From IMG/VR virus record IMGVR_UViG_3300032246_000397, positions 186 to 64,185 of that record: a stretch of 64,000 nt of DNA. One strand, given 5' to 3'. A program made the translations under genes and the position numbers. This stretch comes from a virus (Duplodnaviria > Caudoviricetes). The notes beneath the pieces are model-generated. The model saw nothing but the letters and a program-made list of their open reading frames with translations. It was not told where the DNA came from and did no database searches. Positions 1 to 64,000 of the stretch are shown one piece after another (the first letter of the stretch is position 1; every line of letters starts with the position of its first letter).

Positions 1-564
1 GTAACCGCAGACCTTATTCAAAATATCACGGAAAACAGCAATTTAACCGATATACGAGCCATTACCGCCCAGTTTAAGGTTAACATTACCGAAGCTATAG
101 AATCTTTGGACTTTAATGCCATAGCTGCGCAGTTTGTAGCAAGCGTTACCGAAGCTCAGACGATGGCTGATGTAGCTACCATTATTTCAGTGTTTTTCTT
201 GGATATTGTAGAAAACCTTGGTTCTGCAGACGCTAATACGGTTTCACAAGGCTTGTACTTTAGCATTACAGAAAACCTTAATTCTATTGATTCCAGTACA
301 CAACAGTCTAACTTCTTACAGTCCATCGTTGAAACCTTTACAATAAGGGACTTGGCTTGTGTGCTTGGATGGATTAAAATCAACGATGACCAGACAGTAA
401 CTTGGACCGCAGCAAACAATAGCAATACCGTAACTTGGGCAGATATTAATAATAATCAAACAGTAAATTGGACGGCGGCAAATAACAGCAATACCGTAAC
501 TTGGGCAGATATTGGAGACGACCAAACCCCAAACTGGATAGCAATCGACACAAAGCAATGTTAA
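1..564 (+). CDS. Virion/tail protein, 3' part (frame open from base 1; probably continues the ORF starting at 63655)
   Basis: Frame 1 is open from position 1 (VTADLIQNITENSNL...). Same repeat style (ITE/TAQF) as 63655-64000. C-terminal Trp-periodic repeats. Confidence 0.7.
   Translation, partial: VTADLIQNITENSNLTDIRAITAQFKVNITEAIESLDFNAIAAQFVASVTEAQTMADVATIISVFFLDIVENLGSADANTVSQGLYFSITENLNSIDSSTQQSNFLQSIVETFTIRDLACVLGWIKINDDQTVTWTAANNSNTVTWADINNNQTVNWTAANNSNTVTWADIGDDQTPNWIAIDTKQC
385..540 (+). repeat. In-frame ~66-nt imperfect tandem repeat (QTVxWTAANNSNTVTWADI x2)
   Basis: agcaataccgtaacttgggcagatatt occurs twice, 66 nt apart. Confidence 0.85.
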
Positions 565-576
565 TGAAAGACTAAT

Positions 577-2562
577 ATGGCATCTACTTACTCACCCTCA
601 CTACGACTCGAACTTATCGGGGACGGAGACCAATCTGGTATCTGGGGGCAAACTACCAACAATAACTTAGGCGGCTTAATAGAGCAAGCGGTTTCTGGGG
701 TTATTACAATAACCATGACTGATGCTAACTACACCATGTCCAACTTTAACGGCGTGGTAGATGAAGCCCGAAATCAAGTTTTAGTTATTACTGGCACACT
801 TACCGCCACACGCAACCTTATTGCCCCTTTAGTAGAAAAAACCTACATTGTTCAAAACAATACTACAGGTAGTCAGGCCATACAAATCATCGGCTCTAGT
901 GGCTTGGGTGTAACTATTCCTAATGGAGTAGCGGCTTATGTTTATTGTGATGGCACTAATTTTTATAATGCAAACATTGGGTCAGCTGGTAACTACACAG
1001 TTAATGGCAATCTATCCGTAACAGGAAATGAAATTGTTTCAGGAAATTTTTTATCTTCTGGTGTTTTAGGTTCCTATATTGCGTCTGCATTCACTGCAAG
1101 TATTAGTAATGGTAGCTCCGCAGCGGGGACAATATTAAATGTAACGGCAGTAGCTAGCGGTACTTTATTTGTTGGGCAAACAATTACTGGTTCTGGAGTA
1201 ACCGCAAACACAGTTATTACGGCTTTGGGTACTGGTACAGGAGGCGTTGGTACTTATACTGTAAATAACTCTCAACTTATACTAGTTGGCACAAGTTTTA
1301 CGTCCGCTGGATATGCTGTAGCTACAACACCCCCTGTTAGTGACAACTCAGTAAAAATTGCTACAACGGCGTTTGTTACTACGGCTGTTGGCTCCCCCGT
1401 ACAAAGCGTAACAGGAGTATCTCCAATTGTTTCTTCTGGTGGGACAACGCCAGCAATATCTTTAGGTACCGTCCCGGTAAAAAATGGGGGTACAGGACTA
1501 AGTTCGCCAACGGTTAACAGTCTTTTAGTGGGTAACGGCCCAAATAACGCATTAAATCAAATAGCTCCTAGTACAACAGGCAATGTGCTTACTTCAACAA
1601 GCTCTACTATAGCCGTTGTTACAGGCTCTATTACAGGTACAGCTTTAGCAGTTACGGCGGTCACTTCAGGAACTTTACAGACTGGTGCTACATTAACTGC
1701 TCAAATAGGTTTAGTAAGCCCAACTTATTCAAGCGGTGGCGCTCCCGCACAAAATCAATTTGTTATATCTTCTGCTACAGGTGTAAGTGCAGGACAAACT
1801 GTTACTGGTACAGGCATCCCATCAGGTTCAACAGTAAGCGCTGTTGCTGGAACAACAATAACAATCAGCAATAATTTTACTGTACAGGCAGCGGGTACTT
1901 ATAATTTTTACACGCCTTTAAGCTCAAACACTTCAATTACATCCCAATCAAATGCTACAGGCGCAACAACTGCAACAACACAGACTTATTCTAGTGGCGG
2001 TGCTGTAAGTCAAGCAACTGTTGTGTTTGCCTCTACTTCTGGTCTTTTAATTAATCAGTTTGTTTCTGGTACAGGTTTAGCTACAGGCACATACATAACA
2101 GCTATTAGTGGGACTACAGTAACGTTTAGTAACAATTTTACAGTACAAGCTGCTGGTACATATACTTTTTATAATGCTGGTGGGATTGGTAACTATGTAA
2201 TAACTCCATCTCAAACAGCCTCTAGCACAACCATTACAGCTACTTATAATAGTTGGACTTCCGCAGCAACGACTATCAAAGGTTTAGGTTTAGGTGGTGA
2301 GACTTGGTCAAGCGCTTCTTTTTCAATAGGCACTACATATACTAATAGTAACTCTTACCCAATTATGGTATCAACTGCTATTTTAGGTAGTAGCTCTGGC
2401 GGATTTAGCACTACCGTAACAGTGGGCGGAGTCGCACTTGCAACTGGATCGTATGGTGGTGCAACAGGTACTTGGAATTTCCCTATTACATTTATAGTCC
2501 CTCCTGGTACTACATATTCATTCTCGGGTCGTGGTACATCTGGCGGTGCAATTTTACAATAA
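577..2562 (+). CDS. Tail fibre/spike protein (Thr/Ser/Gly-rich, internal duplication)
   Basis: N-terminus [20 protein letters not shown] typical of these phage fibres. VPVKNGGTG motif. Duplicated YSSGGA...[12 protein letters not shown] block. Confidence 0.75.
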
Positions 2563-2570
2563 GGAAAATT

Positions 2571-2756
2571 ATGTTTTTGATTACATGGGTGTTTGACAAA
2601 CTAGGCTATATGCCAAAGATTGATATGCAAATTGGTAAAGTCAATATAGAAGCGGCTTGGCCTTTTCCAGTTGAAGAAGAAGAACCTAAAGCTACTGTAA
2701 AAAAACGTAAACCTGCTTTGAAAAAAGCTACGACTGTCGCTAAAAAGGCAAAATAA
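2571..2756 (+). CDS. Small hypothetical protein with basic C-terminus
   Basis: RBS AAGGA before ATG 2571, a better start than 2472. Confidence 0.55.
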   Translation: MFLITWVFDKLGYMPKIDMQIGKVNIEAAWPFPVEEEEPKATVKKRKPALKKATTVAKKAK

Positions 2757-2759
2757 CGT

Positions 2760-3212
2760 GTGGCGGACCCCTACGGCATATCCGAAGGAGTAAAAGCTCT
2801 TAGTGGCAGTCTTGATGCAAGTCGGGAGGCTAGCAAAGGGCTGTCTAAAAGTATTGAAGCTGCACAGCATGACGCAACAGAAGTAGCCCAGAAGCAAGCT
2901 AATGAACGAATTAGGGCAAGACGGGAAGCAGAGTTTAAAAAAGAAAGAGCATTACTTAAGGCTTTAGAGTCATGGCAGCATAAGAAGCAAATCTCTGATG
3001 AAGAGGCAAAACTAAAGATTGATTTTGTTAAAAAGTATGGCGCTAAAGAATGGGAAGCGGTTTTGAAAATAAAGCTAGATATTGAAAACCTTCAGCGTAA
3101 AGACAACGAAGAATATCAGCACGATTTAAAGGCAGTTAGGCGAGTACAGTTTTATTGTTTTGCTTTGGCTGCTGTATGCGCTTGGTATTTAACTTGGGGT
3201 TACAAATGGTAG
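2760..3212 (+). CDS. Coiled-coil protein with C-terminal TM (lysis-module associated)
   Basis: Charged helical body with hydrophobic C-terminus, upstream of holin-like gene and endolysin. Confidence 0.55.
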   Translation: MADPYGISEGVKALSGSLDASREASKGLSKSIEAAQHDATEVAQKQANERIRARREAEFKKERALLKALESWQHKKQISDEEAKLKIDFVKKYGAKEWEAVLKIKLDIENLQRKDNEEYQHDLKAVRRVQFYCFALAAVCAWYLTWGYKW

Positions 3213-3289
3213 AGGAATGGATATGGATTATTTTATTATTGTTGGTTATTTGGCTTTTTGCGGGAATTTTAATTATGGCAACGTTTTAA
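3206..3289 (+). CDS. 27-aa single-TM micropeptide (not in ORF track)
   Basis: MVEEWIWIILLLLVIWLFAGILIMATF; overlaps upstream stop and fills the gap in the lysis module. Confidence 0.45.
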   Translation: MVEEWIWIILLLLVIWLFAGILIMATF

Positions 3290-3312
3290 TTTGCTTGGCG
3301 TAAAGGATTGAT

Positions 3313-3807
3313 ATGGATTGGTTAGCTAAATTAGTACCGACTATCGCCACTTGTTTGGGTGGTCCTTTGGCGGGTCTTGCTGTTACTGCAGTATCTAAAG
3401 CACTAGGTATTGACGAAGATAAGGTTCAGGATGTGATTGATAGCGGTAAGTTATCTGCCGACCAAATATCTAGTTTAAAACAAGCTGAAATTGAATTGCA
3501 ACGCCAAGCCCAAGAGTTAGGGCTAAATTTTGAACAATTAGCCGTACAAGACCGTGCTTCTGCTCGTGACTTGCAAAAAGAAACCAAGTCTTTTATCCCC
3601 CCAGTTTTGTCTATATTAGTTACCCTTGGATTTTTTGGTATTTTGGGCGGGTTGATGTCCGGCAAAATTATGACTTCTGATGCTTTGATGTTAATGCTAG
3701 GTTCTTTAGGAACTGCATGGACCGGCATTATTGCCTTTTACTTTGGTTCTTCAGCAAGCAGTCAAGCTAAAGATAATATGATTCACAACTCTACCCCAAT
3801 CAAATGA
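3313..3807 (+). CDS. Holin-like membrane protein
   Basis: Several hydrophobic segments, FYFGSS motif, directly upstream of endolysin. Confidence 0.65.
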   Translation: MDWLAKLVPTIATCLGGPLAGLAVTAVSKALGIDEDKVQDVIDSGKLSADQISSLKQAEIELQRQAQELGLNFEQLAVQDRASARDLQKETKSFIPPVLSILVTLGFFGILGGLMSGKIMTSDALMLMLGSLGTAWTGIIAFYFGSSASSQAKDNMIHNSTPIK

Positions 3808-4394
3808 GTCTAATTAACGCACTACAAACCCTTGATATTGACCCAAAATGGGAAGCGCCGCTACAAGCTGCTTTTGATAAGTACGATATTAATACTCCTA
3901 GGCGCCAGTCTGCGTTCTTGGGTCAATGTGCCCATGAGTCTGGTAATTTTAAAACTTTGCAAGAAAATCTGAACTACAGTGCTGAAGGACTTATGAAGAC
4001 TTGGCCTAGTCGGTTTCCTACCAAAGAGGTTGCAGATCAGTATGCTCGTAATCCAGCTAAAATTGCAGGTAAGGTATATAACGGACGTTTAGGTAATACT
4101 AGCGAAGAGGAAGCTGCTAAATACTTAGGCAGGGGTCTAATTCAGTTAACAGGCAAAGAGAATTATGAGCGATGTGGAAGTGCGATTGGCGTTGACTTTA
4201 TTAATGAACCTACTCTTTTGGTTGAGCCTAATCATGCTGCTATGTCTGCCGGGTGGTTCTGGAACAAAAAAGGATTAAACGAATTGGCTGATTCTCAAGA
4301 ACATGGTCAAATTACCAAACGTATTAACGGCGGTCTTATCGGTTTAGATGACAGAATTGCCAAAACTACTAAAGCACTTGCAGCACTAGGATAA
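3804..4394 (+). CDS. Endolysin, glycoside hydrolase family 19
   Basis: FLGQCAHESG, GRGLIQLTG and TKRINGG motifs. Confidence 0.9.
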   Translation: MSLINALQTLDIDPKWEAPLQAAFDKYDINTPRRQSAFLGQCAHESGNFKTLQENLNYSAEGLMKTWPSRFPTKEVADQYARNPAKIAGKVYNGRLGNTSEEEAAKYLGRGLIQLTGKENYERCGSAIGVDFINEPTLLVEPNHAAMSAGWFWNKKGLNELADSQEHGQITKRINGGLIGLDDRIAKTTKALAALG

Positions 4395-4397
4395 CCT

Positions 4398-6632
4398 ATG
4401 CCATTACAAAAACTACAACTTAGACCCGGTATTAATAAAGAGGGCACAAACTATACCAATGAAGGTGGTTGGTTTGATTGTGATAAAGTGCGTTTTCGTT
4501 CTGGTAATGCAGAAAAAATTGGTGGTTGGACACGCCTTTCTAACAACACATTTCGGGGTATATGTAGAGCGCTTTGGAATTGGGGAACTTTATCTGGCGC
4601 TAACTTGTTGGGTGTTGGAACTAACCTTAAATACTATATTGAGCAGGGCGGTGCATATAACGATGTAACCCCCCTTAGAGTTACCTATACTCATAGTACA
4701 ACCCCTAGTACTGACAATATGTTTTCTACCGTCAATGGATCTAGAGTTGTTACTGTAACACTTTCTGGTTACGGTGGGGTTGATAACGACTTTGTAACTA
4801 TTTCTGGTTCTACTGCAGTAGGCGGTATTCCCGCTGCGGAAATAAATGCTGAACAACAAATATTATATAAATCTGGTACTCAGTTTACATTTACTACCAC
4901 TACCGCCGCTACATCTACAGTTACAGCAGGTGGGGGCACAAGCATCACCGCCGCATTTCAAATTAATACCGGCCTAGATGTTGAGATTGCAGGTACTGGA
5001 TGGGGTGCTGGCACTTGGCCTTCTTATGTTGATACAACCCTTACTAACCCATTTACAGCTGCTAGCGCTGGGGTTTCTGTGCTTACAGTTACTAAAACAG
5101 GGCATGGTTTAACTACCGGCGATTATGTGTATTTCTCTAGTATTGCCGCTGATGCTTGTGGTATAAACCGATTGGTGTTGCAAAAGGCGTTTCCAATAAC
5201 TAGTACTGGGGCTAATACATTTACTATTTCTACAGTCATTGGCTCTAATACTTATACAACAACTTCTACTGCAGCTTCGGGTGGCACAGTCATTATAAGT
5301 GCTCCTGTAGCCCCAGTTCGTGGTTGGGGTGCAGCTGCTAGCGTTGGTATTGCTCAACAATTGCGCATATGGACTAACGACAATTTTGGTCAAGATTTAG
5401 TTCTTGCTCCTCGTGGCGGTGAAATTTATTTGTGGTTGCCTTCTGGTCAAGTATATCCAAGTGGCGCTGCTGGTGGACTTACAACTAGAGCACAACAGCT
5501 ATCTGTAGAATCAACGGCGGCTGGCTATTTAGGGCAGTTTGTTCCTAACAATACAAACCAGATTATTGGTTCGGCAATTCAACGTTTTGTTATTGCTTTT
5601 GGCGCTAATCCTTATGATCCAACAAATGCTGATACCGCGTTTGATCCTTTGCTAGTACGCTGGGCTGACCAAGACAATCCTTACCAATGGGTACCTGCAG
5701 TAACAAACCAGTCTGGCGAATTCCGACTTAATATTGGTTCTTACATTGTTTGTGCGCGTTCAACCCGTCAAGAGATACTAGTTTGGACTGATGCGGCTCT
5801 TTACTCTATGCAATATCTTGGGCCGCCGTATGTTTGGGGATTCCAGTTGTTACAAGACAATATATCTATTATGGGTCCAAATGCCTCTATTACGGTTAAT
5901 AATGTAACCTATTGGATGGGTACGGATAAATTCTATCGCTATACTGGTCGTGTAGAAACCCTGCCTTGTACATTACGTCAGTATGTTTACCAAGACATTA
6001 ATCAAGCCCAAAATTTCCAAGTGTATGCAGGTAGCGTAGAAGGTTACAACGAGATTTGGTGGTTCTATTGTTCTGCCAATAGCAACATTATTGATCGCTA
6101 TGTTATTTATAATTATGTAGATAATGTTTGGTATTATGGCAACATGAGCCGTACCGCTTGGTTAGACTCTGGTTTACGTACATACCCAATGGGTGCCGAC
6201 ACCGCTAACTTCCGCATTTTGTACCATGAGAATGGTGTGGATGATGTATCAGGGTTAACCCCAGTACCTATCGTGTCTTATGTTCAGTCATCCGACTTTG
6301 ATATTGGCGATGGCATGAACTTTGGGTTTGTATGGAGAATACTGCCCGATTTAACATTTAACGGGTCTACATCAGGTGTGCCGTCAGTAACAATGGTAGT
6401 GCTGCCTCGCCAAAATGCTGGTACTGCCTATGGAATGCCTAATGCTCCAGTAGTAGCAAGTGCTCAAAACTACAACACTAGACACACATATAATGTTCAA
6501 CAGTTTGACGGACAGGTATATACCCGCATTAGGGGTAGGCAGATGGCATATAGAATTGAGTCTACTGGGCTAGGTGTTGCTTGGCAGATGGGTTATCCAC
6601 GTATTGATATAAGACCAGACGGACGCAGATAA
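4398..6632 (+). CDS. Tail nozzle / DNA-stabilisation protein (P22 gp10-like) with inserted beta domains
   Basis: Size, beta-propeller-like aromatic pattern, position before ejection proteins. Confidence 0.6.
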   Translation: MPLQKLQLRPGINKEGTNYTNEGGWFDCDKVRFRSGNAEKIGGWTRLSNNTFRGICRALWNWGTLSGANLLGVGTNLKYYIEQGGAYNDVTPLRVTYTHSTTPSTDNMFSTVNGSRVVTVTLSGYGGVDNDFVTISGSTAVGGIPAAEINAEQQILYKSGTQFTFTTTTAATSTVTAGGGTSITAAFQINTGLDVEIAGTGWGAGTWPSYVDTTLTNPFTAASAGVSVLTVTKTGHGLTTGDYVYFSSIAADACGINRLVLQKAFPITSTGANTFTISTVIGSNTYTTTSTAASGGTVIISAPVAPVRGWGAAASVGIAQQLRIWTNDNFGQDLVLAPRGGEIYLWLPSGQVYPSGAAGGLTTRAQQLSVESTAAGYLGQFVPNNTNQIIGSAIQRFVIAFGANPYDPTNADTAFDPLLVRWADQDNPYQWVPAVTNQSGEFRLNIGSYIVCARSTRQEILVWTDAALYSMQYLGPPYVWGFQLLQDNISIMGPNASITVNNVTYWMGTDKFYRYTGRVETLPCTLRQYVYQDINQAQNFQVYAGSVEGYNEIWWFYCSANSNIIDRYVIYNYVDNVWYYGNMSRTAWLDSGLRTYPMGADTANFRILYHENGVDDVSGLTPVPIVSYVQSSDFDIGDGMNFGFVWRILPDLTFNGSTSGVPSVTMVVLPRQNAGTAYGMPNAPVVASAQNYNTRHTYNVQQFDGQVYTRIRGRQMAYRIESTGLGVAWQMGYPRIDIRPDGRR

Positions 6633-6931
6633 TGGCATATAACGCTCCACTACGCTCGCCAAAGGCACCTAATTTACCCAATGCCCCAATGGAAGGGTAT
6701 AGCTCTGGATATTTTGACCAGTATTCCAACGTGCTTCGTTTGTACTTTAACCAGATAGATAACTTTACCCAAGCGGCTGCTATACCCCTTGCTGGGACTA
6801 CGGCGGAAAGACCTGTAAGCACCGCACAGGTACCGTTAGCAGTAGGGCAGATTTATTACGATACCACTCTAGATAGACCAATTTGGTGGAACGGTACGGT
6901 TTGGAAAAAAGCTGATGGAACAACGGTTTAA
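6632..6931 (+). CDS. Hypothetical virion protein
   Basis: Translationally coupled; GTTAERP...GQIYYDTTL fibre-like motif. Confidence 0.6.
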   Translation: MAYNAPLRSPKAPNLPNAPMEGYSSGYFDQYSNVLRLYFNQIDNFTQAAAIPLAGTTAERPVSTAQVPLAVGQIYYDTTLDRPIWWNGTVWKKADGTTV

Positions 6932-7443
6932 TGACAAACGTAATTAATCTTAATAACTCACTGGAAAAAGTAAAGTCCAGAGAAAACATTATGGCTGTTC
7001 AACATAAATTAGAAGAACTTGTAGCCAATGGAATTTTAGAGTCTGGCATTGAAGGGCGTAAATTAACTCACCATTTTACAGATATAGATGATGAGTACGA
7101 CTGCGGTTTGTATGGTAGAGAAATGTTTATGCCCAAAGGAACATTAGTTGTAGGAAAAATACATAAAAGACAAGGACTAAACTTTCTTTTAAAGGGTAAA
7201 ATCTACGTAGCTACAGAATTTGGCAAAACGTGGTATACGGCGCCATGCATCATAAAAGGTGAGGCTAATGTAAAGCGGGTAGTATTTGCATCAGAGGATA
7301 GTATATTTGTGAATGTGCATTTGACTAAGCATGTTGGCGAAGAAAATTTAGATAAGATTGAACAGGACATTGTGACTGACGACTATAAAGAAGTTGGGTT
7401 AATGGACTCTATAGATAAATTGCTGGAAAGCAAAGGAGAATAA
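6931..7443 (+). CDS. Cupin-like protein
   Basis: HHF...GLYGREMFMPKGTLVVGKIHK pattern. Confidence 0.55.
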   Translation: MTNVINLNNSLEKVKSRENIMAVQHKLEELVANGILESGIEGRKLTHHFTDIDDEYDCGLYGREMFMPKGTLVVGKIHKRQGLNFLLKGKIYVATEFGKTWYTAPCIIKGEANVKRVVFASEDSIFVNVHLTKHVGEENLDKIEQDIVTDDYKEVGLMDSIDKLLESKGE

Positions 7444-7444
7444 T

Positions 7445-8947
7445 ATGGCGTTTGAAGCTACCGGTGCGGTAATGTTGGCGGAAGCCGTTGCTGCTGCTAG
7501 TCCAGAAATTGCGGCTACTATGTTTGCATCTATGCCTTTGATTGGTGAAGGTTTTTTAGCAGCCGCTCCAGAGTTAGCTGGTCTTCTTGGCAGCGAGGCA
7601 ATTATAGGTGGAGAGACTTTAGGTAGTTTATTAGGAGCTGAAACTGCTCCAGCTGTTCTTCAACAAGCCGTTACTCCAGCAGCGCAAAGTGTAGTTGAAG
7701 GTGGTGTTGGTTCTGGCGAAGGTATTACATCTACTACTAGGGGAGCTCTTCAAACTGGTGCAGCGCAAGCTCCAAACCCTTATACAGACCAATTTATTAA
7801 TGCTTTTCAAAATCCAGACGCCGCATTAAATGGCGCTTCTCCATATGAGCCTTTAGCATCTAATACTGAAACCCAATTAGTAGAAAGGGCAGCTACTACC
7901 CCTACACCTACCCCCGGCGCGGATTCTGTATTAAACGCACCTAATGTTAATCCTTCTTTATCCAATCCCGGTTATTCTGGTACAGGTTTAAATCCAACGC
8001 TTTCTTCGCCTTCGCCATTTACATCCGCTCCTAGCGCGTTTGAACAAGGTCTTGGAGCTATTAGCAAATTTGCATCTAATAATCCGTTTTTAACAGGTGC
8101 TGGCATTTACGGCATTGCTGGCGCTACAGGTATGTTAGACCAAAAACGCCAAGAATTTAGCGCTGCGCCTAAAAAACAATTTAATAATCCGTACCATCTT
8201 TCGCCTAATTTTAAAGGTTATAACCCAAATTCACAACCATATAATGTAGATTATTCTAAATATGCTGGAGTTAACAACTACGCTGAAGGCGGTATTGCTG
8301 GTTATTACCGTGGTGATTTAGCTACTAGTAATGGACAACGCGGAGATGTTTATGGGGCAACAAGTCGATTTTTAGATATGTATGATCCTTCATCTAGATA
8401 TACTCCACCGGCAGATGCAGCGCACCCTGATGTAGGTATTTTTCATGACACTAATCCTTCTACTAGAAGTAAATCTGCTTTGCAAGCAGCGGGGATAAGA
8501 AACAAAGCCATAGCAAATAGAGCAGACGTAAAAACAAGTGCTAACTATATACCGCCAAGTCGCCAAATGGGGCAACTTAATTTTACTCTTCCGGGCGGTA
8601 AAGCTGACCAAGAAACAGATAATGACTCTGTTTTAAACGCGGCGCATGGCGGTATTATGGGCGCTAGTTTAGGTAGTTATGCAGCTGGCGGAAACCCTCG
8701 TTTATTAAAAGGACCCGGTGATGGCATGTCTGACAATATTCCAGCAACGATTGGTGGCGCTCAACCAGCACGTTTAGCTGATGGTGAGTTTGTTGTTCCT
8801 GCTGACGTTGTCTCGGGTCTTGGTAACGGTTCTACTGATGCTGGCGCAAAACGATTACACGAAATGATGGATAAAGTTAGAGTCGCTAGAACAGGTAATA
8901 AAAAACAAGGTAAAAAAATAAACCCAAATAAATATACGCCTAAATGA
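7445..8947 (+). CDS. Internal virion/ejection protein
   Basis: C-terminal GPGDGMSDNIPA..LADGEFVVPADVV motif; AxGG repeats. Confidence 0.6.
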   Translation: MAFEATGAVMLAEAVAAASPEIAATMFASMPLIGEGFLAAAPELAGLLGSEAIIGGETLGSLLGAETAPAVLQQAVTPAAQSVVEGGVGSGEGITSTTRGALQTGAAQAPNPYTDQFINAFQNPDAALNGASPYEPLASNTETQLVERAATTPTPTPGADSVLNAPNVNPSLSNPGYSGTGLNPTLSSPSPFTSAPSAFEQGLGAISKFASNNPFLTGAGIYGIAGATGMLDQKRQEFSAAPKKQFNNPYHLSPNFKGYNPNSQPYNVDYSKYAGVNNYAEGGIAGYYRGDLATSNGQRGDVYGATSRFLDMYDPSSRYTPPADAAHPDVGIFHDTNPSTRSKSALQAAGIRNKAIANRADVKTSANYIPPSRQMGQLNFTLPGGKADQETDNDSVLNAAHGGIMGASLGSYAAGGNPRLLKGPGDGMSDNIPATIGGAQPARLADGEFVVPADVVSGLGNGSTDAGAKRLHEMMDKVRVARTGNKKQGKKINPNKYTPK

Positions 8948-9357
8948 TTCAAGTATCTATGGTGCCTAGAGAGTTTGTTGATTCATGCTGGGAACAAATA
9001 GAACCGTACATGGAAAAAGCGGCTAAATATACATATGGGCGTTATACTTGTGATGACATATACGACTCAATAAAAGAACATGATTACCAGTTGTGGGTGG
9101 CATTTAAAGACAGTAAAATTAAAGGAGCTGTTGTTACTAATATAGGGGTATACCCTAAACGTAAATTATTAACTATGGCTTTTTGTGGTGGAGTTGAATT
9201 AAAAGAATGGAAAGACCCGATGTTAAAGCTACTACAAAAGTTTGCTAAAGACATGGGATGTGATGGAATTGAGTCTACTGCTAGGTTGGGGTGGGCTAAA
9301 GTATTTCAAAATGACGGATATAAACAGCACTGGGTAACTTTTGAGTTGCCATTATAA
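8944..9357 (+). CDS. Putative GNAT-fold protein in ejection module
   Basis: Size, position and ..GCDGIES.ARLGW motif typical of podovirus acetyltransferase-like genes. Confidence 0.5.
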   Translation: MIQVSMVPREFVDSCWEQIEPYMEKAAKYTYGRYTCDDIYDSIKEHDYQLWVAFKDSKIKGAVVTNIGVYPKRKLLTMAFCGGVELKEWKDPMLKLLQKFAKDMGCDGIESTARLGWAKVFQNDGYKQHWVTFELPL

Positions 9358-9366
9358 GGAGTAAAT

Positions 9367-12093
9367 ATGGGTAAGAGCGGCGGTGGCGGTGGACAGCCAA
9401 CACAAACAACATCAACAGCATACCAAACAAGTATTCCAGAATACGCTCAGCCCTATGTTGAGACGATGCTTGGCGCTACCCAAAAACAATTGTTCAATAT
9501 GGACGATTCTGGGGGAATAACTGGCTTCAAACCATACAAAGCTTATGGTGGTACATATGACGAACAGGGTAATCAAACAAGTTATGACCCAAGCAAATCT
9601 ATAGCAGGATTTAGCCCACTACAACAACAAGCACAACAAGGCATTGCTGGTTTACAGATTCCTGGACAGTTTGGTGGGGCTACAGCTTTAACCGGTATGG
9701 CTGGTATGAATGCTATGGGTGCAGGACAGAATCTACAAAACACATTAACCAATCCTGGTGCAATGCAGCAGTACATGAACCCGTATCTTCAAAACGCGTT
9801 GCAACCTCAATTACAAGAAATGCAACGTCAATACGACATTACTGGCGCACAACAACAAGGTAAAGCTACTGCCGCTGGTGCTTTTGGTGGTAGTCGTGGC
9901 GCAATTATGGATGCTGAAAATCAACGTAATAAAAACATGGGTATGAACCAAGCAATTGGTCAGGGCTATAACCAAGCGTTCCAGAACGCCCAGCAACAAG
10001 CCGGCAACGTAGCAAATGTGGGGTTACAAGGGTATCAAATGGCTGGTCAAGCTGGAGCTAGTTTAGCTAATATTGGTGCCGGACAACTTGCTTCGCAACA
10101 AAGTATTCTTGGTGCTCAAAACCAAGCAGGCGCTCAGCAACAAGCTCAGCAACAGCAGATTATTAATCAGGCGATGCAAGACTACGCTAACCAACAACAG
10201 TACCCACTTATGCAGTTGGGTGTTATGTCTAACATGCTACGCGGACTTCCAATGCAAGCGGCTACAACTAATCAATATGTGGCAGCGCCCAATCAAGTTA
10301 CTCAAGGTATTGGCTTGGCTGGTGCAGGCGCGTCTATATATAACGCTCTTAAAGCTAAAGGTGGACAGATTAAAGAAATGGCTGCTGGCGGCATAGCGTC
10401 ATATAGCGCTGGTGACGAAGTCAAATCTGATCTTTACAGAATGCCTACAGATTCTTTACAAAGACAACTGGGCATAGCAGAAAGCGAAAGTGAAAAACGG
10501 GATATTAAAATGATCCTTGCCCAACGCAAAATGGCTGAAACAGTTCACGCTGCCAAAGGCGGAATCATGAGTTTTACTACTGGTTCTGAAGATGCAATCA
10601 AAGAAGACCCAGCTGCGGTGCGTCAAGCTTATCGTGAAGCCGCATTATTAAATTCTACAACGCAACAACCTAAACCATATAGCCCTCCTCCAGCGCCAAC
10701 TGCGGCGCCTGCCCCATCTGTAGAAGCCCCAATAGAACGCGCTGACCAAGCTGCAGTACGCCAAGCTCAAATTGACGCTGCTTTATTACAAGGTGGTAAT
10801 CAAAACATGCCTAAAAGTCTTCAGTATGTAGAAGGCGTTACTGATAGAGCACAGTTTATGAACCCAGATAGCGCCGCTGCTAAAGCAATGACGCGTAAAA
10901 ATCTTGCTGGTACTGGGTTAAGCATGGAAGAAGATATTGCCAAACAAAAGTTACAACAAGATTTAGCGGCAAGCGGCGCTAAACGCAAAGACGGCGGAAT
11001 TAAAACTTTTGCTGAGTTACCTGCAGATCAACAATCTAAATTTTTTGCGGCTTTAGAAGGTAAAAAAAGTTCTGCTTCAGCTCCAACGGCTAACCCCAAC
11101 GCAAATCTTTCTCCAATGCCGACTAACGTTAAATTGGATGACAAAGGTAGAGCCGATGTTGCTAAACAAGGTCCTGCTACTGCCCCCGTTGCAACCGCTG
11201 CTCCTGGGGGTATTGGAATTAAACCTAATACAGGTATAGCGCCAAACATTGGTGGCATTAAATTTCCAACAGCTCCAGCAGAAGAAACACCAGAGGAACT
11301 ACGAAGAGGCGCTGAACAAAGAGTAGCAGCGTTTGGTATTAATGAAGGCAATCAAAAAGCTATGTCCTCGCTTATGTCTGAACGCGCTAACGCTAAAGAC
11401 GAAGCTCGCCGTATTACTTCGTTACGCATGGCTGAGTTTTTTGGTGCTTGGGGTGCTACCCCCGGTAACACTATTGTTGCGGGTTTAAATGCGCTTAAAA
11501 ACAAAATGCCTGACTTTATTAGCGATATTAAAGAAGAAACAAAAATTCGCCGTCAAATTGATAAAGACATTGCAGAACTTGATAAGTTAGACCGCGATGA
11601 AAAGAACGGGATTAAAAAAGATTATTTTAAAGAACGTTCAGACCTTGCAAACCGAGCTATGCATAGATATGGTTACGAGTTAACTGCTTACTCTTCTGCT
11701 CAACAGACCGCTGCCTACCGTGATGTTGGTATGACAAAAGCTGCCGCAACAGGTGCTGGAGGCGCTAACAGCGGAGAAAAAAACATACAAGCGGCTGAAA
11801 GTGAACTTGATAAAATACGTACCGAAAGAGATAAGCCTGGTTCTACTTATCAAATGAACAAAATGTATGTAACAACTCGTAAATCCGATTATGAAGCTGG
11901 TAAACTTGATGCTAAACAAAAAACAACTTTTGAAGAAAAATTAAAAGCTGTTAAAGATATAGATAATAGAGAAACAGAAATTAGAAATAGAATAGCTCGT
12001 TTAAATCAAAAAGTTGCGCCTAGTGGTTCTGCGACTCCTACTAACGCTAATGTGGACTTAAATCAATTTTGGAAACAAGGGAATCCAATATAA
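9367..12093 (+). CDS. Internal virion / DNA ejection protein (Gln/Ala/Gly-rich)
   Basis: MGKSGGGG N-terminus, YMNPY, GAFGGSR motifs, coiled coils. Confidence 0.65.
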   Translation: MGKSGGGGGQPTQTTSTAYQTSIPEYAQPYVETMLGATQKQLFNMDDSGGITGFKPYKAYGGTYDEQGNQTSYDPSKSIAGFSPLQQQAQQGIAGLQIPGQFGGATALTGMAGMNAMGAGQNLQNTLTNPGAMQQYMNPYLQNALQPQLQEMQRQYDITGAQQQGKATAAGAFGGSRGAIMDAENQRNKNMGMNQAIGQGYNQAFQNAQQQAGNVANVGLQGYQMAGQAGASLANIGAGQLASQQSILGAQNQAGAQQQAQQQQIINQAMQDYANQQQYPLMQLGVMSNMLRGLPMQAATTNQYVAAPNQVTQGIGLAGAGASIYNALKAKGGQIKEMAAGGIASYSAGDEVKSDLYRMPTDSLQRQLGIAESESEKRDIKMILAQRKMAETVHAAKGGIMSFTTGSEDAIKEDPAAVRQAYREAALLNSTTQQPKPYSPPPAPTAAPAPSVEAPIERADQAAVRQAQIDAALLQGGNQNMPKSLQYVEGVTDRAQFMNPDSAAAKAMTRKNLAGTGLSMEEDIAKQKLQQDLAASGAKRKDGGIKTFAELPADQQSKFFAALEGKKSSASAPTANPNANLSPMPTNVKLDDKGRADVAKQGPATAPVATAAPGGIGIKPNTGIAPNIGGIKFPTAPAEETPEELRRGAEQRVAAFGINEGNQKAMSSLMSERANAKDEARRITSLRMAEFFGAWGATPGNTIVAGLNALKNKMPDFISDIKEETKIRRQIDKDIAELDKLDRDEKNGIKKDYFKERSDLANRAMHRYGYELTAYSSAQQTAAYRDVGMTKAAATGAGGANSGEKNIQAAESELDKIRTERDKPGSTYQMNKMYVTTRKSDYEAGKLDAKQKTTFEEKLKAVKDIDNRETEIRNRIARLNQKVAPSGSATPTNANVDLNQFWKQGNPI

Positions 12094-15000
12094 ATGGCAA
12101 ACGTTCCTTTTGACATAGAAGGCGCAAGAAGAGCTGGGGCTAGTGACGCTGAAATAAATAATTTTTTAGGTCAAAAGTTAGGCTTTGATGTAGCAGGTGC
12201 AAGGCAAGCAGGGGCATCTGACGACGTTATTCTTGAAACATTATTAAAAGGTCCCGCGACTAAACAAGCGGCGGCTGCTCCTTCAACTGGAGAGGCTGGT
12301 TTTTCCGCTAAAGATACGGCTATTGCTTTAGGACAAAGCGTTCTTGGTGCTGGCAAATCATTTACTGATGTGGCTGGGGCTAACAATCCAGTATCTCAAA
12401 CTTTGGGCGCTGCAGTAAATAAATTACAAGAACAGTACACTCCAGAACGTAAAGCGGAAATGCAACGTCGTGCGCAATTGCAAGAAGAGGCGTCTAAGTC
12501 TGGCGATATAGTAAAAGAAATTAGTACTTTTCTGGGCGGTATTACAGAAGCCCCGATCCAATCTCTTGCGCAAGGTTTAGGTTCCGTAGTACCTTATATT
12601 GGTACGGGTGTTGTAGGCGCTGTAGCTAAACTAGGTGGTCCAACACTTACAGCTATAAATACTCTAATGGGTTTTGTTCAAGGTGCCGGTTCTGTTAAAG
12701 GTTCTTTATACGACAACGTTAAACAAGAATTAGAAAAAAATGGAATGAGTTCAAGAGAAGCTGAAGCTAAAGCTTCTAAAGCTCAAGAGTATCTTGGAGC
12801 AAACTTCCTAGACATAGCTGGTGGTGCCGTGCTAGGCGGTGTAGGTGCTAGGTATGGTGTAGAAAACTTATTACAAAAAGGCGCCGCACAAAAACTTAAC
12901 GCTAATTTAATACCCCGCGTCGTAACTGCTGCCGCTGCTGAAGCTCCATTAGAAGGTTTACAAGGCGGTCAAGAACAGTTAGCTGTTAACCGAGCGTTGC
13001 AAAAAGAAGGTATAAAAGTTGGTACATTAGAAGGTGTTTTTGGTTCTGCCGCTAGAGATGCTGCACTTGGCGCGTTGACTGCTGGCGCTGTTGGTGTTCG
13101 TGGACCGGGCGGTGTTAGCAACGAACAACTGAAAAAAGATCTTTTACAAGAAGAGCTTGATAAGCAAGGTAAGGTAGAAGAAAAAGCTCCTATTGAAGAT
13201 ACTGACTATAGACTTAAAAGTGTTGTTGATGAAACAGGCGCTGCTTCGCAATTTGCAACGGACGAATTAAAACCTAATGAAACAATAGACATACTTTCTA
13301 CTGAAGAAGAGATTGCTAAACTTAAAAAAGAAAACGCAGAGCGCAAAGAAAAAATGGATGCGGGGCAAGACCATCCAAGAAGAAGGGCTAAATATGATGA
13401 AACAGAAGCCAAGATAAAAGACCTTGAAACTAAATTAGGAGGCCAAAATGTCGGAACAACTAGCACTGTCGATGAAACAGATAGAAGTAGCGTTGGAATA
13501 TCTGGACAGCAAGATACTACTGCCTCTACCACTGGAACTGCCGGCACTGAGACCGGAGGAGTGGGAGGAACTACATTACCTGCTGACTTGTCTCAAGAAG
13601 GAGAAGGAACAGAGCGTACTACATTAGATCCTTACAAATCGTTTTTTAACTGGGCATCTCAAAACGGTATTAACTTACCAGAAGATGGAGAAACTACTGA
13701 CTTCCCTGAGCTTGTAGAACAATGGGGCGCGGAAACTAATCAACCACAAGACTTAATTAATGAACTTGCTGGTGTAGAAAAAACGCCTACAGTTGAAGAA
13801 AATAAACCGCCTACTAATGAAGTAATTGATGAAGAAGCGTTGGCTGCAGACCAAGCCAAGGCCGCCGCCGCTGCAGCTGCTACAACTAAAACTAGATATT
13901 CAGCAGTGCCTTACGTTGATCCAGATACTAAAGAACCAACCACAGTAAACTTTGACGAGGCTTATGTTGAAGACGGGACTATTTATATACCGGGCACTGC
14001 AGGGTTTGATTATCCATTAGAAAACTTTAACTTAGGTGAAAGAAACTCAGAAGCTGCAGCATTAGAAAAATCATTACTAGATAAGTTTGCAGAAGAACTA
14101 CAAGTAAAACCGCCCGTAGAAGAAACCACAGCTGAAGATCAAGCAGTTGTAGAAGAAGAAGTTGCCGCTGAGTTAGCTGGTGAGGTTACACCGCTTGCAA
14201 GCCAAGCTAAGCCGCTTGCTGTAGCTCCAGAAAAAGTATTAGAACAAAAAGCTAAAACTAAAAAAGCTACGGAAGAAGCAGCAAAAGATTTAGGTAAACC
14301 AGAACAACAAGATTATCTAAACACTAATAATTATTATGGCGCTAACGCTCCTAAAGACGTTAATACTGCGTTAGTTCACGCTGGGCATGAAATTGCTTAC
14401 GATTCATATGACACCTCCGCAAGGAAAACTGGAGTTGACCCTGAAGTTAAACGGATAGCAAATCAAAAAAATATAGCGCAAAAAGCTAAACGCGCGCAGA
14501 TGACTAAAGAATTAACCGGTAAAAAAGATCCAGAAACAGGTAAAACATATACTAAAAAAAGAATAGAAAGTCTTGTATCTAACATACCTTTATATGATGC
14601 AGGTGTACCTCTTTCATTTTTAACGCCAAAAGAATTAGCTGATATTTATATTAAACACGTTGGCACAAAGCAAATTGTTAAAGAAGAACGTAAAAGCCGG
14701 CAAGAACATGCTGACCGTAGAGATAAATTTCTTGAAACTCTTGACCCATTGCAAACAGCTAAAGTTAAACTTGTAGCTAGAAGAGCGCTTGAAGAAGAAA
14801 TAGTGGCAAGAGAAAGTCGTAAACAAAAAACTACTGATGCAGATAACCGTAAAAATAGAGCGGATAAAATATCTAAAACTGCCGACGAATTGTCACAAGA
14901 AATAGCAGAAATTGAAAAAACAAAAGTAGCTAAACAAGAAGAAACTGCAAAAACCGCGGCTGAAAAAGAAGTGTCTGAGGAAAAACAATTAACTCAAGAG

Positions 15001-18000
15001 CTAAAAGAATTTAATAAAGCAGCTGAAAAGATACTACCTAAAAAAGAAACAAAGCCAGCTGAGAAAAAAGCTCCCGCTAAGTCTAAACTTATAACAGAAA
15101 TTGAAGCCGCGGTTAACGAAGACAAAACCGTTGAAGCTGTTTTAGATGCTGTTGCAGAAGATAAACGCGGTCAATTAGGCGTAATAGCTAAACAATTTAA
15201 AAATTTAATAAAAAACTTAGGGTTGCCTACGTCGGTTACTATTAGCTTTGGTGAAGTTACAGGAAGTGATGGGCAATTTAACCCTGCAGATAACACTATT
15301 ACGCTTAAAGGTGAAAATGGGGTATACACTGGTGAACGTCCGCTAAGCGAAACAGTTTTGCATGAGATATCGCATTACTTGATGGATCATGTAGTTGATA
15401 ACCCTGATGAATATATTAAATCACTACCACCAGAAAAAAGGGCAGAAGCTCGTGCAGCGCTTAATCGGTTAAACAATAACTACCGCTATGTAAATAGTAA
15501 ATTAGGTAACAAGTTTAATATTGGAACTATTAAAGAATTTATAGCTGAACTGTATTCTAACCCTAGATTTCAAGAAGCTGTAGCAAATCTTGACCAAGGT
15601 ACTTTGGGCGTTGATTACATGACCGTTAAAGAAATAAACGGTAAAGAAGAAGTAATTGGAACAAATAGAAATATACCAGGACCACTTAAATCATTTACCT
15701 CAGCAGTAAACAGATTTACTATGATTGCTCGGTCTATAGCGTCAGCGCTAGGTTTTGGCGGTAATAAAATTGGTGCTACTTTTAAAGAAGCTGTTGAAGA
15801 CGTTGCAAGACTTATATCGTTGCCAAACGCTGAATTAGGTTTAGTAGGTAAAGAAATATCGTATTCTAAAACCGCGCCGAATGCTTTAGAAAAACAATTG
15901 CGGCAAGACACGGAATTAGATGTTGATAATGCCCAGTATGACCCGCCGCCAGAACAACAACCTAAAAACCTTAAATACTTTAAAGACTTGTTTTTTACTT
16001 CTAAAGGGTTAAGGGATATTGTTCGCGCATTACAAAATAAACGTTACGAAGCAAAATACAGACAAGACCAAATGGATCTGGCTGGTGTATTAGAATACAC
16101 TGACCCTAAAAAGATTAACAATTTTTATACACAATTAACTTTGGCGTCTGGTATGGCTAAAAATAAATTTAATCAGTTTATTTTGGGGCCTTATGAGTTG
16201 TTAAATAAAAGTCTTTTTGATTTTAAAAAAGCAACTGGTTTCGATTTAAAACAATCGCTTAACTATTTGCACCAAGTGTTTGAAGCGCTGCACACTGAAG
16301 AGCGTAACATGGTTAAGTTTATTCTTAACGTGCCTCTAGATAACACAAAGAAAGTATATAGAAATAATACTATCACCGCGGCTGACCGCAGAAAAGAAAT
16401 TATAGATCTACTTAAACAAAAAACTTTAAGTAAAGACCAAGCTAAACAACTTAGATATGAGTTAGATTCATTAATATTTAAACGTGATGCAAAAGGTAAA
16501 ATTGCAGTGGACCCCGCAACAGGCAAAAAAATAATTAATAAAACTAACGTTGATCCGACTGTAGGGATGACTGCTGACCAAATTAAAAATGCAACGGCAG
16601 AATCGTTGGCTAATCAGATTGATCCTGATTATATATTGTATAACGCCACCGGTTTAAGTATTAGCGCAGCAAGAGCTAAAATACAAAAGTATGAAAAGAG
16701 TCCACATAAAGATATATTAGACGACATGATTGGTGCTATTAAAGAATTACACCAAGTTACAGTTGATCTTAATAAAGAAGGTAATTATTGGTCAGATAAA
16801 GTAAGTAATTTTGTAGACTTCTACGGGTTTGAAAATTATGTGCCGTTAAAAGGTGTATCTAAACCTAATAAAACGGACGAGCTTTTTGATTTTGATTATA
16901 TGGCTGGCGGTAAAGAACTACAAGATGTACCACACTCAATGGATGGACGTAGTAGTGTTTCTAATAATCCGTTACTACAATCAATGTCAGACGCGGTAAA
17001 AGCCGCCGGTCGTGCTGGTAGAAGAGACTTAACTTTAGCAGTTAAAAATGCATCTAAAAAAGGTAAGTATAACCCAGACGGTCAAGGGCATATAGAAGCA
17101 GAGGTGATTAAGCATTTAACTTTTGAAGAACGGACGCCTGACGCCATCAAAGCTTTGCCTACAGAGCATACTCTTTTCCATTTTAATCCTGATGGTAGTT
17201 TGGACGTTATTCAAATTATGGATCCCCGCCTTCTTAATTCTATTAGAAGCACTTACAAAGATACTTGGGTTGTTACTGAGTTAGCTAATAAAATTACTAG
17301 CGGCTTAGGTCAATTACACACTCGTTATAACTATAACTTTGCTCCATTAAACTTTGTTCGTGACGCATTAACCAACGCTTGGGCTATTGGCGCTGACATG
17401 GGCGTAGGAGAAGCGGCTAGATTTATTAAAGAAGTATCGACTAAAGTTGCGGCGCAAGGGGTTCTAGGTAAAGCTTATAGAGTAGCAAAACTATATGATT
17501 CCAAAGACCATGCGTTATTAAAACAATTAGCCAAAAAAGACCCTGTTATTAGAGACATGTATGAGTTTATAGACCGCGGTGGAATGACTGAATACATAGA
17601 AGGTATGTCTCTTAAATCTAATTTTCAACGTTTACAAAGCGAACTTCGTCGTGGCAATGTAATGCGCAACGTCGATCAATTTAATAAGTTTGTAGACGGC
17701 TGGACTAATATGTTTGAAATTGCTAGCCGTTCCGTTGCTTACGGCATTGCTAAACAAAACTACATAAAAAAAGGAAAAATGTCCGAAGAAGCTGCTTCTA
17801 TTAAAGCGGCTGAATTTGCTAAAAACTTAGCTAACTTTGAACAAGTAGGTGAGTATGGCAAAGGGATGGGCGCAATATTTATGTTCTTCCGTCCCGCTGC
17901 AACGGGCGCTGTCCGTGCTATGGAAGCTTTAATTCCAGCGTTTCCTTGGAGTCTTGACAGAGCTATTAAAAATTTACCTAAAAAAATTGCTGAAGATAAA

Positions 18001-19074
18001 AAAGCATTAGATACATTTAAAAAGAATTACGCTGAAAAACAAAAAAATGCCCGTTATATGTTTACTACATTAGCAGCAATGGGTTCGCTTTTCTATGTAA
18101 TGTCTTGGATGATGGCAGATGACGATGACCAAGGGCGCAATAAAACTTTAGTTGATGATATGAATCAATGGACTAGATTTGCTAGGTTCCATGTTCCCGG
18201 ATTCCAACAACCGTTTCAAATTCCTTGGGGCTTTGGACTTGGCGCAATTGCGGCGGCTGGCGCTCAATTAACGGCTGTTGGGTTTGGTCGTCATTCATTT
18301 GGCGATGCTATGTTTAATATAACCACTAATATTACTTTGGATTCATTTATTCCAATTCCAGTATCTCGTATGGATGTTAGGGATAACCCTGCATTGTGGG
18401 CTTTAGACTCAGCTATGCCAAGCTCTATTAGGCCTATACTTGAGTTTGTTGTTAATAAAAATGGTTTAGGGCAGCAGATATATGGTGATTCTAACCGCCG
18501 TATGGCTGACGCTTTTATGGGTGGAGATAACATACCAGAAACTTACAAAATCACTGCTAAAGCGTTGTTTAAAGCAACTGACGGGTATATTGATTGGTCG
18601 CCCAATAGTATGTATTTCCTTGCAAATAGCTACGCTGACGGTCCAGCAAGAATTATTGACTCGATGGTTTCGGCTGGGTATCTTGCCGCTGGTAATAAAG
18701 AGTTTTCACCTAAAACTGATTTACCGTTTATAGGGTCTTTTGTTGGCGCTAAATCTAATATAGATAACAAAGAATTTTCTTCCGTTGAAAGACAAATTAA
18801 AGAACTTAGTGAAAAATTAAACGGTATAAAGAAAGCTGATCCAGAAAGTTACCCAGACTTTTTAGATAAAAACCCAATGGCAGAAGCTATAGTAGCCATA
18901 TACGACAGAAATATGCCTGCATTAAATACGGCTAGAGAAGAAGCTAAAAGAATTAGGTTATCAGATTTTAGCCCTAAAGAAAAAACAGAACTATTAAAAG
19001 ACTTAACTCTTCAACAAAATCTTATTAAACGTAACATGGTAGATATATTTAAAGACTTTGATATAGAACCCTAG
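12094..19074 (+). CDS. Large polyvalent (injected) protein with zincin-like HExxH and LPD38-like C-terminus
   Basis: 2326 aa; HEISH at 15361; duplicated N-terminal FDxxGARxAGASD; C-terminal F..NF.RD...FF....G helical region. Confidence 0.7.
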   Translation: MANVPFDIEGARRAGASDAEINNFLGQKLGFDVAGARQAGASDDVILETLLKGPATKQAAAAPSTGEAGFSAKDTAIALGQSVLGAGKSFTDVAGANNPVSQTLGAAVNKLQEQYTPERKAEMQRRAQLQEEASKSGDIVKEISTFLGGITEAPIQSLAQGLGSVVPYIGTGVVGAVAKLGGPTLTAINTLMGFVQGAGSVKGSLYDNVKQELEKNGMSSREAEAKASKAQEYLGANFLDIAGGAVLGGVGARYGVENLLQKGAAQKLNANLIPRVVTAAAAEAPLEGLQGGQEQLAVNRALQKEGIKVGTLEGVFGSAARDAALGALTAGAVGVRGPGGVSNEQLKKDLLQEELDKQGKVEEKAPIEDTDYRLKSVVDETGAASQFATDELKPNETIDILSTEEEIAKLKKENAERKEKMDAGQDHPRRRAKYDETEAKIKDLETKLGGQNVGTTSTVDETDRSSVGISGQQDTTASTTGTAGTETGGVGGTTLPADLSQEGEGTERTTLDPYKSFFNWASQNGINLPEDGETTDFPELVEQWGAETNQPQDLINELAGVEKTPTVEENKPPTNEVIDEEALAADQAKAAAAAAATTKTRYSAVPYVDPDTKEPTTVNFDEAYVEDGTIYIPGTAGFDYPLENFNLGERNSEAAALEKSLLDKFAEELQVKPPVEETTAEDQAVVEEEVAAELAGEVTPLASQAKPLAVAPEKVLEQKAKTKKATEEAAKDLGKPEQQDYLNTNNYYGANAPKDVNTALVHAGHEIAYDSYDTSARKTGVDPEVKRIANQKNIAQKAKRAQMTKELTGKKDPETGKTYTKKRIESLVSNIPLYDAGVPLSFLTPKELADIYIKHVGTKQIVKEERKSRQEHADRRDKFLETLDPLQTAKVKLVARRALEEEIVARESRKQKTTDADNRKNRADKISKTADELSQEIAEIEKTKVAKQEETAKTAAEKEVSEEKQLTQELKEFNKAAEKILPKKETKPAEKKAPAKSKLITEIEAAVNEDKTVEAVLDAVAEDKRGQLGVIAKQFKNLIKNLGLPTSVTISFGEVTGSDGQFNPADNTITLKGENGVYTGERPLSETVLHEISHYLMDHVVDNPDEYIKSLPPEKRAEARAALNRLNNNYRYVNSKLGNKFNIGTIKEFIAELYSNPRFQEAVANLDQGTLGVDYMTVKEINGKEEVIGTNRNIPGPLKSFTSAVNRFTMIARSIASALGFGGNKIGATFKEAVEDVARLISLPNAELGLVGKEISYSKTAPNALEKQLRQDTELDVDNAQYDPPPEQQPKNLKYFKDLFFTSKGLRDIVRALQNKRYEAKYRQDQMDLAGVLEYTDPKKINNFYTQLTLASGMAKNKFNQFILGPYELLNKSLFDFKKATGFDLKQSLNYLHQVFEALHTEERNMVKFILNVPLDNTKKVYRNNTITAADRRKEIIDLLKQKTLSKDQAKQLRYELDSLIFKRDAKGKIAVDPATGKKIINKTNVDPTVGMTADQIKNATAESLANQIDPDYILYNATGLSISAARAKIQKYEKSPHKDILDDMIGAIKELHQVTVDLNKEGNYWSDKVSNFVDFYGFENYVPLKGVSKPNKTDELFDFDYMAGGKELQDVPHSMDGRSSVSNNPLLQSMSDAVKAAGRAGRRDLTLAVKNASKKGKYNPDGQGHIEAEVIKHLTFEERTPDAIKALPTEHTLFHFNPDGSLDVIQIMDPRLLNSIRSTYKDTWVVTELANKITSGLGQLHTRYNYNFAPLNFVRDALTNAWAIGADMGVGEAARFIKEVSTKVAAQGVLGKAYRVAKLYDSKDHALLKQLAKKDPVIRDMYEFIDRGGMTEYIEGMSLKSNFQRLQSELRRGNVMRNVDQFNKFVDGWTNMFEIASRSVAYGIAKQNYIKKGKMSEEAASIKAAEFAKNLANFEQVGEYGKGMGAIFMFFRPAATGAVRAMEALIPAFPWSLDRAIKNLPKKIAEDKKALDTFKKNYAEKQKNARYMFTTLAAMGSLFYVMSWMMADDDDQGRNKTLVDDMNQWTRFARFHVPGFQQPFQIPWGFGLGAIAAAGAQLTAVGFGRHSFGDAMFNITTNITLDSFIPIPVSRMDVRDNPALWALDSAMPSSIRPILEFVVNKNGLGQQIYGDSNRRMADAFMGGDNIPETYKITAKALFKATDGYIDWSPNSMYFLANSYADGPARIIDSMVSAGYLAAGNKEFSPKTDLPFIGSFVGAKSNIDNKEFSSVERQIKELSEKLNGIKKADPESYPDFLDKNPMAEAIVAIYDRNMPALNTAREEAKRIRLSDFSPKEKTELLKDLTLQQNLIKRNMVDIFKDFDIEP

Positions 19075-19280
19075 GCGGTACGCCAACACCGTACCCCTAG
19101 GTAGCCTTCTTTAGTTGCAACGTAAGACTTTACGCGTTTGCCAGCGCGCTTTGCCCCACAGTCTATAGAATAGATTAACTCCGCAGGGCGGAGAGTAGGG
19201 ATAAAAAAACTTTCCCCAACCTCCATGCCTTCAAACGGTAGCAGCCATTCTGGTTCAATGATCTGCGTGGGATTCAACAT
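19071..19280 (-). CDS. Small hypothetical protein (possible DNA-binding)
   Basis: PFEGMEVGESFFIP...GVRCWR motif; last gene of the - arm. Confidence 0.6.
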   Translation of the reverse strand: MLNPTQIIEPEWLLPFEGMEVGESFFIPTLRPAELIYSIDCGAKRAGKRVKSYVATKEGYLGVRCWRTA

Positions 19281-22140
19281 TTATAAGTTCCATGTTATTT
19301 TTAAACAGATAAACGTTTGTAGCTTTAGTTGTAGTGGTCGCTTTCCACCCAGTCTCTAAATGCTTCTTAGCAGCTTTATCTAGCATCTCTCCAGATTCCA
19401 TCATGTGTTTCTCAAATTCTCGTGGAGAAATCTTCTTCTTAAGCAAGTACTCTTTCAACGCTTCTTTAGATATACGGGTTGCTTCATCAGTTGCCACCCT
19501 TGCTACTAACTTACCGCGCGGTTCATCAATAACTTTGTTTTCTTTAATGCGTAGAATGTTACCCATATTCTCATAGATAAAGTCATTCAATATTGCAGAG
19601 TAATCCGTAGAATTTAGCTTGACCACATTAAGCTTGATATTGTTAAGCTCTTTAATAATCTTAGCGTAGATACGCTCCAAATCGTAGTTAACAATTCCAG
19701 CATCGTTAGCAATCTCGCCAGCTGTAAACACTGCCGCTACAAAGTTCTGATGGAAACGATAGGCTGAGTCACCACCTGTATCAGTTAAATATCTATTAAT
19801 CCAATAGTCAATACGCTTCTTAATATGGATATCACCAAGCGTCAACACCTCAGTAATAAACATAGGTCCTGAGTGCCCGTAGTTATGCTTAAACGCATCA
19901 AAAATATGAACGCCTAGCTTTGCGCCATCAGCTCCTTTTAAATCGTCTGGCTGCTCAATTAAGAACTCAATCAAACGCGCTACCTCTCCGTCAGGGCTTC
20001 CTTTAAGAATCTCAAACTTGTTGTAAACAGATTCGTTTGTGGTTAACACAGCTATTAAAGACGCTGACATTTCAGACACACGCTCAGCATTGACCGACGC
20101 TTGCATCCTAATCTTAGCTTTGCCATTTGATACGTTATGTACTAACTGAGATAACGGTTTAGGGTCTTTGTTACCAATCTCGTCAACTCCAAACATAAGG
20201 TTCTTAAGACCCAGCATACGACCAGTCAAACCATTGTCTGTACTTTCAAACACGCTAAGCGCATCAGGGTCTCCAAAGGTACTAATGCCAGCATACATCG
20301 CTCCAGTCTTAGCACAACCCGAACGACCTAGTAGAGATATGACAACGCCGGGTGTAGACATGTAGGGCATGAGCGTTGAACCAAATCCAGCCAAGCAAGC
20401 CATAGCATGTAACTCAAATCCCGGACGGTTTAATTCATTTGCCGATTCTTGCCAACGCTCAAACGTACCTATCTTATTAAAGTGTTTTGCAACTCCACGG
20501 ATATACGGAGATACAGGCGCCTCTACTGTTTCTTTCTCGTAAGTTATCTCGCTTTCACCAATAACAAAACTTCTTTTATCCCATTCTGCGGTATTCTTTG
20601 CCGCTGTCCAACCTAACTGCATGCGCATCTGTTGCGCCTTGTGTACTAAAATCATGTATTTACTCCATGTGACTATATATTCTTGAATGTGATTGATATG
20701 TTTAGGGCTATAAATAACCTGATGGAATGAGAGCGTCTTTTTAAATTCTTCTAATGCATAGACAGATTTCATTGGAAGTAAGAACTCCTTTAGTCCATCA
20801 TTAGGAAGAATTAGATTCATTGTTAAACACTCGCCGTCCAGCTGACTAAACAATCTGCGTGTTGGATATAAGATATGTGAGAGTATCTCAATCGGGTCTT
20901 CGTACTTTACGTTGCCTTTCTTGTCTGTTTTTGGGGGTGGATAAAAATATATACCGCCATTCTCTCCGCGGGTATATGGCTTTAAAAAATCTGGGAATTT
21001 TGGAATTTTTTGGGTATTCGGTTCTTTCCGAATTGGTTCCTCTTCATTGGCTTTTTCAAAGAGGCTGGAGATAGCGTCTGGGATTGGTTCAATAATTGGG
21101 GTGTCTTCTGTCGCTTCCTTAAGAATCTTTCCCAAAACAATAGGAGATTTAATTTTTCCACGGTGTTTGCATCCTTTGCATTTTTCTGGATAGTTATCTT
21201 CAAACCATTCGCATGTGCGAGGGGCTGGAAAACGGCTGGCTTTTTCTTCTGTATCTTTGTGGCTATAGCCGGGGTGGTCTTCTGAAATAAGATGTATAGC
21301 AGTAGCGCCGTCAGTACAAAACTTAGCAACTGATAACCCAGCAAACCATAACGGTTCTTCTAGGGTAGCGGACTCTACTAAAATACGTTCTATCTGAGCG
21401 CAACCATCACCAGCCAATGAGCGTTCCGCAATCTTTTGGAATCTCCACTCAAAGTTATCTAGCTTTTTCATGGCTAGGGTATCTTCGTCTAACCCCCTAC
21501 GAACATTAGCAAACGGGTCTTTAACCTGTTCAGTTTCTATACCATCTAAAAATGATTTAAACTCATCCCAGTCATAGACGCTAATCTCTTCACCAATAAT
21601 AGACGTAGGTTCTGGTGGGTCAAACTTATAGTTAAGCGTGTCAGGGCAACGCATAATGCGAGCCGCATCTGCCATCACCGCCGCATCGGCAGCTATTCTT
21701 TCTAACGCATATACCTTGAACTTCTGCGCATAGGGAAGGTACTCTTCAATTGGTATATCCCTATCCATAATCCAATAGGCATGCATGCCACCGCCACTAT
21801 CAATGCACACAGGGCTAGGCATACCTGTTTCACCAAGGAACTTCCATAGGGCTGTTTGCGCCTCGCCTTTGTCACCATATGCCTTACCTTCGCCAACGTC
21901 TAAGTCAATAAAAAATGTACGGTAAAACAGGCAGTTTTCCGCCTTCCTACTAAATCCATCAAAGCTACCTAATGCAACAAATGTGTTAAGTTTTTGTCCT
22001 TTTGTTTTTTCAATTAGTTTAAATACATCTTCAAGTGTTTCTGCAAAACGGTTCGTTGTTTTCTTTGTTGTTTGTTCTATACCGCTTACACAATAAACAC
22101 CCTGCGATGGCAATGCTTTCTCATAAAATTGTTTTAACAT
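19255..22140 (-). CDS. Primase-helicase fusion (AEP/RepB-like primase, Cys cluster, DUF927-like helicase)
   Basis: FFIDLD, SGGGMHAYW, RIMRCP; CEWF..C.GC; Walker A GRSGCAKT; Walker B GVDE. Confidence 0.8.
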   Translation of the reverse strand: MLKQFYEKALPSQGVYCVSGIEQTTKKTTNRFAETLEDVFKLIEKTKGQKLNTFVALGSFDGFSRKAENCLFYRTFFIDLDVGEGKAYGDKGEAQTALWKFLGETGMPSPVCIDSGGGMHAYWIMDRDIPIEEYLPYAQKFKVYALERIAADAAVMADAARIMRCPDTLNYKFDPPEPTSIIGEEISVYDWDEFKSFLDGIETEQVKDPFANVRRGLDEDTLAMKKLDNFEWRFQKIAERSLAGDGCAQIERILVESATLEEPLWFAGLSVAKFCTDGATAIHLISEDHPGYSHKDTEEKASRFPAPRTCEWFEDNYPEKCKGCKHRGKIKSPIVLGKILKEATEDTPIIEPIPDAISSLFEKANEEEPIRKEPNTQKIPKFPDFLKPYTRGENGGIYFYPPPKTDKKGNVKYEDPIEILSHILYPTRRLFSQLDGECLTMNLILPNDGLKEFLLPMKSVYALEEFKKTLSFHQVIYSPKHINHIQEYIVTWSKYMILVHKAQQMRMQLGWTAAKNTAEWDKRSFVIGESEITYEKETVEAPVSPYIRGVAKHFNKIGTFERWQESANELNRPGFELHAMACLAGFGSTLMPYMSTPGVVISLLGRSGCAKTGAMYAGISTFGDPDALSVFESTDNGLTGRMLGLKNLMFGVDEIGNKDPKPLSQLVHNVSNGKAKIRMQASVNAERVSEMSASLIAVLTTNESVYNKFEILKGSPDGEVARLIEFLIEQPDDLKGADGAKLGVHIFDAFKHNYGHSGPMFITEVLTLGDIHIKKRIDYWINRYLTDTGGDSAYRFHQNFVAAVFTAGEIANDAGIVNYDLERIYAKIIKELNNIKLNVVKLNSTDYSAILNDFIYENMGNILRIKENKVIDEPRGKLVARVATDEATRISKEALKEYLLKKKISPREFEKHMMESGEMLDKAAKKHLETGWKATTTTKATNVYLFKNNMELINVESHADH

Positions 22141-22154
22141 ATGCGCAGAGTCTA

Positions 22155-22203
22155 AAAAGCCGAGATATCCTCGGCTCGGTTAATAGGCTAGGGTTTCCCC
22201 TAG
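22155..22203 (-). terminator. Two hairpins, the second terminator-like, upstream of primase-helicase
   Basis: - strand CTAGGG-GAAA-CCCTAG, then AGCCGAG-GATAT-CTCGGCT-TTTT. Confidence 0.6.
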
Positions 22204-22206
22204 GTT

Positions 22207-22518
22207 CTAAATATTTTCGCCAATCATATCCTCTAAGTAAGTCTTAGCTTGGGCAGTGTTTTTAACTGGTAAAATACCTTTAGCAGTATCACTTTCCACT
22301 AAGTCTGTAAATACTTCGACAAGTTGTTGGTTTTTAAAACGAATTGGTTTGCCACGGAACCAGCTATGAAGTGTCATCCGAGTTACTTTAAGCGCAACAG
22401 CTACGTATTTGGCAGGTAAATTTGCTCCTATACATGCTTTAGCTAAAGCAACTCCGGGATAATTAGGGTTTAACTTATTAACTTGAATGATTAATTCTTT
22501 GCTGTACGTCCGTGGCAT
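22207..22518 (-). CDS. HTH DNA-binding protein
   Basis: VAVALKVTRMTLHSWFRG helix-turn-helix. Confidence 0.65.
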   Translation of the reverse strand: MPRTYSKELIIQVNKLNPNYPGVALAKACIGANLPAKYVAVALKVTRMTLHSWFRGKPIRFKNQQLVEVFTDLVESDTAKGILPVKNTAQAKTYLEDMIGENI

Positions 22519-22527
22519 TTTATTTCC

Positions 22528-23367
22528 TTACTTCTTTGTAGACCATTTTTTAACAACGTCTGATACATCAGCCGCCTTCTCACCAACAGGGGCTTTTGAC
22601 TCCCGTTTGACTGGCTCTGCTACTTCTTCTGTATCTGTACCTGTACTATCAGACTGGAACACGTTGAGTTTAATAGCTTGTTCTGCCGCAGCACTCTTAG
22701 CTTGACGAGCAATAATTTCCAAATCGCCATCTGGCACTGCCCCAACCGGAGCAAACAATACCTTTGGTGTAGGAGATTTTGTATCGAAAGCCATCTTAGT
22801 TACGATACGGCCCGCGGATACATTGTGTGACGCTAAGTGTTGAATGTACGGACGGAAAGGCCAACGACCACTATCTTCCTTACCAAAAGCAGACGTAGCT
22901 GGAAGGACTAATTGCATTACATCACCTGACGGGTCATTCGGTAGAACAACTGCGGTGCGCCATGATAGTTTGCATTTTGTGCCACGACCATCATCGCCAG
23001 ATCCTTTTGCGCTATTAGGGCATCCTGCACAGCTAGATGCTATTGGGGTTTTTACTTCTGGGTCAGGCGTCTCTGAATCAGACGACCAGCAAGCTGGGCT
23101 TACTTTTTCGCCTTCTCTATAACCCCTGTCGTAAAACATACGGGAGGCTTTGTGCGCCATCTTAACAAAGATTACATTCATGTAGCGGTCTTCAATAGCA
23201 CCAATCTCTTTGCCGCCAGCATACTTACGGAATACGCTACCCTTAATAGATAAACGTTTGTTGCCTTGACGGTTGCCACCAGCTACGGCTAAGGTGTCTT
23301 CATCTAACCCGCCAACATTTGCCAATGCGCCAATAGCACTTAAATTAACTAACTCTGTACTCATCAC
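22528..23367 (-). CDS. Conserved replication protein with 4 Cys (putative SSB/annealing protein)
   Basis: Position in the replication module; CWS..C..CP...CK motif; low-complexity C-terminus. Confidence 0.45.
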   Translation of the reverse strand: MMSTELVNLSAIGALANVGGLDEDTLAVAGGNRQGNKRLSIKGSVFRKYAGGKEIGAIEDRYMNVIFVKMAHKASRMFYDRGYREGEKVSPACWSSDSETPDPEVKTPIASSCAGCPNSAKGSGDDGRGTKCKLSWRTAVVLPNDPSGDVMQLVLPATSAFGKEDSGRWPFRPYIQHLASHNVSAGRIVTKMAFDTKSPTPKVLFAPVGAVPDGDLEIIARQAKSAAAEQAIKLNVFQSDSTGTDTEEVAEPVKRESKAPVGEKAADVSDVVKKWSTKK

Positions 23368-23388
23368 TACTCCTTTAACTTAATTAAA

Positions 23389-23802
23389 CTAATTTGAGGT
23401 TGGTTTACGGACTACGATTGTAAACTCTCTCATAACATTCACACCGGGCGGCAGACCATCATCCGCATGCTCAGCAATGAATTCTTTAAAATTGCCCTGA
23501 TGAAGACGCGCCTCATACAACTCTACAGCATCGTGCTCACGGACAAACTCATCAAACGCTGCTCTGTCCGACAAGGTAAATCTTTCATTCAACTTCTTAA
23601 TAACCGTACCTGCATTTGTTTTAATACTTGTTGCGTTTGACTCATTACAAATTCCTAACATCTGCTGGGATAGTATGGCAAGTTCACTTTCAATTTCCCT
23701 TGCTTTTTCTTTCCACTCAGATTCCAGTCTATCACGCTCACTTCTTATTGTCAAGTATATTTTTACTAATCCATCTAAATTTGTGTCTATAACTTCACTC
23801 AT
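23389..23802 (-). CDS. Hypothetical replication-module protein
   Basis: RBS; coiled coil; LPPGV motif. Confidence 0.6.
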   Translation of the reverse strand: MSEVIDTNLDGLVKIYLTIRSERDRLESEWKEKAREIESELAILSQQMLGICNESNATSIKTNAGTVIKKLNERFTLSDRAAFDEFVREHDAVELYEARLHQGNFKEFIAEHADDGLPPGVNVMREFTIVVRKPTSN

Positions 23803-25363
23803 CTTTTATTCCTAACTCTTGTTTGTACAAATCAACCAGCTTTTCGTGGCTAGCAACTTTCCCTCGTAACATCTCATACATCTTGCGTTCTACTTCTGAA
23901 CCTTGTAGATGCACAACGGTCATGCTATTTACTTGCCCGACACGATCTATACGGGCTATGCATTGTAGATATGTTTCCACACTCATGACTGGAGACCAAA
24001 ATACTACTGTATTGGCGGCAGTTAGAGTCACACCATGCGATGCAGCTTGTGGCTGAATAATAAGAACTCGTGGAAATTCTGAATTTTGAAAACGGTTAAT
24101 TAAGTCGCCGCGTTCTTTAGCTCCTACATCTCCGCTAATGATTTCATTACTCACTCCTTGTTCAGTTAAATGTTTAGAAACTAAAGTAATCGTATGGCGA
24201 TAAGGAACAAATACAATAACCTTATGTTCCGTTTCATCCAGTACTTCCATTAGGGCATTTAATCGTGGTGATACATCAAACTCCACAACTTCGCGGGTGT
24301 CAGTGTAGACCGCCCCTCCCGAAATCTGTAATAGCTTTGTTAATTTTGCCGCCGCATTGACCGCACTAATCTTTTCCCCTGCCGCTTCAATAAGCATCTG
24401 ACTTTTAATGCCAGCGTAGTATCTGTTGACTTGAGGTGTTAGTGGTATCTCACGGGTCTGATACATAACGCTAGGTAAATCCAAACACTGAGCCTTCTCA
24501 AAGCGTATTGCAGGTTGCAACGCGTTAAACACATCATGCCTTGACGTAGGCTTGGGCACATATTTAAACCGTGATACTTGGTGCATGACTTTATCACGCC
24601 AAGCCGTAAAGAACTTAGGGACATTTCCGGGCGAGACCAAACGCGCCAAGCCATATGCATCAAGGGGAGACTGGGAAGCAGGAGTTCCAGTAAGCATCCA
24701 AAGTTTAGTAGAAGGTTTCAATATTTTTGATAGTGTTTTAAATCTTTTAGTCGTAGCTGTTTTATACGCGTTTGCTTCGTCAACCACAATTAGGTCAAAC
24801 CCTAACTTATTTATTTCATCCGCGACAATACTTACACCATCGTAATTTATGATAACAAACTCATACACTCCGTTAATTATTTTTTTGCGTTTCTCCGCAT
24901 CGCCGTAGGCTACCGCTACGCTTCTGTGCATAGATGTCTTAAAGATATCAGCTTGCCATGCCGAGTACATAATAGATAGGGGGCAAATGATTAGAACGCG
25001 TTTTATTAAACCCTGAGACATTAAATAGTCGGCAGCCCATATAACTGAGGAAGTCTTGCCTGTGCCAGCCTCGTTAAAGCAGAAAGCCCTATCTTGTAGG
25101 GATAAAAACGCAGCCGTGGTTTCTTGATGTTTGAAAGGTGTGTACATTCCGGGCCACTTGTAATCGCGTTGTATCGGTGAAGGAACTTTATCACCACACA
25201 CTTTTACTAGTCTTTGCATTTCTTCAATGCCCCAGTAGACCAATACATCAGCCTCTTTGCCGTTGTCTTCTAAGACTTGGCTTCTTTCTAAATAATCCGT
25301 TATCAAATTTACTTTTGACGATTCGATTTTAAATCGCACCGCCTGATCTTCAACTATATTCAC
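23795..25363 (-). CDS. SNF2-family SF2 helicase
   Basis: EAGTGKT, VDEA, LTGTP, QCIARIDRVGQ motifs. Confidence 0.9.
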   Translation of the reverse strand: MNIVEDQAVRFKIESSKVNLITDYLERSQVLEDNGKEADVLVYWGIEEMQRLVKVCGDKVPSPIQRDYKWPGMYTPFKHQETTAAFLSLQDRAFCFNEAGTGKTSSVIWAADYLMSQGLIKRVLIICPLSIMYSAWQADIFKTSMHRSVAVAYGDAEKRKKIINGVYEFVIINYDGVSIVADEINKLGFDLIVVDEANAYKTATTKRFKTLSKILKPSTKLWMLTGTPASQSPLDAYGLARLVSPGNVPKFFTAWRDKVMHQVSRFKYVPKPTSRHDVFNALQPAIRFEKAQCLDLPSVMYQTREIPLTPQVNRYYAGIKSQMLIEAAGEKISAVNAAAKLTKLLQISGGAVYTDTREVVEFDVSPRLNALMEVLDETEHKVIVFVPYRHTITLVSKHLTEQGVSNEIISGDVGAKERGDLINRFQNSEFPRVLIIQPQAASHGVTLTAANTVVFWSPVMSVETYLQCIARIDRVGQVNSMTVVHLQGSEVERKMYEMLRGKVASHEKLVDLYKQELGIKDE

Positions 25364-25384
25364 AACTGTCCTTTAACTAAATAT

Positions 25385-25556
25385 TAACGTAACCCCTTAC
25401 GGGGGTTAGTCGGTCGAGCCTATCATGCCAAGGAGAAGCGCTAGTTATATGAGCTAGCCTTCACAAACACCGCCCTACTGATACGGTTTAGGATCTTCAC
25501 CCAGAGGAAAAGTATAAGCCTCTTGTTACCCACTCATACCTAACGGTAACGTACTA
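25385..25556 (-). ncRNA. Candidate structured RNA between HNH-like gene and helicase
   Basis: Multiple stems plus a possible loop-loop pairing in a ~200-nt ORF-free gap. Confidence 0.5.
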
Positions 25557-25563
25557 CCACCCA

Positions 25564-25875
25564 CTATTTCTTGCGTTCTTTTTTACTTGTTTCTGATACT
25601 AAATTACCTTTTGAATCTCGCTTAAAGCTACGGTTTTTAGCGGCGCTTTGGATACGCAATCCATCTTTATTACTACCGCCTTTGTCAAGGGCTTTAACGT
25701 GTGCAACATCTTTTCCTTCTCTTGCATCTGCTTTACCATTTCCGTTGCCGTCGGGTAATTTTTTATCAAGCGACCGCCTAGCTCTTTGACGCTCCATACG
25801 ACGTTCATGTTCACCACGGCTTTTCTCCTGTTGGTATTCTTTTTCATAAGGTCTTGGTTTGTTAACGTAAGGCAT
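25564..25875 (-). CDS. Small HNH-like protein
   Basis: KDVAHVKALDKGGSN....AKNRS pattern; basic N-terminus. Confidence 0.6.
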   Translation of the reverse strand: MPYVNKPRPYEKEYQQEKSRGEHERRMERQRARRSLDKKLPDGNGNGKADAREGKDVAHVKALDKGGSNKDGLRIQSAAKNRSFKRDSKGNLVSETSKKERKK

Positions 25876-25877
25876 GA

Positions 25878-26114
25878 TTAATCCTTTTTCTTTTTCGCCA
25901 CAGGCTTTTTGGTTGCTGGCTTTCTTGTTTTAGTAGAGACAACATTAGTTCTGCTAGCAATTTGTTCGGCAGTGGCGTATTCATTAATGGCTTCTTTAAG
26001 CATACTGATAAGCCCCCACTGTACAAGCGTTTCGAGTCCGTCTTTATCGAATCGAACAATAGCGTCAGCTGAACCATCTTTGTTTTCCTTAGTAATTTTT
26101 ACTGAAATATTCAT
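25878..26114 (-). CDS. Hypothetical protein
   Basis: Translationally coupled ORF; ENKDGSA motif. Confidence 0.6.
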   Translation of the reverse strand: MNISVKITKENKDGSADAIVRFDKDGLETLVQWGLISMLKEAINEYATAEQIASRTNVVSTKTRKPATKKPVAKKKKD

Positions 26115-26770
26115 TATCTTTCCTTGTGAAACTCACATGTTTTAACGGGGCACCATCCACATAAAGGGGTTGGGTTTGGATTCCATATATTATTTTCGTA
26201 TGAAATGTTTAATCTTTCAAGGTCTGTACTAAAATAATTCCATAGCTTAGGAATCTGATCTCTTGTATATTCCTCTTCCATAAAACTTTCATGCATCACA
26301 AACAACAATCCAGCCTTAATAATCTTTACTTTGGGGAAGTGGGCAAACGCCATCAGCGCCATCAATTTTAACTGTTTTGGGTCAGGATAGCGATTAGACC
26401 CAGTCTTATAATCTACAATAAAAGCATGGTCGTTGTCCACAATAAGTAAGTCTACAATACCCCGCACCCAGCGATTATCGTCTGTAAACCCGCATGGTTG
26501 CTTATCTCTATCTAATGCCATCTCATACTCAGGGTATTTAGTTCCCGGAATTGCCACTAAAGAATCTAATACGGGTTGGAAACGTAAGTAGTTCTTAGCT
26601 AAGGGTTTACCCTCAGCCACATAATCTTCGCATGCTTTATGCACAACTGTACCGTAGAGCATCTGCTCGGTAGCTTTCTTTTCAAAACGTTTTAATACCT
26701 TTAACTCATGATACTGACGAGGGCAGTTAACGTATTCTTTAAGGGCGGAGAATGACCATGTAAAATTCAT
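26114..26770 (-). CDS. PD-(D/E)XK exonuclease (Cas4/RecB-like, Fe-S cysteines)
   Basis: N-terminal CP, GIVDLL..IVDYKTG, QL..MA, C-terminal LCGWCPVKTC. Confidence 0.85.
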   Translation of the reverse strand: MNFTWSFSALKEYVNCPRQYHELKVLKRFEKKATEQMLYGTVVHKACEDYVAEGKPLAKNYLRFQPVLDSLVAIPGTKYPEYEMALDRDKQPCGFTDDNRWVRGIVDLLIVDNDHAFIVDYKTGSNRYPDPKQLKLMALMAFAHFPKVKIIKAGLLFVMHESFMEEEYTRDQIPKLWNYFSTDLERLNISYENNIWNPNPTPLCGWCPVKTCEFHKER

Positions 26771-26779
26771 ATTTACCTA

Positions 26780-27031
26780 TTATACCAAATCATCTTTATT
26801 AAAACCTTTTTCAAACAAGGCTCGTCGAATTTTTTTGAACGCACTTTCTTCTATATTTCGCACAGTTTGACGACTAACACCCAATGCTTTGGCTATTTCT
26901 TCTTGCGTCATGTTACCGTTATCGGTTTCAGAAATATCTACCATACCAGCAAACGGAATCGGTTCTAAGCCTAGTTCACGTTCTAGTTCTATCATCGCCT
27001 TAATCCTATCTTCGGTAGTAAAAGTTGTCAT
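26780..27031 (-). CDS. Sigma70 region-4-like HTH protein
   Basis: MTQEEIAKALGVSRQTVRNIEESAFKKIR. Confidence 0.75.
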   Translation of the reverse strand: MTTFTTEDRIKAMIELERELGLEPIPFAGMVDISETDNGNMTQEEIAKALGVSRQTVRNIEESAFKKIRRALFEKGFNKDDLV

Positions 27032-27198
27032 TTCTCTTGTACCTTTCCAGTTACTAATTCATCAATTAGCCTTAACTCAGTTTTCAACGCTTCTATTTCA
27101 GCTTGTTGCTGTCGTAGCATGGTGGCTATTTCTTCTCTAGTTACCAGCTTGTACCAGCTATCTACTTCTAATAGGTCAGCTAGTTCATTTGCGTTCAT
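27028..27198 (-). CDS. 56-aa hypothetical protein (not in ORF track)
   Basis: MNANELAD...ATMLRQQQAEIEALK; ATGA coupling at both ends. Confidence 0.6.
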   Translation of the reverse strand: MNANELADLLEVDSWYKLVTREEIATMLRQQQAEIEALKTELRLIDELVTGKVQEK

Positions 27199-27458
27199 TT
27201 CTCTTGTGCCTTTCTAATTATTTCTCTGCAAAATTTATAATCAAGTTTTGTTAAACAGTCATATCCTTTAAAGTCATAGACTTCGCACCATAAATCAGTT
27301 ATTTCTTTGTCTGTTAGGGCATTGGCTAAATCTTTTTTTGGATGGGTGTAGAGTGGAGTTTCAGTCATATCTTCCCAAAGCATTTTCTCTTTAACAAAAG
27401 ATAACTTCGATGCTCCATTAGATTTCTCATACATCCACGCTACTGGTTCATTGTTCAT
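27195..27458 (-). CDS. Hypothetical protein
   Basis: EPVAW...PLYTHP...LTDKEI motifs common in phage ORFs. Confidence 0.6.
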   Translation of the reverse strand: MNNEPVAWMYEKSNGASKLSFVKEKMLWEDMTETPLYTHPKKDLANALTDKEITDLWCEVYDFKGYDCLTKLDYKFCREIIRKAQEK

Positions 27459-29335
27459 TTCCACTCTTTCATATCTCCGTAATTGCGACCATACTGCGCT
27501 TCACATGCTACTGGTAAACCCTTAGCCCAATCAGGTGGGCTGGACATAACCTCGACAATCCATGCACAAGCCTCATCTACCTCATCATCGGGAACTACGC
27601 ACACCGCCGCATCGTGAACTGTCAGCACGGGGCGATAACGCTCAGTAAGTTTAATCATTTGTTCGCCCACGACAATCCGTGCAAGAGCTTGAACTACGTT
27701 CTCTACCACTGATCCGCCCCATAGAGACACGGGGCCCTTTCGTGACTTATATTGGTATCCGCTAGTAGTTTCATCTGTATTGAGTTGAAGTTCTGGGTAA
27801 CGTATGTATAAACCGTTTGGTAACTGTATACCATCGCTATACACTTTTACACATTTATTTTTACCATAATAAAAAGGTTTTTGTTCGGGTTGCCAATCAG
27901 CCATAATCTTTAATGCCTTGTCGCCTTCTCTCCATAGTTTTACAATCATATCATTAGTATCTCTGTACAATTTTACTATTTCGTCACACTTCTCTTTAGT
28001 AAGGTCAGCGCCTGGCGGCGATGTTTTCAGTGTGTGCTGTAACTTTAATGCGCCAGTACCATATCCGAGACCGAGTATGCAGGTTTTACCCACGAACCTT
28101 TCAACAGAGTCTTTTTTGGTGATGGGTCTATCATATATTTTCGACGCAAAGATGGAGTAAACATCATCTCCCAATTGGAACTCTTCAACCAAGTCGGTCT
28201 GACCCGAAAGCCAAGCGAGAACTCTTGCCTCAATCTGAGACGAGTCGCAATTGATAACCGTATATCCCTCTGGGGCAACCACCGCTTGCTTAAGAGTTTT
28301 TTTCTTAGCGTCACGGGACGGGAGATTTTGGAAGTTGACCTTGTCCGACCCCGCCCAACGACCCGTGTGTGCCCCGTAGTATTTAAGTGGGATGGGCAAT
28401 CTTCCTCTATTACGAGACCCAACGTCAATGAATCTTTCAATTCTACTTTCCTCAATAGTTGATTTTGTACCCAAACGCACCGCAGCGAGTTGTTGAATAA
28501 ATGGGTTTTCGTGTTCAGTCAACGCTATGAACCCTACATCGTTTTTTGCCAAAGCGTAGGTTTGCTTGCCAGTAGTCTTACTTTCTTTCATAGGTACTTC
28601 AACACCAAATTCTTCCAGCACCGTAGCGAATTGTTTATTACTAGCTAGTTTTTTGCGAACCGCCTCTTCGTTTTCGCATTGTAATTTTTCTTTTAATGTC
28701 CCTAATAACTGTAATTTCTCGTGTTTTAGCTCTTCTAACCGGTCATTTAGTAGGGCATCATCAACCTCTAAAATTGGATTAATAAACATCCGCAAAGTTA
28801 AATCAATCAGTTGTAACTCTTCTTGTGGAAACGCGCTCGACAATACTTGGAAAAGCTTATAAGTTAGTTCTACATCGTTTTTGCAATATTCGCCGTACTG
28901 GGCAAGCTCGCTATTTGTGAAGCCAGTTATATTCTTTCCTTTAGCCTCAACGACTTCCGTACCCTTCGTGCCTAGTTTGTAACGCTCAGATAGGTATGCT
29001 AAAGAGCCACCCACGTCTACCCCATTAGTCGCTCTACCCATGCAAAGTGTATCGAGATATAACTTGGGCTTGATACCAAACCGCCACGCTAGGATAGCCC
29101 CGTCAAACATAGTGTTATGGCAAAGTAAAGCGGAATCATTCCACGGTAGGGTGGAAAGGTATTTTTGAGTTTCAAGGTGTGAGCCAGAAAACCATTGCGT
29201 GATACCGTCGTCGATCTTAACACCAACACCGATGACTTCAAATCTTCTATCCCTGATGTATTCCTCAGTTGTTAGCTTGGATAGCGAAAAGTCTTGAGCA
29301 TAGTAGGTCTCAAAATCTAGTGTAATTAGTTGCAC
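27455..29335 (-). CDS. polA: DNA polymerase family A with 3'-5' exonuclease (Leu762 type)
   Basis: LDFET / HNTMFD / YCKND exonuclease motifs; HTGRW, NFQN, DSSQIEAR, KTCILGLGYG, VHD. Confidence 0.92.
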   Translation of the reverse strand: MQLITLDFETYYAQDFSLSKLTTEEYIRDRRFEVIGVGVKIDDGITQWFSGSHLETQKYLSTLPWNDSALLCHNTMFDGAILAWRFGIKPKLYLDTLCMGRATNGVDVGGSLAYLSERYKLGTKGTEVVEAKGKNITGFTNSELAQYGEYCKNDVELTYKLFQVLSSAFPQEELQLIDLTLRMFINPILEVDDALLNDRLEELKHEKLQLLGTLKEKLQCENEEAVRKKLASNKQFATVLEEFGVEVPMKESKTTGKQTYALAKNDVGFIALTEHENPFIQQLAAVRLGTKSTIEESRIERFIDVGSRNRGRLPIPLKYYGAHTGRWAGSDKVNFQNLPSRDAKKKTLKQAVVAPEGYTVINCDSSQIEARVLAWLSGQTDLVEEFQLGDDVYSIFASKIYDRPITKKDSVERFVGKTCILGLGYGTGALKLQHTLKTSPPGADLTKEKCDEIVKLYRDTNDMIVKLWREGDKALKIMADWQPEQKPFYYGKNKCVKVYSDGIQLPNGLYIRYPELQLNTDETTSGYQYKSRKGPVSLWGGSVVENVVQALARIVVGEQMIKLTERYRPVLTVHDAAVCVVPDDEVDEACAWIVEVMSSPPDWAKGLPVACEAQYGRNYGDMKEWK

Positions 29336-29367
29336 TTAAATCCTTAAATAACAAATTCAATAGATAC

Positions 29368-29402
29368 AAAAATAGGGAGCAAAGCCTAAGCCTAACTCCC
29401 TA
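29368..29402 (-). terminator. Intrinsic terminator upstream of polA
   Basis: - strand TAGGGAG...CTCCCTA-TTTTTG. Confidence 0.6.
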
Positions 29403-29406
29403 AAGG

Positions 29407-29703
29407 TTACTGTTTTTCTAGTATAGCAATCTCACGCTTGAGATACCACTCAGCTTTCTTTAAGTCTTCTAAGTTTTTTCCCTTATAGTCTGCCCTAGAA
29501 ATATATTTAACAACGTTGCCTAGGTTATACCCTAAGTGTTTAGCCTCAATAAAATCAATCGTCTCAATGCCACCAGCTTTGTAATGCGCTGGGCTGTTGA
29601 CGTTGTCCGTTACTACTTCCTTAGGTGGTCTTCCACGCTTACGTGGAACGCTATTTAATAGTCTTTGTCCATACCTAGTTTCTGCAAATTTAAGTTTAGC
29701 CAT
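29407..29703 (-). CDS. DUF3310 (T7 gp1.7-like) protein with AT-hook
   Basis: RKRGRPPK; DNVNSPAHY..GGIETID; GNVVKYISRA..K..EDLKKA.WYL. Confidence 0.8.
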   Translation of the reverse strand: MAKLKFAETRYGQRLLNSVPRKRGRPPKEVVTDNVNSPAHYKAGGIETIDFIEAKHLGYNLGNVVKYISRADYKGKNLEDLKKAEWYLKREIAILEKQ

Positions 29704-29914
29704 TTTTACTTCTCCTTTTAGTTGAACTACGTTTGACTGCCAAAATACCTTCTTCGGTTTCGTGCTTGCGAGCCTCTATCATTGCGTCTGCTATTTCATA
29801 TGACCGTCTTGCAATGCAATCTTCGGGCATAAGCTCGGGATGCAAACCACCTCTAGCAATGATTCCGTTTAATGCAAACATCGCAAAACAATCTCTTAGG
29901 TCTTGTTCATTCAT
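29696..29914 (-). CDS. Hypothetical protein
   Basis: LRDCFA...YEIADAMIEAR motif common in phages. Confidence 0.65.
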   Translation of the reverse strand: MNEQDLRDCFAMFALNGIIARGGLHPELMPEDCIARRSYEIADAMIEARKHETEEGILAVKRSSTKRRSKNG

Positions 29915-30119
29915 CTTTTATCTCACGATTCTTTTTAAACAAATAGTCATTACGATACTCACTAGGCGGAATAAACCCAAACTTTTTAAAGGTCTTCATT
30001 ACATCTGCGCCAGCAGTCCAAACAAATTTGGAATTACGATCAATAGCCATATCTTGTTTATGTTCCTGTTTTATTTCATTGTCTATTGCTCTTAACTTAC
30101 GAAAGGTTCTTATACTCAT
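29907..30119 (-). CDS. Hypothetical protein
   Basis: Coupled ORF. Confidence 0.55.
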   Translation of the reverse strand: MSIRTFRKLRAIDNEIKQEHKQDMAIDRNSKFVWTAGADVMKTFKKFGFIPPSEYRNDYLFKKNREIKDE

Positions 30120-30406
30120 ATGAAATATAACTCCATGTATTGATTAACAGTATGCTCATTCACTACAAAAGCAGTACCCCCACTATCCTCTATCCTGTTG
30201 AGATTGTCTTGTTGCAATGCAGTAACCTGTCCGTTGTTGGCTTTACATTCTATCCCATAGAACTTTCCTTTATGACATACTAAAAAATCAGGCGCACCGC
30301 TACTGCCGTAACCGCCTGTGGCTGGCATGACATAATAGATTTCTTTCTCTTTGAGTATCTTCTTAACCTTGTCTTTAACTTTTCCTTCGGGGGTTTGTGC
30401 CATCAC
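30116..30406 (-). CDS. VRR-NUC nuclease / Holliday junction resolvase-like
   Basis: TPEGKVK, GAPDF, IECKA, TALQ. Confidence 0.8.
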   Translation of the reverse strand: MMAQTPEGKVKDKVKKILKEKEIYYVMPATGGYGSSGAPDFLVCHKGKFYGIECKANNGQVTALQQDNLNRIEDSGGTAFVVNEHTVNQYMELYFI

Positions 30407-30738
30407 TCTTCTCCTCTAAGTTTCATTAACGATGGGTACGGCAACACTATGACAAAATAACTATCGCTTGTTTGCCACCCAATTTCTATTAGTTCTTCAT
30501 CTTTCAATGTAGTCATCAACATCAGGCTAGTCAACTCATGGTCTTGGAGTATCTGTTGTGGTCTTGACAAGATCATAGCCATCTTGGTTTTAATTTCATC
30601 GGGCAACGTCTGCTCATCAAACTCACGAGTAAAATTATCGCCAACATATATCGTGTATTTATTTCCTACCTTACGCAACGGCACACGATACAAGTCCCAA
30701 TTATATTGATGCACTATCGGGCTTAGTTTTTCTAGCAT
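30403..30738 (-). CDS. Hypothetical protein
   Basis: Coupled ORF; likely start ATG 30738. Confidence 0.55.
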   Translation of the reverse strand: MLEKLSPIVHQYNWDLYRVPLRKVGNKYTIYVGDNFTREFDEQTLPDEIKTKMAMILSRPQQILQDHELTSLMLMTTLKDEELIEIGWQTSDSYFVIVLPYPSLMKLRGEE

Positions 30739-31655
30739 GGGAACATCGCCCAAGTTAAGTTATATTCATCCGTACCACGGACACACGCAAGTATAACGTC
30801 GAGATCAGGCAAGTAGTCATTCTCTTGTGGAAGGTAACTACCATATAGTTTCTTGCCTTCATATTTGTTTTGGCTGAACACTTTTAACATCAACATAATT
30901 GGCTGAATATCCTCATACTCTGATAGGTCTTTAATTCGTTTAAAAGGTTTAACAACGTCGAACTTTCTGTCTTTATCATTCTTCTTCAAAACCCCTACAA
31001 CCAAGTGATTAAAGGAGTCTGCGCCTATTGCATAAAATCCATTGTCAAAAAAGCGAGCAATATCTTTATCTCTTACGTCTTTTATTTTATCTATTTCGTC
31101 GTACTTGTCAAGTATTTCTTTACATTTATTTAATGTTATTTGGTGAGCATTTTCTCCTCTAAAAACTTGTCGCAATAAAGAATGAATTTCATCGCTTTCT
31201 AGTGAGACACGCTTACTAATATTTCCGTGATGACTTGAAAGTCCTTGCACCGCAGTTCTAAAACAATCCTCATGGCGCATTTTTATCATTCCATCAAGGG
31301 GTGGAACGACCTCATTGCGTTTCAAAGTCGCCATCAATGTTGATAGTTTTTTACTGTGAAGTGTTTCTCTGTCAGCCGAGCCAGATCCGCGCTCTTTACG
31401 ATAGTATGGTGAACGATAGTTATAAATGATGTTCTCACCATCCTTTTCAAGAAAAATCTTGGCAATGACAAACGCACCGCTAGACTCAGTAAGTAAAAAC
31501 TGTTCGGCGATGCCAGCCAAAGGTCTAGTATCAACACTAAGAACTTTTAGTCCAAACTTAAAATTCAATTCCTGTATGAATCTTTTGCATGGAGACTTTT
31601 CTATGTATGATGTTAGTTCTTCGGTCTCAAAACCTTCTACGATATATTTATTCAT
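30732..31655 (-). CDS. Hypothetical protein (307 aa)
   Basis: Long ORF with GGAG RBS. Confidence 0.7.
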   Translation of the reverse strand: MNKYIVEGFETEELTSYIEKSPCKRFIQELNFKFGLKVLSVDTRPLAGIAEQFLLTESSGAFVIAKIFLEKDGENIIYNYRSPYYRKERGSGSADRETLHSKKLSTLMATLKRNEVVPPLDGMIKMRHEDCFRTAVQGLSSHHGNISKRVSLESDEIHSLLRQVFRGENAHQITLNKCKEILDKYDEIDKIKDVRDKDIARFFDNGFYAIGADSFNHLVVGVLKKNDKDRKFDVVKPFKRIKDLSEYEDIQPIMLMLKVFSQNKYEGKKLYGSYLPQENDYLPDLDVILACVRGTDEYNLTWAMFPC

Positions 31656-31665
31656 TTACTTCTCC

Positions 31666-32685
31666 TTAGTATTGTTCGACTTCTTTATCACCGACATAAA
31701 TCTCTACACCCCACTCTGATGGTGGATAATACGTATTGGGTGTATGTTCTACAAGTTTCATTACCGATGGGTTAGCTTTATACAACTCTTTGTTTAGCTT
31801 GCGCTTGATGTTACAGAACAAGTCCGCTAGTTCTAGTTCTCCTTGTCCATAATAAGTAGCTTGTTGGGGATTGAGGGTGGTTCTTATCTTAGCGTACAAA
31901 TGGCTTAGGTCATGCGCTAACGCATAGGCTACACAACTATCAAGTGGCGCTTCGTTTAAATTCTTATCAGCAAACTCGATAAGATTTAACTTTGCCGTTT
32001 GATTCAAGTACCAATCTTCTTTAAAGTCAGCCCCGCATTTAAAACCTACTTCTATTGCCACTTCCACAAAGCCCTTCCAGTCCATAGACTTCAACATCAC
32101 CTCGTTAATCGTATAAAAGTCTTGGTATCGCTTAAGAAACTCTTTACCTTGCTTACGGCTAACACGCTTGCCGATAATTCTATACTCGCTACCTTTTGCT
32201 GGTAACATGGTGTCGCACTCGATACGCATGCCTTTAAAGATTGGGTGGAACACGTCAGAACTTCTATATATCATTCCACCATGACGTGAACTCCTAAAGA
32301 AGTAACCTTGAGTCCAGCTACTCATGATCTGATTATCTCCTTGCCCATAGTTCTTAGCAGTAAACTCAAAAGTATTATCAGAGCGAACTATGCCCAACTC
32401 ATTTGGTATGCTAAGGTAACTGCAATACATTGTTGTCGGGTCAGTATCCCATTGGCGATGGTGTATGCTTGATGGATTTGCTTTGTACTCTGCCTCGGTA
32501 TGATACCGTTCAAGATAAGTGTAACCATATCTAACAACATAAACCTTTTCGCCGTTACGTTCCTCGACAACAAAGTCTTTTCTGTTATGAGTTCTTTTAC
32601 CGATAGGATACCGATTAGTAGTACCCCTATACGGCTTTTGAGTTTCAGTAATTCCAGTAAGTCTATTCCAAGATAGTCCAATCAT
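31666..32685 (-). CDS. Hypothetical protein (339 aa)
   Basis: Long ORF with GGAG RBS. Confidence 0.7.
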   Translation of the reverse strand: MIGLSWNRLTGITETQKPYRGTTNRYPIGKRTHNRKDFVVEERNGEKVYVVRYGYTYLERYHTEAEYKANPSSIHHRQWDTDPTTMYCSYLSIPNELGIVRSDNTFEFTAKNYGQGDNQIMSSWTQGYFFRSSRHGGMIYRSSDVFHPIFKGMRIECDTMLPAKGSEYRIIGKRVSRKQGKEFLKRYQDFYTINEVMLKSMDWKGFVEVAIEVGFKCGADFKEDWYLNQTAKLNLIEFADKNLNEAPLDSCVAYALAHDLSHLYAKIRTTLNPQQATYYGQGELELADLFCNIKRKLNKELYKANPSVMKLVEHTPNTYYPPSEWGVEIYVGDKEVEQY

Positions 32686-32912
32686 TCTGCTTCTCCTTTG
32701 TTAAGTTCGTCTAAATCATTTAATACATTTCGCCACATATTCATACCTAAGTCGTCGCCATGCTTTTCAAACTCCAAGAATCTTTCTAACGCATACAAAT
32801 GCGCTTTATCCCCATGAGACTCTATGGTTGCTCTCGTTAAGTCTTGATTAAAGTAAGTGCTATGCCTATCGGTGTGATACCACTCGTCATCTGCTTCATC
32901 ATATTTCGGCAT
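32682..32912 (-). CDS. Hypothetical acidic protein
   Basis: Coupled ORF. Confidence 0.55.
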   Translation of the reverse strand: MPKYDEADDEWYHTDRHSTYFNQDLTRATIESHGDKAHLYALERFLEFEKHGDDLGMNMWRNVLNDLDELNKGEAE

Positions 32913-32914
32913 GA

Positions 32915-34228
32915 TTAGTCCTTATCAAATATAACTTTCTTGCCACATGGAACTTCCAAGCTCTTGTTCTGAGTAATCATCCACAGGGTAGGTGGAACGA
33001 TATCCCACACAATGTCATTCTCTACATACCCGTCGGTAAACACGATGACGCACTCTGCGCTAAGTTTCTTCTCCTTGATGTATTTCGCTACACATGAGAC
33101 GTGAGTACCGCCACCGCCTAATGGTTTTAGTAGCGATGCAATGGATTGATATTGGTCAGGCTTAAAGACTTGTTCGCCATGCACTTCGGCATCCCACCAT
33201 ATAACTCTTACTACATCAGGCGACACTAAGTCACAGATGGATGCCAGTTCTGTTGCAAACTCCGTAAGTTCTACACCACCGATAGACCCCGACGTATCAA
33301 TAGCCACGATGACCTCGCCGATAGTTTCGTTCTCCATGCTTGGCATATAAATATCATTCGCCATGTGACGCTTGTTCATCTTGCGCCAAGTAAACTCATC
33401 TTTGCCTTTCATGGTAGATGACACAAAGTCACGCAACGCATCTCGCCAATCTATCTTAGGTTCAAGCAAGTCGCTGATTGCTCTAGGAAGTTTCCCACCC
33501 ATACGACCAGCAAGCATACCGCCTTCACGCAACGCTCTGTCAATCTTGTCATTCAAGTCTTTAACATCTTCGGGGCTGATGTTCTCCCAGTCATGCTCGT
33601 CGAATCCATCGCCACCCATGTCATAGTCTTTGCCGTTGGCTTTGATTACGTCGTCGCTATTTTGCTTTCCACCCGATGATGGATCGCTACCTTGCTCGTC
33701 ATCACCCACGCCGTTTCCTTCGTCTTTGCCTGAGCCAGATGAGCTACCTTTAGGTTTTTGTCGTTGAGGATTTTCCTTACGGATATAGTTATAGACCTCA
33801 CGCATATTCCAGTTGTGAAAGAACGGATCATACAACGCACCATCAGGCAACTCGACCAACTGCTCATTACCACCAGCGACCTTTCCCTTGATGTTAGCGA
33901 TGATGTCATTGACTACAAAATCCGCCGCCATGTTTGCAACCTTGCTATCTTCCTTCCACATATCCTTACCACGAGGGATTTGTTTCAATGCCACATGAAG
34001 ATTCTCATGCAAGACCAGACCACGCAACTTGGGTTCGGATAAAATAGTTTCTAAGAATGGGCGAGAATACTTCTTGTTCACACCGTCGGTGTATGCCGTA
34101 AACATATTCTCACTCACCTCTGACTTACCCATCAGCATTACACCGCTATACAACGCAGTCTCATGGTGCTTCATCAATGTTACGTGGGCTTTTTTCAAGC
34201 GTACTTCTTGTTTGTTTTTCACTTCCAT
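32915..34228 (-). CDS. Metallopeptidase (HExxH) + vWA domain protein (DUF2201-like)
   Basis: AYTDG, HENLH, DTSGS MIDAS, GGGT, FTDG. Confidence 0.85.
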   Translation of the reverse strand: MEVKNKQEVRLKKAHVTLMKHHETALYSGVMLMGKSEVSENMFTAYTDGVNKKYSRPFLETILSEPKLRGLVLHENLHVALKQIPRGKDMWKEDSKVANMAADFVVNDIIANIKGKVAGGNEQLVELPDGALYDPFFHNWNMREVYNYIRKENPQRQKPKGSSSGSGKDEGNGVGDDEQGSDPSSGGKQNSDDVIKANGKDYDMGGDGFDEHDWENISPEDVKDLNDKIDRALREGGMLAGRMGGKLPRAISDLLEPKIDWRDALRDFVSSTMKGKDEFTWRKMNKRHMANDIYMPSMENETIGEVIVAIDTSGSIGGVELTEFATELASICDLVSPDVVRVIWWDAEVHGEQVFKPDQYQSIASLLKPLGGGGTHVSCVAKYIKEKKLSAECVIVFTDGYVENDIVWDIVPPTLWMITQNKSLEVPCGKKVIFDKD

Positions 34229-34230
34229 GA

Positions 34231-34422
34231 TTACTCCTTGATATCAATGATTTCTACATGGTCTTCGGTAATAACAATCTTAGATGTTCCGTCGACCACA
34301 CGCTTTAGTTTATAGATAGTAAGACCTATAAATTCCTGATACTGATTACGTTTAAAAAAGTACAAGACAGTCATAGTCACCGCCCATACAATTAAAAATG
34401 TTTCGCTATTACTTATTTCCAT
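34231..34422 (-). CDS. Small membrane protein
   Basis: RBS AAGGAG; N-terminal TM. Confidence 0.55.
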   Translation of the reverse strand: MEISNSETFLIVWAVTMTVLYFFKRNQYQEFIGLTIYKLKRVVDGTSKIVITEDHVEIIDIKE

Positions 34423-34515
34423 TTACTTCTCCTTTATTAAACAGATTAAAAAACCAACCATGATCCCCAATGCAAAAGCTATTAGAGTCCAAAGATATAG
34501 TGCGATTGCGTACAT
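34423..34515 (-). CDS. 30-aa TM micropeptide (not in ORF track)
   Basis: MYAIALYLWTLIAFALGIMVGFLICLIKEK; stop abuts the next ATG. Confidence 0.45.
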   Translation of the reverse strand: MYAIALYLWTLIAFALGIMVGFLICLIKEK

Positions 34516-34543
34516 AGTTATCCACCCTTCAATGGAAAGTTAA

Positions 34544-35617
34544 TTAGAACAACTCGTGATTATTCTTAGCCCAGTCTGCAATCTGCAAATTGTGTCGGGC
34601 AAGTTTCATCGCCTTGGTGTTACGCATCATCATAGTAAAGAACACCGCTTGCACCTCTGAACTAGGAATTTTATTAACAAACTTCATGAACTTGGTTAGT
34701 TCGTCTTGCGTATCAATAGTGTCTACTGCTTGAAACATAATCATTAACTGCGCTGATATCTCTTCGGGAACTTTTATTCCGTCTGGATCTTTGATGATAT
34801 CTTTTACATCCACTAGAGTTTTCTCCAACGATAGAAACGCTGACATATCACCAGCGCCACTAGCACCGATAGTGCCAGCCAATGCGACCATCGTTGCGTT
34901 ATCACCCAATGTATCTCGATTCTTCACAATCACATCGCACTTAGCTAATGAACGGGGCGAACAGAAAGAAAGATTAGTTTTCTTAGGGTTGAAAATGTAT
35001 GGGTTATCATCTTGATCTCCAGTACGATAGCTTGCCAATGTCCGAGGGAACATAGCTACGAACGCACGAACAACACGAGAAACACCCCTAGCTGATGACC
35101 ACTCTAGCCATTCATTAACGCTTGGCTTTGCCATCTCCATAATACATACACGATTACCAGCATGAGCCAACATCGTATCGCCCACCCCATCGCTTGCATT
35201 GTTTGACGTGCCGAAAACGATACTACCTTTGGGCAACGCTTTGTCGCCGACCATTCTCTCCAACATCAGACGGGTAAAGATAACTTGCAATAGCTTTGGT
35301 GACTTCATGAACTCGTCGAGCAAGATAACCTTTGGCTTAGGAGAGTCAAGTTTGAAGAGAGATGAAACATAATACTCAAGCGACTGCGTAGCATGGTTTG
35401 GAATAGTCATACCTACGTCGGACATATCCTTGACTGGGCAGTCCACATAAATGTAATCGTACTTGTCACCGAAGTCTTCCTCAATCATAGATAAGATCGA
35501 AGTCTTGCCACAACCCGGCTCGCTCACTATGATTGGTGTGATTTCTGAACCTATTAGGGGAATGGTTTTACGCAACTCGTTAATAGTTACTGTGGAATTG
35601 AAATTGATTTTAGACAT
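34544..35617 (-). CDS. AAA+ ATPase (MoxR/dynein-related)
   Basis: SEPGCGKT, ILLDEF, GTSN, NR, SPRS. Confidence 0.85.
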   Translation of the reverse strand: MSKINFNSTVTINELRKTIPLIGSEITPIIVSEPGCGKTSILSMIEEDFGDKYDYIYVDCPVKDMSDVGMTIPNHATQSLEYYVSSLFKLDSPKPKVILLDEFMKSPKLLQVIFTRLMLERMVGDKALPKGSIVFGTSNNASDGVGDTMLAHAGNRVCIMEMAKPSVNEWLEWSSARGVSRVVRAFVAMFPRTLASYRTGDQDDNPYIFNPKKTNLSFCSPRSLAKCDVIVKNRDTLGDNATMVALAGTIGASGAGDMSAFLSLEKTLVDVKDIIKDPDGIKVPEEISAQLMIMFQAVDTIDTQDELTKFMKFVNKIPSSEVQAVFFTMMMRNTKAMKLARHNLQIADWAKNNHELF

Positions 35618-35642
35618 TTGCTTCTCCTTGTTTAGATTGTCA

Positions 35643-36557
35643 TTACTGCATGGAACTGAAACTACCGAACTTGCTCAAGATATCGTCTATCCCTTCCTTC
35701 ACATGATGGCGCACCGCATCGGAATCACGGATATCTTCTGCTTTGACACCATCTAATACTTTCTCCAACGACAGGCGAGCTTGCTCCAATCCTGAATCAT
35801 TCTTAAGATTGAATCGCTTAAAACTTTCGATGTAATCTCTTGCTTTCTGAATCGTACCTTCGTAGATTTTGCGACGCTTGGTACGCAACTCGCCATTGAC
35901 CTCTGACTCATCTACACCACAACAGTGGCTAATGGACTCCATCACCTCGACCAATCTCTCTGACTGTTCTTGTGCAATCGAATCTATAATGCCGTGCGAT
36001 TGCTTTGTGTATGTTGTAAACAAATCATCAGCGATATCCTGCGCTATGCCACAACGAAAGTCGTTCATCGGAACTTCGGACACATAAAGGTTCAAGCTGA
36101 ACTTGCTCGCCACTTGTTCTTTAGTTGGGTAGTCCGCACGATTGAACATAGTGCCTTGCTTGAAAGCCATGTCCGACACGATTGAATCGTAGTCCGTTGT
36201 TAATGAATCCACGAGAGAGTGGAAAGCTAATTCGTGTTCGTGATACTCTTGCTTGAACTTGGGTACGTCAACGCTAGGTAATAATTGTTGCGATTGATTC
36301 CATTTGTAAGTCCGACGCTGAAGCCAGTTATAGATGGTCTGCCGATAATTCACCACCGCCTTATGCTTGGGATGGTTAGCTAACAGATTCTTAACATACC
36401 TGCCCGCCGACTTGTCAGCGTTCTTTGCCGTAGTAACTTCATCGCTGATGCCCCTGTCTTGCTTGGTGGCTGACCACACGCTTATGTCTACGCTGACTAA
36501 CACCGCCGACGATGCAAGCGAGATCAGATGATCGGGTTTGGTTAATTCCATATTCAT
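35643..36557 (-). CDS. Helical protein accompanying AAA/vWA pair (DUF3150-like)
   Basis: VDISVWSATK...KNLL..ADYPT pattern; context. Confidence 0.5.
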   Translation of the reverse strand: MNMELTKPDHLISLASSAVLVSVDISVWSATKQDRGISDEVTTAKNADKSAGRYVKNLLANHPKHKAVVNYRQTIYNWLQRRTYKWNQSQQLLPSVDVPKFKQEYHEHELAFHSLVDSLTTDYDSIVSDMAFKQGTMFNRADYPTKEQVASKFSLNLYVSEVPMNDFRCGIAQDIADDLFTTYTKQSHGIIDSIAQEQSERLVEVMESISHCCGVDESEVNGELRTKRRKIYEGTIQKARDYIESFKRFNLKNDSGLEQARLSLEKVLDGVKAEDIRDSDAVRHHVKEGIDDILSKFGSFSSMQ

Positions 36558-36576
36558 ATACTTCTCCTTGGTTGAT

Positions 36577-36684
36577 TTACTTCAAAAATAAAAGATGCTC
36601 GAAAAATCCAAAATCCACGACGACGTGGATAGCTAAATAAAACAATGCGACTATTACTAAACACTTACCAAAAAAGTTATCCAT
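36577..36684 (-). CDS. 35-aa TM peptide
   Basis: GGAGG RBS before ATG 36684; directly behind promoter at 36709-36737. Confidence 0.55.
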   Translation of the reverse strand: MDNFFGKCLVIVALFYLAIHVVVDFGFFEHLLFLK

Positions 36685-36708
36685 GATGTTCCTTCCTCCA
36701 GTTTCATA

Positions 36709-36737
36709 AGTATACCACAACTTTACATATAAATCAA
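36709..36737 (-). promoter_or_regulatory. Sigma70 promoter, class B (TTGATT-N17-TATACT, extended -10)
   Basis: Near-identical to 37704-37732; shares GTAAAGTTGTGGTATACT. Confidence 0.75.
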
Positions 36738-36760
36738 TAGTGGGGTATGAGTTTTTTATT

Positions 36761-36946
36761 TCACTCTTCGCCTGTAAACGTGCGTACCCAGTCCACATAG
36801 ATTTCATCACGGTAGAGCCACCTAGCCTCACGCTTACGATTAGGTTTATCTATCGGGTAGTTAACCAATATGGCATGGGTATCGCCACGCACTAGCTTGT
36901 AGTACTCGGGTTTGTCAGGTTTGCGATAGAGTTTGATTACTTTCAC
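36761..36946 (-). CDS. Hypothetical protein
   Basis: Coupled ORF; GAGG RBS. Confidence 0.55.
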   Translation of the reverse strand: MKVIKLYRKPDKPEYYKLVRGDTHAILVNYPIDKPNRKREARWLYRDEIYVDWVRTFTGEE

Positions 36947-37155
36947 GTTGTCCTCTTGGGGTTGAGTTGCTTGAGAATAGTCATGTCCGACACCATCATG
37001 TAATTGCTTTTGTTCATGGGTACGACTGTGAACTTCCTACTCTTTGCGAGGTCATCACCACATGGACAACAAATCGCATAGCCTAGCTTCAGTCGCCCAG
37101 CGTCGTACACATCTCCGCATAGCTTACACTGTGGGGTAAAAGTTTCATCAATCAT
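36943..37155 (-). CDS. C4 zinc-finger protein (DksA/TraR-like finger)
   Basis: CKLCG...RL....CCPC. Confidence 0.55.
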   Translation of the reverse strand: MIDETFTPQCKLCGDVYDAGRLKLGYAICCPCGDDLAKSRKFTVVPMNKSNYMMVSDMTILKQLNPKRTT

Positions 37156-37396
37156 GGTCGAACTCACAATATCCACAGTTTTCTACCAAGTGGCGAGCCA
37201 TGTCACCCAAGACACCTTCTATCTCTAGGATTAAATCTTCGCCATACTTATGTTGCCAACCTTGTAACGCAATACTTAGATTGTTGATGCGCTCCCATTC
37301 CTCTTCGGTGTCGTTGATAGCTGGAGGTGCAGTAACGCAATGAATAATGTCCTGCATATCCTCGTCTAGTTGTTGCTCAAAAGTTTTATTGCTCAT
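37148..37396 (-). CDS. Hypothetical acidic protein
   Basis: Coupled ORF. Confidence 0.55.
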   Translation of the reverse strand: MSNKTFEQQLDEDMQDIIHCVTAPPAINDTEEEWERINNLSIALQGWQHKYGEDLILEIEGVLGDMARHLVENCGYCEFDHD

Positions 37397-37599
37397 GGTA
37401 AGTATCCTTTCTCATCGCCGAATGACTGCTCATACTTGTCGAGCCAGTCGTTGAACTCCGCTTCGTGGATCGCCCACTCTTCGTCGCTATCTTCCATTCC
37501 ACTTAGTCGTGGATCAAGGTTTTGGAAGGTTTTACTGCCAGCACTTCGTTTGCTCCTCTCCTCATTGAATTGAATCATTGCTTGCTTTAGTTTGCCCAT
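37393..37599 (-). CDS. Hypothetical protein with acidic C-terminus
   Basis: AAGGAG RBS before ATG 37599. Confidence 0.55.
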   Translation of the reverse strand: MGKLKQAMIQFNEERSKRSAGSKTFQNLDPRLSGMEDSDEEWAIHEAEFNDWLDKYEQSFGDEKGYLP

Positions 37600-37703
37600 G
37601 TCCTTCTCCTTCATTAGAGTTGTAAATTCCACTACATCGTGGAAAGCTAAATAGCGTTGCTGGGTTCGGGTTGCTTCGTGAAATGTCGCCCATCAACATT
37701 ATT

Positions 37704-37732
37704 AGTATACCACAACTTTACTTATTAATCAA
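37704..37732 (-). promoter_or_regulatory. Sigma70 promoter, class B (TTGATT-N17-TATACT)
   Basis: Consensus spacing; -35 overlaps IHF consensus AATCAAGCTCTTA (37727-37739). Confidence 0.75.
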
Positions 37733-37767
37733 GCTCTTATATGACTTTTTTATACGAGACAAGAACC

Positions 37768-38138
37768 AAAAAATTCCAAGTTCGGTTGAAAAATTCCAGT
37801 AAAATTCCAAGTTCAAAAACCGATTTGGAATTTTTTTAGACGAGGTAAAATCGGGCTGGAAGCCTTATGTTATCTACTAGTAGTAGTAGTAAGATATATA
37901 TAAATATATAAAAAATTCCAAAATTCCAGTAAATAAAATAGAGGGCGGTACCTTGTAGTCGTTTTTTGCACTGGCTGGGCAAAGTCTTTGCTTGCTAAAT
38001 ATTTCCAATTTACCCTGCCCCCTCCTAAAAAAACTTGGAATTTTGGAATTTTTTAGAAATGTCCTTATAGATCAATGTCTTACAAGCGAAAAAAATTCCA
38101 ACTAGGTAAAAAAGTTCTGAATAGGTTTTTGGAATTTT
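37768..38138. repeat. Putative replication origin: 10 AAAATTCCA iterons in both orientations plus AT-rich tract
   Basis: + copies at 37770, 37790, 37801, 37912, 37920, 38092; - copies at 37826, 38036, 38044, 38130; GATATATATAAATATATA at ~37893. Confidence 0.7.
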
Positions 38139-38280
38139 TGATTTTGCATTGGGCCTGCTGTGTCTGAGCCACGTAACCTATCATTTCTTAGAATTCTAAA
38201 TGATGCATAGCCAAATTCCACTAGACCGTGGAAAGCTAAATAGCGACCTTGTGCTGGCAAAGGCAAGGCGTTCGCGCACG

Positions 38281-38307
38281 CGCTCGAGAACAAATAACTG
38301 GCTTCAA
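38281..38307. repeat. Conserved 27-bp box, copy 1
   Basis: CGCTCGAGAACAAATAACTGGCTTCAA. Confidence 0.9.
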
Positions 38308-38320
38308 AATCGCTAGGCGC

Positions 38321-38353
38321 AAAAAAAGGGACAGGGCAATTAAGCCCCATCCC
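38321..38353 (-). terminator. Intrinsic terminator
   Basis: GGGATGGGGC...GCCCTGTCCC-T7 after stop of 38365-38955. Confidence 0.7.
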
Positions 38354-38364
38354 TTAGAACTATC

Positions 38365-38955
38365 TTACTTGATAGCTTTTACAATCGCACTGATTACAGC
38401 ATCATCTACTGTACTATCTCCCCTGCCCTTAGCTGTCTTAGCACGGGTTTTGATAGTGTCTACTGTTTCAGCCAACCAAACAGCAAAATCTTTGGTAGGC
38501 GCACGGTCATGAGTCTTACCGTCCAGCTTATCCTTGTATTGCTTAACGTATCGTTTAAGATCCTTCATACGGTTGGATTTGTAATCGGACCAGTCATCCC
38601 GCCATCCCTTATGAATACCATGCTTGACGGGATCTTCGTTACGCCATTTACCAAACTCTTGAGAAGAGTAGGACATCACGACGTTGATATCAACCTTAAA
38701 TGCGCCATCAGTATCTTCTGATACTGGGATCCAATCAGCACTGTAGTACTGGGGAGGATTTAGCTCATTAAAACGTAACATCTGACCCGACTCAATCTCT
38801 ACTTTGATTTCATCAGGAATGGCATCTAAAAACGACGGGCATTTATTGTAGATAAACTGACCGATATTAATACCACGTTCAGAACTGATACAGCCTTGAT
38901 AGCTTGCGTCCTTCAAGCTAGTGATTTCGGACGTGAATGATTTTTTGATAATCAT
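38365..38955 (-). CDS. Early protein of unknown function, paralogue B
   Basis: Shares ITSxKD, PDExK, LRFNExN, GKxxNExP, WRD, YxSNRxxDLKR and AKxRGD with 39140-39787. Confidence 0.8.
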   Translation of the reverse strand: MIIKKSFTSEITSLKDASYQGCISSERGINIGQFIYNKCPSFLDAIPDEIKVEIESGQMLRFNELNPPQYYSADWIPVSEDTDGAFKVDINVVMSYSSQEFGKWRNEDPVKHGIHKGWRDDWSDYKSNRMKDLKRYVKQYKDKLDGKTHDRAPTKDFAVWLAETVDTIKTRAKTAKGRGDSTVDDAVISAIVKAIK

Positions 38956-38992
38956 CTCCTATATCTGACAGACCATTCTGTCATTAACTACA

Positions 38993-39021
38993 GTTCTACA
39001 CGACAGACCCCCTTATGTAAA
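38993..39021 (-). promoter_or_regulatory. Early promoter, class A (TTTACA-N17-TAGAAC)
   Basis: One of three aligned copies. Confidence 0.7.
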
Positions 39022-39065
39022 GTTCCATGACCTAGTGGACTCTTAAACAATGCGCTCGCTCGGTG

Positions 39066-39092
39066 CGCTCGAGGACAAATAACTGGTTTCAA
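39066..39092. repeat. Conserved 27-bp box, copy 2
   Basis: CGCTCGAGGACAAATAACTGGTTTCAA. Confidence 0.9.
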
Positions 39093-39104
39093 AATCGCAG
39101 GGCG

Positions 39105-39133
39105 AAAAAAAGGGGAGAGCCGAAGCCCTCCCC
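39105..39133 (-). terminator. Intrinsic terminator (UUCG loop)
   Basis: GGGGAGGGC-TTCG-GCTCTCCCC-T7. Confidence 0.85.
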
Positions 39134-39139
39134 AATCTG

Positions 39140-39787
39140 TTACTTATTCCATTGAACCATAAAAGCGTCAACGGCTAACTTCAACTTCGCCTCGTTCGCG
39201 GTCTCATCACCACGAGACTTAGCGTTCTTGCACTTCACGATCAAACCTTGATCGCCCTTGAACACTTCAACCACGCGTTGATTAAAGTCTAGCGTAGCGC
39301 CACGCTCTTTCGTTTTACCCTCGTTCAGGATAGTACGGGCTTGGCGCTTTAGATCGCCTAAGCGGTTAGAGCAGTAGGTGTTCACCTTGTCGCGCCATGA
39401 CTTGATGATTGCGTGTAGGTACGGATTTTCGTTTTTCAACTTACCGTACTGTTGTTGACTGAAACTGAAAGCGTAGTCAACACCAACAACCACCTTTTCA
39501 CGCTCATCTTCGAGAGCAGGGTTTGAGCCGTCGATCAATAAATAGTGATCGTTAACAATCGCGTAGCGTTCGGCTTTGTTCACTTCGTTAAAGCGTAAAC
39601 GATAGCCGTCATACAACTGCTCTTTGACTTCGTCGGGTACAGTTTCGGGAAACCCCTTTGACTGCTCCATAACATAGCGAGCAACACCACGCATACGGTC
39701 ATTAGCAACCGCTTGTTTATACGCACCATCTTTGAAAGAGGTGATCTGATCGTTTACTGCAGGTACTGCGAGGGCTTTAGTAGCCAT
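39140..39787 (-). CDS. Early protein of unknown function, paralogue A
   Basis: TAAGGAG RBS; own promoter and terminator; paralogous to 38365-38955. Confidence 0.85.
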   Translation of the reverse strand: MATKALAVPAVNDQITSFKDGAYKQAVANDRMRGVARYVMEQSKGFPETVPDEVKEQLYDGYRLRFNEVNKAERYAIVNDHYLLIDGSNPALEDEREKVVVGVDYAFSFSQQQYGKLKNENPYLHAIIKSWRDKVNTYCSNRLGDLKRQARTILNEGKTKERGATLDFNQRVVEVFKGDQGLIVKCKNAKSRGDETANEAKLKLAVDAFMVQWNK

Positions 39788-39847
39788 AGTAATGCTCCTT
39801 ATAAAATAAGTACTGCATGGGCAACACCATTGTTAACCCATGATTAA

Positions 39848-39876
39848 GTTATACGCTCACACGCTCCATATGTAAA
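39848..39876 (-). promoter_or_regulatory. Early promoter, class A (TTTACA-N17-TATAAC)
   Basis: One of three aligned copies. Confidence 0.7.
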
Positions 39877-39920
39877 GTTTCACCCCCTAGTGGATAGCTA
39901 GGCAACGCGCGCGCTTGATT

Positions 39921-39947
39921 CGCTCGAGGACAAATAACTGGTATCAA
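39921..39947. repeat. Conserved 27-bp box, copy 3
   Basis: CGCTCGAGGACAAATAACTGGTATCAA. Confidence 0.9.
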
Positions 39948-39952
39948 TAGGC

Positions 39953-39980
39953 AAAAAGAAAGCCGACCCGAAGGTCGGCT
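39953..39980 (-). terminator. Intrinsic terminator (UUCG loop)
   Basis: AGCCGACC-TTCG-GGTCGGCT-TTCTTTTT. Confidence 0.85.
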
Positions 39981-39985
39981 AAGTA

Positions 39986-40309
39986 CTACAAGGAATTGCT
40001 ACACATTCCACCATGCTTAAGTATCACTTGAATGATTACCTCAGCAGGAACCCAACAGAATACGGTGCTATCTTCACACTCATGAAAGGGCATGAGTAGC
40101 TCTTCATGCTGACTTGGATAACCTACCTCATACTGCACATATGCTGTAGTGTTATCAGTACGAGGCGTTGAGTAATGGTGCTTACTTGCCTGTACTGACA
40201 TGGTGAAACCGTCAGCACATTCGATTGGCGTAGCAACATTAGTGCTATCTTTAGTACTAGCTATATGCTTATTGATAGCAGTCCAAGTAGGTAGGATATT
40301 GACTCTCAT
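39986..40309 (-). CDS. Hypothetical early protein
   Basis: AAGGAG RBS before ATG 40309; CADGFTMSVQAS..HYS.PR..EVGYPS motif seen in phage ORFs. Confidence 0.65.
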   Translation of the reverse strand: MRVNILPTWTAINKHIASTKDSTNVATPIECADGFTMSVQASKHHYSTPRTDNTTAYVQYEVGYPSQHEELLMPFHECEDSTVFCWVPAEVIIQVILKHGGMCSNSL

Positions 40310-40473
40310 TCTATTTCTCCTTCTGCGCTTATTAGTAAAGTAATACCGATAGTTGATACGACAGTGCCTGCGATATACAGTAGACCGCCATGCTCCCATG
40401 TGTTGACCACAAAGAAACAAAATGCAACAGTGTTGACGAACATTAAGAACATCAGTGATTTGAATGTAAACAT
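40306..40473 (-). CDS. Small two-TM membrane protein
   Basis: AAGGAG RBS before ATG 40473; two hydrophobic segments. Confidence 0.6.
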   Translation of the reverse strand: MFTFKSLMFLMFVNTVAFCFFVVNTWEHGGLLYIAGTVVSTIGITLLISAEGEIE

Positions 40474-40516
40474 TTGAAACTCCTTGATTAGTGGGGGGCT
40501 TGCGCCCCCCTGTTGG

Positions 40517-40744
40517 TTATAAGAACTTGCGTACAATCCACTGAGCGTTGATGTAGTCAGGCTTGATGGACATCCGATTAAGTTCCTTGAACTTGGCTAG
40601 TGTTGCTTGCCCTTCATCAAACGTCAGGCAATGATGTCGTGCCAGTGTGATACGTTTGAACTTATGTTTAGTATCTAGCAAGTGGTTAACAGGATTAACT
40701 ACTAACATCTCTATTACTAATGTACCTTCTAATTGGTCTTGCAT
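40517..40744 (-). CDS. First early gene, hypothetical
   Basis: AAGGAG RBS before ATG 40744. Confidence 0.6.
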   Translation of the reverse strand: MQDQLEGTLVIEMLVVNPVNHLLDTKHKFKRITLARHHCLTFDEGQATLAKFKELNRMSIKPDYINAQWIVRKFL

Positions 40745-40799
40745 GACATTCTCCTTGTAGTTAGTCATATGGTTTGCACTATTGCTTACCATGATTTAA

Positions 40800-40828
40800 G
40801 TTATACATGCCCTATCCCCATATGTAAA
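40800..40828 (-). promoter_or_regulatory. Early promoter, class A (TTTACA-N17-TATAAC)
   Basis: One of three aligned copies. Confidence 0.7.
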
Positions 40829-40829
40829 G

Positions 40830-41120
40830 TTTGCGGGCGCGCGACAACACCCCCATACACCCGTTTACCAGCTTGGTTCCATCCGCGCCCCATACCCCCT
40901 AATACAGACGAATAACTCCACAAATTTCTCAAACACAGACGCCTCAATTAATGCTTTAACCTATTGATATACAAACAAAAAAACATATATTTTTAACCGC
41001 CAAGACGTACCCCCTTGTAGTTTTTATGTCCTACGCCACAGATTCCGCCATACAGAACACCCCCCGTCTGTTTTAGATTAGGCATATCCCCATATACATT
41101 TTTGTAAATTTTAAGATACA
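40830..41120. other. Divergent non-coding region, candidate genome end / pac region
   Basis: Strand switch point; C-run repeats on + strand; IHF consensus at 40957-40969; upstream of packaging genes. Confidence 0.4.
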
Positions 41121-41155
41121 ATTGGTGCACCGCAACATAACTTATGGAGAAAACC

Positions 41156-41293
41156 ATGTTTGATTTTGAAAAGCAGTATAAAGATGCATTAAATAAGTTT
41201 GAAATTGTAGCTAACCAAACTAAGCAAGCGTATGAGTTTTGGCTAAGTACCGTAATGGATACTTGGAAAGACCTTTACAGCAATAAGAAGTAA
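41156..41293 (+). CDS. 45-aa amphipathic mini-protein (phasin-like?), not in ORF track
   Basis: GGAG RBS; MFDFEKQYKDALNKFEIVANQTKQAYEFWLSTVMDTWKDLYSNKK; preceded by TGCACCGCA. Confidence 0.65.
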   Translation: MFDFEKQYKDALNKFEIVANQTKQAYEFWLSTVMDTWKDLYSNKK

Positions 41294-41398
41294 TAGAATC
41301 AAGGGGTTACGCAAAAAAAGTGCATGAAACTTTAATAAAACGTAACCCCAGCTACCTAAAAAAAGTGTAGTAAACTACACAAAACGGGGGGCTGATGA

Positions 41399-41887
41399 AT
41401 GAAATTTACTGTAAGGAAGGTGGACATTCGGGTCCCTTCTGTTCAAACCACACTACTTTTTCTACAAAAGAAAATACTTCCGGCGGATACTCCGTACAAG
41501 CCAGACCGAGGACATTGGTGGATTGCGTATGCAGAGGATGGAAAGCCTGTCGCCTTTGCGGGTTTGGTCCGCTCGATCAAATGGACAGATACAGGATATT
41601 TATGTAGAGCAGGTGTACTTGATAATTTTACTGGGCACGGTTTACAAAAGCGTTTAATATCTGTAAGAATACGGAAAGCAAAAGAGCTGGGTTGGAATTG
41701 GTTAATTACGGACACTACAAATAACCCAGCTTCCTCTAATTCTCTTATTAGCACAGGATTTAAAATATATACTCCGGGGCAACCTTGGGGTTTTAAAAAC
41801 GCAATCTACTGGAAATATAAGGTTCAGCAAGATGCCGTACAAAGACGAGAACGTAAGAAAAGCGTATCACAAACTACAGAGCCATAA
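41399..41887 (+). CDS. GNAT acetyltransferase
   Basis: YLCRAGV...TGHGLQKRL, N.ASSNSL...GF. Confidence 0.8.
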   Translation: MKFTVRKVDIRVPSVQTTLLFLQKKILPADTPYKPDRGHWWIAYAEDGKPVAFAGLVRSIKWTDTGYLCRAGVLDNFTGHGLQKRLISVRIRKAKELGWNWLITDTTNNPASSNSLISTGFKIYTPGQPWGFKNAIYWKYKVQQDAVQRRERKKSVSQTTEP

Positions 41888-42179
41888 GTACTATTTAAAG
41901 AACAAAGAAAAAGTATTAGCTGCAGTAAAAATACAAAGAGCATTGGGTAAAGCTAAGTGGGATATATTTAAACGCACGCTTAAGTGCACACAGTGCGAGT
42001 TCGCCCACCCAGCAGCACTAGACTTTCATCACAAAGACCCCAGCAAAAAAGAAAACCTAGTTAGCAAACTAGTCAGCAACGGTTGTTTTGCTGCGGCTAT
42101 GAAAGAAGCTAAAAAGTGTATTGTGCTATGCGCCAACTGCCACCGGATACATCACCACAACGAGAATCATGCGGCATGA
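41832..42179 (+). CDS. HNH endonuclease (packaging-associated)
   Basis: CTQC..LDFHH...LCANCHRIHH. Confidence 0.85.
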   Translation: MPYKDENVRKAYHKLQSHKYYLKNKEKVLAAVKIQRALGKAKWDIFKRTLKCTQCEFAHPAALDFHHKDPSKKENLVSKLVSNGCFAAAMKEAKKCIVLCANCHRIHHHNENHAA

Positions 42180-42209
42180 TGGCATGATGGCATGAAAGTA
42201 AACAAATTC

Positions 42210-42238
42210 TTTACAATAAACAGACAAATCTTTACAAT
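42210..42238 (+). promoter_or_regulatory. Sigma70 promoter TTTACA-N17-TACAAT, 6 nt before ATG (leaderless?)
   Basis: Consensus spacing; no SD before ATG 42245. Confidence 0.65.
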
Positions 42239-42244
42239 CCGAAC

Positions 42245-42811
42245 ATGGATGCTTTAATACCCCAAATAGAAGAGAACATTCCCCTTCCCAAAAACGCTAC
42301 CGAAGCGTTTCCTGAGCTCACACCCCAAGAAGAATTAAACATGCGGGCTAATGTAGTGAAGCTAATGTCTGATTTAACGGGCCAACCTATTGCTCCAACG
42401 CAAGAAAACATTAAAGAAGCTAAAGAATTAGCTGTGCAAATGGCAGAAAACCCCAAATATCGCCCAGAATTTGGTAAATACCCTAATGAAACGCTTGCTA
42501 TGCTAGCTGGCATGGTAGCCCAGATGAATGTAAGCATAGTAGATCAGCTTTCTGACCTAAAAACCTACGTAGTTAACAACTTAGTAAGCTCCGTAGAGGC
42601 TTCTAAGGACGTAAAAACCAAAATTGCGGCACTTCGGGCGCTTGGAGAGGTAGATGGGGTTGATGCGTTCAAGAAAAGAACCGAAATTACCCACAAAATT
42701 CAGACTATGGAAGAGGTTGAGACTGAATTAATGACTCTTTTAGACGAAGTTGAGGGTAAATACATAGATGTAGAGGCAAAAGAGCTACTAGACAAAGAAA
42801 ATAATGACTAG
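42245..42811 (+). CDS. Putative terminase small subunit
   Basis: Immediately upstream of terL; helical, ALRALG...F..R.EI motif. Confidence 0.6.
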   Translation: MDALIPQIEENIPLPKNATEAFPELTPQEELNMRANVVKLMSDLTGQPIAPTQENIKEAKELAVQMAENPKYRPEFGKYPNETLAMLAGMVAQMNVSIVDQLSDLKTYVVNNLVSSVEASKDVKTKIAALRALGEVDGVDAFKKRTEITHKIQTMEEVETELMTLLDEVEGKYIDVEAKELLDKENND

Positions 42812-44336
42812 TACTACCCTAAAACTGTCTCAAGAGCAGCTATTTAAGCTGCGACAACTAGTAAAAAACCCTAAAACTCCCGATGCAATTAAACGAAAAG
42901 CAAAGGACTTATTAGCTAAATATGACGAATTTCTCACCCAAGAACGAGGAAGAATATCCTTTTTGGATTTTGTTAAACACGTATACCCAGGCTATAAGGT
43001 CGGGGCACATCACCTCAAACTGGCTCAAATTTTTGAAGAAATTGCTGCAGGAAAGAAAAAACGTGTCATTGTTAATATTGCTCCGCGACACGGTAAGTCT
43101 GAGCTCATTTCCTATCTGGCCCCTGCCTGGTTTCTTGGAAAGTATCCGCAAAAGAAAATTATCATGGGTTCCCATACAGCGGATCTGGCTGTTAACTTTG
43201 GACGCCGTGTTAGGAACCTTGTGGGTTCAGAACCGTATAAAACAATTTTTCCGCAGGTAGAACTACAGGCTGACAGTAAATCGGCATCACGTTGGGGAAC
43301 AAATTTTAATGGAGAGTACTTTGCTATTGGTGTGGGCGGTGCTTTGGCTGGACGTGGTGCTGATCTTTTTATCATTGATGATCCTCATAGCGAGCAGGAT
43401 GCTAAGACTGGGCGGGCTGAAGTTTTTTTACCTGCTTGGGAGTGGTTTCAGTCTGGTCCTTTGCAACGCCTTATGCCTGGGGGCGCTATTATTATTGTCA
43501 TGACTCGATGGAGTAAACTTGACTTAACCGGACAAATAGTAAAACAACAAGAAAACAACGACGAAGTTGACAAATGGGAAGTCATTGAATTTCCTGCAAT
43601 TAAAGACGATGGCGAGAGCCTTTGGCCCGAGTTTTGGCCTGTTGAAGAGTTGTTAGCAAAGAAAGCAGCACTTGACATAAGGTATTGGAATGCTCAGTAC
43701 ATGCAAAATCCAGTGTCTGAAGAAGGTGCTCTGATTAAACGGGAGTGGTGGAACGTATGGGACAAAGACGACCCGCCAAATTGTGAATTTATTATCATGT
43801 CGCTAGACGCGGCTCAGGAGGCTACAAACCGTGCGGACTACAATGCGCTCACGACGTGGGGCGTCTTCTTTAACGAAGAGGTCAACAACTACAACATCAT
43901 ACTCCTCAACGCGATTAAAAAACGACTGGAGTTTCCAGAACTCAAAAAGCTTGTTCTTGAAGAGTATAAAGAATGGCAACCAGATGCGTTCATGGTTGAA
44001 AAGAAGTCCAATGGGGCGGCACTCTATCAAGAGCTCAGACGTATGGGTATACCGGTCGGGGAGTTCACACCTGGCAAAGGGCAAGATAAAATCGCTCGCG
44101 TTAATGCTGTCTCTGATTTGTTCTCGGGAGGCGTCGTCTGGGCGCCGGAACACCGCTGGGCAAAGGAAGTGATTGAGGAGTGTAATGATTTTCCTAGCGG
44201 ATTAAACGACGATCTGGTAGACTCTACTACATTAGCTCTGTTAAGATTCAGACAAGGTGGATTCATTCGCCTTCCAAATGACGAACCAGAAGAAGATTTC
44301 TTGTACAAGTACCGCAAAAAAGCGGCGTACTATTAA
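42804..44336 (+). CDS. terL: Terminase large subunit
   Basis: APRHGKS, GRGAD, IIDDP, MTRW, YMQNP, DDLVDS. Confidence 0.95.
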   Translation: MTSTTLKLSQEQLFKLRQLVKNPKTPDAIKRKAKDLLAKYDEFLTQERGRISFLDFVKHVYPGYKVGAHHLKLAQIFEEIAAGKKKRVIVNIAPRHGKSELISYLAPAWFLGKYPQKKIIMGSHTADLAVNFGRRVRNLVGSEPYKTIFPQVELQADSKSASRWGTNFNGEYFAIGVGGALAGRGADLFIIDDPHSEQDAKTGRAEVFLPAWEWFQSGPLQRLMPGGAIIIVMTRWSKLDLTGQIVKQQENNDEVDKWEVIEFPAIKDDGESLWPEFWPVEELLAKKAALDIRYWNAQYMQNPVSEEGALIKREWWNVWDKDDPPNCEFIIMSLDAAQEATNRADYNALTTWGVFFNEEVNNYNIILLNAIKKRLEFPELKKLVLEEYKEWQPDAFMVEKKSNGAALYQELRRMGIPVGEFTPGKGQDKIARVNAVSDLFSGGVVWAPEHRWAKEVIEECNDFPSGLNDDLVDSTTLALLRFRQGGFIRLPNDEPEEDFLYKYRKKAAYY

Positions 44337-44345
44337 GGATAGATT

Positions 44346-46856
44346 ATGGCAATAGATAAAGCAATAGGGCAAGCTCCGTTAGGGATAAGTCAGTTACCCG
44401 AAGATATGATGGGAGACGAACCTGCTTTAGAAATTACTATTGAAGATCCAGAGTCCGTAGAAATTGGTATTGATGGTAAGCCGCTATTAAAAATAGAACA
44501 AGACGAAGAAGACGACTTTAGTAAAAACCTTGCTGAAGAAATGAGTGATTCTAAATTAGCAAGTTTGGCGTCAACTCTTGTAGAAGACTATGATAATGAT
44601 GTCTCAGCTCGTAAAGACTGGATACAAACATATGTGGATGGCTTAGAACTCCTGGGTCTTAAAATTGAAGAACGTAGTGAACCGTGGGAAGGCGCTTGTG
44701 GGGTTTACCATCCACTCCTATCAGAAGCACTAGTTAAATTCCAAGCCGAAACAATGATGGCTACGTTTCCTGCAATGGGACCAGTTAAGACTCATGTTGT
44801 TGGCAAAGAAACCCCAGAAAGTAAAGCTGCGGCGGAACGTGTTCAAGAAGATATGAACTTCCAATTAATGGATGTAATGTCTGAGTACAGACCCGAGCAT
44901 GAGCGCCTTTTATGGGGTTTGGGTTTAGCAGGCAATGCGTTTAAAAAAGTTTATTACGATGCTTATCTTTGTCGTCAGGTAGCTATGTTCTGCCCAGCAG
45001 AAGATGTTGTTGTCCCCTATGGTTCTTCTAGCTTAGAGTCAGCAGAGCGCGTTACGCACGTCATGCGTAAGACAGAGAACGATATCAATCGCTTGATCCA
45101 TGAAGGTTTTTACCGAGACGTTGACTTGGGTGAACCGGTTAATACGATGGATGAGGTAGAAAAGAAAATTGCAGAGAAGTTAGGGTTTAGAGCAACTACA
45201 GATGACCGCTATAAATTATTAGAGATGCACGTTGACCTTGATTTAGAAGGTTATGAGCATACGGACGAAGAGACGGGCAAGCCTACGGGCGTAGCATTAC
45301 CGTACGTTGTCACAATAGAGAAAGGAACTAACAATGTTCTTGCTATTAGAAGAAATTGGAATCCTAATGATAAAGCTTGTAAAAAGCGTAATCACTTTGT
45401 GCACTACGGATATATACCGGGCTTTGGTTTTTATCATTTTGGTCTCATCCATCTTATTGGCGCTTTTGCTAAATCAGGTACTTCCATCATTCGTCAGCTG
45501 GTTGATGCAGGGACACTTAGCAACTTGCCAGGTGGCTTTAAGACCCGTGGGTTGCGAGTAAAAGGTGACGACACCCCCATTGCCCCCGGTGAGTTTAGGG
45601 ATGTTGACGTACCATCAGGCGCCATGCGTGACAACATCATGCCGCTTCCGTATAAAGAACCCAGCCAAGTTCTCTTTGCTTTATTACAAAATATTGTAGA
45701 AGAAGGCCGCAAGTTTGCAGGCGCAGCAGATTTACAAATTTCCGATATGTCAGCGTCAGCCCCAGTTGGTACGACGTTAGCAGTATTAGAACGTACATTA
45801 AAAACGATGAGTGCGGTGCAAGCGCGTATCCACTACTCAATGAAGCAAGAGTTCCAGCTTCTAAAAGAAATTATTCAAGAATACACGCCAGAGGATTATC
45901 AGTTCACACCAGAACAAGGTAGTCGTAAAGCAAAACAGTCTGACTACGACATGGCGTACGTGATTCCGGTGTCCGATCCCAACGCGGCTACTATGGCGCA
46001 AAAAGTAGTTCAGTATCAAGCTGCCCTACAACTAGCACAGACAGCACCGCAGTTATATGACTTACCGCAATTACATCGTCAAATGCTAGACGTGTTGGGA
46101 ATCAAAAATTACCAAAAGCTTATACCGCTGCAAGAAGATATGAAACCGCGTGACCCCGTGTCCGAGAACCAATACATGCTTACTGGTAAACCTGTCAAAG
46201 CGTTTATTTATCAAGACCATAAAGCTCACATTGCAGTTCACATGGGCGCAGCGCAAGACCCACATATTATGCAGTTGGTTGGTCAAAATCCACAGATGGC
46301 GCAACAGATTCAAGCAGCGTTATCCGCGCACGTAGCTGAGCATTTAGGCATGGAATATCGCAAGCAGATGGAAGAAACTATGGGCGTGACATTGCCCCCA
46401 TTCCTTGAAGCAGATGAAGATGACCAAGAGGAAATTGATCCGCAAATGGAAATCCAGATGTCTCAATACGCTGCAAGAGCATCACAACAACTATTGCAAC
46501 AGCACCAACAAGAAGCTCAGCAACAGAAAAATGCTCAAGCATCACAAGACCCACTTATTCAGATTCAACAACAAGAAGTTCAACTTAAAACACAAGATTT
46601 GCAACGCAAGATTGCTAAAGATCAAGCTGACAATATGCTTAAAGCACAACAGCAAGAAATTGAACGCGAGCGTATTAGAGCTCAACAACAAGCCGCAGGT
46701 GCGCAAACAGCTGCAAAACTTATGGGTGATGAATTAAACCGTCGAGGTAATCACCATCTAGAAGGCAAAAAAGCGGGAATTGAGATACTTAAAACCCATC
46801 ACAAGAACGCACAACAACAGGCTAAATCCCAAAGGGAGGAGCCAAAGAAAGGGTAA
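44346..46856 (+). CDS. Portal protein with long Gln-rich barrel-like C-terminus
   Basis: Follows terL; GNAFKKVY motif; P22-like size. Confidence 0.85.
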   Translation: MAIDKAIGQAPLGISQLPEDMMGDEPALEITIEDPESVEIGIDGKPLLKIEQDEEDDFSKNLAEEMSDSKLASLASTLVEDYDNDVSARKDWIQTYVDGLELLGLKIEERSEPWEGACGVYHPLLSEALVKFQAETMMATFPAMGPVKTHVVGKETPESKAAAERVQEDMNFQLMDVMSEYRPEHERLLWGLGLAGNAFKKVYYDAYLCRQVAMFCPAEDVVVPYGSSSLESAERVTHVMRKTENDINRLIHEGFYRDVDLGEPVNTMDEVEKKIAEKLGFRATTDDRYKLLEMHVDLDLEGYEHTDEETGKPTGVALPYVVTIEKGTNNVLAIRRNWNPNDKACKKRNHFVHYGYIPGFGFYHFGLIHLIGAFAKSGTSIIRQLVDAGTLSNLPGGFKTRGLRVKGDDTPIAPGEFRDVDVPSGAMRDNIMPLPYKEPSQVLFALLQNIVEEGRKFAGAADLQISDMSASAPVGTTLAVLERTLKTMSAVQARIHYSMKQEFQLLKEIIQEYTPEDYQFTPEQGSRKAKQSDYDMAYVIPVSDPNAATMAQKVVQYQAALQLAQTAPQLYDLPQLHRQMLDVLGIKNYQKLIPLQEDMKPRDPVSENQYMLTGKPVKAFIYQDHKAHIAVHMGAAQDPHIMQLVGQNPQMAQQIQAALSAHVAEHLGMEYRKQMEETMGVTLPPFLEADEDDQEEIDPQMEIQMSQYAARASQQLLQQHQQEAQQQKNAQASQDPLIQIQQQEVQLKTQDLQRKIAKDQADNMLKAQQQEIERERIRAQQQAAGAQTAAKLMGDELNRRGNHHLEGKKAGIEILKTHHKNAQQQAKSQREEPKKG

Positions 46857-47051
46857 ATGATGGACAAAAATCTAGATTATCTTCTAGAACAATATAAAGA
46901 TCGGATGGCATATCTTTCACAACAGTTAGCTGCTGGGAATTGTCCTTCGATTGAAGAGTATCGCTACATGTGTGGTCAAATTCGAGGTCTCGAGGCTGCA
47001 TGTGCAATTATTGTAGACCTCAAAGAAAGAATGGAAAATTCAGATGACTGA
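46857..47051 (+). CDS. Small conserved hypothetical protein
   Basis: YRYMCGQIRGL motif; between portal and GroES. Confidence 0.7.
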   Translation: MMDKNLDYLLEQYKDRMAYLSQQLAAGNCPSIEEYRYMCGQIRGLEAACAIIVDLKERMENSDD

Positions 47052-47454
47052 AACATTGGATTTAAACCTAGCAGTTGATTTATCAGCTGTGATGGACAAG
47101 AGTAGTGAAGAGAAAGGCAAACAGCTCCCTAAACCGACTGGATACAGGATTCTTTGTGCTATTCCCGAAGCAGAAAAGGAATATGACAGTGGCTTACTAA
47201 AAGCCGATGAAACCTTAAGGTACGATGAACTTTTAACCACAGTGCTATTTGTTGTGGATTTAGGTCCAGATTGCTATAAAGACCCAGAGCGTTACCCAAC
47301 TGGCCCTTGGTGCAAACAAGGTGATTTTATTCTAGTACGCCCCAATGCAGGAACCCGCCTAATAATTCATGGACGAGAGTTTAGGATTATTAACGACGAT
47401 TCTGTTGAAGGCACAGTAGATGATCCACGCGGCATTAAACGTAAAACAGTATAG
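47044..47454 (+). CDS. groES: GroES-like co-chaperonin
   Basis: PTGYRIL, GPDCY, GDFILV, FRIINDD. Confidence 0.8.
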   Translation: MTETLDLNLAVDLSAVMDKSSEEKGKQLPKPTGYRILCAIPEAEKEYDSGLLKADETLRYDELLTTVLFVVDLGPDCYKDPERYPTGPWCKQGDFILVRPNAGTRLIIHGREFRIINDDSVEGTVDDPRGIKRKTV

Positions 47455-47463
47455 GAGCTATAA

Positions 47464-48438
47464 ATGAACGAAGAATTTAAATTTCCTGATGAGTTTGAGG
47501 AAGAATCTAAGGGTAAACCCGAAGTAAAAATTGAGGTTGAAGAAGGCTCATTAGACGTTGATATTGATATTATTGACGATACCCCGCCAGAAGACCGTGA
47601 CCGTGAACCTGTACCAGAAACCGTTAAAGAAGAACTTGAGACTGTAGATAGTTCAAAAGAGTATTCTAAAAACGTAAAGGAAAAGTTTACACAATACAAA
47701 AAAGCTTGGCACGAAGAGCGCAGGGCTAAAGAAGCCGCCTTGCGTGAGCAAGAAGAAGCTTTAACGATGGCGCAGAAAATACTCGACGAGAACAAAAAAC
47801 TCAAAGATATGCTCCATAGCGGCGAAAAAGAGTTAATTAATACTTATCAAACTTCTGCTGAATTAGAGTTGGATAAAGCAAGAAAGAATTACAGAGAGGC
47901 TTATGATTCTGGTGATTCTGAGAAGCTTTTAGATGCTCAAGAAGAAATGATGAAAGCTCAATTAAAACTTGACAGAGCAAAAAATTTCAAACCTACTGTA
48001 CAAAATCCTGAAAATGATGTACAAATACAGGTGAAGCAACCTCAGCAAGTTGCGCAAGAAAATAAAGTTGCTGAATGGGTAGGCCGCAATTCATGGTTTG
48101 TTGACCCTAATAAAAAGTCAATGAAACGTTTTGCAGAAGGCGTACACGAAGATTTAGCTGAAAAATATGGGCGTAGTTTTGTCGGTAGCGACGAGTACTA
48201 CAAACAGATTGATAAAGAAGTACAACGCAGATTCCCCGAAGAATTTGACGACATTGAAGTAAAAAACGAAGAGGAAGAAAAACCTCAACGTACAAAATTA
48301 AGCACGGTGGTAGCTCCCGCAAAGCGTAGTACGTCTTCTAAGAGAATAGTGCTAAGTAAAACGCAGGTGGCGTTAGCCAAAAAACTTGGTTTAACCCCAG
48401 AGCAATATGCCCGTGAACAAATTAAATTGGAGGCCTAA
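47464..48438 (+). CDS. Capsid scaffolding protein
   Basis: Acidic coiled coil; C-terminal AKKLGLTPEQYA; upstream of capsid genes. Confidence 0.7.
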   Translation: MNEEFKFPDEFEEESKGKPEVKIEVEEGSLDVDIDIIDDTPPEDRDREPVPETVKEELETVDSSKEYSKNVKEKFTQYKKAWHEERRAKEAALREQEEALTMAQKILDENKKLKDMLHSGEKELINTYQTSAELELDKARKNYREAYDSGDSEKLLDAQEEMMKAQLKLDRAKNFKPTVQNPENDVQIQVKQPQQVAQENKVAEWVGRNSWFVDPNKKSMKRFAEGVHEDLAEKYGRSFVGSDEYYKQIDKEVQRRFPEEFDDIEVKNEEEEKPQRTKLSTVVAPAKRSTSSKRIVLSKTQVALAKKLGLTPEQYAREQIKLEA

Positions 48439-48440
48439 AA

Positions 48441-48890
48441 ATGGCAACAAACAGACTACAACGTGAATTAGAAAGTCGTACCCAACAGGAACGCCCTAAG
48501 CAGTGGCAGCTTCCAGAGTTACTTCCAGAACCTGATAAACAGGCTGGTTTTTCTTATCGTTGGATTCGTGTTTCTACACTTAATGCTGCTGACCCACGTA
48601 ACTTATCCGCAAAGATGAGAGAAGGTTGGGAGCCAGTAAGAATAGAAGAACAACCGAAATTTCAACTGCTAGCTGATCCTAATAGTCGCTTTAAGGACAA
48701 TATTGAGATTGGCGGGTTATTGCTTTGCAAGACTCCAACTGAATTTGTGGAACAACGGAATGCTCATTTCCAAAAACAATCACAAAACCAGACGGAAGCT
48801 GTAGACAATAATTTGATGCGCCAAAGTGACCCACGGATGCCTCTCTTTACTGAGCGAAAATCAACAAGTACCTTTGGTTCTGGTTCATAA
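48441..48890 (+). CDS. Conserved head-module protein
   Basis: YRWIR...REGWEPV...GGLLLCK. Confidence 0.65.
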   Translation: MATNRLQRELESRTQQERPKQWQLPELLPEPDKQAGFSYRWIRVSTLNAADPRNLSAKMREGWEPVRIEEQPKFQLLADPNSRFKDNIEIGGLLLCKTPTEFVEQRNAHFQKQSQNQTEAVDNNLMRQSDPRMPLFTERKSTSTFGSGS

Positions 48891-48909
48891 ATTTAACTAG
48901 GAGTTACAA

Positions 48910-49524
48910 ATGGCTTATCCTACCGTTTCAGGCCCTTACGGGTTTCAGCCGATCAATTTGGTCGGTGGTCAGGTATTTGCTGGTTCTACTCGCTTAATTC
49001 CCATCGCTTCAGGCTCTGGCACATCAATTTTTTACGGTGATGTCGTACGTCTAAACACAGGTGGTACATTAAGCAAAGTTTCAACCACAGCTACCGCAAC
49101 CGACGCAGTTGGTATTTTCTTGGGTTGTCAGTTTACAAACCCAACTACCAAACAATTGTTACAACAACAGTATTATCCAGCTAGCACAGTGGCTTCTGAC
49201 ATTCAAGCTTTTGTTTTAGATGATCCAGATGCTCTGTTCAAAGTAGCGGTAACAGCTGCTGGTGCATCAACAATCTCTGGCGTTACTCGTGCCGCAGTTG
49301 GTCAAAACACAGCTTTAATCTTGACTGCTGGTAGCACAACTACAGGCGACTCACTTGCTTCTGTATCTGCAACAACTGGCGCCGGAACTGCTGTTCCAAT
49401 GCGTATCGTTGACGTAGTTCCAGAGACTGTAAATGCGTCAGGTTCATACACAGAAGTGATCGTTAAGTTCAACTTTGGTGTTCACACATACTACAGTGCT
49501 GCTGGCGTAGCAACTGCAGCCTAA
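48910..49524 (+). CDS. Capsid decoration / minor capsid protein
   Basis: PYGF.P..IFYGDVV; directly upstream of major capsid gene. Confidence 0.6.
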   Translation: MAYPTVSGPYGFQPINLVGGQVFAGSTRLIPIASGSGTSIFYGDVVRLNTGGTLSKVSTTATATDAVGIFLGCQFTNPTTKQLLQQQYYPASTVASDIQAFVLDDPDALFKVAVTAAGASTISGVTRAAVGQNTALILTAGSTTTGDSLASVSATTGAGTAVPMRIVDVVPETVNASGSYTEVIVKFNFGVHTYYSAAGVATAA

Positions 49525-49537
49525 TAGGAGCTAAATA

Positions 49538-50452
49538 ATGGCTATTTCACGCGCACAACTATTAAAAGAGCTCCTTCCGGGTTTGAACGCTTTGTTCGGA
49601 CTTGAGTATGCTCGCTATGGTGAAGAGCACAAAGAGATCTACGAAACTGAGACCTCTGAGCGTTCTTTTGAAGAAGAAACCAAATTGTCAGGCTTTACAG
49701 CTGCTCCAGTCAAAAACGAAGGTTCTGCTATTCGTTACGACAACGGGCAAGAAGCATGGACTGCACGTTACAACCACGAAACCATTGCAATGGGCTTCAG
49801 CTTAACTGAAGAAGCTATTGAAGATAACTTGTATGACTCATTGTCTGCTCGTTACACCAAAGGTCTCGCGCGTTCTATGGCGTACACCAAGCAAGTAAAA
49901 GCTGCTGCAGTTATTAACAACGGATTTACCGCTTCTGCCGCTTATTACGGTGGTGATGGCGTTCCTTTGTTCTCAACAGCACACCCATTGGTTTCTGGCG
50001 GTACAAACAGCAACACACAGACAACTATGACTGATTTAAATGAGACTTCTTTGGAAGCCGCCGTTATTCAGATCGCTGGTTGGACTGATGAGCGTGGTTT
50101 GTTAATCGCTGCTAAACCTCGTAAATTGATTGTTCCACCTAACCTCATGTTCGTTGCAACTCGTTTGCTCGAGACTGAATTACGTGTTGGTACAACCGAT
50201 AACGACATTAACGCTATTAAGAACAATGGTTCTATCCCTGAAGGCTACACAGTTAATCACTTCCTAACCGACACAAACGGCTGGTATTTGACTACTGACG
50301 TACCTAACGGCATGAAACATTTCGTTCGCACCCCATTGAGCAATTCTATGGATGGTGACTTTGACACAGGTAACGTTCGTTACAAGTCTCGTGAGCGTTA
50401 TTCTTTCGGTTGGTCTGATCCACTCGGAATGTGGGGATCACAAGGCGCCTAA
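49538..50452 (+). CDS. Major capsid protein (HK97 fold, Mu gpT-like)
   Basis: MAISRAQLLKELLPGLNALFG, DGVPLFSTAHP, RERYSFGWSD; followed by terminator. Confidence 0.9.
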   Translation: MAISRAQLLKELLPGLNALFGLEYARYGEEHKEIYETETSERSFEEETKLSGFTAAPVKNEGSAIRYDNGQEAWTARYNHETIAMGFSLTEEAIEDNLYDSLSARYTKGLARSMAYTKQVKAAAVINNGFTASAAYYGGDGVPLFSTAHPLVSGGTNSNTQTTMTDLNETSLEAAVIQIAGWTDERGLLIAAKPRKLIVPPNLMFVATRLLETELRVGTTDNDINAIKNNGSIPEGYTVNHFLTDTNGWYLTTDVPNGMKHFVRTPLSNSMDGDFDTGNVRYKSRERYSFGWSDPLGMWGSQGA

Positions 50453-50471
50453 TTGGTTCCTTGGTTTTACT

Positions 50472-50500
50472 AAAACCCCGCTCAAAAGGCGGGGTTTTTT
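50472..50500 (+). terminator. Intrinsic terminator after capsid gene
   Basis: AAAACCCCGC-TCAAAAG-GCGGGGTTTTTT. Confidence 0.85.
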
Positions 50501-50537
50501 ATTGCACATTTTTTTATTTGTAGTATTATTAAGATAT

Positions 50538-50611
50538 CTGGGTGATACCAGCCTATTTGACTGCCCCAGCAGACGATATACCGATAAATAGGCTTAACTT
50601 GTATATAGGAG
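50538..50611 (+). ncRNA. Candidate pseudoknotted 5' leader RNA
   Basis: AGCCTATTT/AAATAGGCT stem; loop ATATAC pairs with GTATAT next to AGGAG; CTGGG pairs with CCCAG. Confidence 0.45.
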
Positions 50612-50617
50612 ATCCTC

Positions 50618-51082
50618 ATGGGATTCGCTACTCACCTAGGCCCTTGGCTATTAGGCACAAATCGCTACACAACTGGCACAACTGCAACTACTTTAGCTAA
50701 CACAGGCTGCACTGTTGTTTCTCAATCTGGTAACGTTGTTTACGGCACACTAACCGGTAATCTAATTGCTGTCCCTGCTGGTTCACAGATTGTTGACGTT
50801 AAAGTTGTTACTACAACTCTTTTTGACGCTGCTACTACTTGCGTATTAAATATTGGCGGTACAGCATTTACAACTACTGGCACAATTACTTCTGTTGGTT
50901 CTGTAACACTAGGCGCTAATGCAACTACTCCTGGTGGTTGGTTAAACGTTGGTTCTTCTGATGTGTTGATTGCTTATACATTGGCAGGTACTTCTTTGAC
51001 AGCAGGTGCAGCAACAATTATTGTTACTTATGCAGTTCGTAACTCTGATGGTAGTCAACGTCCGTCTACAACACAAAATTAA
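50618..51082 (+). CDS. Virion structural protein
   Basis: Thr/Gly-rich beta protein after capsid gene. Confidence 0.6.
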   Translation: MGFATHLGPWLLGTNRYTTGTTATTLANTGCTVVSQSGNVVYGTLTGNLIAVPAGSQIVDVKVVTTTLFDAATTCVLNIGGTAFTTTGTITSVGSVTLGANATTPGGWLNVGSSDVLIAYTLAGTSLTAGAATIIVTYAVRNSDGSQRPSTTQN

Positions 51083-51128
51083 TCTTGCGGGGGACTAGTT
51101 CCCCCTTTCAATCTTTAGGAGATTAATT

Positions 51129-51641
51129 ATGACAATGCAATATGACGTAAAACAAGCGCACATCAATGCTAGTGGCATTATGGTGCCTTACGGTACACGT
51201 ATTAAAGGCATTTCATTTACTGGAAGCACGTCCGCAGGAACTGTAGCTTTATTTGATACAACAACAGCCCCAGTAACTACTGCTACTTATGGTCGCTCTG
51301 GAACTACTGTTACTATTAGCTCTACAGCACACGGTTTGACAACTGGACAGGTTATTGGTATTGACTTTGCTGCAGGTACAGGCGGTACAGCTACTAATGG
51401 AAACTATGCAATTACTGTTACAAACGCAAATGCTTTTACCGTAACTGATATTAATAGCGGAACCATTACGGCAACCCCAGCACTTGTTTATTCAACAGGT
51501 TATTGGCTTATGTCTTATGACGTTGCTGCAAATGATACCTATAACAATGCTTTATTTATTCCTGGCGAAGGCGTAAAAGCTACTACTGGCGTTTATGCAT
51601 CAATAAGCAATCTAGTCGCAGTAAATATTTACTACGGATAA
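51129..51641 (+). CDS. Virion structural protein with inserted beta domain
   Basis: HGLTTGQ.I...NGNY.ITVT..NAFT insert inside DVK...IPGEGV core. Confidence 0.6.
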   Translation: MTMQYDVKQAHINASGIMVPYGTRIKGISFTGSTSAGTVALFDTTTAPVTTATYGRSGTTVTISSTAHGLTTGQVIGIDFAAGTGGTATNGNYAITVTNANAFTVTDINSGTITATPALVYSTGYWLMSYDVAANDTYNNALFIPGEGVKATTGVYASISNLVAVNIYYG

Positions 51642-51644
51642 AAA

Positions 51645-52400
51645 ATGACTGAACAAGTACGATTAGAAGCTGGGTATAATTTAGCGGGTCGGAGGGTGAT
51701 GATTGGCCTTCCTTCCTACGACTACAAAGTTTCTTCAAAGTTAGCTATTTCGTTAGCTGAGTTTTGTTTACAAGCAACAAGACACGGAATTGATGTTCAA
51801 GTCTGCAATATTTCTGGGTGTTCTGTTGTGTCTCGTGTTCGTAACTTGATTGCTACTGATTTTCTAAAGTCAGAGTGCACAGACTTAATGTTTATTGATT
51901 CAGATATTAACTTTAATGCTGAAGATATTTTCCGTTTAATGGCGTGGAATACAGATCCTGTAAAAGGGATTGTTGCTGGTATTCCCGTTGCCCGTAAAAA
52001 AGGTCAAGTTTATTTTTCTACATTAGACACAGATGATGACAGCATTTTTATGGATAAGATGGGTCTAGTTAGAGCTAAACGTGTTGCTACAGCTTTTATG
52101 ATGATTCGTAGAGAAGTGTTTGAAAAGTTGGCTGAAGCGCATCCAGAATGGCTTTACCATGATGAAAAGAAACAGGGCGATGAAACATACTGTTTCTTTG
52201 ACTTTGAATTAAAAGACGGGCAATATATTGGTGAAGACTATTTATTCTGTGACCGCGCCCGTGAGTTAGGTTTTGAAGTTTGGATTGACCCTACAATTAA
52301 ACTAGGTCATATGGGTGTACATGAGTTTGAAGGTTCATTTGGGGAAGAGTTTTTATACCCATTAATTCGTCCAGTAGATACAAACAAGGAAGCCGCATAA
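51645..52400 (+). CDS. Glycosyltransferase (GT-A fold)
   Basis: RN..A..FL, MFIDSD, GEDYLFC, D.TIKLGH. Confidence 0.8.
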   Translation: MTEQVRLEAGYNLAGRRVMIGLPSYDYKVSSKLAISLAEFCLQATRHGIDVQVCNISGCSVVSRVRNLIATDFLKSECTDLMFIDSDINFNAEDIFRLMAWNTDPVKGIVAGIPVARKKGQVYFSTLDTDDDSIFMDKMGLVRAKRVATAFMMIRREVFEKLAEAHPEWLYHDEKKQGDETYCFFDFELKDGQYIGEDYLFCDRARELGFEVWIDPTIKLGHMGVHEFEGSFGEEFLYPLIRPVDTNKEAA

Positions 52401-52663
52401 TGGCAACCAAAAAGAAAAAAGGTCCCTCTCTTGCGATTGGTCGTGGTGAAAAGTTGCCTGTATCTAAGGGCGCTGGGCTTACCGCCAAAGGCCGTGCTAA
52501 GTATAATGCGGCTACTGGCTCGCATTTAAAAGCTCCGCAACCCGAAGGTGGTGCCCGTAAAAAGTCGTTTTGTGCTCGTATGTCTGGCATGCCCGGCCCG
52601 ATGAAAGATGAGAACGGTAAACCTACCCGTAAGGCAGCTAGCTTAAAAAGGTGGAAATGCTGA
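52400..52663 (+). CDS. Small basic protein (DUF6321-like)
   Basis: GLTAKGRAKYN..RKKSFCARM..SLKRWKC. Confidence 0.7.
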   Translation: MATKKKKGPSLAIGRGEKLPVSKGAGLTAKGRAKYNAATGSHLKAPQPEGGARKKSFCARMSGMPGPMKDENGKPTRKAASLKRWKC

Positions 52664-52863
52664 TGAATGATCCGTTTATAAATCTAGACGAAGCAACAAA
52701 ACATATTATTGATTTTGCTTCGGTTGTTACCGTACTAGGAACCCTTGCAGATATGTTGCCAGCTATTGCCGCGTTGTTTACAATTGTGTGGACGGCTATT
52801 CGCATATATGAAACTAAAACTGTTCAAGGTTGGTTAGGTAAAAAAGATGCCATCAACAAGTAA
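52663..52863 (+). CDS. Small membrane protein (holin-like)
   Basis: Hydrophobic segment LPAIAALFTIVWTAIRIY. Confidence 0.55.
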   Translation: MNDPFINLDEATKHIIDFASVVTVLGTLADMLPAIAALFTIVWTAIRIYETKTVQGWLGKKDAINK

Positions 52864-53146
52864 AAAACAACATAATTTTATGGCGGCAATTGCACATAAC
52901 TCTGCATTTGCTAAGAAAGTAGGAGTTCCACAATCCGTGGGTAAAGATTTTAACAACGCCGATAAAGGCAAAAAATTTAAAGAGGGTGGAACTATGAAAA
53001 AGCCAAATCCATTTATGGAAATGATTGCAAAGAAAAAAGAAGCTGCTGCTGAAAAGCCAGCTAAAGCGGGTGCAATGCCTATGAAAAAAGGCGGCGTAGC
53101 TAAAAAAACAGTAAAGAAAATGACTAAAGGCGGAAAGGCTTGCTAA
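52847..53146 (+). CDS. Small Lys-rich protein with xKxGG repeats
   Basis: MPSTSKKQHNFMAA; FKEGG, MKKGG, MTKGG. Confidence 0.7.
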   Translation: MPSTSKKQHNFMAAIAHNSAFAKKVGVPQSVGKDFNNADKGKKFKEGGTMKKPNPFMEMIAKKKEAAAEKPAKAGAMPMKKGGVAKKTVKKMTKGGKAC

Positions 53147-53147
53147 T

Positions 53148-53339
53148 ATGAAAAACTCCGATATGAAAGAAGACATGCCAATGATGAAAAAAGTGGCTAA
53201 ACAAGAAGTTGCTTTGCACGAGAAACGTATGCACAAAATGGCTAAAGGCGGCACTGCTTCAGCTCGTGCAGACGGTTGCGCTACTAAAGGTAAAACCAAA
53301 GGCACAATTATTTCTATGTGTGGCGGCGGGAAGATGTAA
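53148..53339 (+). CDS. Small Lys-rich protein
   Basis: MAKGG..RADGCATKGKTKG. Confidence 0.7.
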   Translation: MKNSDMKEDMPMMKKVAKQEVALHEKRMHKMAKGGTASARADGCATKGKTKGTIISMCGGGKM

Positions 53340-53734
53340 TGCCAATTGAGCCTGTAGACCCTTCTAAAAAACCTGGCGGTAATGGGAATGAGAAATACAC
53401 TCCCGAGGAAAAACGCGGCCCGGGAAAGTTTGACGAAGATTTAGAAAAAGCTAAATCTGATAGGGCTAAGGCTGAAATAAGCAAAATGTCTGAAAAGACT
53501 AGGTCTGAACCTAAATATACTGGTAAGGCTTATTCAGACACAGGTCCTAAAGTAGGTCCTAGAACCTCTGGCGGGTTTGGAGTTGGTACTGGAGGCGGTG
53601 CTAGTGGATCAGATATGAGCTTTATGAAGGGACTTGGTAATAAACCAAACCCAACCTACAAGGCGGGCGGTAAAGTATCTAGTGCTTCTAAACGTGCAGA
53701 CGGCTGCTGTATTCGTGGAAAGACAAAAGCATGA
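53339..53734 (+). CDS. Small Lys/Gly-rich protein
   Basis: TAATG coupling at 53337; YKAGG..RADGCCIRGKTK. Confidence 0.65.
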   Translation: MPIEPVDPSKKPGGNGNEKYTPEEKRGPGKFDEDLEKAKSDRAKAEISKMSEKTRSEPKYTGKAYSDTGPKVGPRTSGGFGVGTGGGASGSDMSFMKGLGNKPNPTYKAGGKVSSASKRADGCCIRGKTKA

Positions 53735-54003
53735 GAGCTTCTCGCGGTATGGGTGATATAGCCCCTTCTAAAATGCCAGACGGCAAGAAAAAAGCCCGCA
53801 AGGATAATACTGACTTTACTCAGTTTAAAGAAGGCGGCAAAGTAAATGCCGCGGGTAATTACACAAAACCAGAAATGCGTAAACGTATTGTTTCTCAAGT
53901 AAAAGCTGCTTCAACACAAGGTACTGGCGCAGGTCAATGGTCAGCCCGTAAAGCACAACTAGTAGCTAAAAAATATAAGGCGGCTGGCGGTGGATATAAA
54001 TGA
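53731..54003 (+). CDS. Small basic protein
   Basis: SRGMGDI; GQWSARKAQL..Y...GGGY. Confidence 0.7.
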   Translation: MRASRGMGDIAPSKMPDGKKKARKDNTDFTQFKEGGKVNAAGNYTKPEMRKRIVSQVKAASTQGTGAGQWSARKAQLVAKKYKAAGGGYK

Positions 54004-54251
54004 GTGGATTGGCAAAATCGCAGCGTTCTTTAAAGGCTTGGGGAGACCAAAAGTGGACAACCAAGTCAGGGAAGAAATCGTCCGAGACGGGCGAGAGATA
54101 CTTACCAAAAAAAGCAATACAAGCGTTGAGCCCGCAGGAGTACGCAGCAACAACACGGGCAAAACGAGCAGGAAAAGCACAGGGGCAGCAATTCGTGCCG
54201 CAGCCGAAAAAGGTAAAAGCAAAAGTAAAACCGTATCGAAAGGTTAAATGA
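54000..54251 (+). CDS. Small basic protein (DUF5872-like)
   Basis: SQRSLKAW..QKW.TKSGK.S..TGERYLP. Confidence 0.65.
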   Translation: MSGLAKSQRSLKAWGDQKWTTKSGKKSSETGERYLPKKAIQALSPQEYAATTRAKRAGKAQGQQFVPQPKKVKAKVKPYRKVK

Positions 54252-54427
54252 TGGCTGAAAAGTGGATACAAAAAGCAATTAAAAAGCCTGGTTCTTTAAA
54301 GAAATCCTTGGGCGTTGCTGCAGATAAAAAAATTCCAGCAAGCAAACTAGCTGCAGCTGCAAAAAAACCCGGCAAGATGGGTAAGCGGGCTAGGCTTGCG
54401 GAAACCTTGAAAGGTTTAAAAAAGTGA
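54251..54427 (+). CDS. 58-aa basic protein (not in ORF track)
   Basis: MAEKWIQKAIKKPGSL...KRARLAETLKGLKK; coupled at both ends. Confidence 0.7.
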   Translation: MAEKWIQKAIKKPGSLKKSLGVAADKKIPASKLAAAAKKPGKMGKRARLAETLKGLKK

Positions 54428-54621
54428 ACGACTTCATGCAAGTTCAGATTGACGCATCTGAGCGACTGTACAAAATGATGGTGGAAGATCATAAAGAACG
54501 CGTCAGAGATATGGCAATATGGGCAGATACAAGCGTTGGTTTAATGAAAAAGTTAGACGAGCGCGACGCAGAAATACTTAAGTTACGTGAAGAAATAACA
54601 ATACTAAAAGCGAATAAATAA
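54424..54621 (+). CDS. Small coiled-coil protein
   Basis: GTGA overlap with upstream stop. Confidence 0.5.
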   Translation: MNDFMQVQIDASERLYKMMVEDHKERVRDMAIWADTSVGLMKKLDERDAEILKLREEITILKANK

Positions 54622-55577
54622 TGGCTGTTACATCCGGACAAACTACGTTTAACCTAGACCTCTCTGAGCTTATTGAAGAAGCCTTTGAGCGTTGTGGCTC
54701 GCAGTTACGTTCTGGATATGACATGCGCACTGCCCGTAGATCTATTAACTTGATGACTATTGAGTGGGCTAATCGCGGTATTAACCTTTGGACTATTGAA
54801 GAGTGCGCAATTCCTCTAGTTACAAACCAAGGCGTATACCCAGTACCTGCTGATACAATTGATATTTTAGATCTTGTAACAAGGACAAACAATGGTAGTT
54901 TCTCTACTCAAACTGACATTAATCTCAGCCGTATATCTGAGTCTACTTATTCTACTATTCCTAATAAACTAACTACTGGGCGTCCTATTCAAGTATGGTT
55001 TAGCCGCCAAACTGCTCAAACTAATGGTCTTGCAACTACTACTGTTGCCACCGGTACAACTACTCCGTCAGTATCTACTACAGATACAACCATTAATTTA
55101 GTTAGCGTAGCTGGTTTAGGTTCTACTGGGTTTGTAAAAATTGATAATGAGACTATCGGCTATACAAATATTGACGCATCTACTAACCAATTATTAAACT
55201 GTTGGCGGGGTCAAAACGGTACCGTAGCTGCTACCCATAGCGCGGGTGCTTCTGTATATATTCAAAATTTGCCTTGTGTAAATATCTGGCCTACCCCAGA
55301 TGCTGGCGGCGGTCCTTATACTTTGGTTTACTGGCGCATGCGCAGGCTGCAAGATGCTGGGGATGGCGTAAATATTCAAGATATTCCGTTTAGGTTTATT
55401 AACTGTTTTGTAGCAGGGCTATCTTATATGTTGAGCATTAAATTACCTAATACAGACCCACAAAGAGTTATGGGGTTAAAAATGGATTACGAAGAACAAT
55501 TTACCTTAGCGTCGCAAGAAGATAGAGAAACTGCGCCAATTAGATTTGTTCCACGCAATCTGTTCTATTCGAGGTAA
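54621..55577 (+). CDS. Head-tail adaptor/tail tubular A-like protein with inserted domain
   Basis: IEEAFERCG...WANRGINLW core; context. Confidence 0.6.
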   Translation: MAVTSGQTTFNLDLSELIEEAFERCGSQLRSGYDMRTARRSINLMTIEWANRGINLWTIEECAIPLVTNQGVYPVPADTIDILDLVTRTNNGSFSTQTDINLSRISESTYSTIPNKLTTGRPIQVWFSRQTAQTNGLATTTVATGTTTPSVSTTDTTINLVSVAGLGSTGFVKIDNETIGYTNIDASTNQLLNCWRGQNGTVAATHSAGASVYIQNLPCVNIWPTPDAGGGPYTLVYWRMRRLQDAGDGVNIQDIPFRFINCFVAGLSYMLSIKLPNTDPQRVMGLKMDYEEQFTLASQEDRETAPIRFVPRNLFYSR

Positions 55578-55580
55578 GCT

Positions 55581-56009
55581 ATGCCATCACAGTATAGTTC
55601 TGGTAAATATGCCATTGCGGAATGTGACCGCTGTGGTCAAAGATATAAATTAGTAGAGCTTAAAAAGCTTACGATTAAGACTAAACAGGTTAGCATTAAA
55701 GTATGTTTTGAGTGTTGGGAACCAGATCAACCTCAGTTACAATTGGGTATGTATCCGGTTAATGACCCACAAGCAGTTCGGGAACCAAGGCCAGATACTA
55801 GTTATTATGCGTCTGGACAAACGGGTTTACAAACTCAATATGGTAACGGAGTGGCTATAGACCAAAACGGATATCAAGCCGAAGGCAGTAGAGTATTTCA
55901 ATGGGGTTGGAACCCTGTTGGCGGGGCAAGTAGTTTTGACACAATTTTAACGCCAAATTACTTGATAGCAATAGGGCAAGTAGGTACAGTAACACTAACA
56001 ATTAATTAG
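55581..56009 (+). CDS. Zn-ribbon conserved protein
   Basis: CDRCG...VCFECWEPDQPQ...PRPD. Confidence 0.65.
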   Translation: MPSQYSSGKYAIAECDRCGQRYKLVELKKLTIKTKQVSIKVCFECWEPDQPQLQLGMYPVNDPQAVREPRPDTSYYASGQTGLQTQYGNGVAIDQNGYQAEGSRVFQWGWNPVGGASSFDTILTPNYLIAIGQVGTVTLTIN

Positions 56010-56018
56010 GAGTAAGTT

Positions 56019-56216
56019 ATGACATTTAAATCAGGCGCTAATGGCATTGAGTCCAAAGGCAAAACAAAAGGTAAGAATCTAGGTGATTCAGGCCCTACAG
56101 CTAAAGTCGACAACGGCGGAAAAAAATCTGCTGGTGTAACGTCTATGAAGATGAAACAAGTAGGACGCAATATGGCTCGTGCTATGAATCAAAAGTCTTC
56201 TGGTAGAGGTCGTTAA
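56019..56216 (+). CDS. Small basic protein
   Basis: KGKTKG motif; GRNMARA. Confidence 0.65.
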   Translation: MTFKSGANGIESKGKTKGKNLGDSGPTAKVDNGGKKSAGVTSMKMKQVGRNMARAMNQKSSGRGR

Positions 56217-56218
56217 TC

Positions 56219-56497
56219 ATGGCTAAATTTTCTATGAAAAAAGGCGGGAAAGAAGTTGGCAATGCCAAAGTCTACGCAAAACCTCATGATATGTCTGGCA
56301 ATGAAAACATTGATTTAGGTGTGTGCTATGCCACAGATCCAAACTCTATGGCTGCTAACGAGTCTACTCCTGGCGGTATGCCAGCTCGTAGAGTAAGTAT
56401 TGGTAATATTACTCGTGGTCCAAAGACTGATGGCATGAAACAACGTGGATCTGGCGCTGCAACTAAAGGCTTTACATCTCGTGGTCCAATGGCTTAA
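56219..56497 (+). CDS. Small basic protein
   Basis: MKKGG; RGSGAATKG...GPMA. Confidence 0.65.
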   Translation: MAKFSMKKGGKEVGNAKVYAKPHDMSGNENIDLGVCYATDPNSMAANESTPGGMPARRVSIGNITRGPKTDGMKQRGSGAATKGFTSRGPMA

Positions 56498-56509
56498 GGG
56501 TAAACCCTA

Positions 56510-57430
56510 ATGAATTATGTGCAACTGTACCAAGCAATACAGGACTATTCTGAGAATACAGAATCCCTATTTGTAGGGAATATAGCTCGGTTTGTCCAAG
56601 AAGCTGAAGACCGTATATATAACTCAGTCCAAATCCCATCGTTGCGTAAAAATGTAACAGGTACACTTACGTCTAGTAATAAGTATTTGTCTTGCCCTGA
56701 CGACTATTTGTCTACCTACTCAATGGCGGTAATTGATACAGACGGTTCATACAAATACCTACTTAACAAAGATGTTAACTTCATCCGTGAAGCTTATCCG
56801 ACACCAACATCTACGGGTTTTCCTAGATATTATGCTTTGTTTGGATCTCAATATAGCAATCCAAATGAGCTATCTTTTATTGTAGGACCAACGCCTGATA
56901 GTTCCTATACTACTGAACTACACTATTTTTACTACCCAGTATCTATTGTTCAAGGCGTTATTTCTGGCCTTAACCCACCTACTGGGGGTTCTTCTTATAC
57001 CACTGGGGTTTATCCTAATGTTACATTGACGGGCGGTCAAGGCTCTGGGGCTACGGCAACTATTACTGTTGCTGGTGGGGTTGTTTCAAGTGTAGCCCTT
57101 ACTAATGGCGGTAATTTTTATTCTGTTGGTAATAGCCTTACAGCCGCATCTTCCGATATTGGTGGCACGGGTTCTGGGTTTTCTGTAACCATAAGTGCTG
57201 TTAATAATGCTGCTGGTACAAGTTGGCTTGGCGATAACTATGACCCAGTCTTATTCTATGGCGCTATGCGTGAGGCTATGCTCTTTATGAAGGGCGAAAC
57301 CGATTTGGTTAAATACTATGAAGATAAATATAACGAGGCACTAGCTCAGTTAAACCGCCTTGGTTCTGGTTTAGAGCGTGGCGATGCCTACAGAGATGGG
57401 CAATACAGAATTGGACAGGTTAAACCATGA
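56510..57430 (+). CDS. Head-tail connector-like protein with inserted Gly/Thr beta domain
   Basis: Helical N/C core (FVQEAE.RI, GPTPD..Y..ELHY) with GGQGSGATATITV insert. Confidence 0.6.
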   Translation: MNYVQLYQAIQDYSENTESLFVGNIARFVQEAEDRIYNSVQIPSLRKNVTGTLTSSNKYLSCPDDYLSTYSMAVIDTDGSYKYLLNKDVNFIREAYPTPTSTGFPRYYALFGSQYSNPNELSFIVGPTPDSSYTTELHYFYYPVSIVQGVISGLNPPTGGSSYTTGVYPNVTLTGGQGSGATATITVAGGVVSSVALTNGGNFYSVGNSLTAASSDIGGTGSGFSVTISAVNNAAGTSWLGDNYDPVLFYGAMREAMLFMKGETDLVKYYEDKYNEALAQLNRLGSGLERGDAYRDGQYRIGQVKP

Positions 57431-57852
57431 CAATAGCCCAAGGCCAATGCACAATATTTAAACAAAACTGCTTAAGTGGATTAGAGAACTTTGCGGTTGG
57501 AACTCCTTATACCTACAAAATTGCTTTATATACCGCTAATGCCACTTTAAACCAATCAACTTTGATTTATACAACTACTGGCGAAGTGGTGGGTACTGGA
57601 TATACGGCTGGTGGTCAAGCTCTTACTGTTATACCCCCACAAACCAATGACTATACGGCGTATTTGTCTTTTAATACAGTAACTTGGAATCCAGCTTCCT
57701 TTACGGTTAGGGGTGCTTTAATCTATAATAGTACGACTAATGCGGCTGTAGCAGTACTGGATTTTGGTGCGGACAAGACACCTACAACAAGTTTTACAAT
57801 AACATTTCCTACGGATAACGCTGCTAATGCCATTATTCGTTTTTCAAATTAA
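57427..57852 (+). CDS. Tail structural protein
   Basis: YKIALYT..GY.AGG..L..GALIYN..VLDFG.DK. Confidence 0.65.
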   Translation: MTIAQGQCTIFKQNCLSGLENFAVGTPYTYKIALYTANATLNQSTLIYTTTGEVVGTGYTAGGQALTVIPPQTNDYTAYLSFNTVTWNPASFTVRGALIYNSTTNAAVAVLDFGADKTPTTSFTITFPTDNAANAIIRFSN

Positions 57853-57861
57853 GGAGTTTTT

Positions 57862-58467
57862 ATGCAAAAAGAAATAGCAAGCTGCGGCGATAAAGCGGAA
57901 ATTAGTTTACAGACTAACGCAGTGGGTACAGAAACAGTAGGTATTGATGGTATATACCATGTAGAGTGCCGTGATGCTGCCGGAAATTTAAAATGGACAG
58001 ACGAGTTCCCTAACTTAGTTAATGCTGTTGGTAAGCAGTTAATGTTAGATACCCTGTTAAAAGGCTCTGCTTATACTGTTGTTGGCCCGTTTTTAGGTTT
58101 GATCGGTACTACTAGCCCTACATTTGCAGCCGCCGACACAATGACTTCACACGCTGGTTGGACCGAGTTTATTAACTACACCGTTGGTGGCTCCGCTGTT
58201 CGTGGCACGGCAGTGTTTGCTTCTGCTACTTCAAGTGGAACTACGCCATCTAACGTAACAACTTCTGCTGCTACAGCTATTACTTACACTATTACTGGTG
58301 CTGGTGGTAACGTAACAGGTTGTTTCTTGTGTACTGGTTCCGGTGCAAGTTCAACTCAAAGTAACACTGGCGGAACTTTATACAGTGCAGGCGCATTTGC
58401 AACGGCTAAGACTACAACAGCTGGCGATACAGTAAGCGTTACATACTCAACAACCGCTACAAGCTAA
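57862..58467 (+). CDS. Tail structural protein
   Basis: KW.D..NLV..G; DTM.SHAGWTE. Confidence 0.65.
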   Translation: MQKEIASCGDKAEISLQTNAVGTETVGIDGIYHVECRDAAGNLKWTDEFPNLVNAVGKQLMLDTLLKGSAYTVVGPFLGLIGTTSPTFAAADTMTSHAGWTEFINYTVGGSAVRGTAVFASATSSGTTPSNVTTSAATAITYTITGAGGNVTGCFLCTGSGASSTQSNTGGTLYSAGAFATAKTTTAGDTVSVTYSTTATS

Positions 58468-58477
58468 GGAGTCCTAG

Positions 58478-61069
58478 ATGGCTCTAGTAGTTAATGACCG
58501 TGTCCAACAGACTGGTACTGCAAACACAACTGTAAGTTTTACGCTTACTGGTTCTGTTACTGGGTATCAGTCCTTTGCCGTTATTGGAAATGGTAACACT
58601 ACTTTTTATGCGGCTACAGACGTATCTGGAAGCTGGGAAGTAGGTATTGGTACATACTCAACTACTGGGCCGACTCTAACCCGCACAACAATCTTATCTT
58701 CTAGTAACTCCGGCTCTGCAGTTACATTTAGCGGTACAGTTAACGTATTTGTTACATACCCTTCTGAGCGTTCAGTAAACCTTGATGCTTCTGGAAACGT
58801 TACTGCTTTAGGCACAATTACTTCTGGTGTTTGGAATGGCTCAACTATTCCTGTGGCTTATGGTGGTACAGGGGTTACTACTTCTTCCGGTGCTAATTCT
58901 GTTGTTTTAAGAGATGCTAGCCAAAACATTAGTTTTAACAATTATGTGGCTGGGTATGCTGTAACAACAGCAGCTGCTGGTACAACGGTTTTAACTGTAG
59001 CCTCGGCAAGAAATCAAATATTAATTGGTTCTACTACACAGACTTTTCAGTTACCAAACGCTACAACATTACAGCTTGGGCAAAGTTTTCTTTTTCTTAA
59101 CAATTCTTCTGGCGTTTTAACAGTTAAAGATAATGCGTCAACCACAATTGATACTATTCCGTCTGGAGCGATTGTTCAGATAGGAGTAACAAGTATTGCA
59201 ACTTCTGCGGGTTCTTGGAGCGCTTATTCTTTTTTACCCGGCTCATACGATTTTAATAACACCACTGCAACTTTTAATAATGCTGCCATTTCCAATGCGG
59301 TTTGGAACGGAACCACAATTGCTTCCGGATATGGTGGTACAGGCTTAACGACTTTTGGTGCGGCAAATTACGCTCTTTACTCTACATCGGCTTCTGCGCT
59401 AACTGCAGGTACTTTGCCTGTTGCTGCTGGTGGTACAGGTATTATTTCTTTGACAGCAGGGTATATCCCTTACGGTAACGGCACATCTGCTTTATCTAGT
59501 TCTTCAACATTAAACTATGATGGAACTACTTTATCTTCAACTCGTTATACATCTACAGCCACAGTTACGGCTTCTTCAAATGTAGGTGCTTACGCTTATG
59601 GAACATTAAATTATTCTGACACCAACATTATGGCGTCTTATAGTTCAAGCGTTAACGGCTATAACCAAGTAGTACTACAAAACTTAAATGCTGGCGCATC
59701 TGCTTCTACTAGTTATATTGTTTCCAATAACAACGGCACATCAACAACTGGATACGGCGATTTTGGTATTAACTCGTCTGGTTTTTCTGGCACGGGTTCT
59801 TTAAATGGTCCGGGAAATGTATTCTTAGCATCCGCTTCTACAGACCTTGCTATTGGTACATACGGCTCAAACAATATTCGTCTTGTAACTAATTCACAAG
59901 CTACTGACGCACTTACTATTGGAACGGCTAACCAAGTTGCGTTTAACGGCTCTTACGGTACTACTGGGCAGGTATTAACTTCTGCTGGCTCTGGTGCTGC
60001 TCCTTCATGGACTACGTTATCTACTGGCGGCGGAACAGTTACCACAACAGACTTTACTGCTACCTCCGGGCAAACTGTATTTACGGTTAACTACACAGTG
60101 GGTTCTACTGAGGTTTACCAGAACGGCGCTAAGCTAGGTATTGCCGACTTTACTGCTACTAACGGCACTTCAATTACTTTGGCTACTGGTGCTACTACTG
60201 GTGACTTAATTGAAGTTGTTACATTTAGTAACTTAAACTTGTACAGCACAATTACTTCTGAGACTTTCAACGGTACTGGATCACAAACTGTATTTACAAT
60301 GAGCGCTGTTCCGGCTAATGCTGCTTCGTTATTAGTAGCTATTTCTGGTGTAGTTCAAGAACCTACTACTTACTCAGTATCAAGTAACACTCTTACGTTT
60401 AGTACCGCACCTCCGTCTGCTTCTGGCAACATATCTGTTCGTTATTTAGGTATTGCTACTACAGGCTCTTCGTTTAGTGCAGGCACAACAGGCTTTACTC
60501 CATCTTCTGCTACTACAGGCGCAGTTGTGCTTGGTGGTACTTTAAACGTAGCTAACGGCGGCACAGGCTTAACAACAGCCGGAAGTGCTGGTCAAGTTTT
60601 AACTACTAACGGAAGTACATTAAGTTACGGTTCTGCAATAGTTAGCGGTACTGCGGTAGCCTCTACAAGCGGAACAAGTATTGATTTTACTAGCATACCT
60701 AGCTGGGTAAAAAGAATTACCGTAATGTTTTATGGTACTAGCACTTCAGGCACAAGCACTATTTGGTTACAAATAGGTTCATCAGGCACTCCACAAACAA
60801 CTGGCTATGTTGGCAAATCTACAAGTGCTTTTGTTATGTTTGTTAATCCATTAGCCGCAGGAACTTTAGGTGGAAATATTATATTAACAAATCCAACGGG
60901 AAATAATTGGTGTTGTAGTGGAAATTTAGTGCAAAGTGATGGCAATTCAGCTAACGGAACAAGTGGTGGATATGTTTCACTTTCAGGAATTTTAAACATA
61001 GTTCGTATAACCACAGCAAACGGCACGGATACATTTGATGCTGGAACACTCAACATTCTTTACGAGTAA
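58478..61069 (+). CDS. Tail fibre protein
   Basis: WEVG.GT..LTRTTIL.SSN head; repeated (L/I)PVAxGGTG; ATSGQT.F domains. Confidence 0.75.
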   Translation: MALVVNDRVQQTGTANTTVSFTLTGSVTGYQSFAVIGNGNTTFYAATDVSGSWEVGIGTYSTTGPTLTRTTILSSSNSGSAVTFSGTVNVFVTYPSERSVNLDASGNVTALGTITSGVWNGSTIPVAYGGTGVTTSSGANSVVLRDASQNISFNNYVAGYAVTTAAAGTTVLTVASARNQILIGSTTQTFQLPNATTLQLGQSFLFLNNSSGVLTVKDNASTTIDTIPSGAIVQIGVTSIATSAGSWSAYSFLPGSYDFNNTTATFNNAAISNAVWNGTTIASGYGGTGLTTFGAANYALYSTSASALTAGTLPVAAGGTGIISLTAGYIPYGNGTSALSSSSTLNYDGTTLSSTRYTSTATVTASSNVGAYAYGTLNYSDTNIMASYSSSVNGYNQVVLQNLNAGASASTSYIVSNNNGTSTTGYGDFGINSSGFSGTGSLNGPGNVFLASASTDLAIGTYGSNNIRLVTNSQATDALTIGTANQVAFNGSYGTTGQVLTSAGSGAAPSWTTLSTGGGTVTTTDFTATSGQTVFTVNYTVGSTEVYQNGAKLGIADFTATNGTSITLATGATTGDLIEVVTFSNLNLYSTITSETFNGTGSQTVFTMSAVPANAASLLVAISGVVQEPTTYSVSSNTLTFSTAPPSASGNISVRYLGIATTGSSFSAGTTGFTPSSATTGAVVLGGTLNVANGGTGLTTAGSAGQVLTTNGSTLSYGSAIVSGTAVASTSGTSIDFTSIPSWVKRITVMFYGTSTSGTSTIWLQIGSSGTPQTTGYVGKSTSAFVMFVNPLAAGTLGGNIILTNPTGNNWCCSGNLVQSDGNSANGTSGGYVSLSGILNIVRITTANGTDTFDAGTLNILYE

Positions 61070-61072
61070 ATA

Positions 61073-62029
61073 ATGGCACTGACTAAAACAAACCTAGCAA
61101 ATATAGTTGAAGGCACTTTACCCGCTGCTAACGGCGGTACTGGATTAACTTCTCCCGGAACTTCTGGAAATGTACTAACTTCTAATGGTACAGATTGGAC
61201 CTCTTCTGCTGTTGGTACACCAACTGTTAATACTTATACTTCAGGCACAGGAGCAACTTGGACTAAACCATCAACAGCTAACTGGGTTTTAATTGAAATT
61301 TGGGGCGGTGGTGGTAGTGGTGGCAAAAACACTACAAGTCCCGCGTCAAGTGGTGGTGGTGGTGGTGGCGGATATAATTTTGCATTAGTTAAATTTAGCG
61401 ATTTACAAGGTGCAGTAACTTATACAGTTGGTGCTGGCGGTGCAGCAAAAACAGTAAACGGAATTGGAAACGCTGGTGGGACAACATCGGTTGCACTAGC
61501 TTCATTTGCTGGCGGTGGTACTAAAACAATATTTGCTTATGGCGGTGGTGGTGGTGATGGTGCAACTTCAGGCAGTGGCTGGGGTGGTGGTGGTGGCGGT
61601 ATTTATTCTGCTGGAATTACAGCCAATAGTGCTGGTGCTGGTACTATGGGAAGAGGCGGCAGACCGACTTTAAGCAATATTATTGAGGGGCTTGGTTCAG
61701 GTATTCAATCATGTGACAATGAAGGTTTTGGTGGTGGCGATGGTGCAATAACTACTAATGCAGCAGGGGCTTCTTCAGTTTATGGTGGCGGTGGAGGCGG
61801 TGAATCTGTAAATGGTGCTGGTGGTCAATCACTTTATGGCGGCGGCGGTGGCGGTGGAAATGGTACAGCTAGTGTAGGTGGTGCTTCTACATTTGGTGGT
61901 GCTGGTGGTGCTGGCTCAACTACTGCTACAGCAACTTCAGGAACAGTCCCAGCCGGTGGTGGTGGTGGCTCAACATCAGGAACATCGGGTGCCGGTGCCG
62001 GTGGACAAGTTAGATTTACTTATTGGTAA
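61073..62029 (+). CDS. Gly-rich tail fibre/adhesin
   Basis: GTLPAANGGTG; polyglycine GGGGG repeats. Confidence 0.7.
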   Translation: MALTKTNLANIVEGTLPAANGGTGLTSPGTSGNVLTSNGTDWTSSAVGTPTVNTYTSGTGATWTKPSTANWVLIEIWGGGGSGGKNTTSPASSGGGGGGGYNFALVKFSDLQGAVTYTVGAGGAAKTVNGIGNAGGTTSVALASFAGGGTKTIFAYGGGGGDGATSGSGWGGGGGGIYSAGITANSAGAGTMGRGGRPTLSNIIEGLGSGIQSCDNEGFGGGDGAITTNAAGASSVYGGGGGGESVNGAGGQSLYGGGGGGGNGTASVGGASTFGGAGGAGSTTATATSGTVPAGGGGGSTSGTSGAGAGGQVRFTYW

Positions 62030-62040
62030 GAGATTAAATA

Positions 62041-63270
62041 ATGACACAAGCAAGCAATCTAGGTAAAGGCGGCTCAAACTTTAATAGCACTGGTCAGTTA
62101 AGTCTGACTACGGGCGTTACTGGAACTTTACCCGCTGCTAACGGTGGTACTGGTACAACTTCATCTACTGGTACAGGGTCTGTCGTTTTAAGCACCTCAC
62201 CAACTCTAGTGACTCCTTTGCTTGGTACGCCAACTTCTGGCACTTTAACTAACTGTACTGGCCTTCCTATATCTACTGGCATATCTGGACTTGGGACTAA
62301 CGTTGCAACTGCTTTGGGGGTTGCTGTTGGTTCTGCCGGTGCTCCAGTAATAAATGGTGGTGTTTTAGGCACTCCTTCAAGTGGTACTTTAACTAACTGT
62401 ACATTTCCGACACTAAATCAAAATACTACAGGTACAGCAGCAAACGTAACAGGGACAGTCGCAGTAGCTAACGGTGGCACAGGCTCTACATCTTTAACAG
62501 CTAATAATGTACTTCTTGGTAACGGGACTTCTGCACTTCAAGTAGTAGCTCCGGGAACCACTGGTAACGTATTAACTTCTAACGGTACTACGTGGACTTC
62601 TGCTGCTGCCAGCGGTGGTGGGCAATATCAATACTCATTAGCAACTAGAAGTACAGCATTTAACTCCAATGGAACTCCTTTAGTTTATAACTCTGCTGGA
62701 AGTTTGACTTGGACTGCTCCAACTGGAGTTACTAGAGTAAAAGTAACTGTGATTGCTGGGGGTGGTGCTGTTCAAGGAAATGGCGAATACGCTGGTGGTT
62801 CTGGCGGACAGGCAATTGGTGTTTATACTGTAAGCCCCGGAACTGCATATGCAATTACTGTTGGTATTGGTGGAGCATCTTCTAACGACACAGCTCCCGG
62901 TGGTAGTGGAGGTTCTTCCTCATTCTCTACATTAGCCACTGCAACTGGTGGACAAGGCGGTCAATATGCAACTGCGTTACCGGGAACTAACGGAGCTGGT
63001 ACTAGTGGAAACATAAGTAATACTGGTCAAACCACCAATGGATATTCATGGTATCAACGAACAGACCCAACTGTTGGAAATGTTAGCTTAACTTATACAG
63101 ATGTTGGAGCAATGTTTGGTGGCTATGTTGGAAATACTAACGGAACATTACTTGGACAGGTTTGGACACCTACAAATTCAAAAGCACAGCCGGGAACTCC
63201 GGGAACACGTATTACTACCAATGGTTCAGGCGGTGTTAGCGGTTTAGTTTTAATTGAGTACATAGGATAA
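62041..63270 (+). CDS. Gly-rich tail fibre/adhesin
   Basis: LGTPxSGTLTNCT x2; WTAPTGVTRVKVTVIAGGG domain. Confidence 0.7.
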   Translation: MTQASNLGKGGSNFNSTGQLSLTTGVTGTLPAANGGTGTTSSTGTGSVVLSTSPTLVTPLLGTPTSGTLTNCTGLPISTGISGLGTNVATALGVAVGSAGAPVINGGVLGTPSSGTLTNCTFPTLNQNTTGTAANVTGTVAVANGGTGSTSLTANNVLLGNGTSALQVVAPGTTGNVLTSNGTTWTSAAASGGGQYQYSLATRSTAFNSNGTPLVYNSAGSLTWTAPTGVTRVKVTVIAGGGAVQGNGEYAGGSGGQAIGVYTVSPGTAYAITVGIGGASSNDTAPGGSGGSSSFSTLATATGGQGGQYATALPGTNGAGTSGNISNTGQTTNGYSWYQRTDPTVGNVSLTYTDVGAMFGGYVGNTNGTLLGQVWTPTNSKAQPGTPGTRITTNGSGGVSGLVLIEYIG

Positions 63271-63274
63271 AAAC

Positions 63275-63655
63275 ATGAAAGCCCTAATTAGCCCAGTTCA
63301 AAATAATTTTGTTGTTCAAGTTGAAGAAACTCCTTTTGAAGTAGCAGACCCTTTATTTTGGGTAGACTGCTCTGATGATATCACTCCATATAACTATACT
63401 TACAATGGCTCAACTTTTGAGTCTTATGTTCCAACCATTACTGCACAATATAATAAAGGAAGAGCAACAAAACTTCTTTATGATACAGATTGGGCAACAG
63501 TTAGTGATGTAGCAGACCCAGCATTATCAAACCCTTACCTAACAAACCAATCTGAATTCTTTGCTTATCGTAGTCAATTAAGGGCTTTTATTGCTAATCC
63601 GACTGAAGGCATAGTTTCTTTCCCTACAAAACCAACAGCACAATGGTCTAGTTAA
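63275..63655 (+). CDS. Tail fibre assembly chaperone-like protein
   Basis: LL..TDW...YRSQLR...FPTKP. Confidence 0.6.
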   Translation: MKALISPVQNNFVVQVEETPFEVADPLFWVDCSDDITPYNYTYNGSTFESYVPTITAQYNKGRATKLLYDTDWATVSDVADPALSNPYLTNQSEFFAYRSQLRAFIANPTEGIVSFPTKPTAQWSS

Positions 63656-64000
63656 TGTTTGGAATAAGCTCATTTGCTCAAAGTACTTTTGCTGGATTAG
63701 GCACGAATGCGTTTGTTTTGAATATTAGCGAAGATGTCAACATGGCGGATGCCAATGCAGTAACAGCAGCTTTTAGCCAAAGCCTAAACGAAAACGTGGA
63801 GATGTTTGAGTACAACGCCCCTACTGGCGAATTCTATGCGCTTATTGACGAGTTTGTAGGTATGGCAGATGCTCAAACAGTAACGGCGGCTTTTGCTGCA
63901 AGTATTACAGAACCCCTAAACTCCGCAGATTTTGCAGAGATTACAGCCCAATTTGCTGCAGCGCAAACAGAAAATGTAGTTATGGACGATTCTAGCGTAC
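63655..64000 (+). CDS. Virion/tail protein, 5' part (runs off window end)
   Basis: TAATG coupling; MFGISSFAQSTFA... open to the end. Confidence 0.7.
   Translation, partial: MFGISSFAQSTFAGLGTNAFVLNISEDVNMADANAVTAAFSQSLNENVEMFEYNAPTGEFYALIDEFVGMADAQTVTAAFAASITEPLNSADFAEITAQFAAAQTENVVMDDSSV

Follow-up and report, generated by a model that had tools for sequence, protein, structure and literature searches.

On the - strand of the window (the whole 64,000-nt stretch of viral DNA analysed here), a 200-nt gap (25364-25563) separates a 103-aa ORF, p103 (25564-25875), from a gene for an SNF2-family helicase with a GTG start (23795-25363; Pfam SNF2-rel_dom, 2.3e-18, and Helicase_C, 1.8e-16), whose Shine-Dalgarno sequence AAGGA is read directly at 25369-25373. 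The gap carries an RNA element (25390-25555) consisting of a pseudoknotted core and a terminal hairpin, delimited with covariance model R1 and a hairpin survey and co-oriented with both flanking genes. R1 matched 25407-25555 with 81 bits (E 1.3e-22), and this is the single copy in the window and in the genome. The helicase start lies 27 nt past the terminal hairpin. The copy sits mid-operon, with no promoter-like site directly upstream of the RNA, and the phage genome does not encode an integrase.

p103 is a small basic protein of phrog_4590 (function unknown) with at least 7,995 relatives, and its alignment shows an invariant Arg-rich stretch (R..ERQ.ARR) plus H59, N69 and N81, with a weak HNH-like motif at the C-terminus. 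The first-pass annotation had called the gene HNH-like. For p103 itself, Pfam gave nothing at E<=1, and a profile search of the PDB found no HNH, returning only a weak match to ribosomal L24 (E 0.13); the AF2 model was of low confidence (mean pLDDT 56) and too poor for a structure search. Distant positional homologues do better: the protein at L206:1200-1490 scored 23.5 bits against Pfam HNH (cut-off 21.4), while that at L199:1539-1829, 47% identical to p103, fell below threshold. HNH is found in 12-30% of members of the nearest named Atlas clusters. From these sequence comparisons, the identification of p103 as an HNH-like protein is weakly supported.

The RNA family is not in the Rfam 15 catalogue, in agreement with the novelty proposed by the first-pass annotation, whose statement that the element is not a tRNA also stands. 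There were no matches at gathering threshold in the whole window, and between 25200 and 25750 relaxing the search to E<=10 gave only a 12-nt match to CRISPR-DR36 (12.9 bits; threshold 38) and none to ribozyme families or HEARO. Five homologous loci gave no matches at E<=1, and 14 diverse loci yielded two sub-threshold hits only, both elsewhere in L205. The families covered include riboswitches, ribozymes, HEARO, ssNA-helicase and Polynucleobacter-1 (RF01718). A full-text literature search did not find a description of the motif, which is not proof of its being unpublished.

Covariation was evaluated mainly on 86 unique sequences, with shuffled and slid alignments as controls. Paired cells amounted to 95.6%, versus 82.2% in shuffles, and 20 of 24 pairs showed changes on both sides (25-53% in slid controls). 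G-U pairs are frequent, one pseudoknot pair being G-U in 84 of 91 sequences, which fixes the RNA strand, as the other strand would have C.A mismatches. By conservation and covariation among homologues, the gap thus encodes, on the - strand as proposed, a conserved pseudoknotted RNA of 90-160 nt with three to five predicted helices, arranged in the order P1 and pseudoknot, optional P2, P3-P4-P5 with a CU-rich element, CCGA tail and hairpin.

P1, the GTTACC/GGTAAC stem of the first-pass annotation, pairs GUUACC (25545-25550) with GGUAAC (25525-25530); both partners vary at each of the six pairs, and pairing is kept in 90.7% of cells. It closes a 14-nt loop (25531-25544; consensus GUAAGGCAUGAGUG) of invariant or near-invariant columns. 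Within this loop, 25532-25533 and 25535-25540, with A25534 bulged, form the 5′ strand of the pseudoknot, and its 3′ strand, ACCGUAUC, lies at 25480-25487. The eight pairs have 99.9% of cells paired and compensatory changes in four (e.g. A-U 72/G-C 13 at one pair; U-A 62/C-G 7/A-U 5 at another), and RNAalifold recovered the helix unaided. P2 (25491-25523), corresponding to the predicted AGAGG/CCTCT stem, consists of one or more variable hairpins; the segment is missing in 3 of 90 sequences and, of the 87 that carry it, 85 form 3 bp or more. Minimal forms of the RNA occur without P2. In P3, likewise recognised earlier as TCAGTAGGGC/GCTCGACCGA, 25472-25478 pairs with 25413-25419, with changes on both sides at 7/7 pairs and 96.8% of cells paired, the window copy having one A.G mismatch. 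P4 joins GUG (25468-25470) to CAU (25425-25427; 3/3 pairs change on both sides, 90.8% paired). P5 (25435-25462) is another variable hairpin, the former GAAG-GCTAG/CTAGC-GCTTC stem, reaching 3 bp or more in 70 of 90 sequences. Motif enrichment in P4 interiors revealed a CU-rich, anti-Shine-Dalgarno-like element (CUUCUCCUU, 25430-25438): CTCC or TCCT was found in 71 of 77 interiors (28.6 ± 4.0 in shuffles) and TCCTT or CTCCT in 53 (12.6 ± 3.2). This element is complementary to the Shine-Dalgarno sequence and is found in stand-alone RNA copies too. The core ends in a conserved tail after P3, CCGAC (25409-25413; columns at least 90% conserved). The pseudoknot and the variable-sequence hairpins are kept across at least 134 unique sequences.

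Five of the seven pairings proposed in the first-pass annotation, the four stems above and the terminal hairpin, hold. Closure by ACGT/ACGT was not borne out, the mean longest flank stem being 4.60 versus 4.56 ± 0.09 with permuted partners, nor was a kissing loop between TATGAG and CTCATA (4.35 versus 4.33 ± 0.03; 6 bp reached by only 11.7% of sequences); the actual partner of the P1 loop is 25480-25487. The helices detected by an all-against-all column scan were limited to P1, the pseudoknot, P3, P4 and the terminal hairpin, with no convincing extra or alternative helix. The folding energy of the single sequence was no better than chance (-50 versus -56.5 ± 4.5 kcal/mol, z +1.44), 189 of 200 shuffles folding at least as well and neither strand being significant, so that the description 'highly structured' stands by covariation and not by energy.

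The core is followed by a hairpin (25390-25408) with a 7-bp stem (TAACCCC/GGGGTTA) and a CGUAA loop. As the first-pass annotation had recognised, this is a true feature: it is present in 82 of 90 sequences, 77 with the CGUAA loop, its stem covaries, and it also occurs where p103 is missing. The accompanying statement that the RNA has no U-tail is half right. A simple scan classed 25408-25390 as terminator-like (5 T in 8), third among such - strand sites in 18800-38700; the resemblance to a terminator is weak, and just 13 of the 82 hairpins have 6 or more U among the 10 nt that follow, indicating that most phage copies are poor terminators. More widely, 123 of 134 unique cores have a hairpin beginning no more than ~27 nt behind them (57 terminator-like by a simple rule), and bacterial copies of the RNA have homologous hairpins followed by clear U-runs. 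The hairpin after the tail is a predicted intrinsic terminator in the bacterial copies and in many phage copies. Downstream hairpins of different subfamilies are unrelated in sequence and do not overlap P3. In L199, L206 and L179 the order is RNA, terminator, Shine-Dalgarno sequence and helicase, with only 38-65 nt from RNA end to helicase start, judged too short for a separate promoter, so that the helicase would need read-through.

Of 80 related viral contigs, 75 carry the element at this location, with the p103 gene on one side and the SNF2 helicase on the other, as do 49 of 50 pattern hits and deeply divergent phages with a minimal RNA (L199, L206, L214, L216, L179). Divergent forms were found in other phages, in lake, marine and high-G+C samples. 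In L205 a p103-like gene and the RNA occur together again, in a different order. In temperate-type contexts (L124, L195) a cro/repressor-like gene comes before the RNA and replication or nuclease genes come after it; three subclades have near-consensus sigma-70 promoters immediately ahead of the motif. The downstream gene encodes the SNF2 helicase in the majority and elsewhere a helicase IV-like, HRDC, YqaJ, T5orf172 or SIMPL protein; some loci have no downstream gene, or a convergent one. The RNA is a stand-alone gene with a convergent downstream gene in L132, L135, L170 and L217, and in L198, L236 and L221 the nearest same-strand downstream ORF is 113-443 nt away. The RNA and p103 also occur apart: five relatives keep p103 and the helicase and are missing the RNA core, and a p103 homologue was absent from the search of four RNA-bearing bacterial genomes (G001-G004) and one virus record (L124). 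Partnership with the HNH-like protein, as suggested by the first-pass annotation, is consequently not required.

Terminator-ended genes for divergent forms of the RNA were also identified in genomes of Polynucleobacter, OM43 and Marinoscillum, at the edges of variable regions; Polynucleobacter kasalickyi VK13 and OM43 HTCC2181 are cultured carriers. Polynucleobacter-type loci consist of a divergent upstream gene, the RNA, a strong terminator and a convergent downstream gene; the Polynucleobacter copy lies between an esterase gene and a DUF6538 (integrase-fragment) gene. OM43-type loci share the RNA and terminator and differ between contigs in the downstream DNA and genes, with a helicase IV-like gene following the terminator in OM43 HTCC2181. 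When R1 was run with strict filters on 61 Polynucleobacter and 41 Methylophilaceae genomes, the only true hit in each set was the starting genome; under such filters, non-detection does not equal absence. Second hits from these searches (L150, L151) were translation starts mimicking the loop, and three genome-pattern hits located within ORFs (L142, L134, L139) were regarded as chance matches. The motif was not found beside homologues of the OM43 helicase in eight other genomes, and the OM43/Marinoscillum-subtype pattern had 0 hits in viral contigs. Against cultured phages, blastn of the gap gave no match, and three divergent copies gave only chance matches (terminator tails, unrelated genes). 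The closest helicase loci of cultured phages (Rollin, RHph_TM3_14A, Effie, Xp15) have no R1 match even with filters off, the helicase being packed tightly against the upstream gene.

With its multi-helix fold and conserved junctions the RNA resembles riboswitches and orphan RNAs such as raiA and HRC-28-1. The latter is described as having six stems, the last an intrinsic terminator, as occurring mostly in Polynucleobacter and as lying between a PRK05408 gene and rpiA (PMC8632094). Here, the single Polynucleobacter copy, from 1 of 61 genomes, has different neighbours. Compared by description, not alignment, identity with HRC-28-1 is unlikely.

In a lake metatranscriptome, a 187-nt contig of depth 4.6 is identical to 25368-25554, and the same RNA run has zero depth over 24900-25350 and 25556-26006. 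This is a single contig, contigs cannot show RNA ends and DNA may be present in the library; a contig from a DNA run also ends at 25554. X20, a second RNA run, covered p103 genes from relatives and left the gap bare, which is uninformative either way, and X13 leaves the gap flanks uncovered; holes in contig data prove nothing.

The reading that we place first, tentatively and at less than even probability, is that the RNA may be a cis-acting transcription-control module (antitermination or attenuation). It would act within the phage early/replication operon, where the nascent RNA, once folded, would determine if RNA polymerase reads through the hairpin or terminator immediately downstream; it would do so unaided, in the manner of HK022 put, or together with the Arg-rich p103 encoded upstream, as in N/nut or conAn. 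The outcome would be control of the timing and amount of transcription of the helicase-primase block. Pointing to cis control are the fixed position between p103 and the SNF2 helicase, including in divergent minimal forms, the strong covariation, the hairpin behind most cores, the need for read-through in L199, L206 and L179, the cro-like upstream genes in L124 and L195 and the sigma-70 promoters in three subclades, as well as the basic, Arg-rich nature of p103 and the parallel with conAn, where a protein gene precedes an antiterminating RNA. The 'cis-regulator of the helicase' suggested by the first-pass annotation thus survives as the leading reading, limited by the occurrence of the RNA with other downstream genes or alone.

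Lambda N is a basic, Arg-rich protein of ~100 aa that binds boxB, a hairpin with a pentaloop. Similarly, Nun of HK022 is described as a basic protein of ~100 aa that carries an Arg-rich motif and binds a hairpin in nascent RNA (PMC4124055). p103 (103 aa, basic, with an invariant Arg-rich stretch) and the hairpin with its conserved 5-nt loop are alike in these respects, but there is no sequence match to either protein and p103 has the HNH-like C-terminal motif. Put-type RNA binds the beta' zinc-binding domain of RNA polymerase, suppressing pausing and termination. The put RNA of HK022 is described as measuring ~70 nt, folding into two stem-loops, with a short triplex in stem I, and, placed behind early promoters and before terminators, acting on the polymerase making it (PMC9378689). 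Like putL and putR, the RNA here is a folded RNA within what is probably a phage early operon; its location after cro-like genes in L124 and L195 recalls that of nutR/putR, and the hairpin or terminator after 123 of 134 cores recalls put ahead of terminators. Compared by described architecture, it differs from put in its length and in its loop-to-downstream pseudoknot. Antitermination of the conAn type needs both a protein and an RNA element for processive read-through. In the account of conAn, from conjugative plasmids, a protein gene (ConAn1) is followed by a large RNA (conAn2) and polymerase passes terminators in a long operon (PMC8191782). The order of p103 gene, RNA directly after and then hairpin is similar, the adjacency being found in distant families as well; unlike conAn of Gram-positive plasmids, several RNA-bearing genomes do not have p103 and the element of the window is mid-operon. 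Observations that run against cis control include the small number of U-rich hairpin tails, the stand-alone copies, the variable OM43 downstream genes and the distant ORFs in L198, L236 and L221, together with the five relatives without the core, the five RNA-bearing genomes or records in which p103 was not found, the OM43-helicase homologues without the motif, the missing promoter-like site in the window and the fold unlike put RNA.

The nearest rival, rated only slightly lower, is a stable trans-acting small RNA, which in bacteria would have its own promoter and terminator and in phages would be cut from, or terminated within, the operon transcript; its exposed CU-rich element might pair with ribosome-binding sites of targets, or its fold might sequester a protein. 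The Polynucleobacter-type loci, with a strong terminator and a convergent downstream gene, fit this reading, as do conservation of the OM43-type RNA and terminator but not the downstream DNA, enrichment of the CU-rich element, in stand-alone copies too, and the relatives that manage without the core. The 187-nt contig with zero depth in flanking stretches is also consistent with a small RNA, tempered by its being one contig of low depth, by the end shared with a DNA-run contig and by the possible presence of DNA in the library. However, phage copies are at one fixed place and co-oriented, with too little room for a helicase promoter behind the terminator, and base-pairing small RNAs seldom have a pseudoknotted core of several helices with invariant bases at the junctions. 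The copy in the window does not fit a stand-alone gene: no promoter-like site precedes it, and the helicase begins 27 nt past its hairpin. The same complex fold, with its invariant loop and junction bases, would suit a riboswitch, in which the core would bind a small molecule or ion (e.g. nucleotide-related) and switch termination or access to the helicase ribosome-binding site. The 5′ leader position with a promoter directly upstream in three subclades, the aptamer-terminator-gene layout before the helicase IV-like gene of OM43 HTCC2181 and complementarity of the CU-rich element to the Shine-Dalgarno sequence are compatible with this. A riboswitch is nonetheless unlikely: the column scan revealed no covarying alternative helix joining core and hairpin and, among column pairs, no mutually exclusive pairing of the kind expected for an expression platform, the hairpins behind the core show no sequence relationship from one subfamily to another and leave P3 free, the downstream genes are replication, recombination or variable-island genes and not a metabolic set, and stand-alone copies face convergent genes.

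Adjacency of the p103 gene and RNA in main and distant families, their reunion in another order in L205, the invariant Arg-rich stretch and the HNH leads would also fit an RNA subunit of a p103 ribonucleoprotein, in which the RNA would serve a miniature nuclease as guide, scaffold or activator at the onset of replication. A structured RNA beside a gene with an HNH-like motif recalls HEARO and the omega RNAs of IscB and TnpB. Unlike those systems, the window encodes no RuvC/HNH effector of several hundred residues, the neighbours being p103 and the SNF2 helicase, and there is no HEARO match; the RNA and p103 each occur alone, and the variable parts of the RNA are hairpins, with no guide-like variable segment flanked by conserved scaffold, making this very unlikely. 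A broader version, something of a long shot, is that RNA and p103 would form a tiny machine marking or nicking DNA, or reprogramming polymerase, at the entry to the replication genes, while bacterial islands would retain only the RNA, to serve such phage proteins as a decoy or docking point. A self-cleaving ribozyme or RNA-processing signal could split the p103 and helicase parts of the transcript, in keeping with the compact pseudoknotted fold, invariant loop bases, intercistronic position and discrete RNA-library contig, but appears most improbable given no Rfam ribozyme match even at E<=10, stand-alone copies whose own terminators make cleavage unnecessary, and the lack of any sign of a cleavage site. 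A DNA-level element (replication origin or attachment site), or chance inverted repeats, is strongly disfavoured: the location of bacterial copies at variable-region edges, one beside the DUF6538 gene, and the unremarkable folding energy are outweighed by compensatory changes with many G-U pairs, which would be C.A mismatches on the other strand, retention of the pseudoknot and variable-sequence hairpins over the whole set of unique sequences, and the lack of an integrase in the phage.

A pseudoknotted, strongly covarying RNA class with well over 100 distinct representatives is a rare find outside the catalogue, and the phages that carry this one include a very abundant freshwater group. If control by read-through is true, the RNA would add a new class to the handful of antitermination or attenuation RNAs that, to our knowledge, are known, and would offer a handle on replication timing in uncultured phages. 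If it is instead a trans-acting RNA common to phage and host, it would represent a host-type regulatory RNA carried by phage. Its bacterial carriers include streamlined plankton bacteria (OM43, Polynucleobacter), and two of the carriers are cultured strains.

The virus record is complete (64,185 bp, direct terminal repeats) and looks like that of a lytic tailed phage, with terminase, capsid protein, SU10-type adaptors and a 2,326-aa polyvalent protein, and no integrase gene in the window. The RNA element (25390–25555, − strand) lies in a 200-nt gap (25364–25563) within a long block of − strand replication genes, ordered family-A polymerase, PD-(D/E)XK nuclease, 78-aa orf, p103 (103-aa orf, 25564–25875), gap, SNF2 helicase (23795–25363) and DUF927 primase-helicase. 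ARAGORN finds neither tRNA nor tmRNA, in agreement with the first-pass annotation. The strongest terminator-like site on the replication-side strand (38326–38355, −; 12-bp stem, then a T-run) is upstream of the replication block, and the polyvalent protein (12094–19074, +) has LPD38, a large polyvalent protein domain, as its sole Pfam match.

With the helicase as query, 594 related stretches were identified in viral contigs, and in all of the best 80 of these a p103 homologue is followed by a gap and then the helicase. The gap measures 129–215 nt in 75 of the 80 and only 46–75 nt in five (L035, L038, L043, L050 and L080), where the RNA core is missing; L035, L038 and L050 nevertheless retain the terminal hairpin with CGUAA loop (25390–25408 in the window), and in L043 there is a GAAA-loop hairpin plus U-run. 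Window included, the 81 gaps represent 64 distinct sequences with an evident shared architecture, and a pattern built from two conserved blocks found 50 further viral stretches, 49 in the p103-helicase context. In three subclades (L066, L067, L071–L075, L077–L079) a near-consensus sigma-70 promoter (TTGACA, 16–17 nt, TATACT) lies directly 5′ of the motif; L071–L079 have no CGUAA hairpin, the motif leading straight into the helicase ribosome-binding site.

Applied unaided to 60 whole gaps, RNAalifold predicted 19 pairs, 14 with compensatory change, forming P3, the terminal hairpin and a helix between the P1 loop and a downstream segment (25480–25487), i.e. a pseudoknot. Twenty-four pairs in P1, pseudoknot, P3 and P4 were then scored in three alignments, whose sequences share kinship, so that the pairing figures are not probabilities. 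Among 86 unique viral cores (A2), 95.6% of cells are paired (shuffled 82.2 ± 0.4%, 0/500 reaching the real value; slid controls 24.6–52.8%), 20/24 pairs change on both sides and double changes occupy 322 cells versus 72.5 in shuffles. The model-based alignment (A3; 91 sequences including four bacterial copies and one false positive) gave 95.9% versus 80.9%, again with 20/24. For 56 distinct metagenome matches (A4), where only P1, P3 and P4 are independent, since the search pattern fixed the pseudoknot columns, 93.9% of cells are paired (shuffled 72.9%), and the 17/24 pairs with double changes do not differ significantly from shuffles (15.9; 166/500 reach 17). Stronger than these figures, as an argument for the structure, are the slid controls and the variety of pair types within single columns; the frequency of G-U pairs assigns the RNA to the strand of the genes. 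P2 and P5 are unrelated in sequence and length between homologues, a hairpin of ≥3 bp being present in 85/87 and 70/90 sequences, respectively; P2 is absent in three. A CU-rich, anti-Shine-Dalgarno-like element (25430–25438) is strongly enriched in the P4 interior. Directly 3′ of the core is a hairpin in 82/90 sequences, with a covarying stem and a CGUAA loop in 77; of the 134 unique cores whose downstream sequence is long enough, 123 have some hairpin behind them, and in 57 it is terminator-like.

In the window sequence alone, folding is no better than in shuffles: the − strand gap has an energy of −50 kcal/mol (shuffles −56.5 ± 4.5; z +1.44), 189/200 shuffles fold as well or better, and z is −0.71 on the + strand. 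The case for real structure thus comes from the relatives; the ‘highly structured RNA’ of the first-pass annotation is borne out by compensatory change between homologous intergenic regions and not by folding energy, and the ACGT/ACGT closure and TATGAG/CTCATA kissing loop it described are confined to this one sequence. Taken together, the comparisons show that the gap encodes a pseudoknotted RNA that is conserved and has a hairpin or terminator behind it.

The motif is absent from Rfam 15: nothing in the window reaches gathering thresholds, E ≤ 10 around the gap yields only a 12-nt chance match, and no family matches the bacterial, divergent phage or metagenome copies examined. No description was found by full-text literature search or in passages of PMC8632094, PMC11109978, PMC5737381 and PMC2864571. 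HRC-28-1 of Polynucleobacter (PMC8632094) is described as having six stems, the last a terminator, wording that would also fit the motif (compared by description); however, its gene context differs, and HRC-28-1 is common in Polynucleobacter, whereas the motif was found in 1/61 genomes.

When one genome of each prokaryote species was scanned by pattern, 14 stretches were returned, four of which the covariance model R1 scores as clear members: Marinoscillum (68.6 bits), Methylophilales HTCC2181 (59.6), a beta-proteobacterial MAG (39.9) and Polynucleobacter kasalickyi (39.9), with one copy per genome. Three other matches, inside orfs, were attributed to chance, and strict filters found no further true copies in 61 Polynucleobacter and 41 Methylophilaceae genomes. 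The P1 loop resembles a ribosome-binding site plus start codon, although the AUG covaries away in homologues; two model matches at ~22 bits (L150, 1501–1637; L151, 1501–1552) were rejected as true translation starts (GGAG-UAAGGCAUGAGUG) mimicking this loop. Metagenomes yielded at least 80 loci, 62 of the 80 listed matching the model at E ≤ 0.001; among the best 46 of these 62, both p103 and helicase are present in 31, one of the two in three and neither in 12. Most lower-scoring matches represent a minimal form that lacks P2 but retains P1, pseudoknot and P3.

The RNA mostly stands at the entry to the helicase or other phage replication/recombination genes. Distant phages have a 96–97-aa protein, minimal RNA, terminator, ribosome-binding site and SNF2 helicase, in that order, and in several the RNA ends only 38–65 nt before the helicase start, terminator included. 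In other phage-like contigs it follows a cro/repressor-like gene and precedes replication-initiation or nuclease genes (L124, L195), follows a Toprim-DnaB primase-helicase (L236), SNF2 gene (L221) or large terminase (L198), or lies between RusA and p103-like genes (L205). In L205, ~700 nt from the motif, 737–812 (−) has sub-threshold Rfam matches to Betaproteobacteria toxic small RNA (29.2 bits versus 50) and SorX (25.9 versus 46.6).

p103 has no match in Pfam, PADLOC or PDB, a poor AF2 model and no named member among its homologues, of which there are at least 7,995. Its alignment shows an invariant Arg-rich stretch (residues ~26–34), resembling RNA-binding motifs of N/Nun-type proteins, invariant H59, N69 and N81, and no cysteines. 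The earlier label ‘HNH-like’ has no direct Pfam backing; it is weakly supported by partly HNH Atlas neighbours and by the protein in the p103 position of L206, one of the distant phages (Pfam HNH, 23.5 bits versus cut-off 21.4). The corresponding protein of L199, another of these phages, shares 47% identity with p103; the search of the four bacterial carriers and the L124 record found no homologue, an empty answer that weighs little.

We tentatively favor, at less than even confidence, a module that acts in cis by antitermination or attenuation, perhaps with the help of p103. The 38–65 nt before the helicase were judged insufficient to hold a separate promoter, in which case polymerase would reach the helicase gene only by reading through the terminator behind the RNA; this, and a position in temperate-type contexts like that of nut sites or HK022 put, are the grounds for preferring it. 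Ranked close behind, and rather doubtful, is a stable RNA acting in trans, consistent with the bacterial copies that stand alone as genes, with the enrichment of the CU-rich element and with an RNA-only contig in one lake metatranscriptome. This 187-nt contig is identical to 25368–25554 (depth 4.6), with zero cover over 24900–25350 and 25556–26006 in the same run. A DNA-run contig also ends at 25554, where the assembly may have broken; DNA contigs continue across 25368. The RNA-only contig hints weakly that RNA from the gap is longer-lived than that of its flanks, and proves neither transcription nor the RNA ends. A riboswitch is improbable, since no covarying alternative helix was found and the downstream genes form no metabolic set; a partner of a p103 nuclease, a ribozyme or an element acting as DNA is less likely still.

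In OM43-type contigs (L133/L152, L186, L172, L222, L201), VWA and sortase genes, RNA and its terminator are conserved, and shared sequence ends at this terminator with complete divergence beyond: what follows depends on the contig and may be a helicase IV-like gene with an SRA-HNH gene as neighbour, a gene for an HRDC protein, a small Sel1-like orf or a gene in convergent orientation. The RNA gene here is the edge of a hypervariable island, encoding in HTCC2181 the SRA-HNH protein as well as a helicase IV-like protein of 955 aa that carries two topoisomerase zinc ribbons; the motif was not found at homologues of this helicase gene in eight other genomes. Polynucleobacter-type loci have a divergent upstream gene, a strong terminator and, adjoining it, a convergent downstream orf (L135/L153, 7162–7467; L132, L170, L217). 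This orf, of 101–105 aa, is an integrase N-terminal fragment whose sole match is DUF6538, and it resembles what an integrated element might have left behind.

Follow-up and report, generated by a model that had tools for sequence, protein, structure and literature searches.

Clade-specific palindromes dispersed over the early arm of a freshwater phage, putative operators for a phage-encoded dimeric regulator

Introduction

Among described systems, those nearest in logic to the sites reported here appear, in our best reading, to be the stoperators of Cluster A mycobacteriophages such as L5 and Bxb1. In the parts of two reports that treat them, stoperators are many short, phage-specific sites, located largely in short intergenic gaps and mostly in one orientation, whose motif differs among related phages and covaries with the repressor; each is a 13-bp asymmetric site for a monomeric two-domain repressor, and they occur genome-wide in temperate phages (PMC6550527, PMC9283540). 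The sites analyzed here are TCCAC-N6-GTGGA palindromes in 64,000 nt of a freshwater phage of the Caudoviricetes (IMGVR_UViG_3300032246_000397, record positions 186 to 64,185; this whole stretch is referred to as the window). Like stoperators, they are dispersed through transcription units (13 copies) and lie mostly in one orientation, with a flanking box biased 91:36; the covariation of stoperator motif and repressor may have its counterpart in clade-specific half-sites, for which one clean switch maps to the pA-slot open reading frame (ORF) and column tests are weak. Unlike stoperators, they have a palindromic 16-bp core with a one-sided box, they fall within ~11 kb of the early arm, and their candidate reader is not a monomeric helix-turn-helix (HTH) repressor but a predicted homodimer without a fold match. 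Neither an integrase nor a partition gene was found among the proteins scanned, a further difference from the temperate stoperator phages.

Lambdoid immunity and replication modules and iteron plasmids exchange a protein gene together with the palindromic or iterated sites that its product recognizes; that gene controls its own expression and lies beside an iteron origin, and the sites cluster within ~100-200 bp at the operator or origin. A putatively autoregulated gene and its putative cognate sites also switch here between otherwise similar genomes, beside an origin-like iteron region, but the sites extend over ~11 kb, many are intragenic, and they are converted one by one. A third comparison is with N4-like phages, whose early and middle promoters, in the sections of one report devoted to them, are DNA hairpins with a conserved 3-4 nt loop that need a phage RNA polymerase and start transcription 13-15 nt from the hairpin center (PMC9163698). 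The palindromes resemble these N4/LUZ7 promoters in being short inverted repeats that closely precede early and middle genes, and the phage has distantly N4-like replication genes; they differ in having a free 6-nt loop and a stem that is fixed within the genome, and no phage RNA polymerase was found in the searches given below.

Results and Discussion

The palindromes are confined to part of the early arm

The window contains seven exact matches to TCCAC-N6-GTGGA, where 0.02 are expected, and 13 sites with at most one mismatch, where 0.94 are expected; none of 100 shuffles reached either count (Table 1). All 13 are within 29140-39894 (~10.7 kb) of the early, minus-strand arm, and they are spaced ~0.1-1.7 kb apart along the replication genes. 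All early-arm copies fall in 29001-41000, and at up to one mismatch there are none in 19255-29000 and none in the 41,675 nt of the late arm, in which an earlier note on this DNA had seen no clear copy by eye. That note supposed that a protein might coat the DNA that enters first; the record, though, terminates in assembly repeats that belong to the late arm, and on these data its "early end" does not correspond to a physical terminus. The same enrichment and early-arm confinement are seen in 10 of 10 relatives searched, which carry three to nine exact sites apiece.

All ten sites of the earlier note exist, six with exact cores (beginning at 29140, 36208, 36614, 37498, 37628, and 38217) and four with one mismatch (31290, 34521, 39024, and 39879); its coordinates take in one flanking base, so that every core begins one base later. 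Three sites had been overlooked, at 29632 (exact) and at 32275 and 33668 (one mismatch each). Five sites had been placed within genes, and this stands for polA, g307 (30732-31655), g304 (35643-36557), and g68 (37393-37599), with the coding sequence at 36577-36684 being doubtful; the additional sites lie in the DUF3310 gene (29632), g339 (32275), and the DUF2201/VWA gene (33668). The sequence at 36577-36684 is a hydrophobic 35-aa ORF of uncertain reality. Across the 31 early-arm genes (19,269 nt), there are four exact intragenic sites and seven with at most one mismatch, compared with means of 0.29 and 1.78 in codon-preserving shuffles, and neither number was attained in any of 500 such shuffles.

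A cluster of 16-bp palindromes in one part of the genome, many of them intragenic, recalls bacterial parS sites, which have a comparable clustered distribution, and a protein loading at the palindromes and spreading over origin-proximal DNA could serve partition, condensation, or protection, along the lines of the earlier note. We regard this as very improbable, as none of the proteins scanned has a ParB, ParA, or SMC-like domain, we saw no prophage or plasmid-maintenance genes, and the sites are tied to promoters and ribosome-binding sites. The sole ParB-type match is a weak one to HTH_ParB (E 0.0018), below the family cutoff, in an 83-aa sigma-r4-like protein.

Table 1. Palindrome sites and neighboring features, in window coordinates
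Feature	Coordinates	Strand	Context
c1, palindrome, 1 mismatch	39879..39894	-	2 nt upstream of -35 TTTACA (39871-39876), pA promoter
c2, palindrome, 1 mismatch	39024..39039	-	2 nt upstream of -35 TTTACA (39016-39021), pB promoter
c3, exact palindrome + TATTTAGC box	38217..38242	-	18 nt upstream of TAGAAT (38193-38198), which reads into the iteron region
Exact palindrome + TATTTAGC box	37628..37653	-	Leader of promoter 37732-37704; 28 nt before g68 start codon
Exact palindrome, no box	37498..37513	-	Within g68
Exact palindrome + TATTTAGC box	36614..36639	-	Leader of promoter 36737-36709; 56 nt before g304 start codon; overlaps possible 35-aa ORF
Exact palindrome + GAATTAGC box	36208..36233	-	Within g304, codons A-F-H-S-L-V-D
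Palindrome, 1 mismatch, + TAATTAAC box	34521..34546	-	Gap after ATPase gene
Palindrome, 1 mismatch, downstream-side box	33668..33683	-	Hypervariable linker of DUF2201/VWA gene
Palindrome, 1 mismatch	32275..32290	-	Within g339
Palindrome, 1 mismatch	31290..31305	-	Within g307
Exact palindrome + TAAATAGC box	29632..29657	-	Near 5' end of DUF3310 gene
Exact palindrome	29140..29155	-	Within polA; relatives keep position, spacer varies
pA, 215 aa, candidate reader	39140..39787	-	Own promoter and terminator
pB, 196 aa, paralogue of pA (32% identity)	38365..38955	-	Own promoter and terminator
Intrinsic terminator T1	39961..39980	-	Ahead of cassette c1
Intrinsic terminator T2	39112..39133	-	After pA, ahead of cassette c2
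Intrinsic terminator T3	38326..38355	-	After pB, ahead of cassette c3
Sigma-70-like promoter TTGATT-17-TATACT, TG in front	37704..37732	-	Leader holds site 37628..37653
Second copy of promoter TTGATT-17-TATACT	36709..36737	-	Leader holds site 36614..36639
Origin-like noncoding region	37740..38190		Ten TGGAATTT iterons on both strands (37771-38130) and an AT-rich tract

A one-sided box accompanies the palindromes

The full element consists of a TAWWTAGC box, then 2 nt, then the 5-N6-5 palindrome. The spacer is constant at 6 nt and variable in sequence, as first described, and the one-sided tail reported with it proves to be longer than claimed, being the TAWWTAGC box. A box scoring at least 6/8 is on the transcription-upstream side at eight of the 13 window sites and on the downstream side at four. 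It is common to different clades and is present at 139 of 202 distinct sites (background, 1.1%), upstream only at 91, downstream only at 36, and on both sides at 12. The 16-bp core is itself symmetric, and one-mismatch variants are found on either arm. The description of the sites as converging on the origin is not borne out, as boxes are mostly transcription-upstream both before and after the iteron region and are not mirrored about the iterons. Most sites with a box precede a start codon by 11-30 nt, without an evident sigma-70 promoter nearby.

Both this position before start codons and the preference of the box for the upstream side of the stem on the sense strand (91 to 36) would suit hairpins in RNA or in extruded single-stranded DNA, acting either as N4-like promoters for an unrecognized phage RNA polymerase or as processing or stability signals (an AU-rich box plus a stem-loop) that are read by a sequence-specific phage protein. 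Consistent with this, the half-sites of different clades differ by exactly compensatory substitutions in their base pairs, covariation typical of a true hairpin is seen in the arms beyond the box at one orthologous site (five distinct sequences), and the closest cultured relatives of the ATPase are N4-like phages. Mismatches at inner positions also lean to sense-strand G-U (31 vs. 14 and 12 vs. 3), but those at outer positions show the opposite strand bias, and 48 of the 202 sites have a downstream-side box, alone or in addition to an upstream one. Moreover, the folds are weak (-3.7 to -10.5 kcal/mol), with c1 and c2 no better than shuffles, and c1-c3 directly follow strong terminators, upstream of their promoters. 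Each genome has a constant stem and freely varying loops, opposite to the hairpin promoters with conserved loops in the sections of the report cited above. No phage RNA polymerase was detected by Pfam or PHROGs among the proteins submitted, by a six-frame search for PF00940, or by a PDB sequence search with the giant virion proteins; a polymerase of unrecognized type may reside in a 2326-aa virion protein. Taken together, these observations make a hairpin role rather unlikely.

Half-sites are specific to clades and positions are kept

Among 80 relatives, the 5-N6-5 layout is kept and the half-sites are clade-specific (TCCAC, CCCAC, TTCAC, TTCCG, GTAGT, and GTCGT); palindromes often recur at orthologous positions, each clade having its own half-site. 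This extends to intragenic copies, whose conservation had been anticipated, with positions kept in polA and in the linker of the DUF2201/VWA gene. In that linker, the palindrome is the only conserved island within a hypervariable coding stretch, and between equal flanks it reads TCCACagtcggGTGGA in phage L050 and CCCACagtcggGTGGG in phage L051.

Inverted pairs of host DnaA boxes are hardly credible as an explanation of these elements. We take CTTTCCAC to resemble the relaxed DnaA box TTWTNCACA, which the TTCAC variants fit too, but that box does not accommodate the half-sites CCCAC, TTCCG, GTAGT, and GTCGT, its ninth position is unconserved, and the conversion of sites in situ between phages that are ~89% identical in aligned flanks contradicts it.

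A half-site switch is linked to one replaced ORF

The two phages concerned, L069 and L070, differ at each orthologous palindrome examined (about nine sites) by conversion in situ from TCGTCGT to TTGTAGT. One ORF is fully replaced between them (214/225 aa); it occupies the slot of the pA/pB paralogues and has two palindromes of its own in front. The L070 version has orthologues (73-84% identity) in all three other GTAGT loci but not in L069, and outside this slot no substantial ORF follows the change in palindrome type between L069 and L070/75/76/77. The reader assignment comes from one clean switch event, and we note that the g339 and g307 families are likewise very divergent between L069 and L070 (50% and 26%). 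Between L050 and L051, pA and pB are 58% and 53% identical, with most proteins at 78-90%. No alignment column in the pA (copy-1) lineage splits TCCAC-type from CCCAC-type phages; six columns in pB (copy-2) separate them, only about threefold over matched controls.

The concerted shift of half-sites, between clades and between near-identical phages, agrees with the earlier suggestion of a specific, phage-encoded reader. Four candidate binders had been put forward, of which the paralogues at 38365 and 39140 (pB and pA) are favored by the slot switch, the sites of their own in front, and the predicted homodimer. An HTH protein (22207-22518), found in 14 of 15 records searched, is set aside because two phages whose palindromes differ have identical copies of it, and so is the sigma-r4-like protein (26780-27031), which occurs in one of five complete or near-complete relatives.

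The pA homodimer is predicted with a score of 0.79 (best control, 0.38), with runs agreeing in at least 92% of contacts and a partner pLDDT of at least 84; the reader is probably dimeric, as had been proposed. Of 30 proteins solved as pairs, 20 attained the mark used, as did one of 23 solved as single chains, counts that hold only roughly because the analysis's own alignment was used. pA has no recognizable fold match, and neither it nor the L070 slot protein has a recognizable DNA-binding fold. The order of secondary-structure elements in the L070 slot protein equals that of pA, and a profile comparison aligns the two collinearly but weakly (E 0.014, probability 3%).

Proposed dispersed operators and the possible role of their regulator

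From these sequence patterns, we see about an even chance that the palindromes are dispersed operators on double-stranded DNA for a phage-encoded dimeric regulator, most likely the product of the pA/pB slot; DNA binding, the assignment of the reader, and the direction of regulation are our inferences. The half-site centers are 11 bp apart, which would suit a dimer touching successive major grooves. Two sites had been reported to abut early -35 boxes, and c1 and c2 do so at the -35-like TTTACA boxes of the pA and pB promoters, where, by position, they look like operators, in keeping with the early-promoter role suggested previously; a pA/pB protein beside the -35 box of its own two promoters may autoregulate. 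At c3, the regulator would overlap the -35 position of a promoter that is directed into the origin-like iterons, and it would also occupy the leaders of two strong sigma-70-type promoters and short gaps directly before ribosome-binding sites, over ~11 kb of early and replication genes. In leaders and gaps, it would most likely be a polar block or a modulator of host RNA polymerase, by analogy with stoperators. Classical operator logic suits only some of the sites, because most that bear a box have no nearby sigma-70 promoter, and the upstream bias of the box is a point against an operator role, as a symmetric dimer does not require it.

The location of c3 on a promoter reading into the iterons, and of the slot gene directly adjoining the origin-like iteron and AT-rich region, could instead mean that replication comes first, with the pA/pB-slot protein as an initiator or licensing factor specific to the origin, for which the palindromes would be auxiliary loading or handcuffing sites. 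Rep proteins of iteron plasmids bind an inverted repeat as dimers, and lambda O dimers bind palindromic origin repeats. The iteron core TGGAA overlaps the half-site GTGGA, the iteron CGTGGAACAA of L043-type phages holds an exact half-site, the module changes specificity as replication or immunity modules do, and the sites punctuate the replication genes at the close spacing given above. Nonetheless, we consider this unlikely: iteron type and palindrome type assort independently among clades, the sites lie on a single side of the origin, out to 9 kb, with box orientation unmirrored, and no known initiator fold was matched. Many sites are also exactly before ribosome-binding sites, which suggests a role in gene expression.

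The palindromes could also belong to a wider system, although we think this unlikely. A lytic, distantly N4-like freshwater lineage may carry a private self-recognition module, composed of a dimeric protein without a fold match and about a dozen cognate box-plus-palindrome sites, with specificity rewritten genome-wide and each site converted in situ when the protein is replaced; it would serve heteroimmunity, or replication or transcription exclusivity between co-infecting relatives. In a bolder form, the protein would read extruded hairpins and steer host or unrecognized phage polymerase to them, as a new class of structure-plus-sequence promoters. From sequence alone, the window offers a complete, testable code of protein-DNA recognition, made up of a grammar for the sites, six or more natural variants of specificity, and one or two candidate reader genes without a fold match. 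If the operator reading is true, a lineage of freshwater podoviruses, apparently lytic, would join the temperate actinophages in using the stoperator principle; a novel DNA-binding fold would be added, as would naturally occurring protein-operator pairs that are orthogonal to one another; and the conversion of about nine sites at ~89% flank identity would be a clear case of regulon-regulator coevolution. Promoters of the pA/pB type recur in several clades, with the palindrome 2 nt before a -35-like box.

Distribution of the palindromic sites

The TCCAC-N6-GTGGA palindromes are under selection at the DNA level, and the feature is real. In the window there are seven exact copies (0.02 expected) and 13 with at most one mismatch (0.94 expected), and all of them fall within 29140-39894. 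The ten sites listed in the earlier note are all present, but the list missed an exact copy at 29632 and one-mismatch copies at 32275 and 33668. In synonymous-codon shuffling of 31 early-arm genes, four exact intragenic sites are observed compared to a shuffled mean of 0.29, and seven compared to 1.78 at up to one mismatch; 0 of 500 shuffles matched the observed counts at either stringency. The late arm is indeed devoid of copies, with no site at up to one mismatch in 41,675 nt, and there are likewise none between 19255 and 29000.

Anatomy of the element and its cassettes

In the transcribed orientation, a TAWWTAGC box comes first, followed by two nucleotides and the palindrome. A box scoring at least 6/8 lies upstream of 8 of the 13 window sites and downstream of four. 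When the window and its relatives are taken together, a box is present at 139 of 202 distinct sites (1.1% background), being upstream only at 91, downstream only at 36, and on both sides at 12. Three cassettes share a single order: a strong intrinsic terminator, a conserved AGTTATTTGTyCTCGAGCG stretch, the palindrome, and a promoter-like pair (see table). Other window sites are located in the gap 3' of the ATPase gene and inside the VWA, DUF3310, and polA genes and the early-arm genes g68, g304, g339, and g307. At 29632-29647, the palindrome in the DUF3310 gene doubles as coding sequence for part of an AT-hook-like PRKRGRPPK stretch, and the DNA signal therefore overlaps a peptide motif for DNA binding.

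Features of the window
Feature	Coordinates	Strand	Remarks
Cassette intrinsic terminators	39980-39961, 39133-39112, 38355-38326	-	strong
GA(T/A)ACCAGTT(A/C)TTTGT element	39930-39948, 39075-39093, 38290-38308		conserved 3' of every cassette terminator
Cassette palindromes c1, c2, c3	39879, 39024, 38217
pA	39140-39787	-	215 aa; paralogue of pB
pB	38365-38955	-	196 aa; paralogue of pA
Promoter-like pair before pA		-	TTTACA-17-TATAAC
Promoter-like pair before pB		-	TTTACA-17-TAGAAC
Promoter-like TAGAAT, third cassette		-	18 nt past third palindrome
Two identical promoters, TTGATT-17-TGgTATACT	37732-37704, 36737-36709	-	box-palindrome in each leader
Third promoter sharing -10 TATACT	41203-41175	-	head of early arm
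Iteron-bearing non-coding region	37740-38190		likely origin
Zn77	36943-37176	-	77-aa protein
AAA ATPase	34544-35617	-	replication set
DUF2201/VWA	32915-34228	-	replication set
VRR-NUC; DUF3310; PD-(D/E)XK exonuclease; SNF2 helicase		-	replication set
339-aa and 307-aa genes	30732-32685	-	adjacent; one-mismatch palindrome in each
PolA	27455-29335	-	replication set
Sigma-r4-like protein	26780-27031	-	rejected as reader
HTH protein	22207-22518	-	103 aa; rejected as reader
Primase-helicase	19255-22140	-	replication set
2326-aa virion protein	12094-19074	+	LPD38 the only domain
908-aa protein	9367-12093	+	ejection-like

The identical TTGATT promoters are of the extended -10 type and lie ~1 kb apart. 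In relatives L031, L037, L050, L051, and L056, the GA(T/A)ACCAGTT(A/C)TTTGT element comes immediately after a box-palindrome-box hairpin and before the small gene preceding polA. Two further loci (L043:1403-1457 and L045:4813-4867) carry tandem palindromes 23 bp apart, with the boxes outermost, just 5' of a start codon, an arrangement suggestive of a double operator.

The third cassette points into a ~450-bp non-coding stretch that carries 10 TGGAATTT iterons, distributed over both strands, and an AT-rich TATATATTTATATATAT tract; the region is likely the origin. The iterons vary among relatives (TGGAACAA, TAGAACAA, and TAGAATTT). Covariation with the palindrome was ruled out, as iteron and palindrome types assort independently, and there is therefore a second specificity.

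Half-sites are clade-specific

Relatives were collected as 80 loci using the ATPase as bait, and a de novo search for inverted repeats of 5-mers showed that each clade has its own commonest half-site (TCCAC, CCCAC, TTCAC, TTCCG, TTCAG, TGTAGTG, and TCGTCGT), with the 5-N6-5 layout throughout. The box is common to the TCCAC, CCCAC, TTCAC, and TTCCG clades. Orthologous sites bearing each clade's own half-site are found before g304, after the ATPase gene, and inside the VWA gene, although conservation of an F-H-x-L-V-D peptide confounds the g304 site, which the CCCAC clade lacks. The VWA site is the sole conserved island in a hypervariable Gly/Ser/Asp-rich linker, and between L050 and L051 the flanks are the same whereas the palindrome is TCCACagtcggGTGGA in one and CCCACagtcggGTGGG in the other. 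Exact sites form one cluster of 0.4-13.5 kb in all 10 relatives searched whole.

A candidate reader encoded by the pA/pB slot

The loci L069 and L070 provide a switch of specificity. The orthologous palindromes examined are TCGTCGT-N6-ACGACGA in L069 and TTGTAGT-N6-ACTACAA in L070, the same two positions changing in both arms. Because the aligned flanks are ~89% identical and yet the palindromes differ, a host factor would be an unlikely reader. A 1.2-kb segment is replaced between the two loci, and it contains one open reading frame (ORF; 214 aa in L069 and 225 aa in L070) with two palindromes of its own 5' and a non-coding stretch 3', in the position ("slot") occupied by pA and pB in the window. 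Orthologues of the L070 ORF are present in all three other GTAGT-type loci (73-84% identity) and absent from L069, a pattern unique to the slot among ORFs of at least 55 aa, short overlapping-frame ORFs aside. We note that the assignment rests on one switch event, and that homologues of g339 and g307 are divergent in this pair too.

In sequence, the L069 and L070 slot ORFs resemble neither one another nor pA/pB. Models of the L070 protein (pLDDT 83.8) and pA (pLDDT 90.2) have helices and a β-hairpin in the same order and placement, and a weak profile match between the two proteins is collinear with this shared secondary-structure order. For pA, a symmetric homodimer is predicted (score 0.79, compared to 0.38 for the best control), with contact agreement between runs of at least 92% and partner pLDDT of at least 84; among proteins of solved structure, 20 of 30 pairs and 1 of 23 single chains attain the homodimer mark. 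Neither pA nor the L070 protein matched a solved or predicted viral fold, with no Foldseek match at E ≤ 0.001 in PDB or BFVD. With VIA, the best Z scores (6.0-6.5) are confined to C-terminal helices, and ESM Atlas returned unnamed viral clusters only (scores 0.88-0.89). pA and pB are 58% and 53% identical between L050 and L051, compared to 78-90% for most other proteins. Columns separating TCCAC- from CCCAC-type phages number none in pA/copy-1 and six in pB/copy-2; for comparison, the other proteins encoded on these loci gave 31 such columns over 2757 residues. A quick paralogue tree tracks overall phylogeny and is uninformative on palindrome or iteron type.

Most likely, the palindromes serve as operators for a private regulator that switches fast and is the product of the pA/pB slot; its mechanism at most of the palindromes is one that we infer.

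Two candidate binders put forward in the earlier note were discarded as readers. The HTH protein, encoded immediately before the primase-helicase, is widely kept (14 of 15 related records), but its sequence does not change between L069 and L075, which differ in palindrome. Its recognition helix, (T/S)RMT(V/I/L)(H/F/Y)SWFRG, is almost invariant, and the protein could be a putative reader of a conserved element, for example the TAWWTAGC box. The sigma-r4-like protein is present in one of five complete or near-complete relatives; across the 80 loci it occurs once, against 25 for its neighbor.

Double-stranded DNA or hairpin

The palindromes would be read on double-stranded DNA by a dimer. Within a genome the stems are identical and the loops free, boxes occur on either side and mismatches on either arm, and palindromes lie upstream of promoters, just past terminators. 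An alternative is that they act as hairpins, as the clade changes in half-sites are compensatory pairs, the box prefers the upstream side, and many sites lie 11-30 nt 5' of start codons. Moreover, at one orthologous site (box-palindrome-box, then ATACCAGTT) the arms outside the box covary, with five distinct sequences. However, the hairpins are weak, c1 and c2 fold no better than shuffles, and no phage RNA polymerase was found in Pfam and PHROGs scans, a six-frame PF00940 search, or a PDB sequence search; a G-U wobble strand test was ambiguous, its counts not being independent. N4-type hairpin promoters are described as having conserved 3-4 nt loops (PMC9163698).

Among described systems, the closest in logic are the stoperators of Cluster A mycobacteriophages, dispersed and oriented sites that change together with their repressor and halt elongation (PMC6550527; PMC9283540). 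Unlike stoperators, the sites here have a palindromic core and are limited to the early arm, the candidate reader is a predicted dimer without a fold match, and the genome is apparently lytic. The phiEco32 and 7-11 promoters were rejected as counterparts, since the motifs differ, and no paper matched the motif strings in a literature search whose scope excluded supplements.

Genome setting

The 64,185-bp virus record, of which the window is bases 186-64185, has terminal repeats. The minus strand from ~41,000 down to 19,255 encodes small early proteins and the replication set; the plus strand encodes terminase, portal, capsid, SU10-type adaptors, tail proteins, a GH19 lysin, and the 2326-aa virion protein. 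By ATPase, the closest cultured relatives are N4-like podoviruses (~25% identity), and Megablast against phage records gave a single 57-bp match. Public runs containing the sequence are freshwater metagenomes, as contigs, with no RNA data among those listed. Neither the giant virion protein nor the 908-aa protein is similar to N4 or other solved RNA polymerases, and direct comparison of the former with N4 virion polymerases likewise gave no similarity; its distant matches (24% over 26% of its length) are in ~60-kb Vibrio, Ralstonia, and Burkholderia phages. NCBIfam, Pfam, and PHROGs have no match for pA, pB, g304, g307, g339, or Zn77. The adjacent 339-aa and 307-aa genes evolve very fast, with median identities of 40% and 33% across relatives. 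Zn77, also without a Pfam match, is kept in 59 of 80 loci and has a CxxCG...R...CxxC pattern, which we take to resemble TraR/DksA-type zinc fingers.
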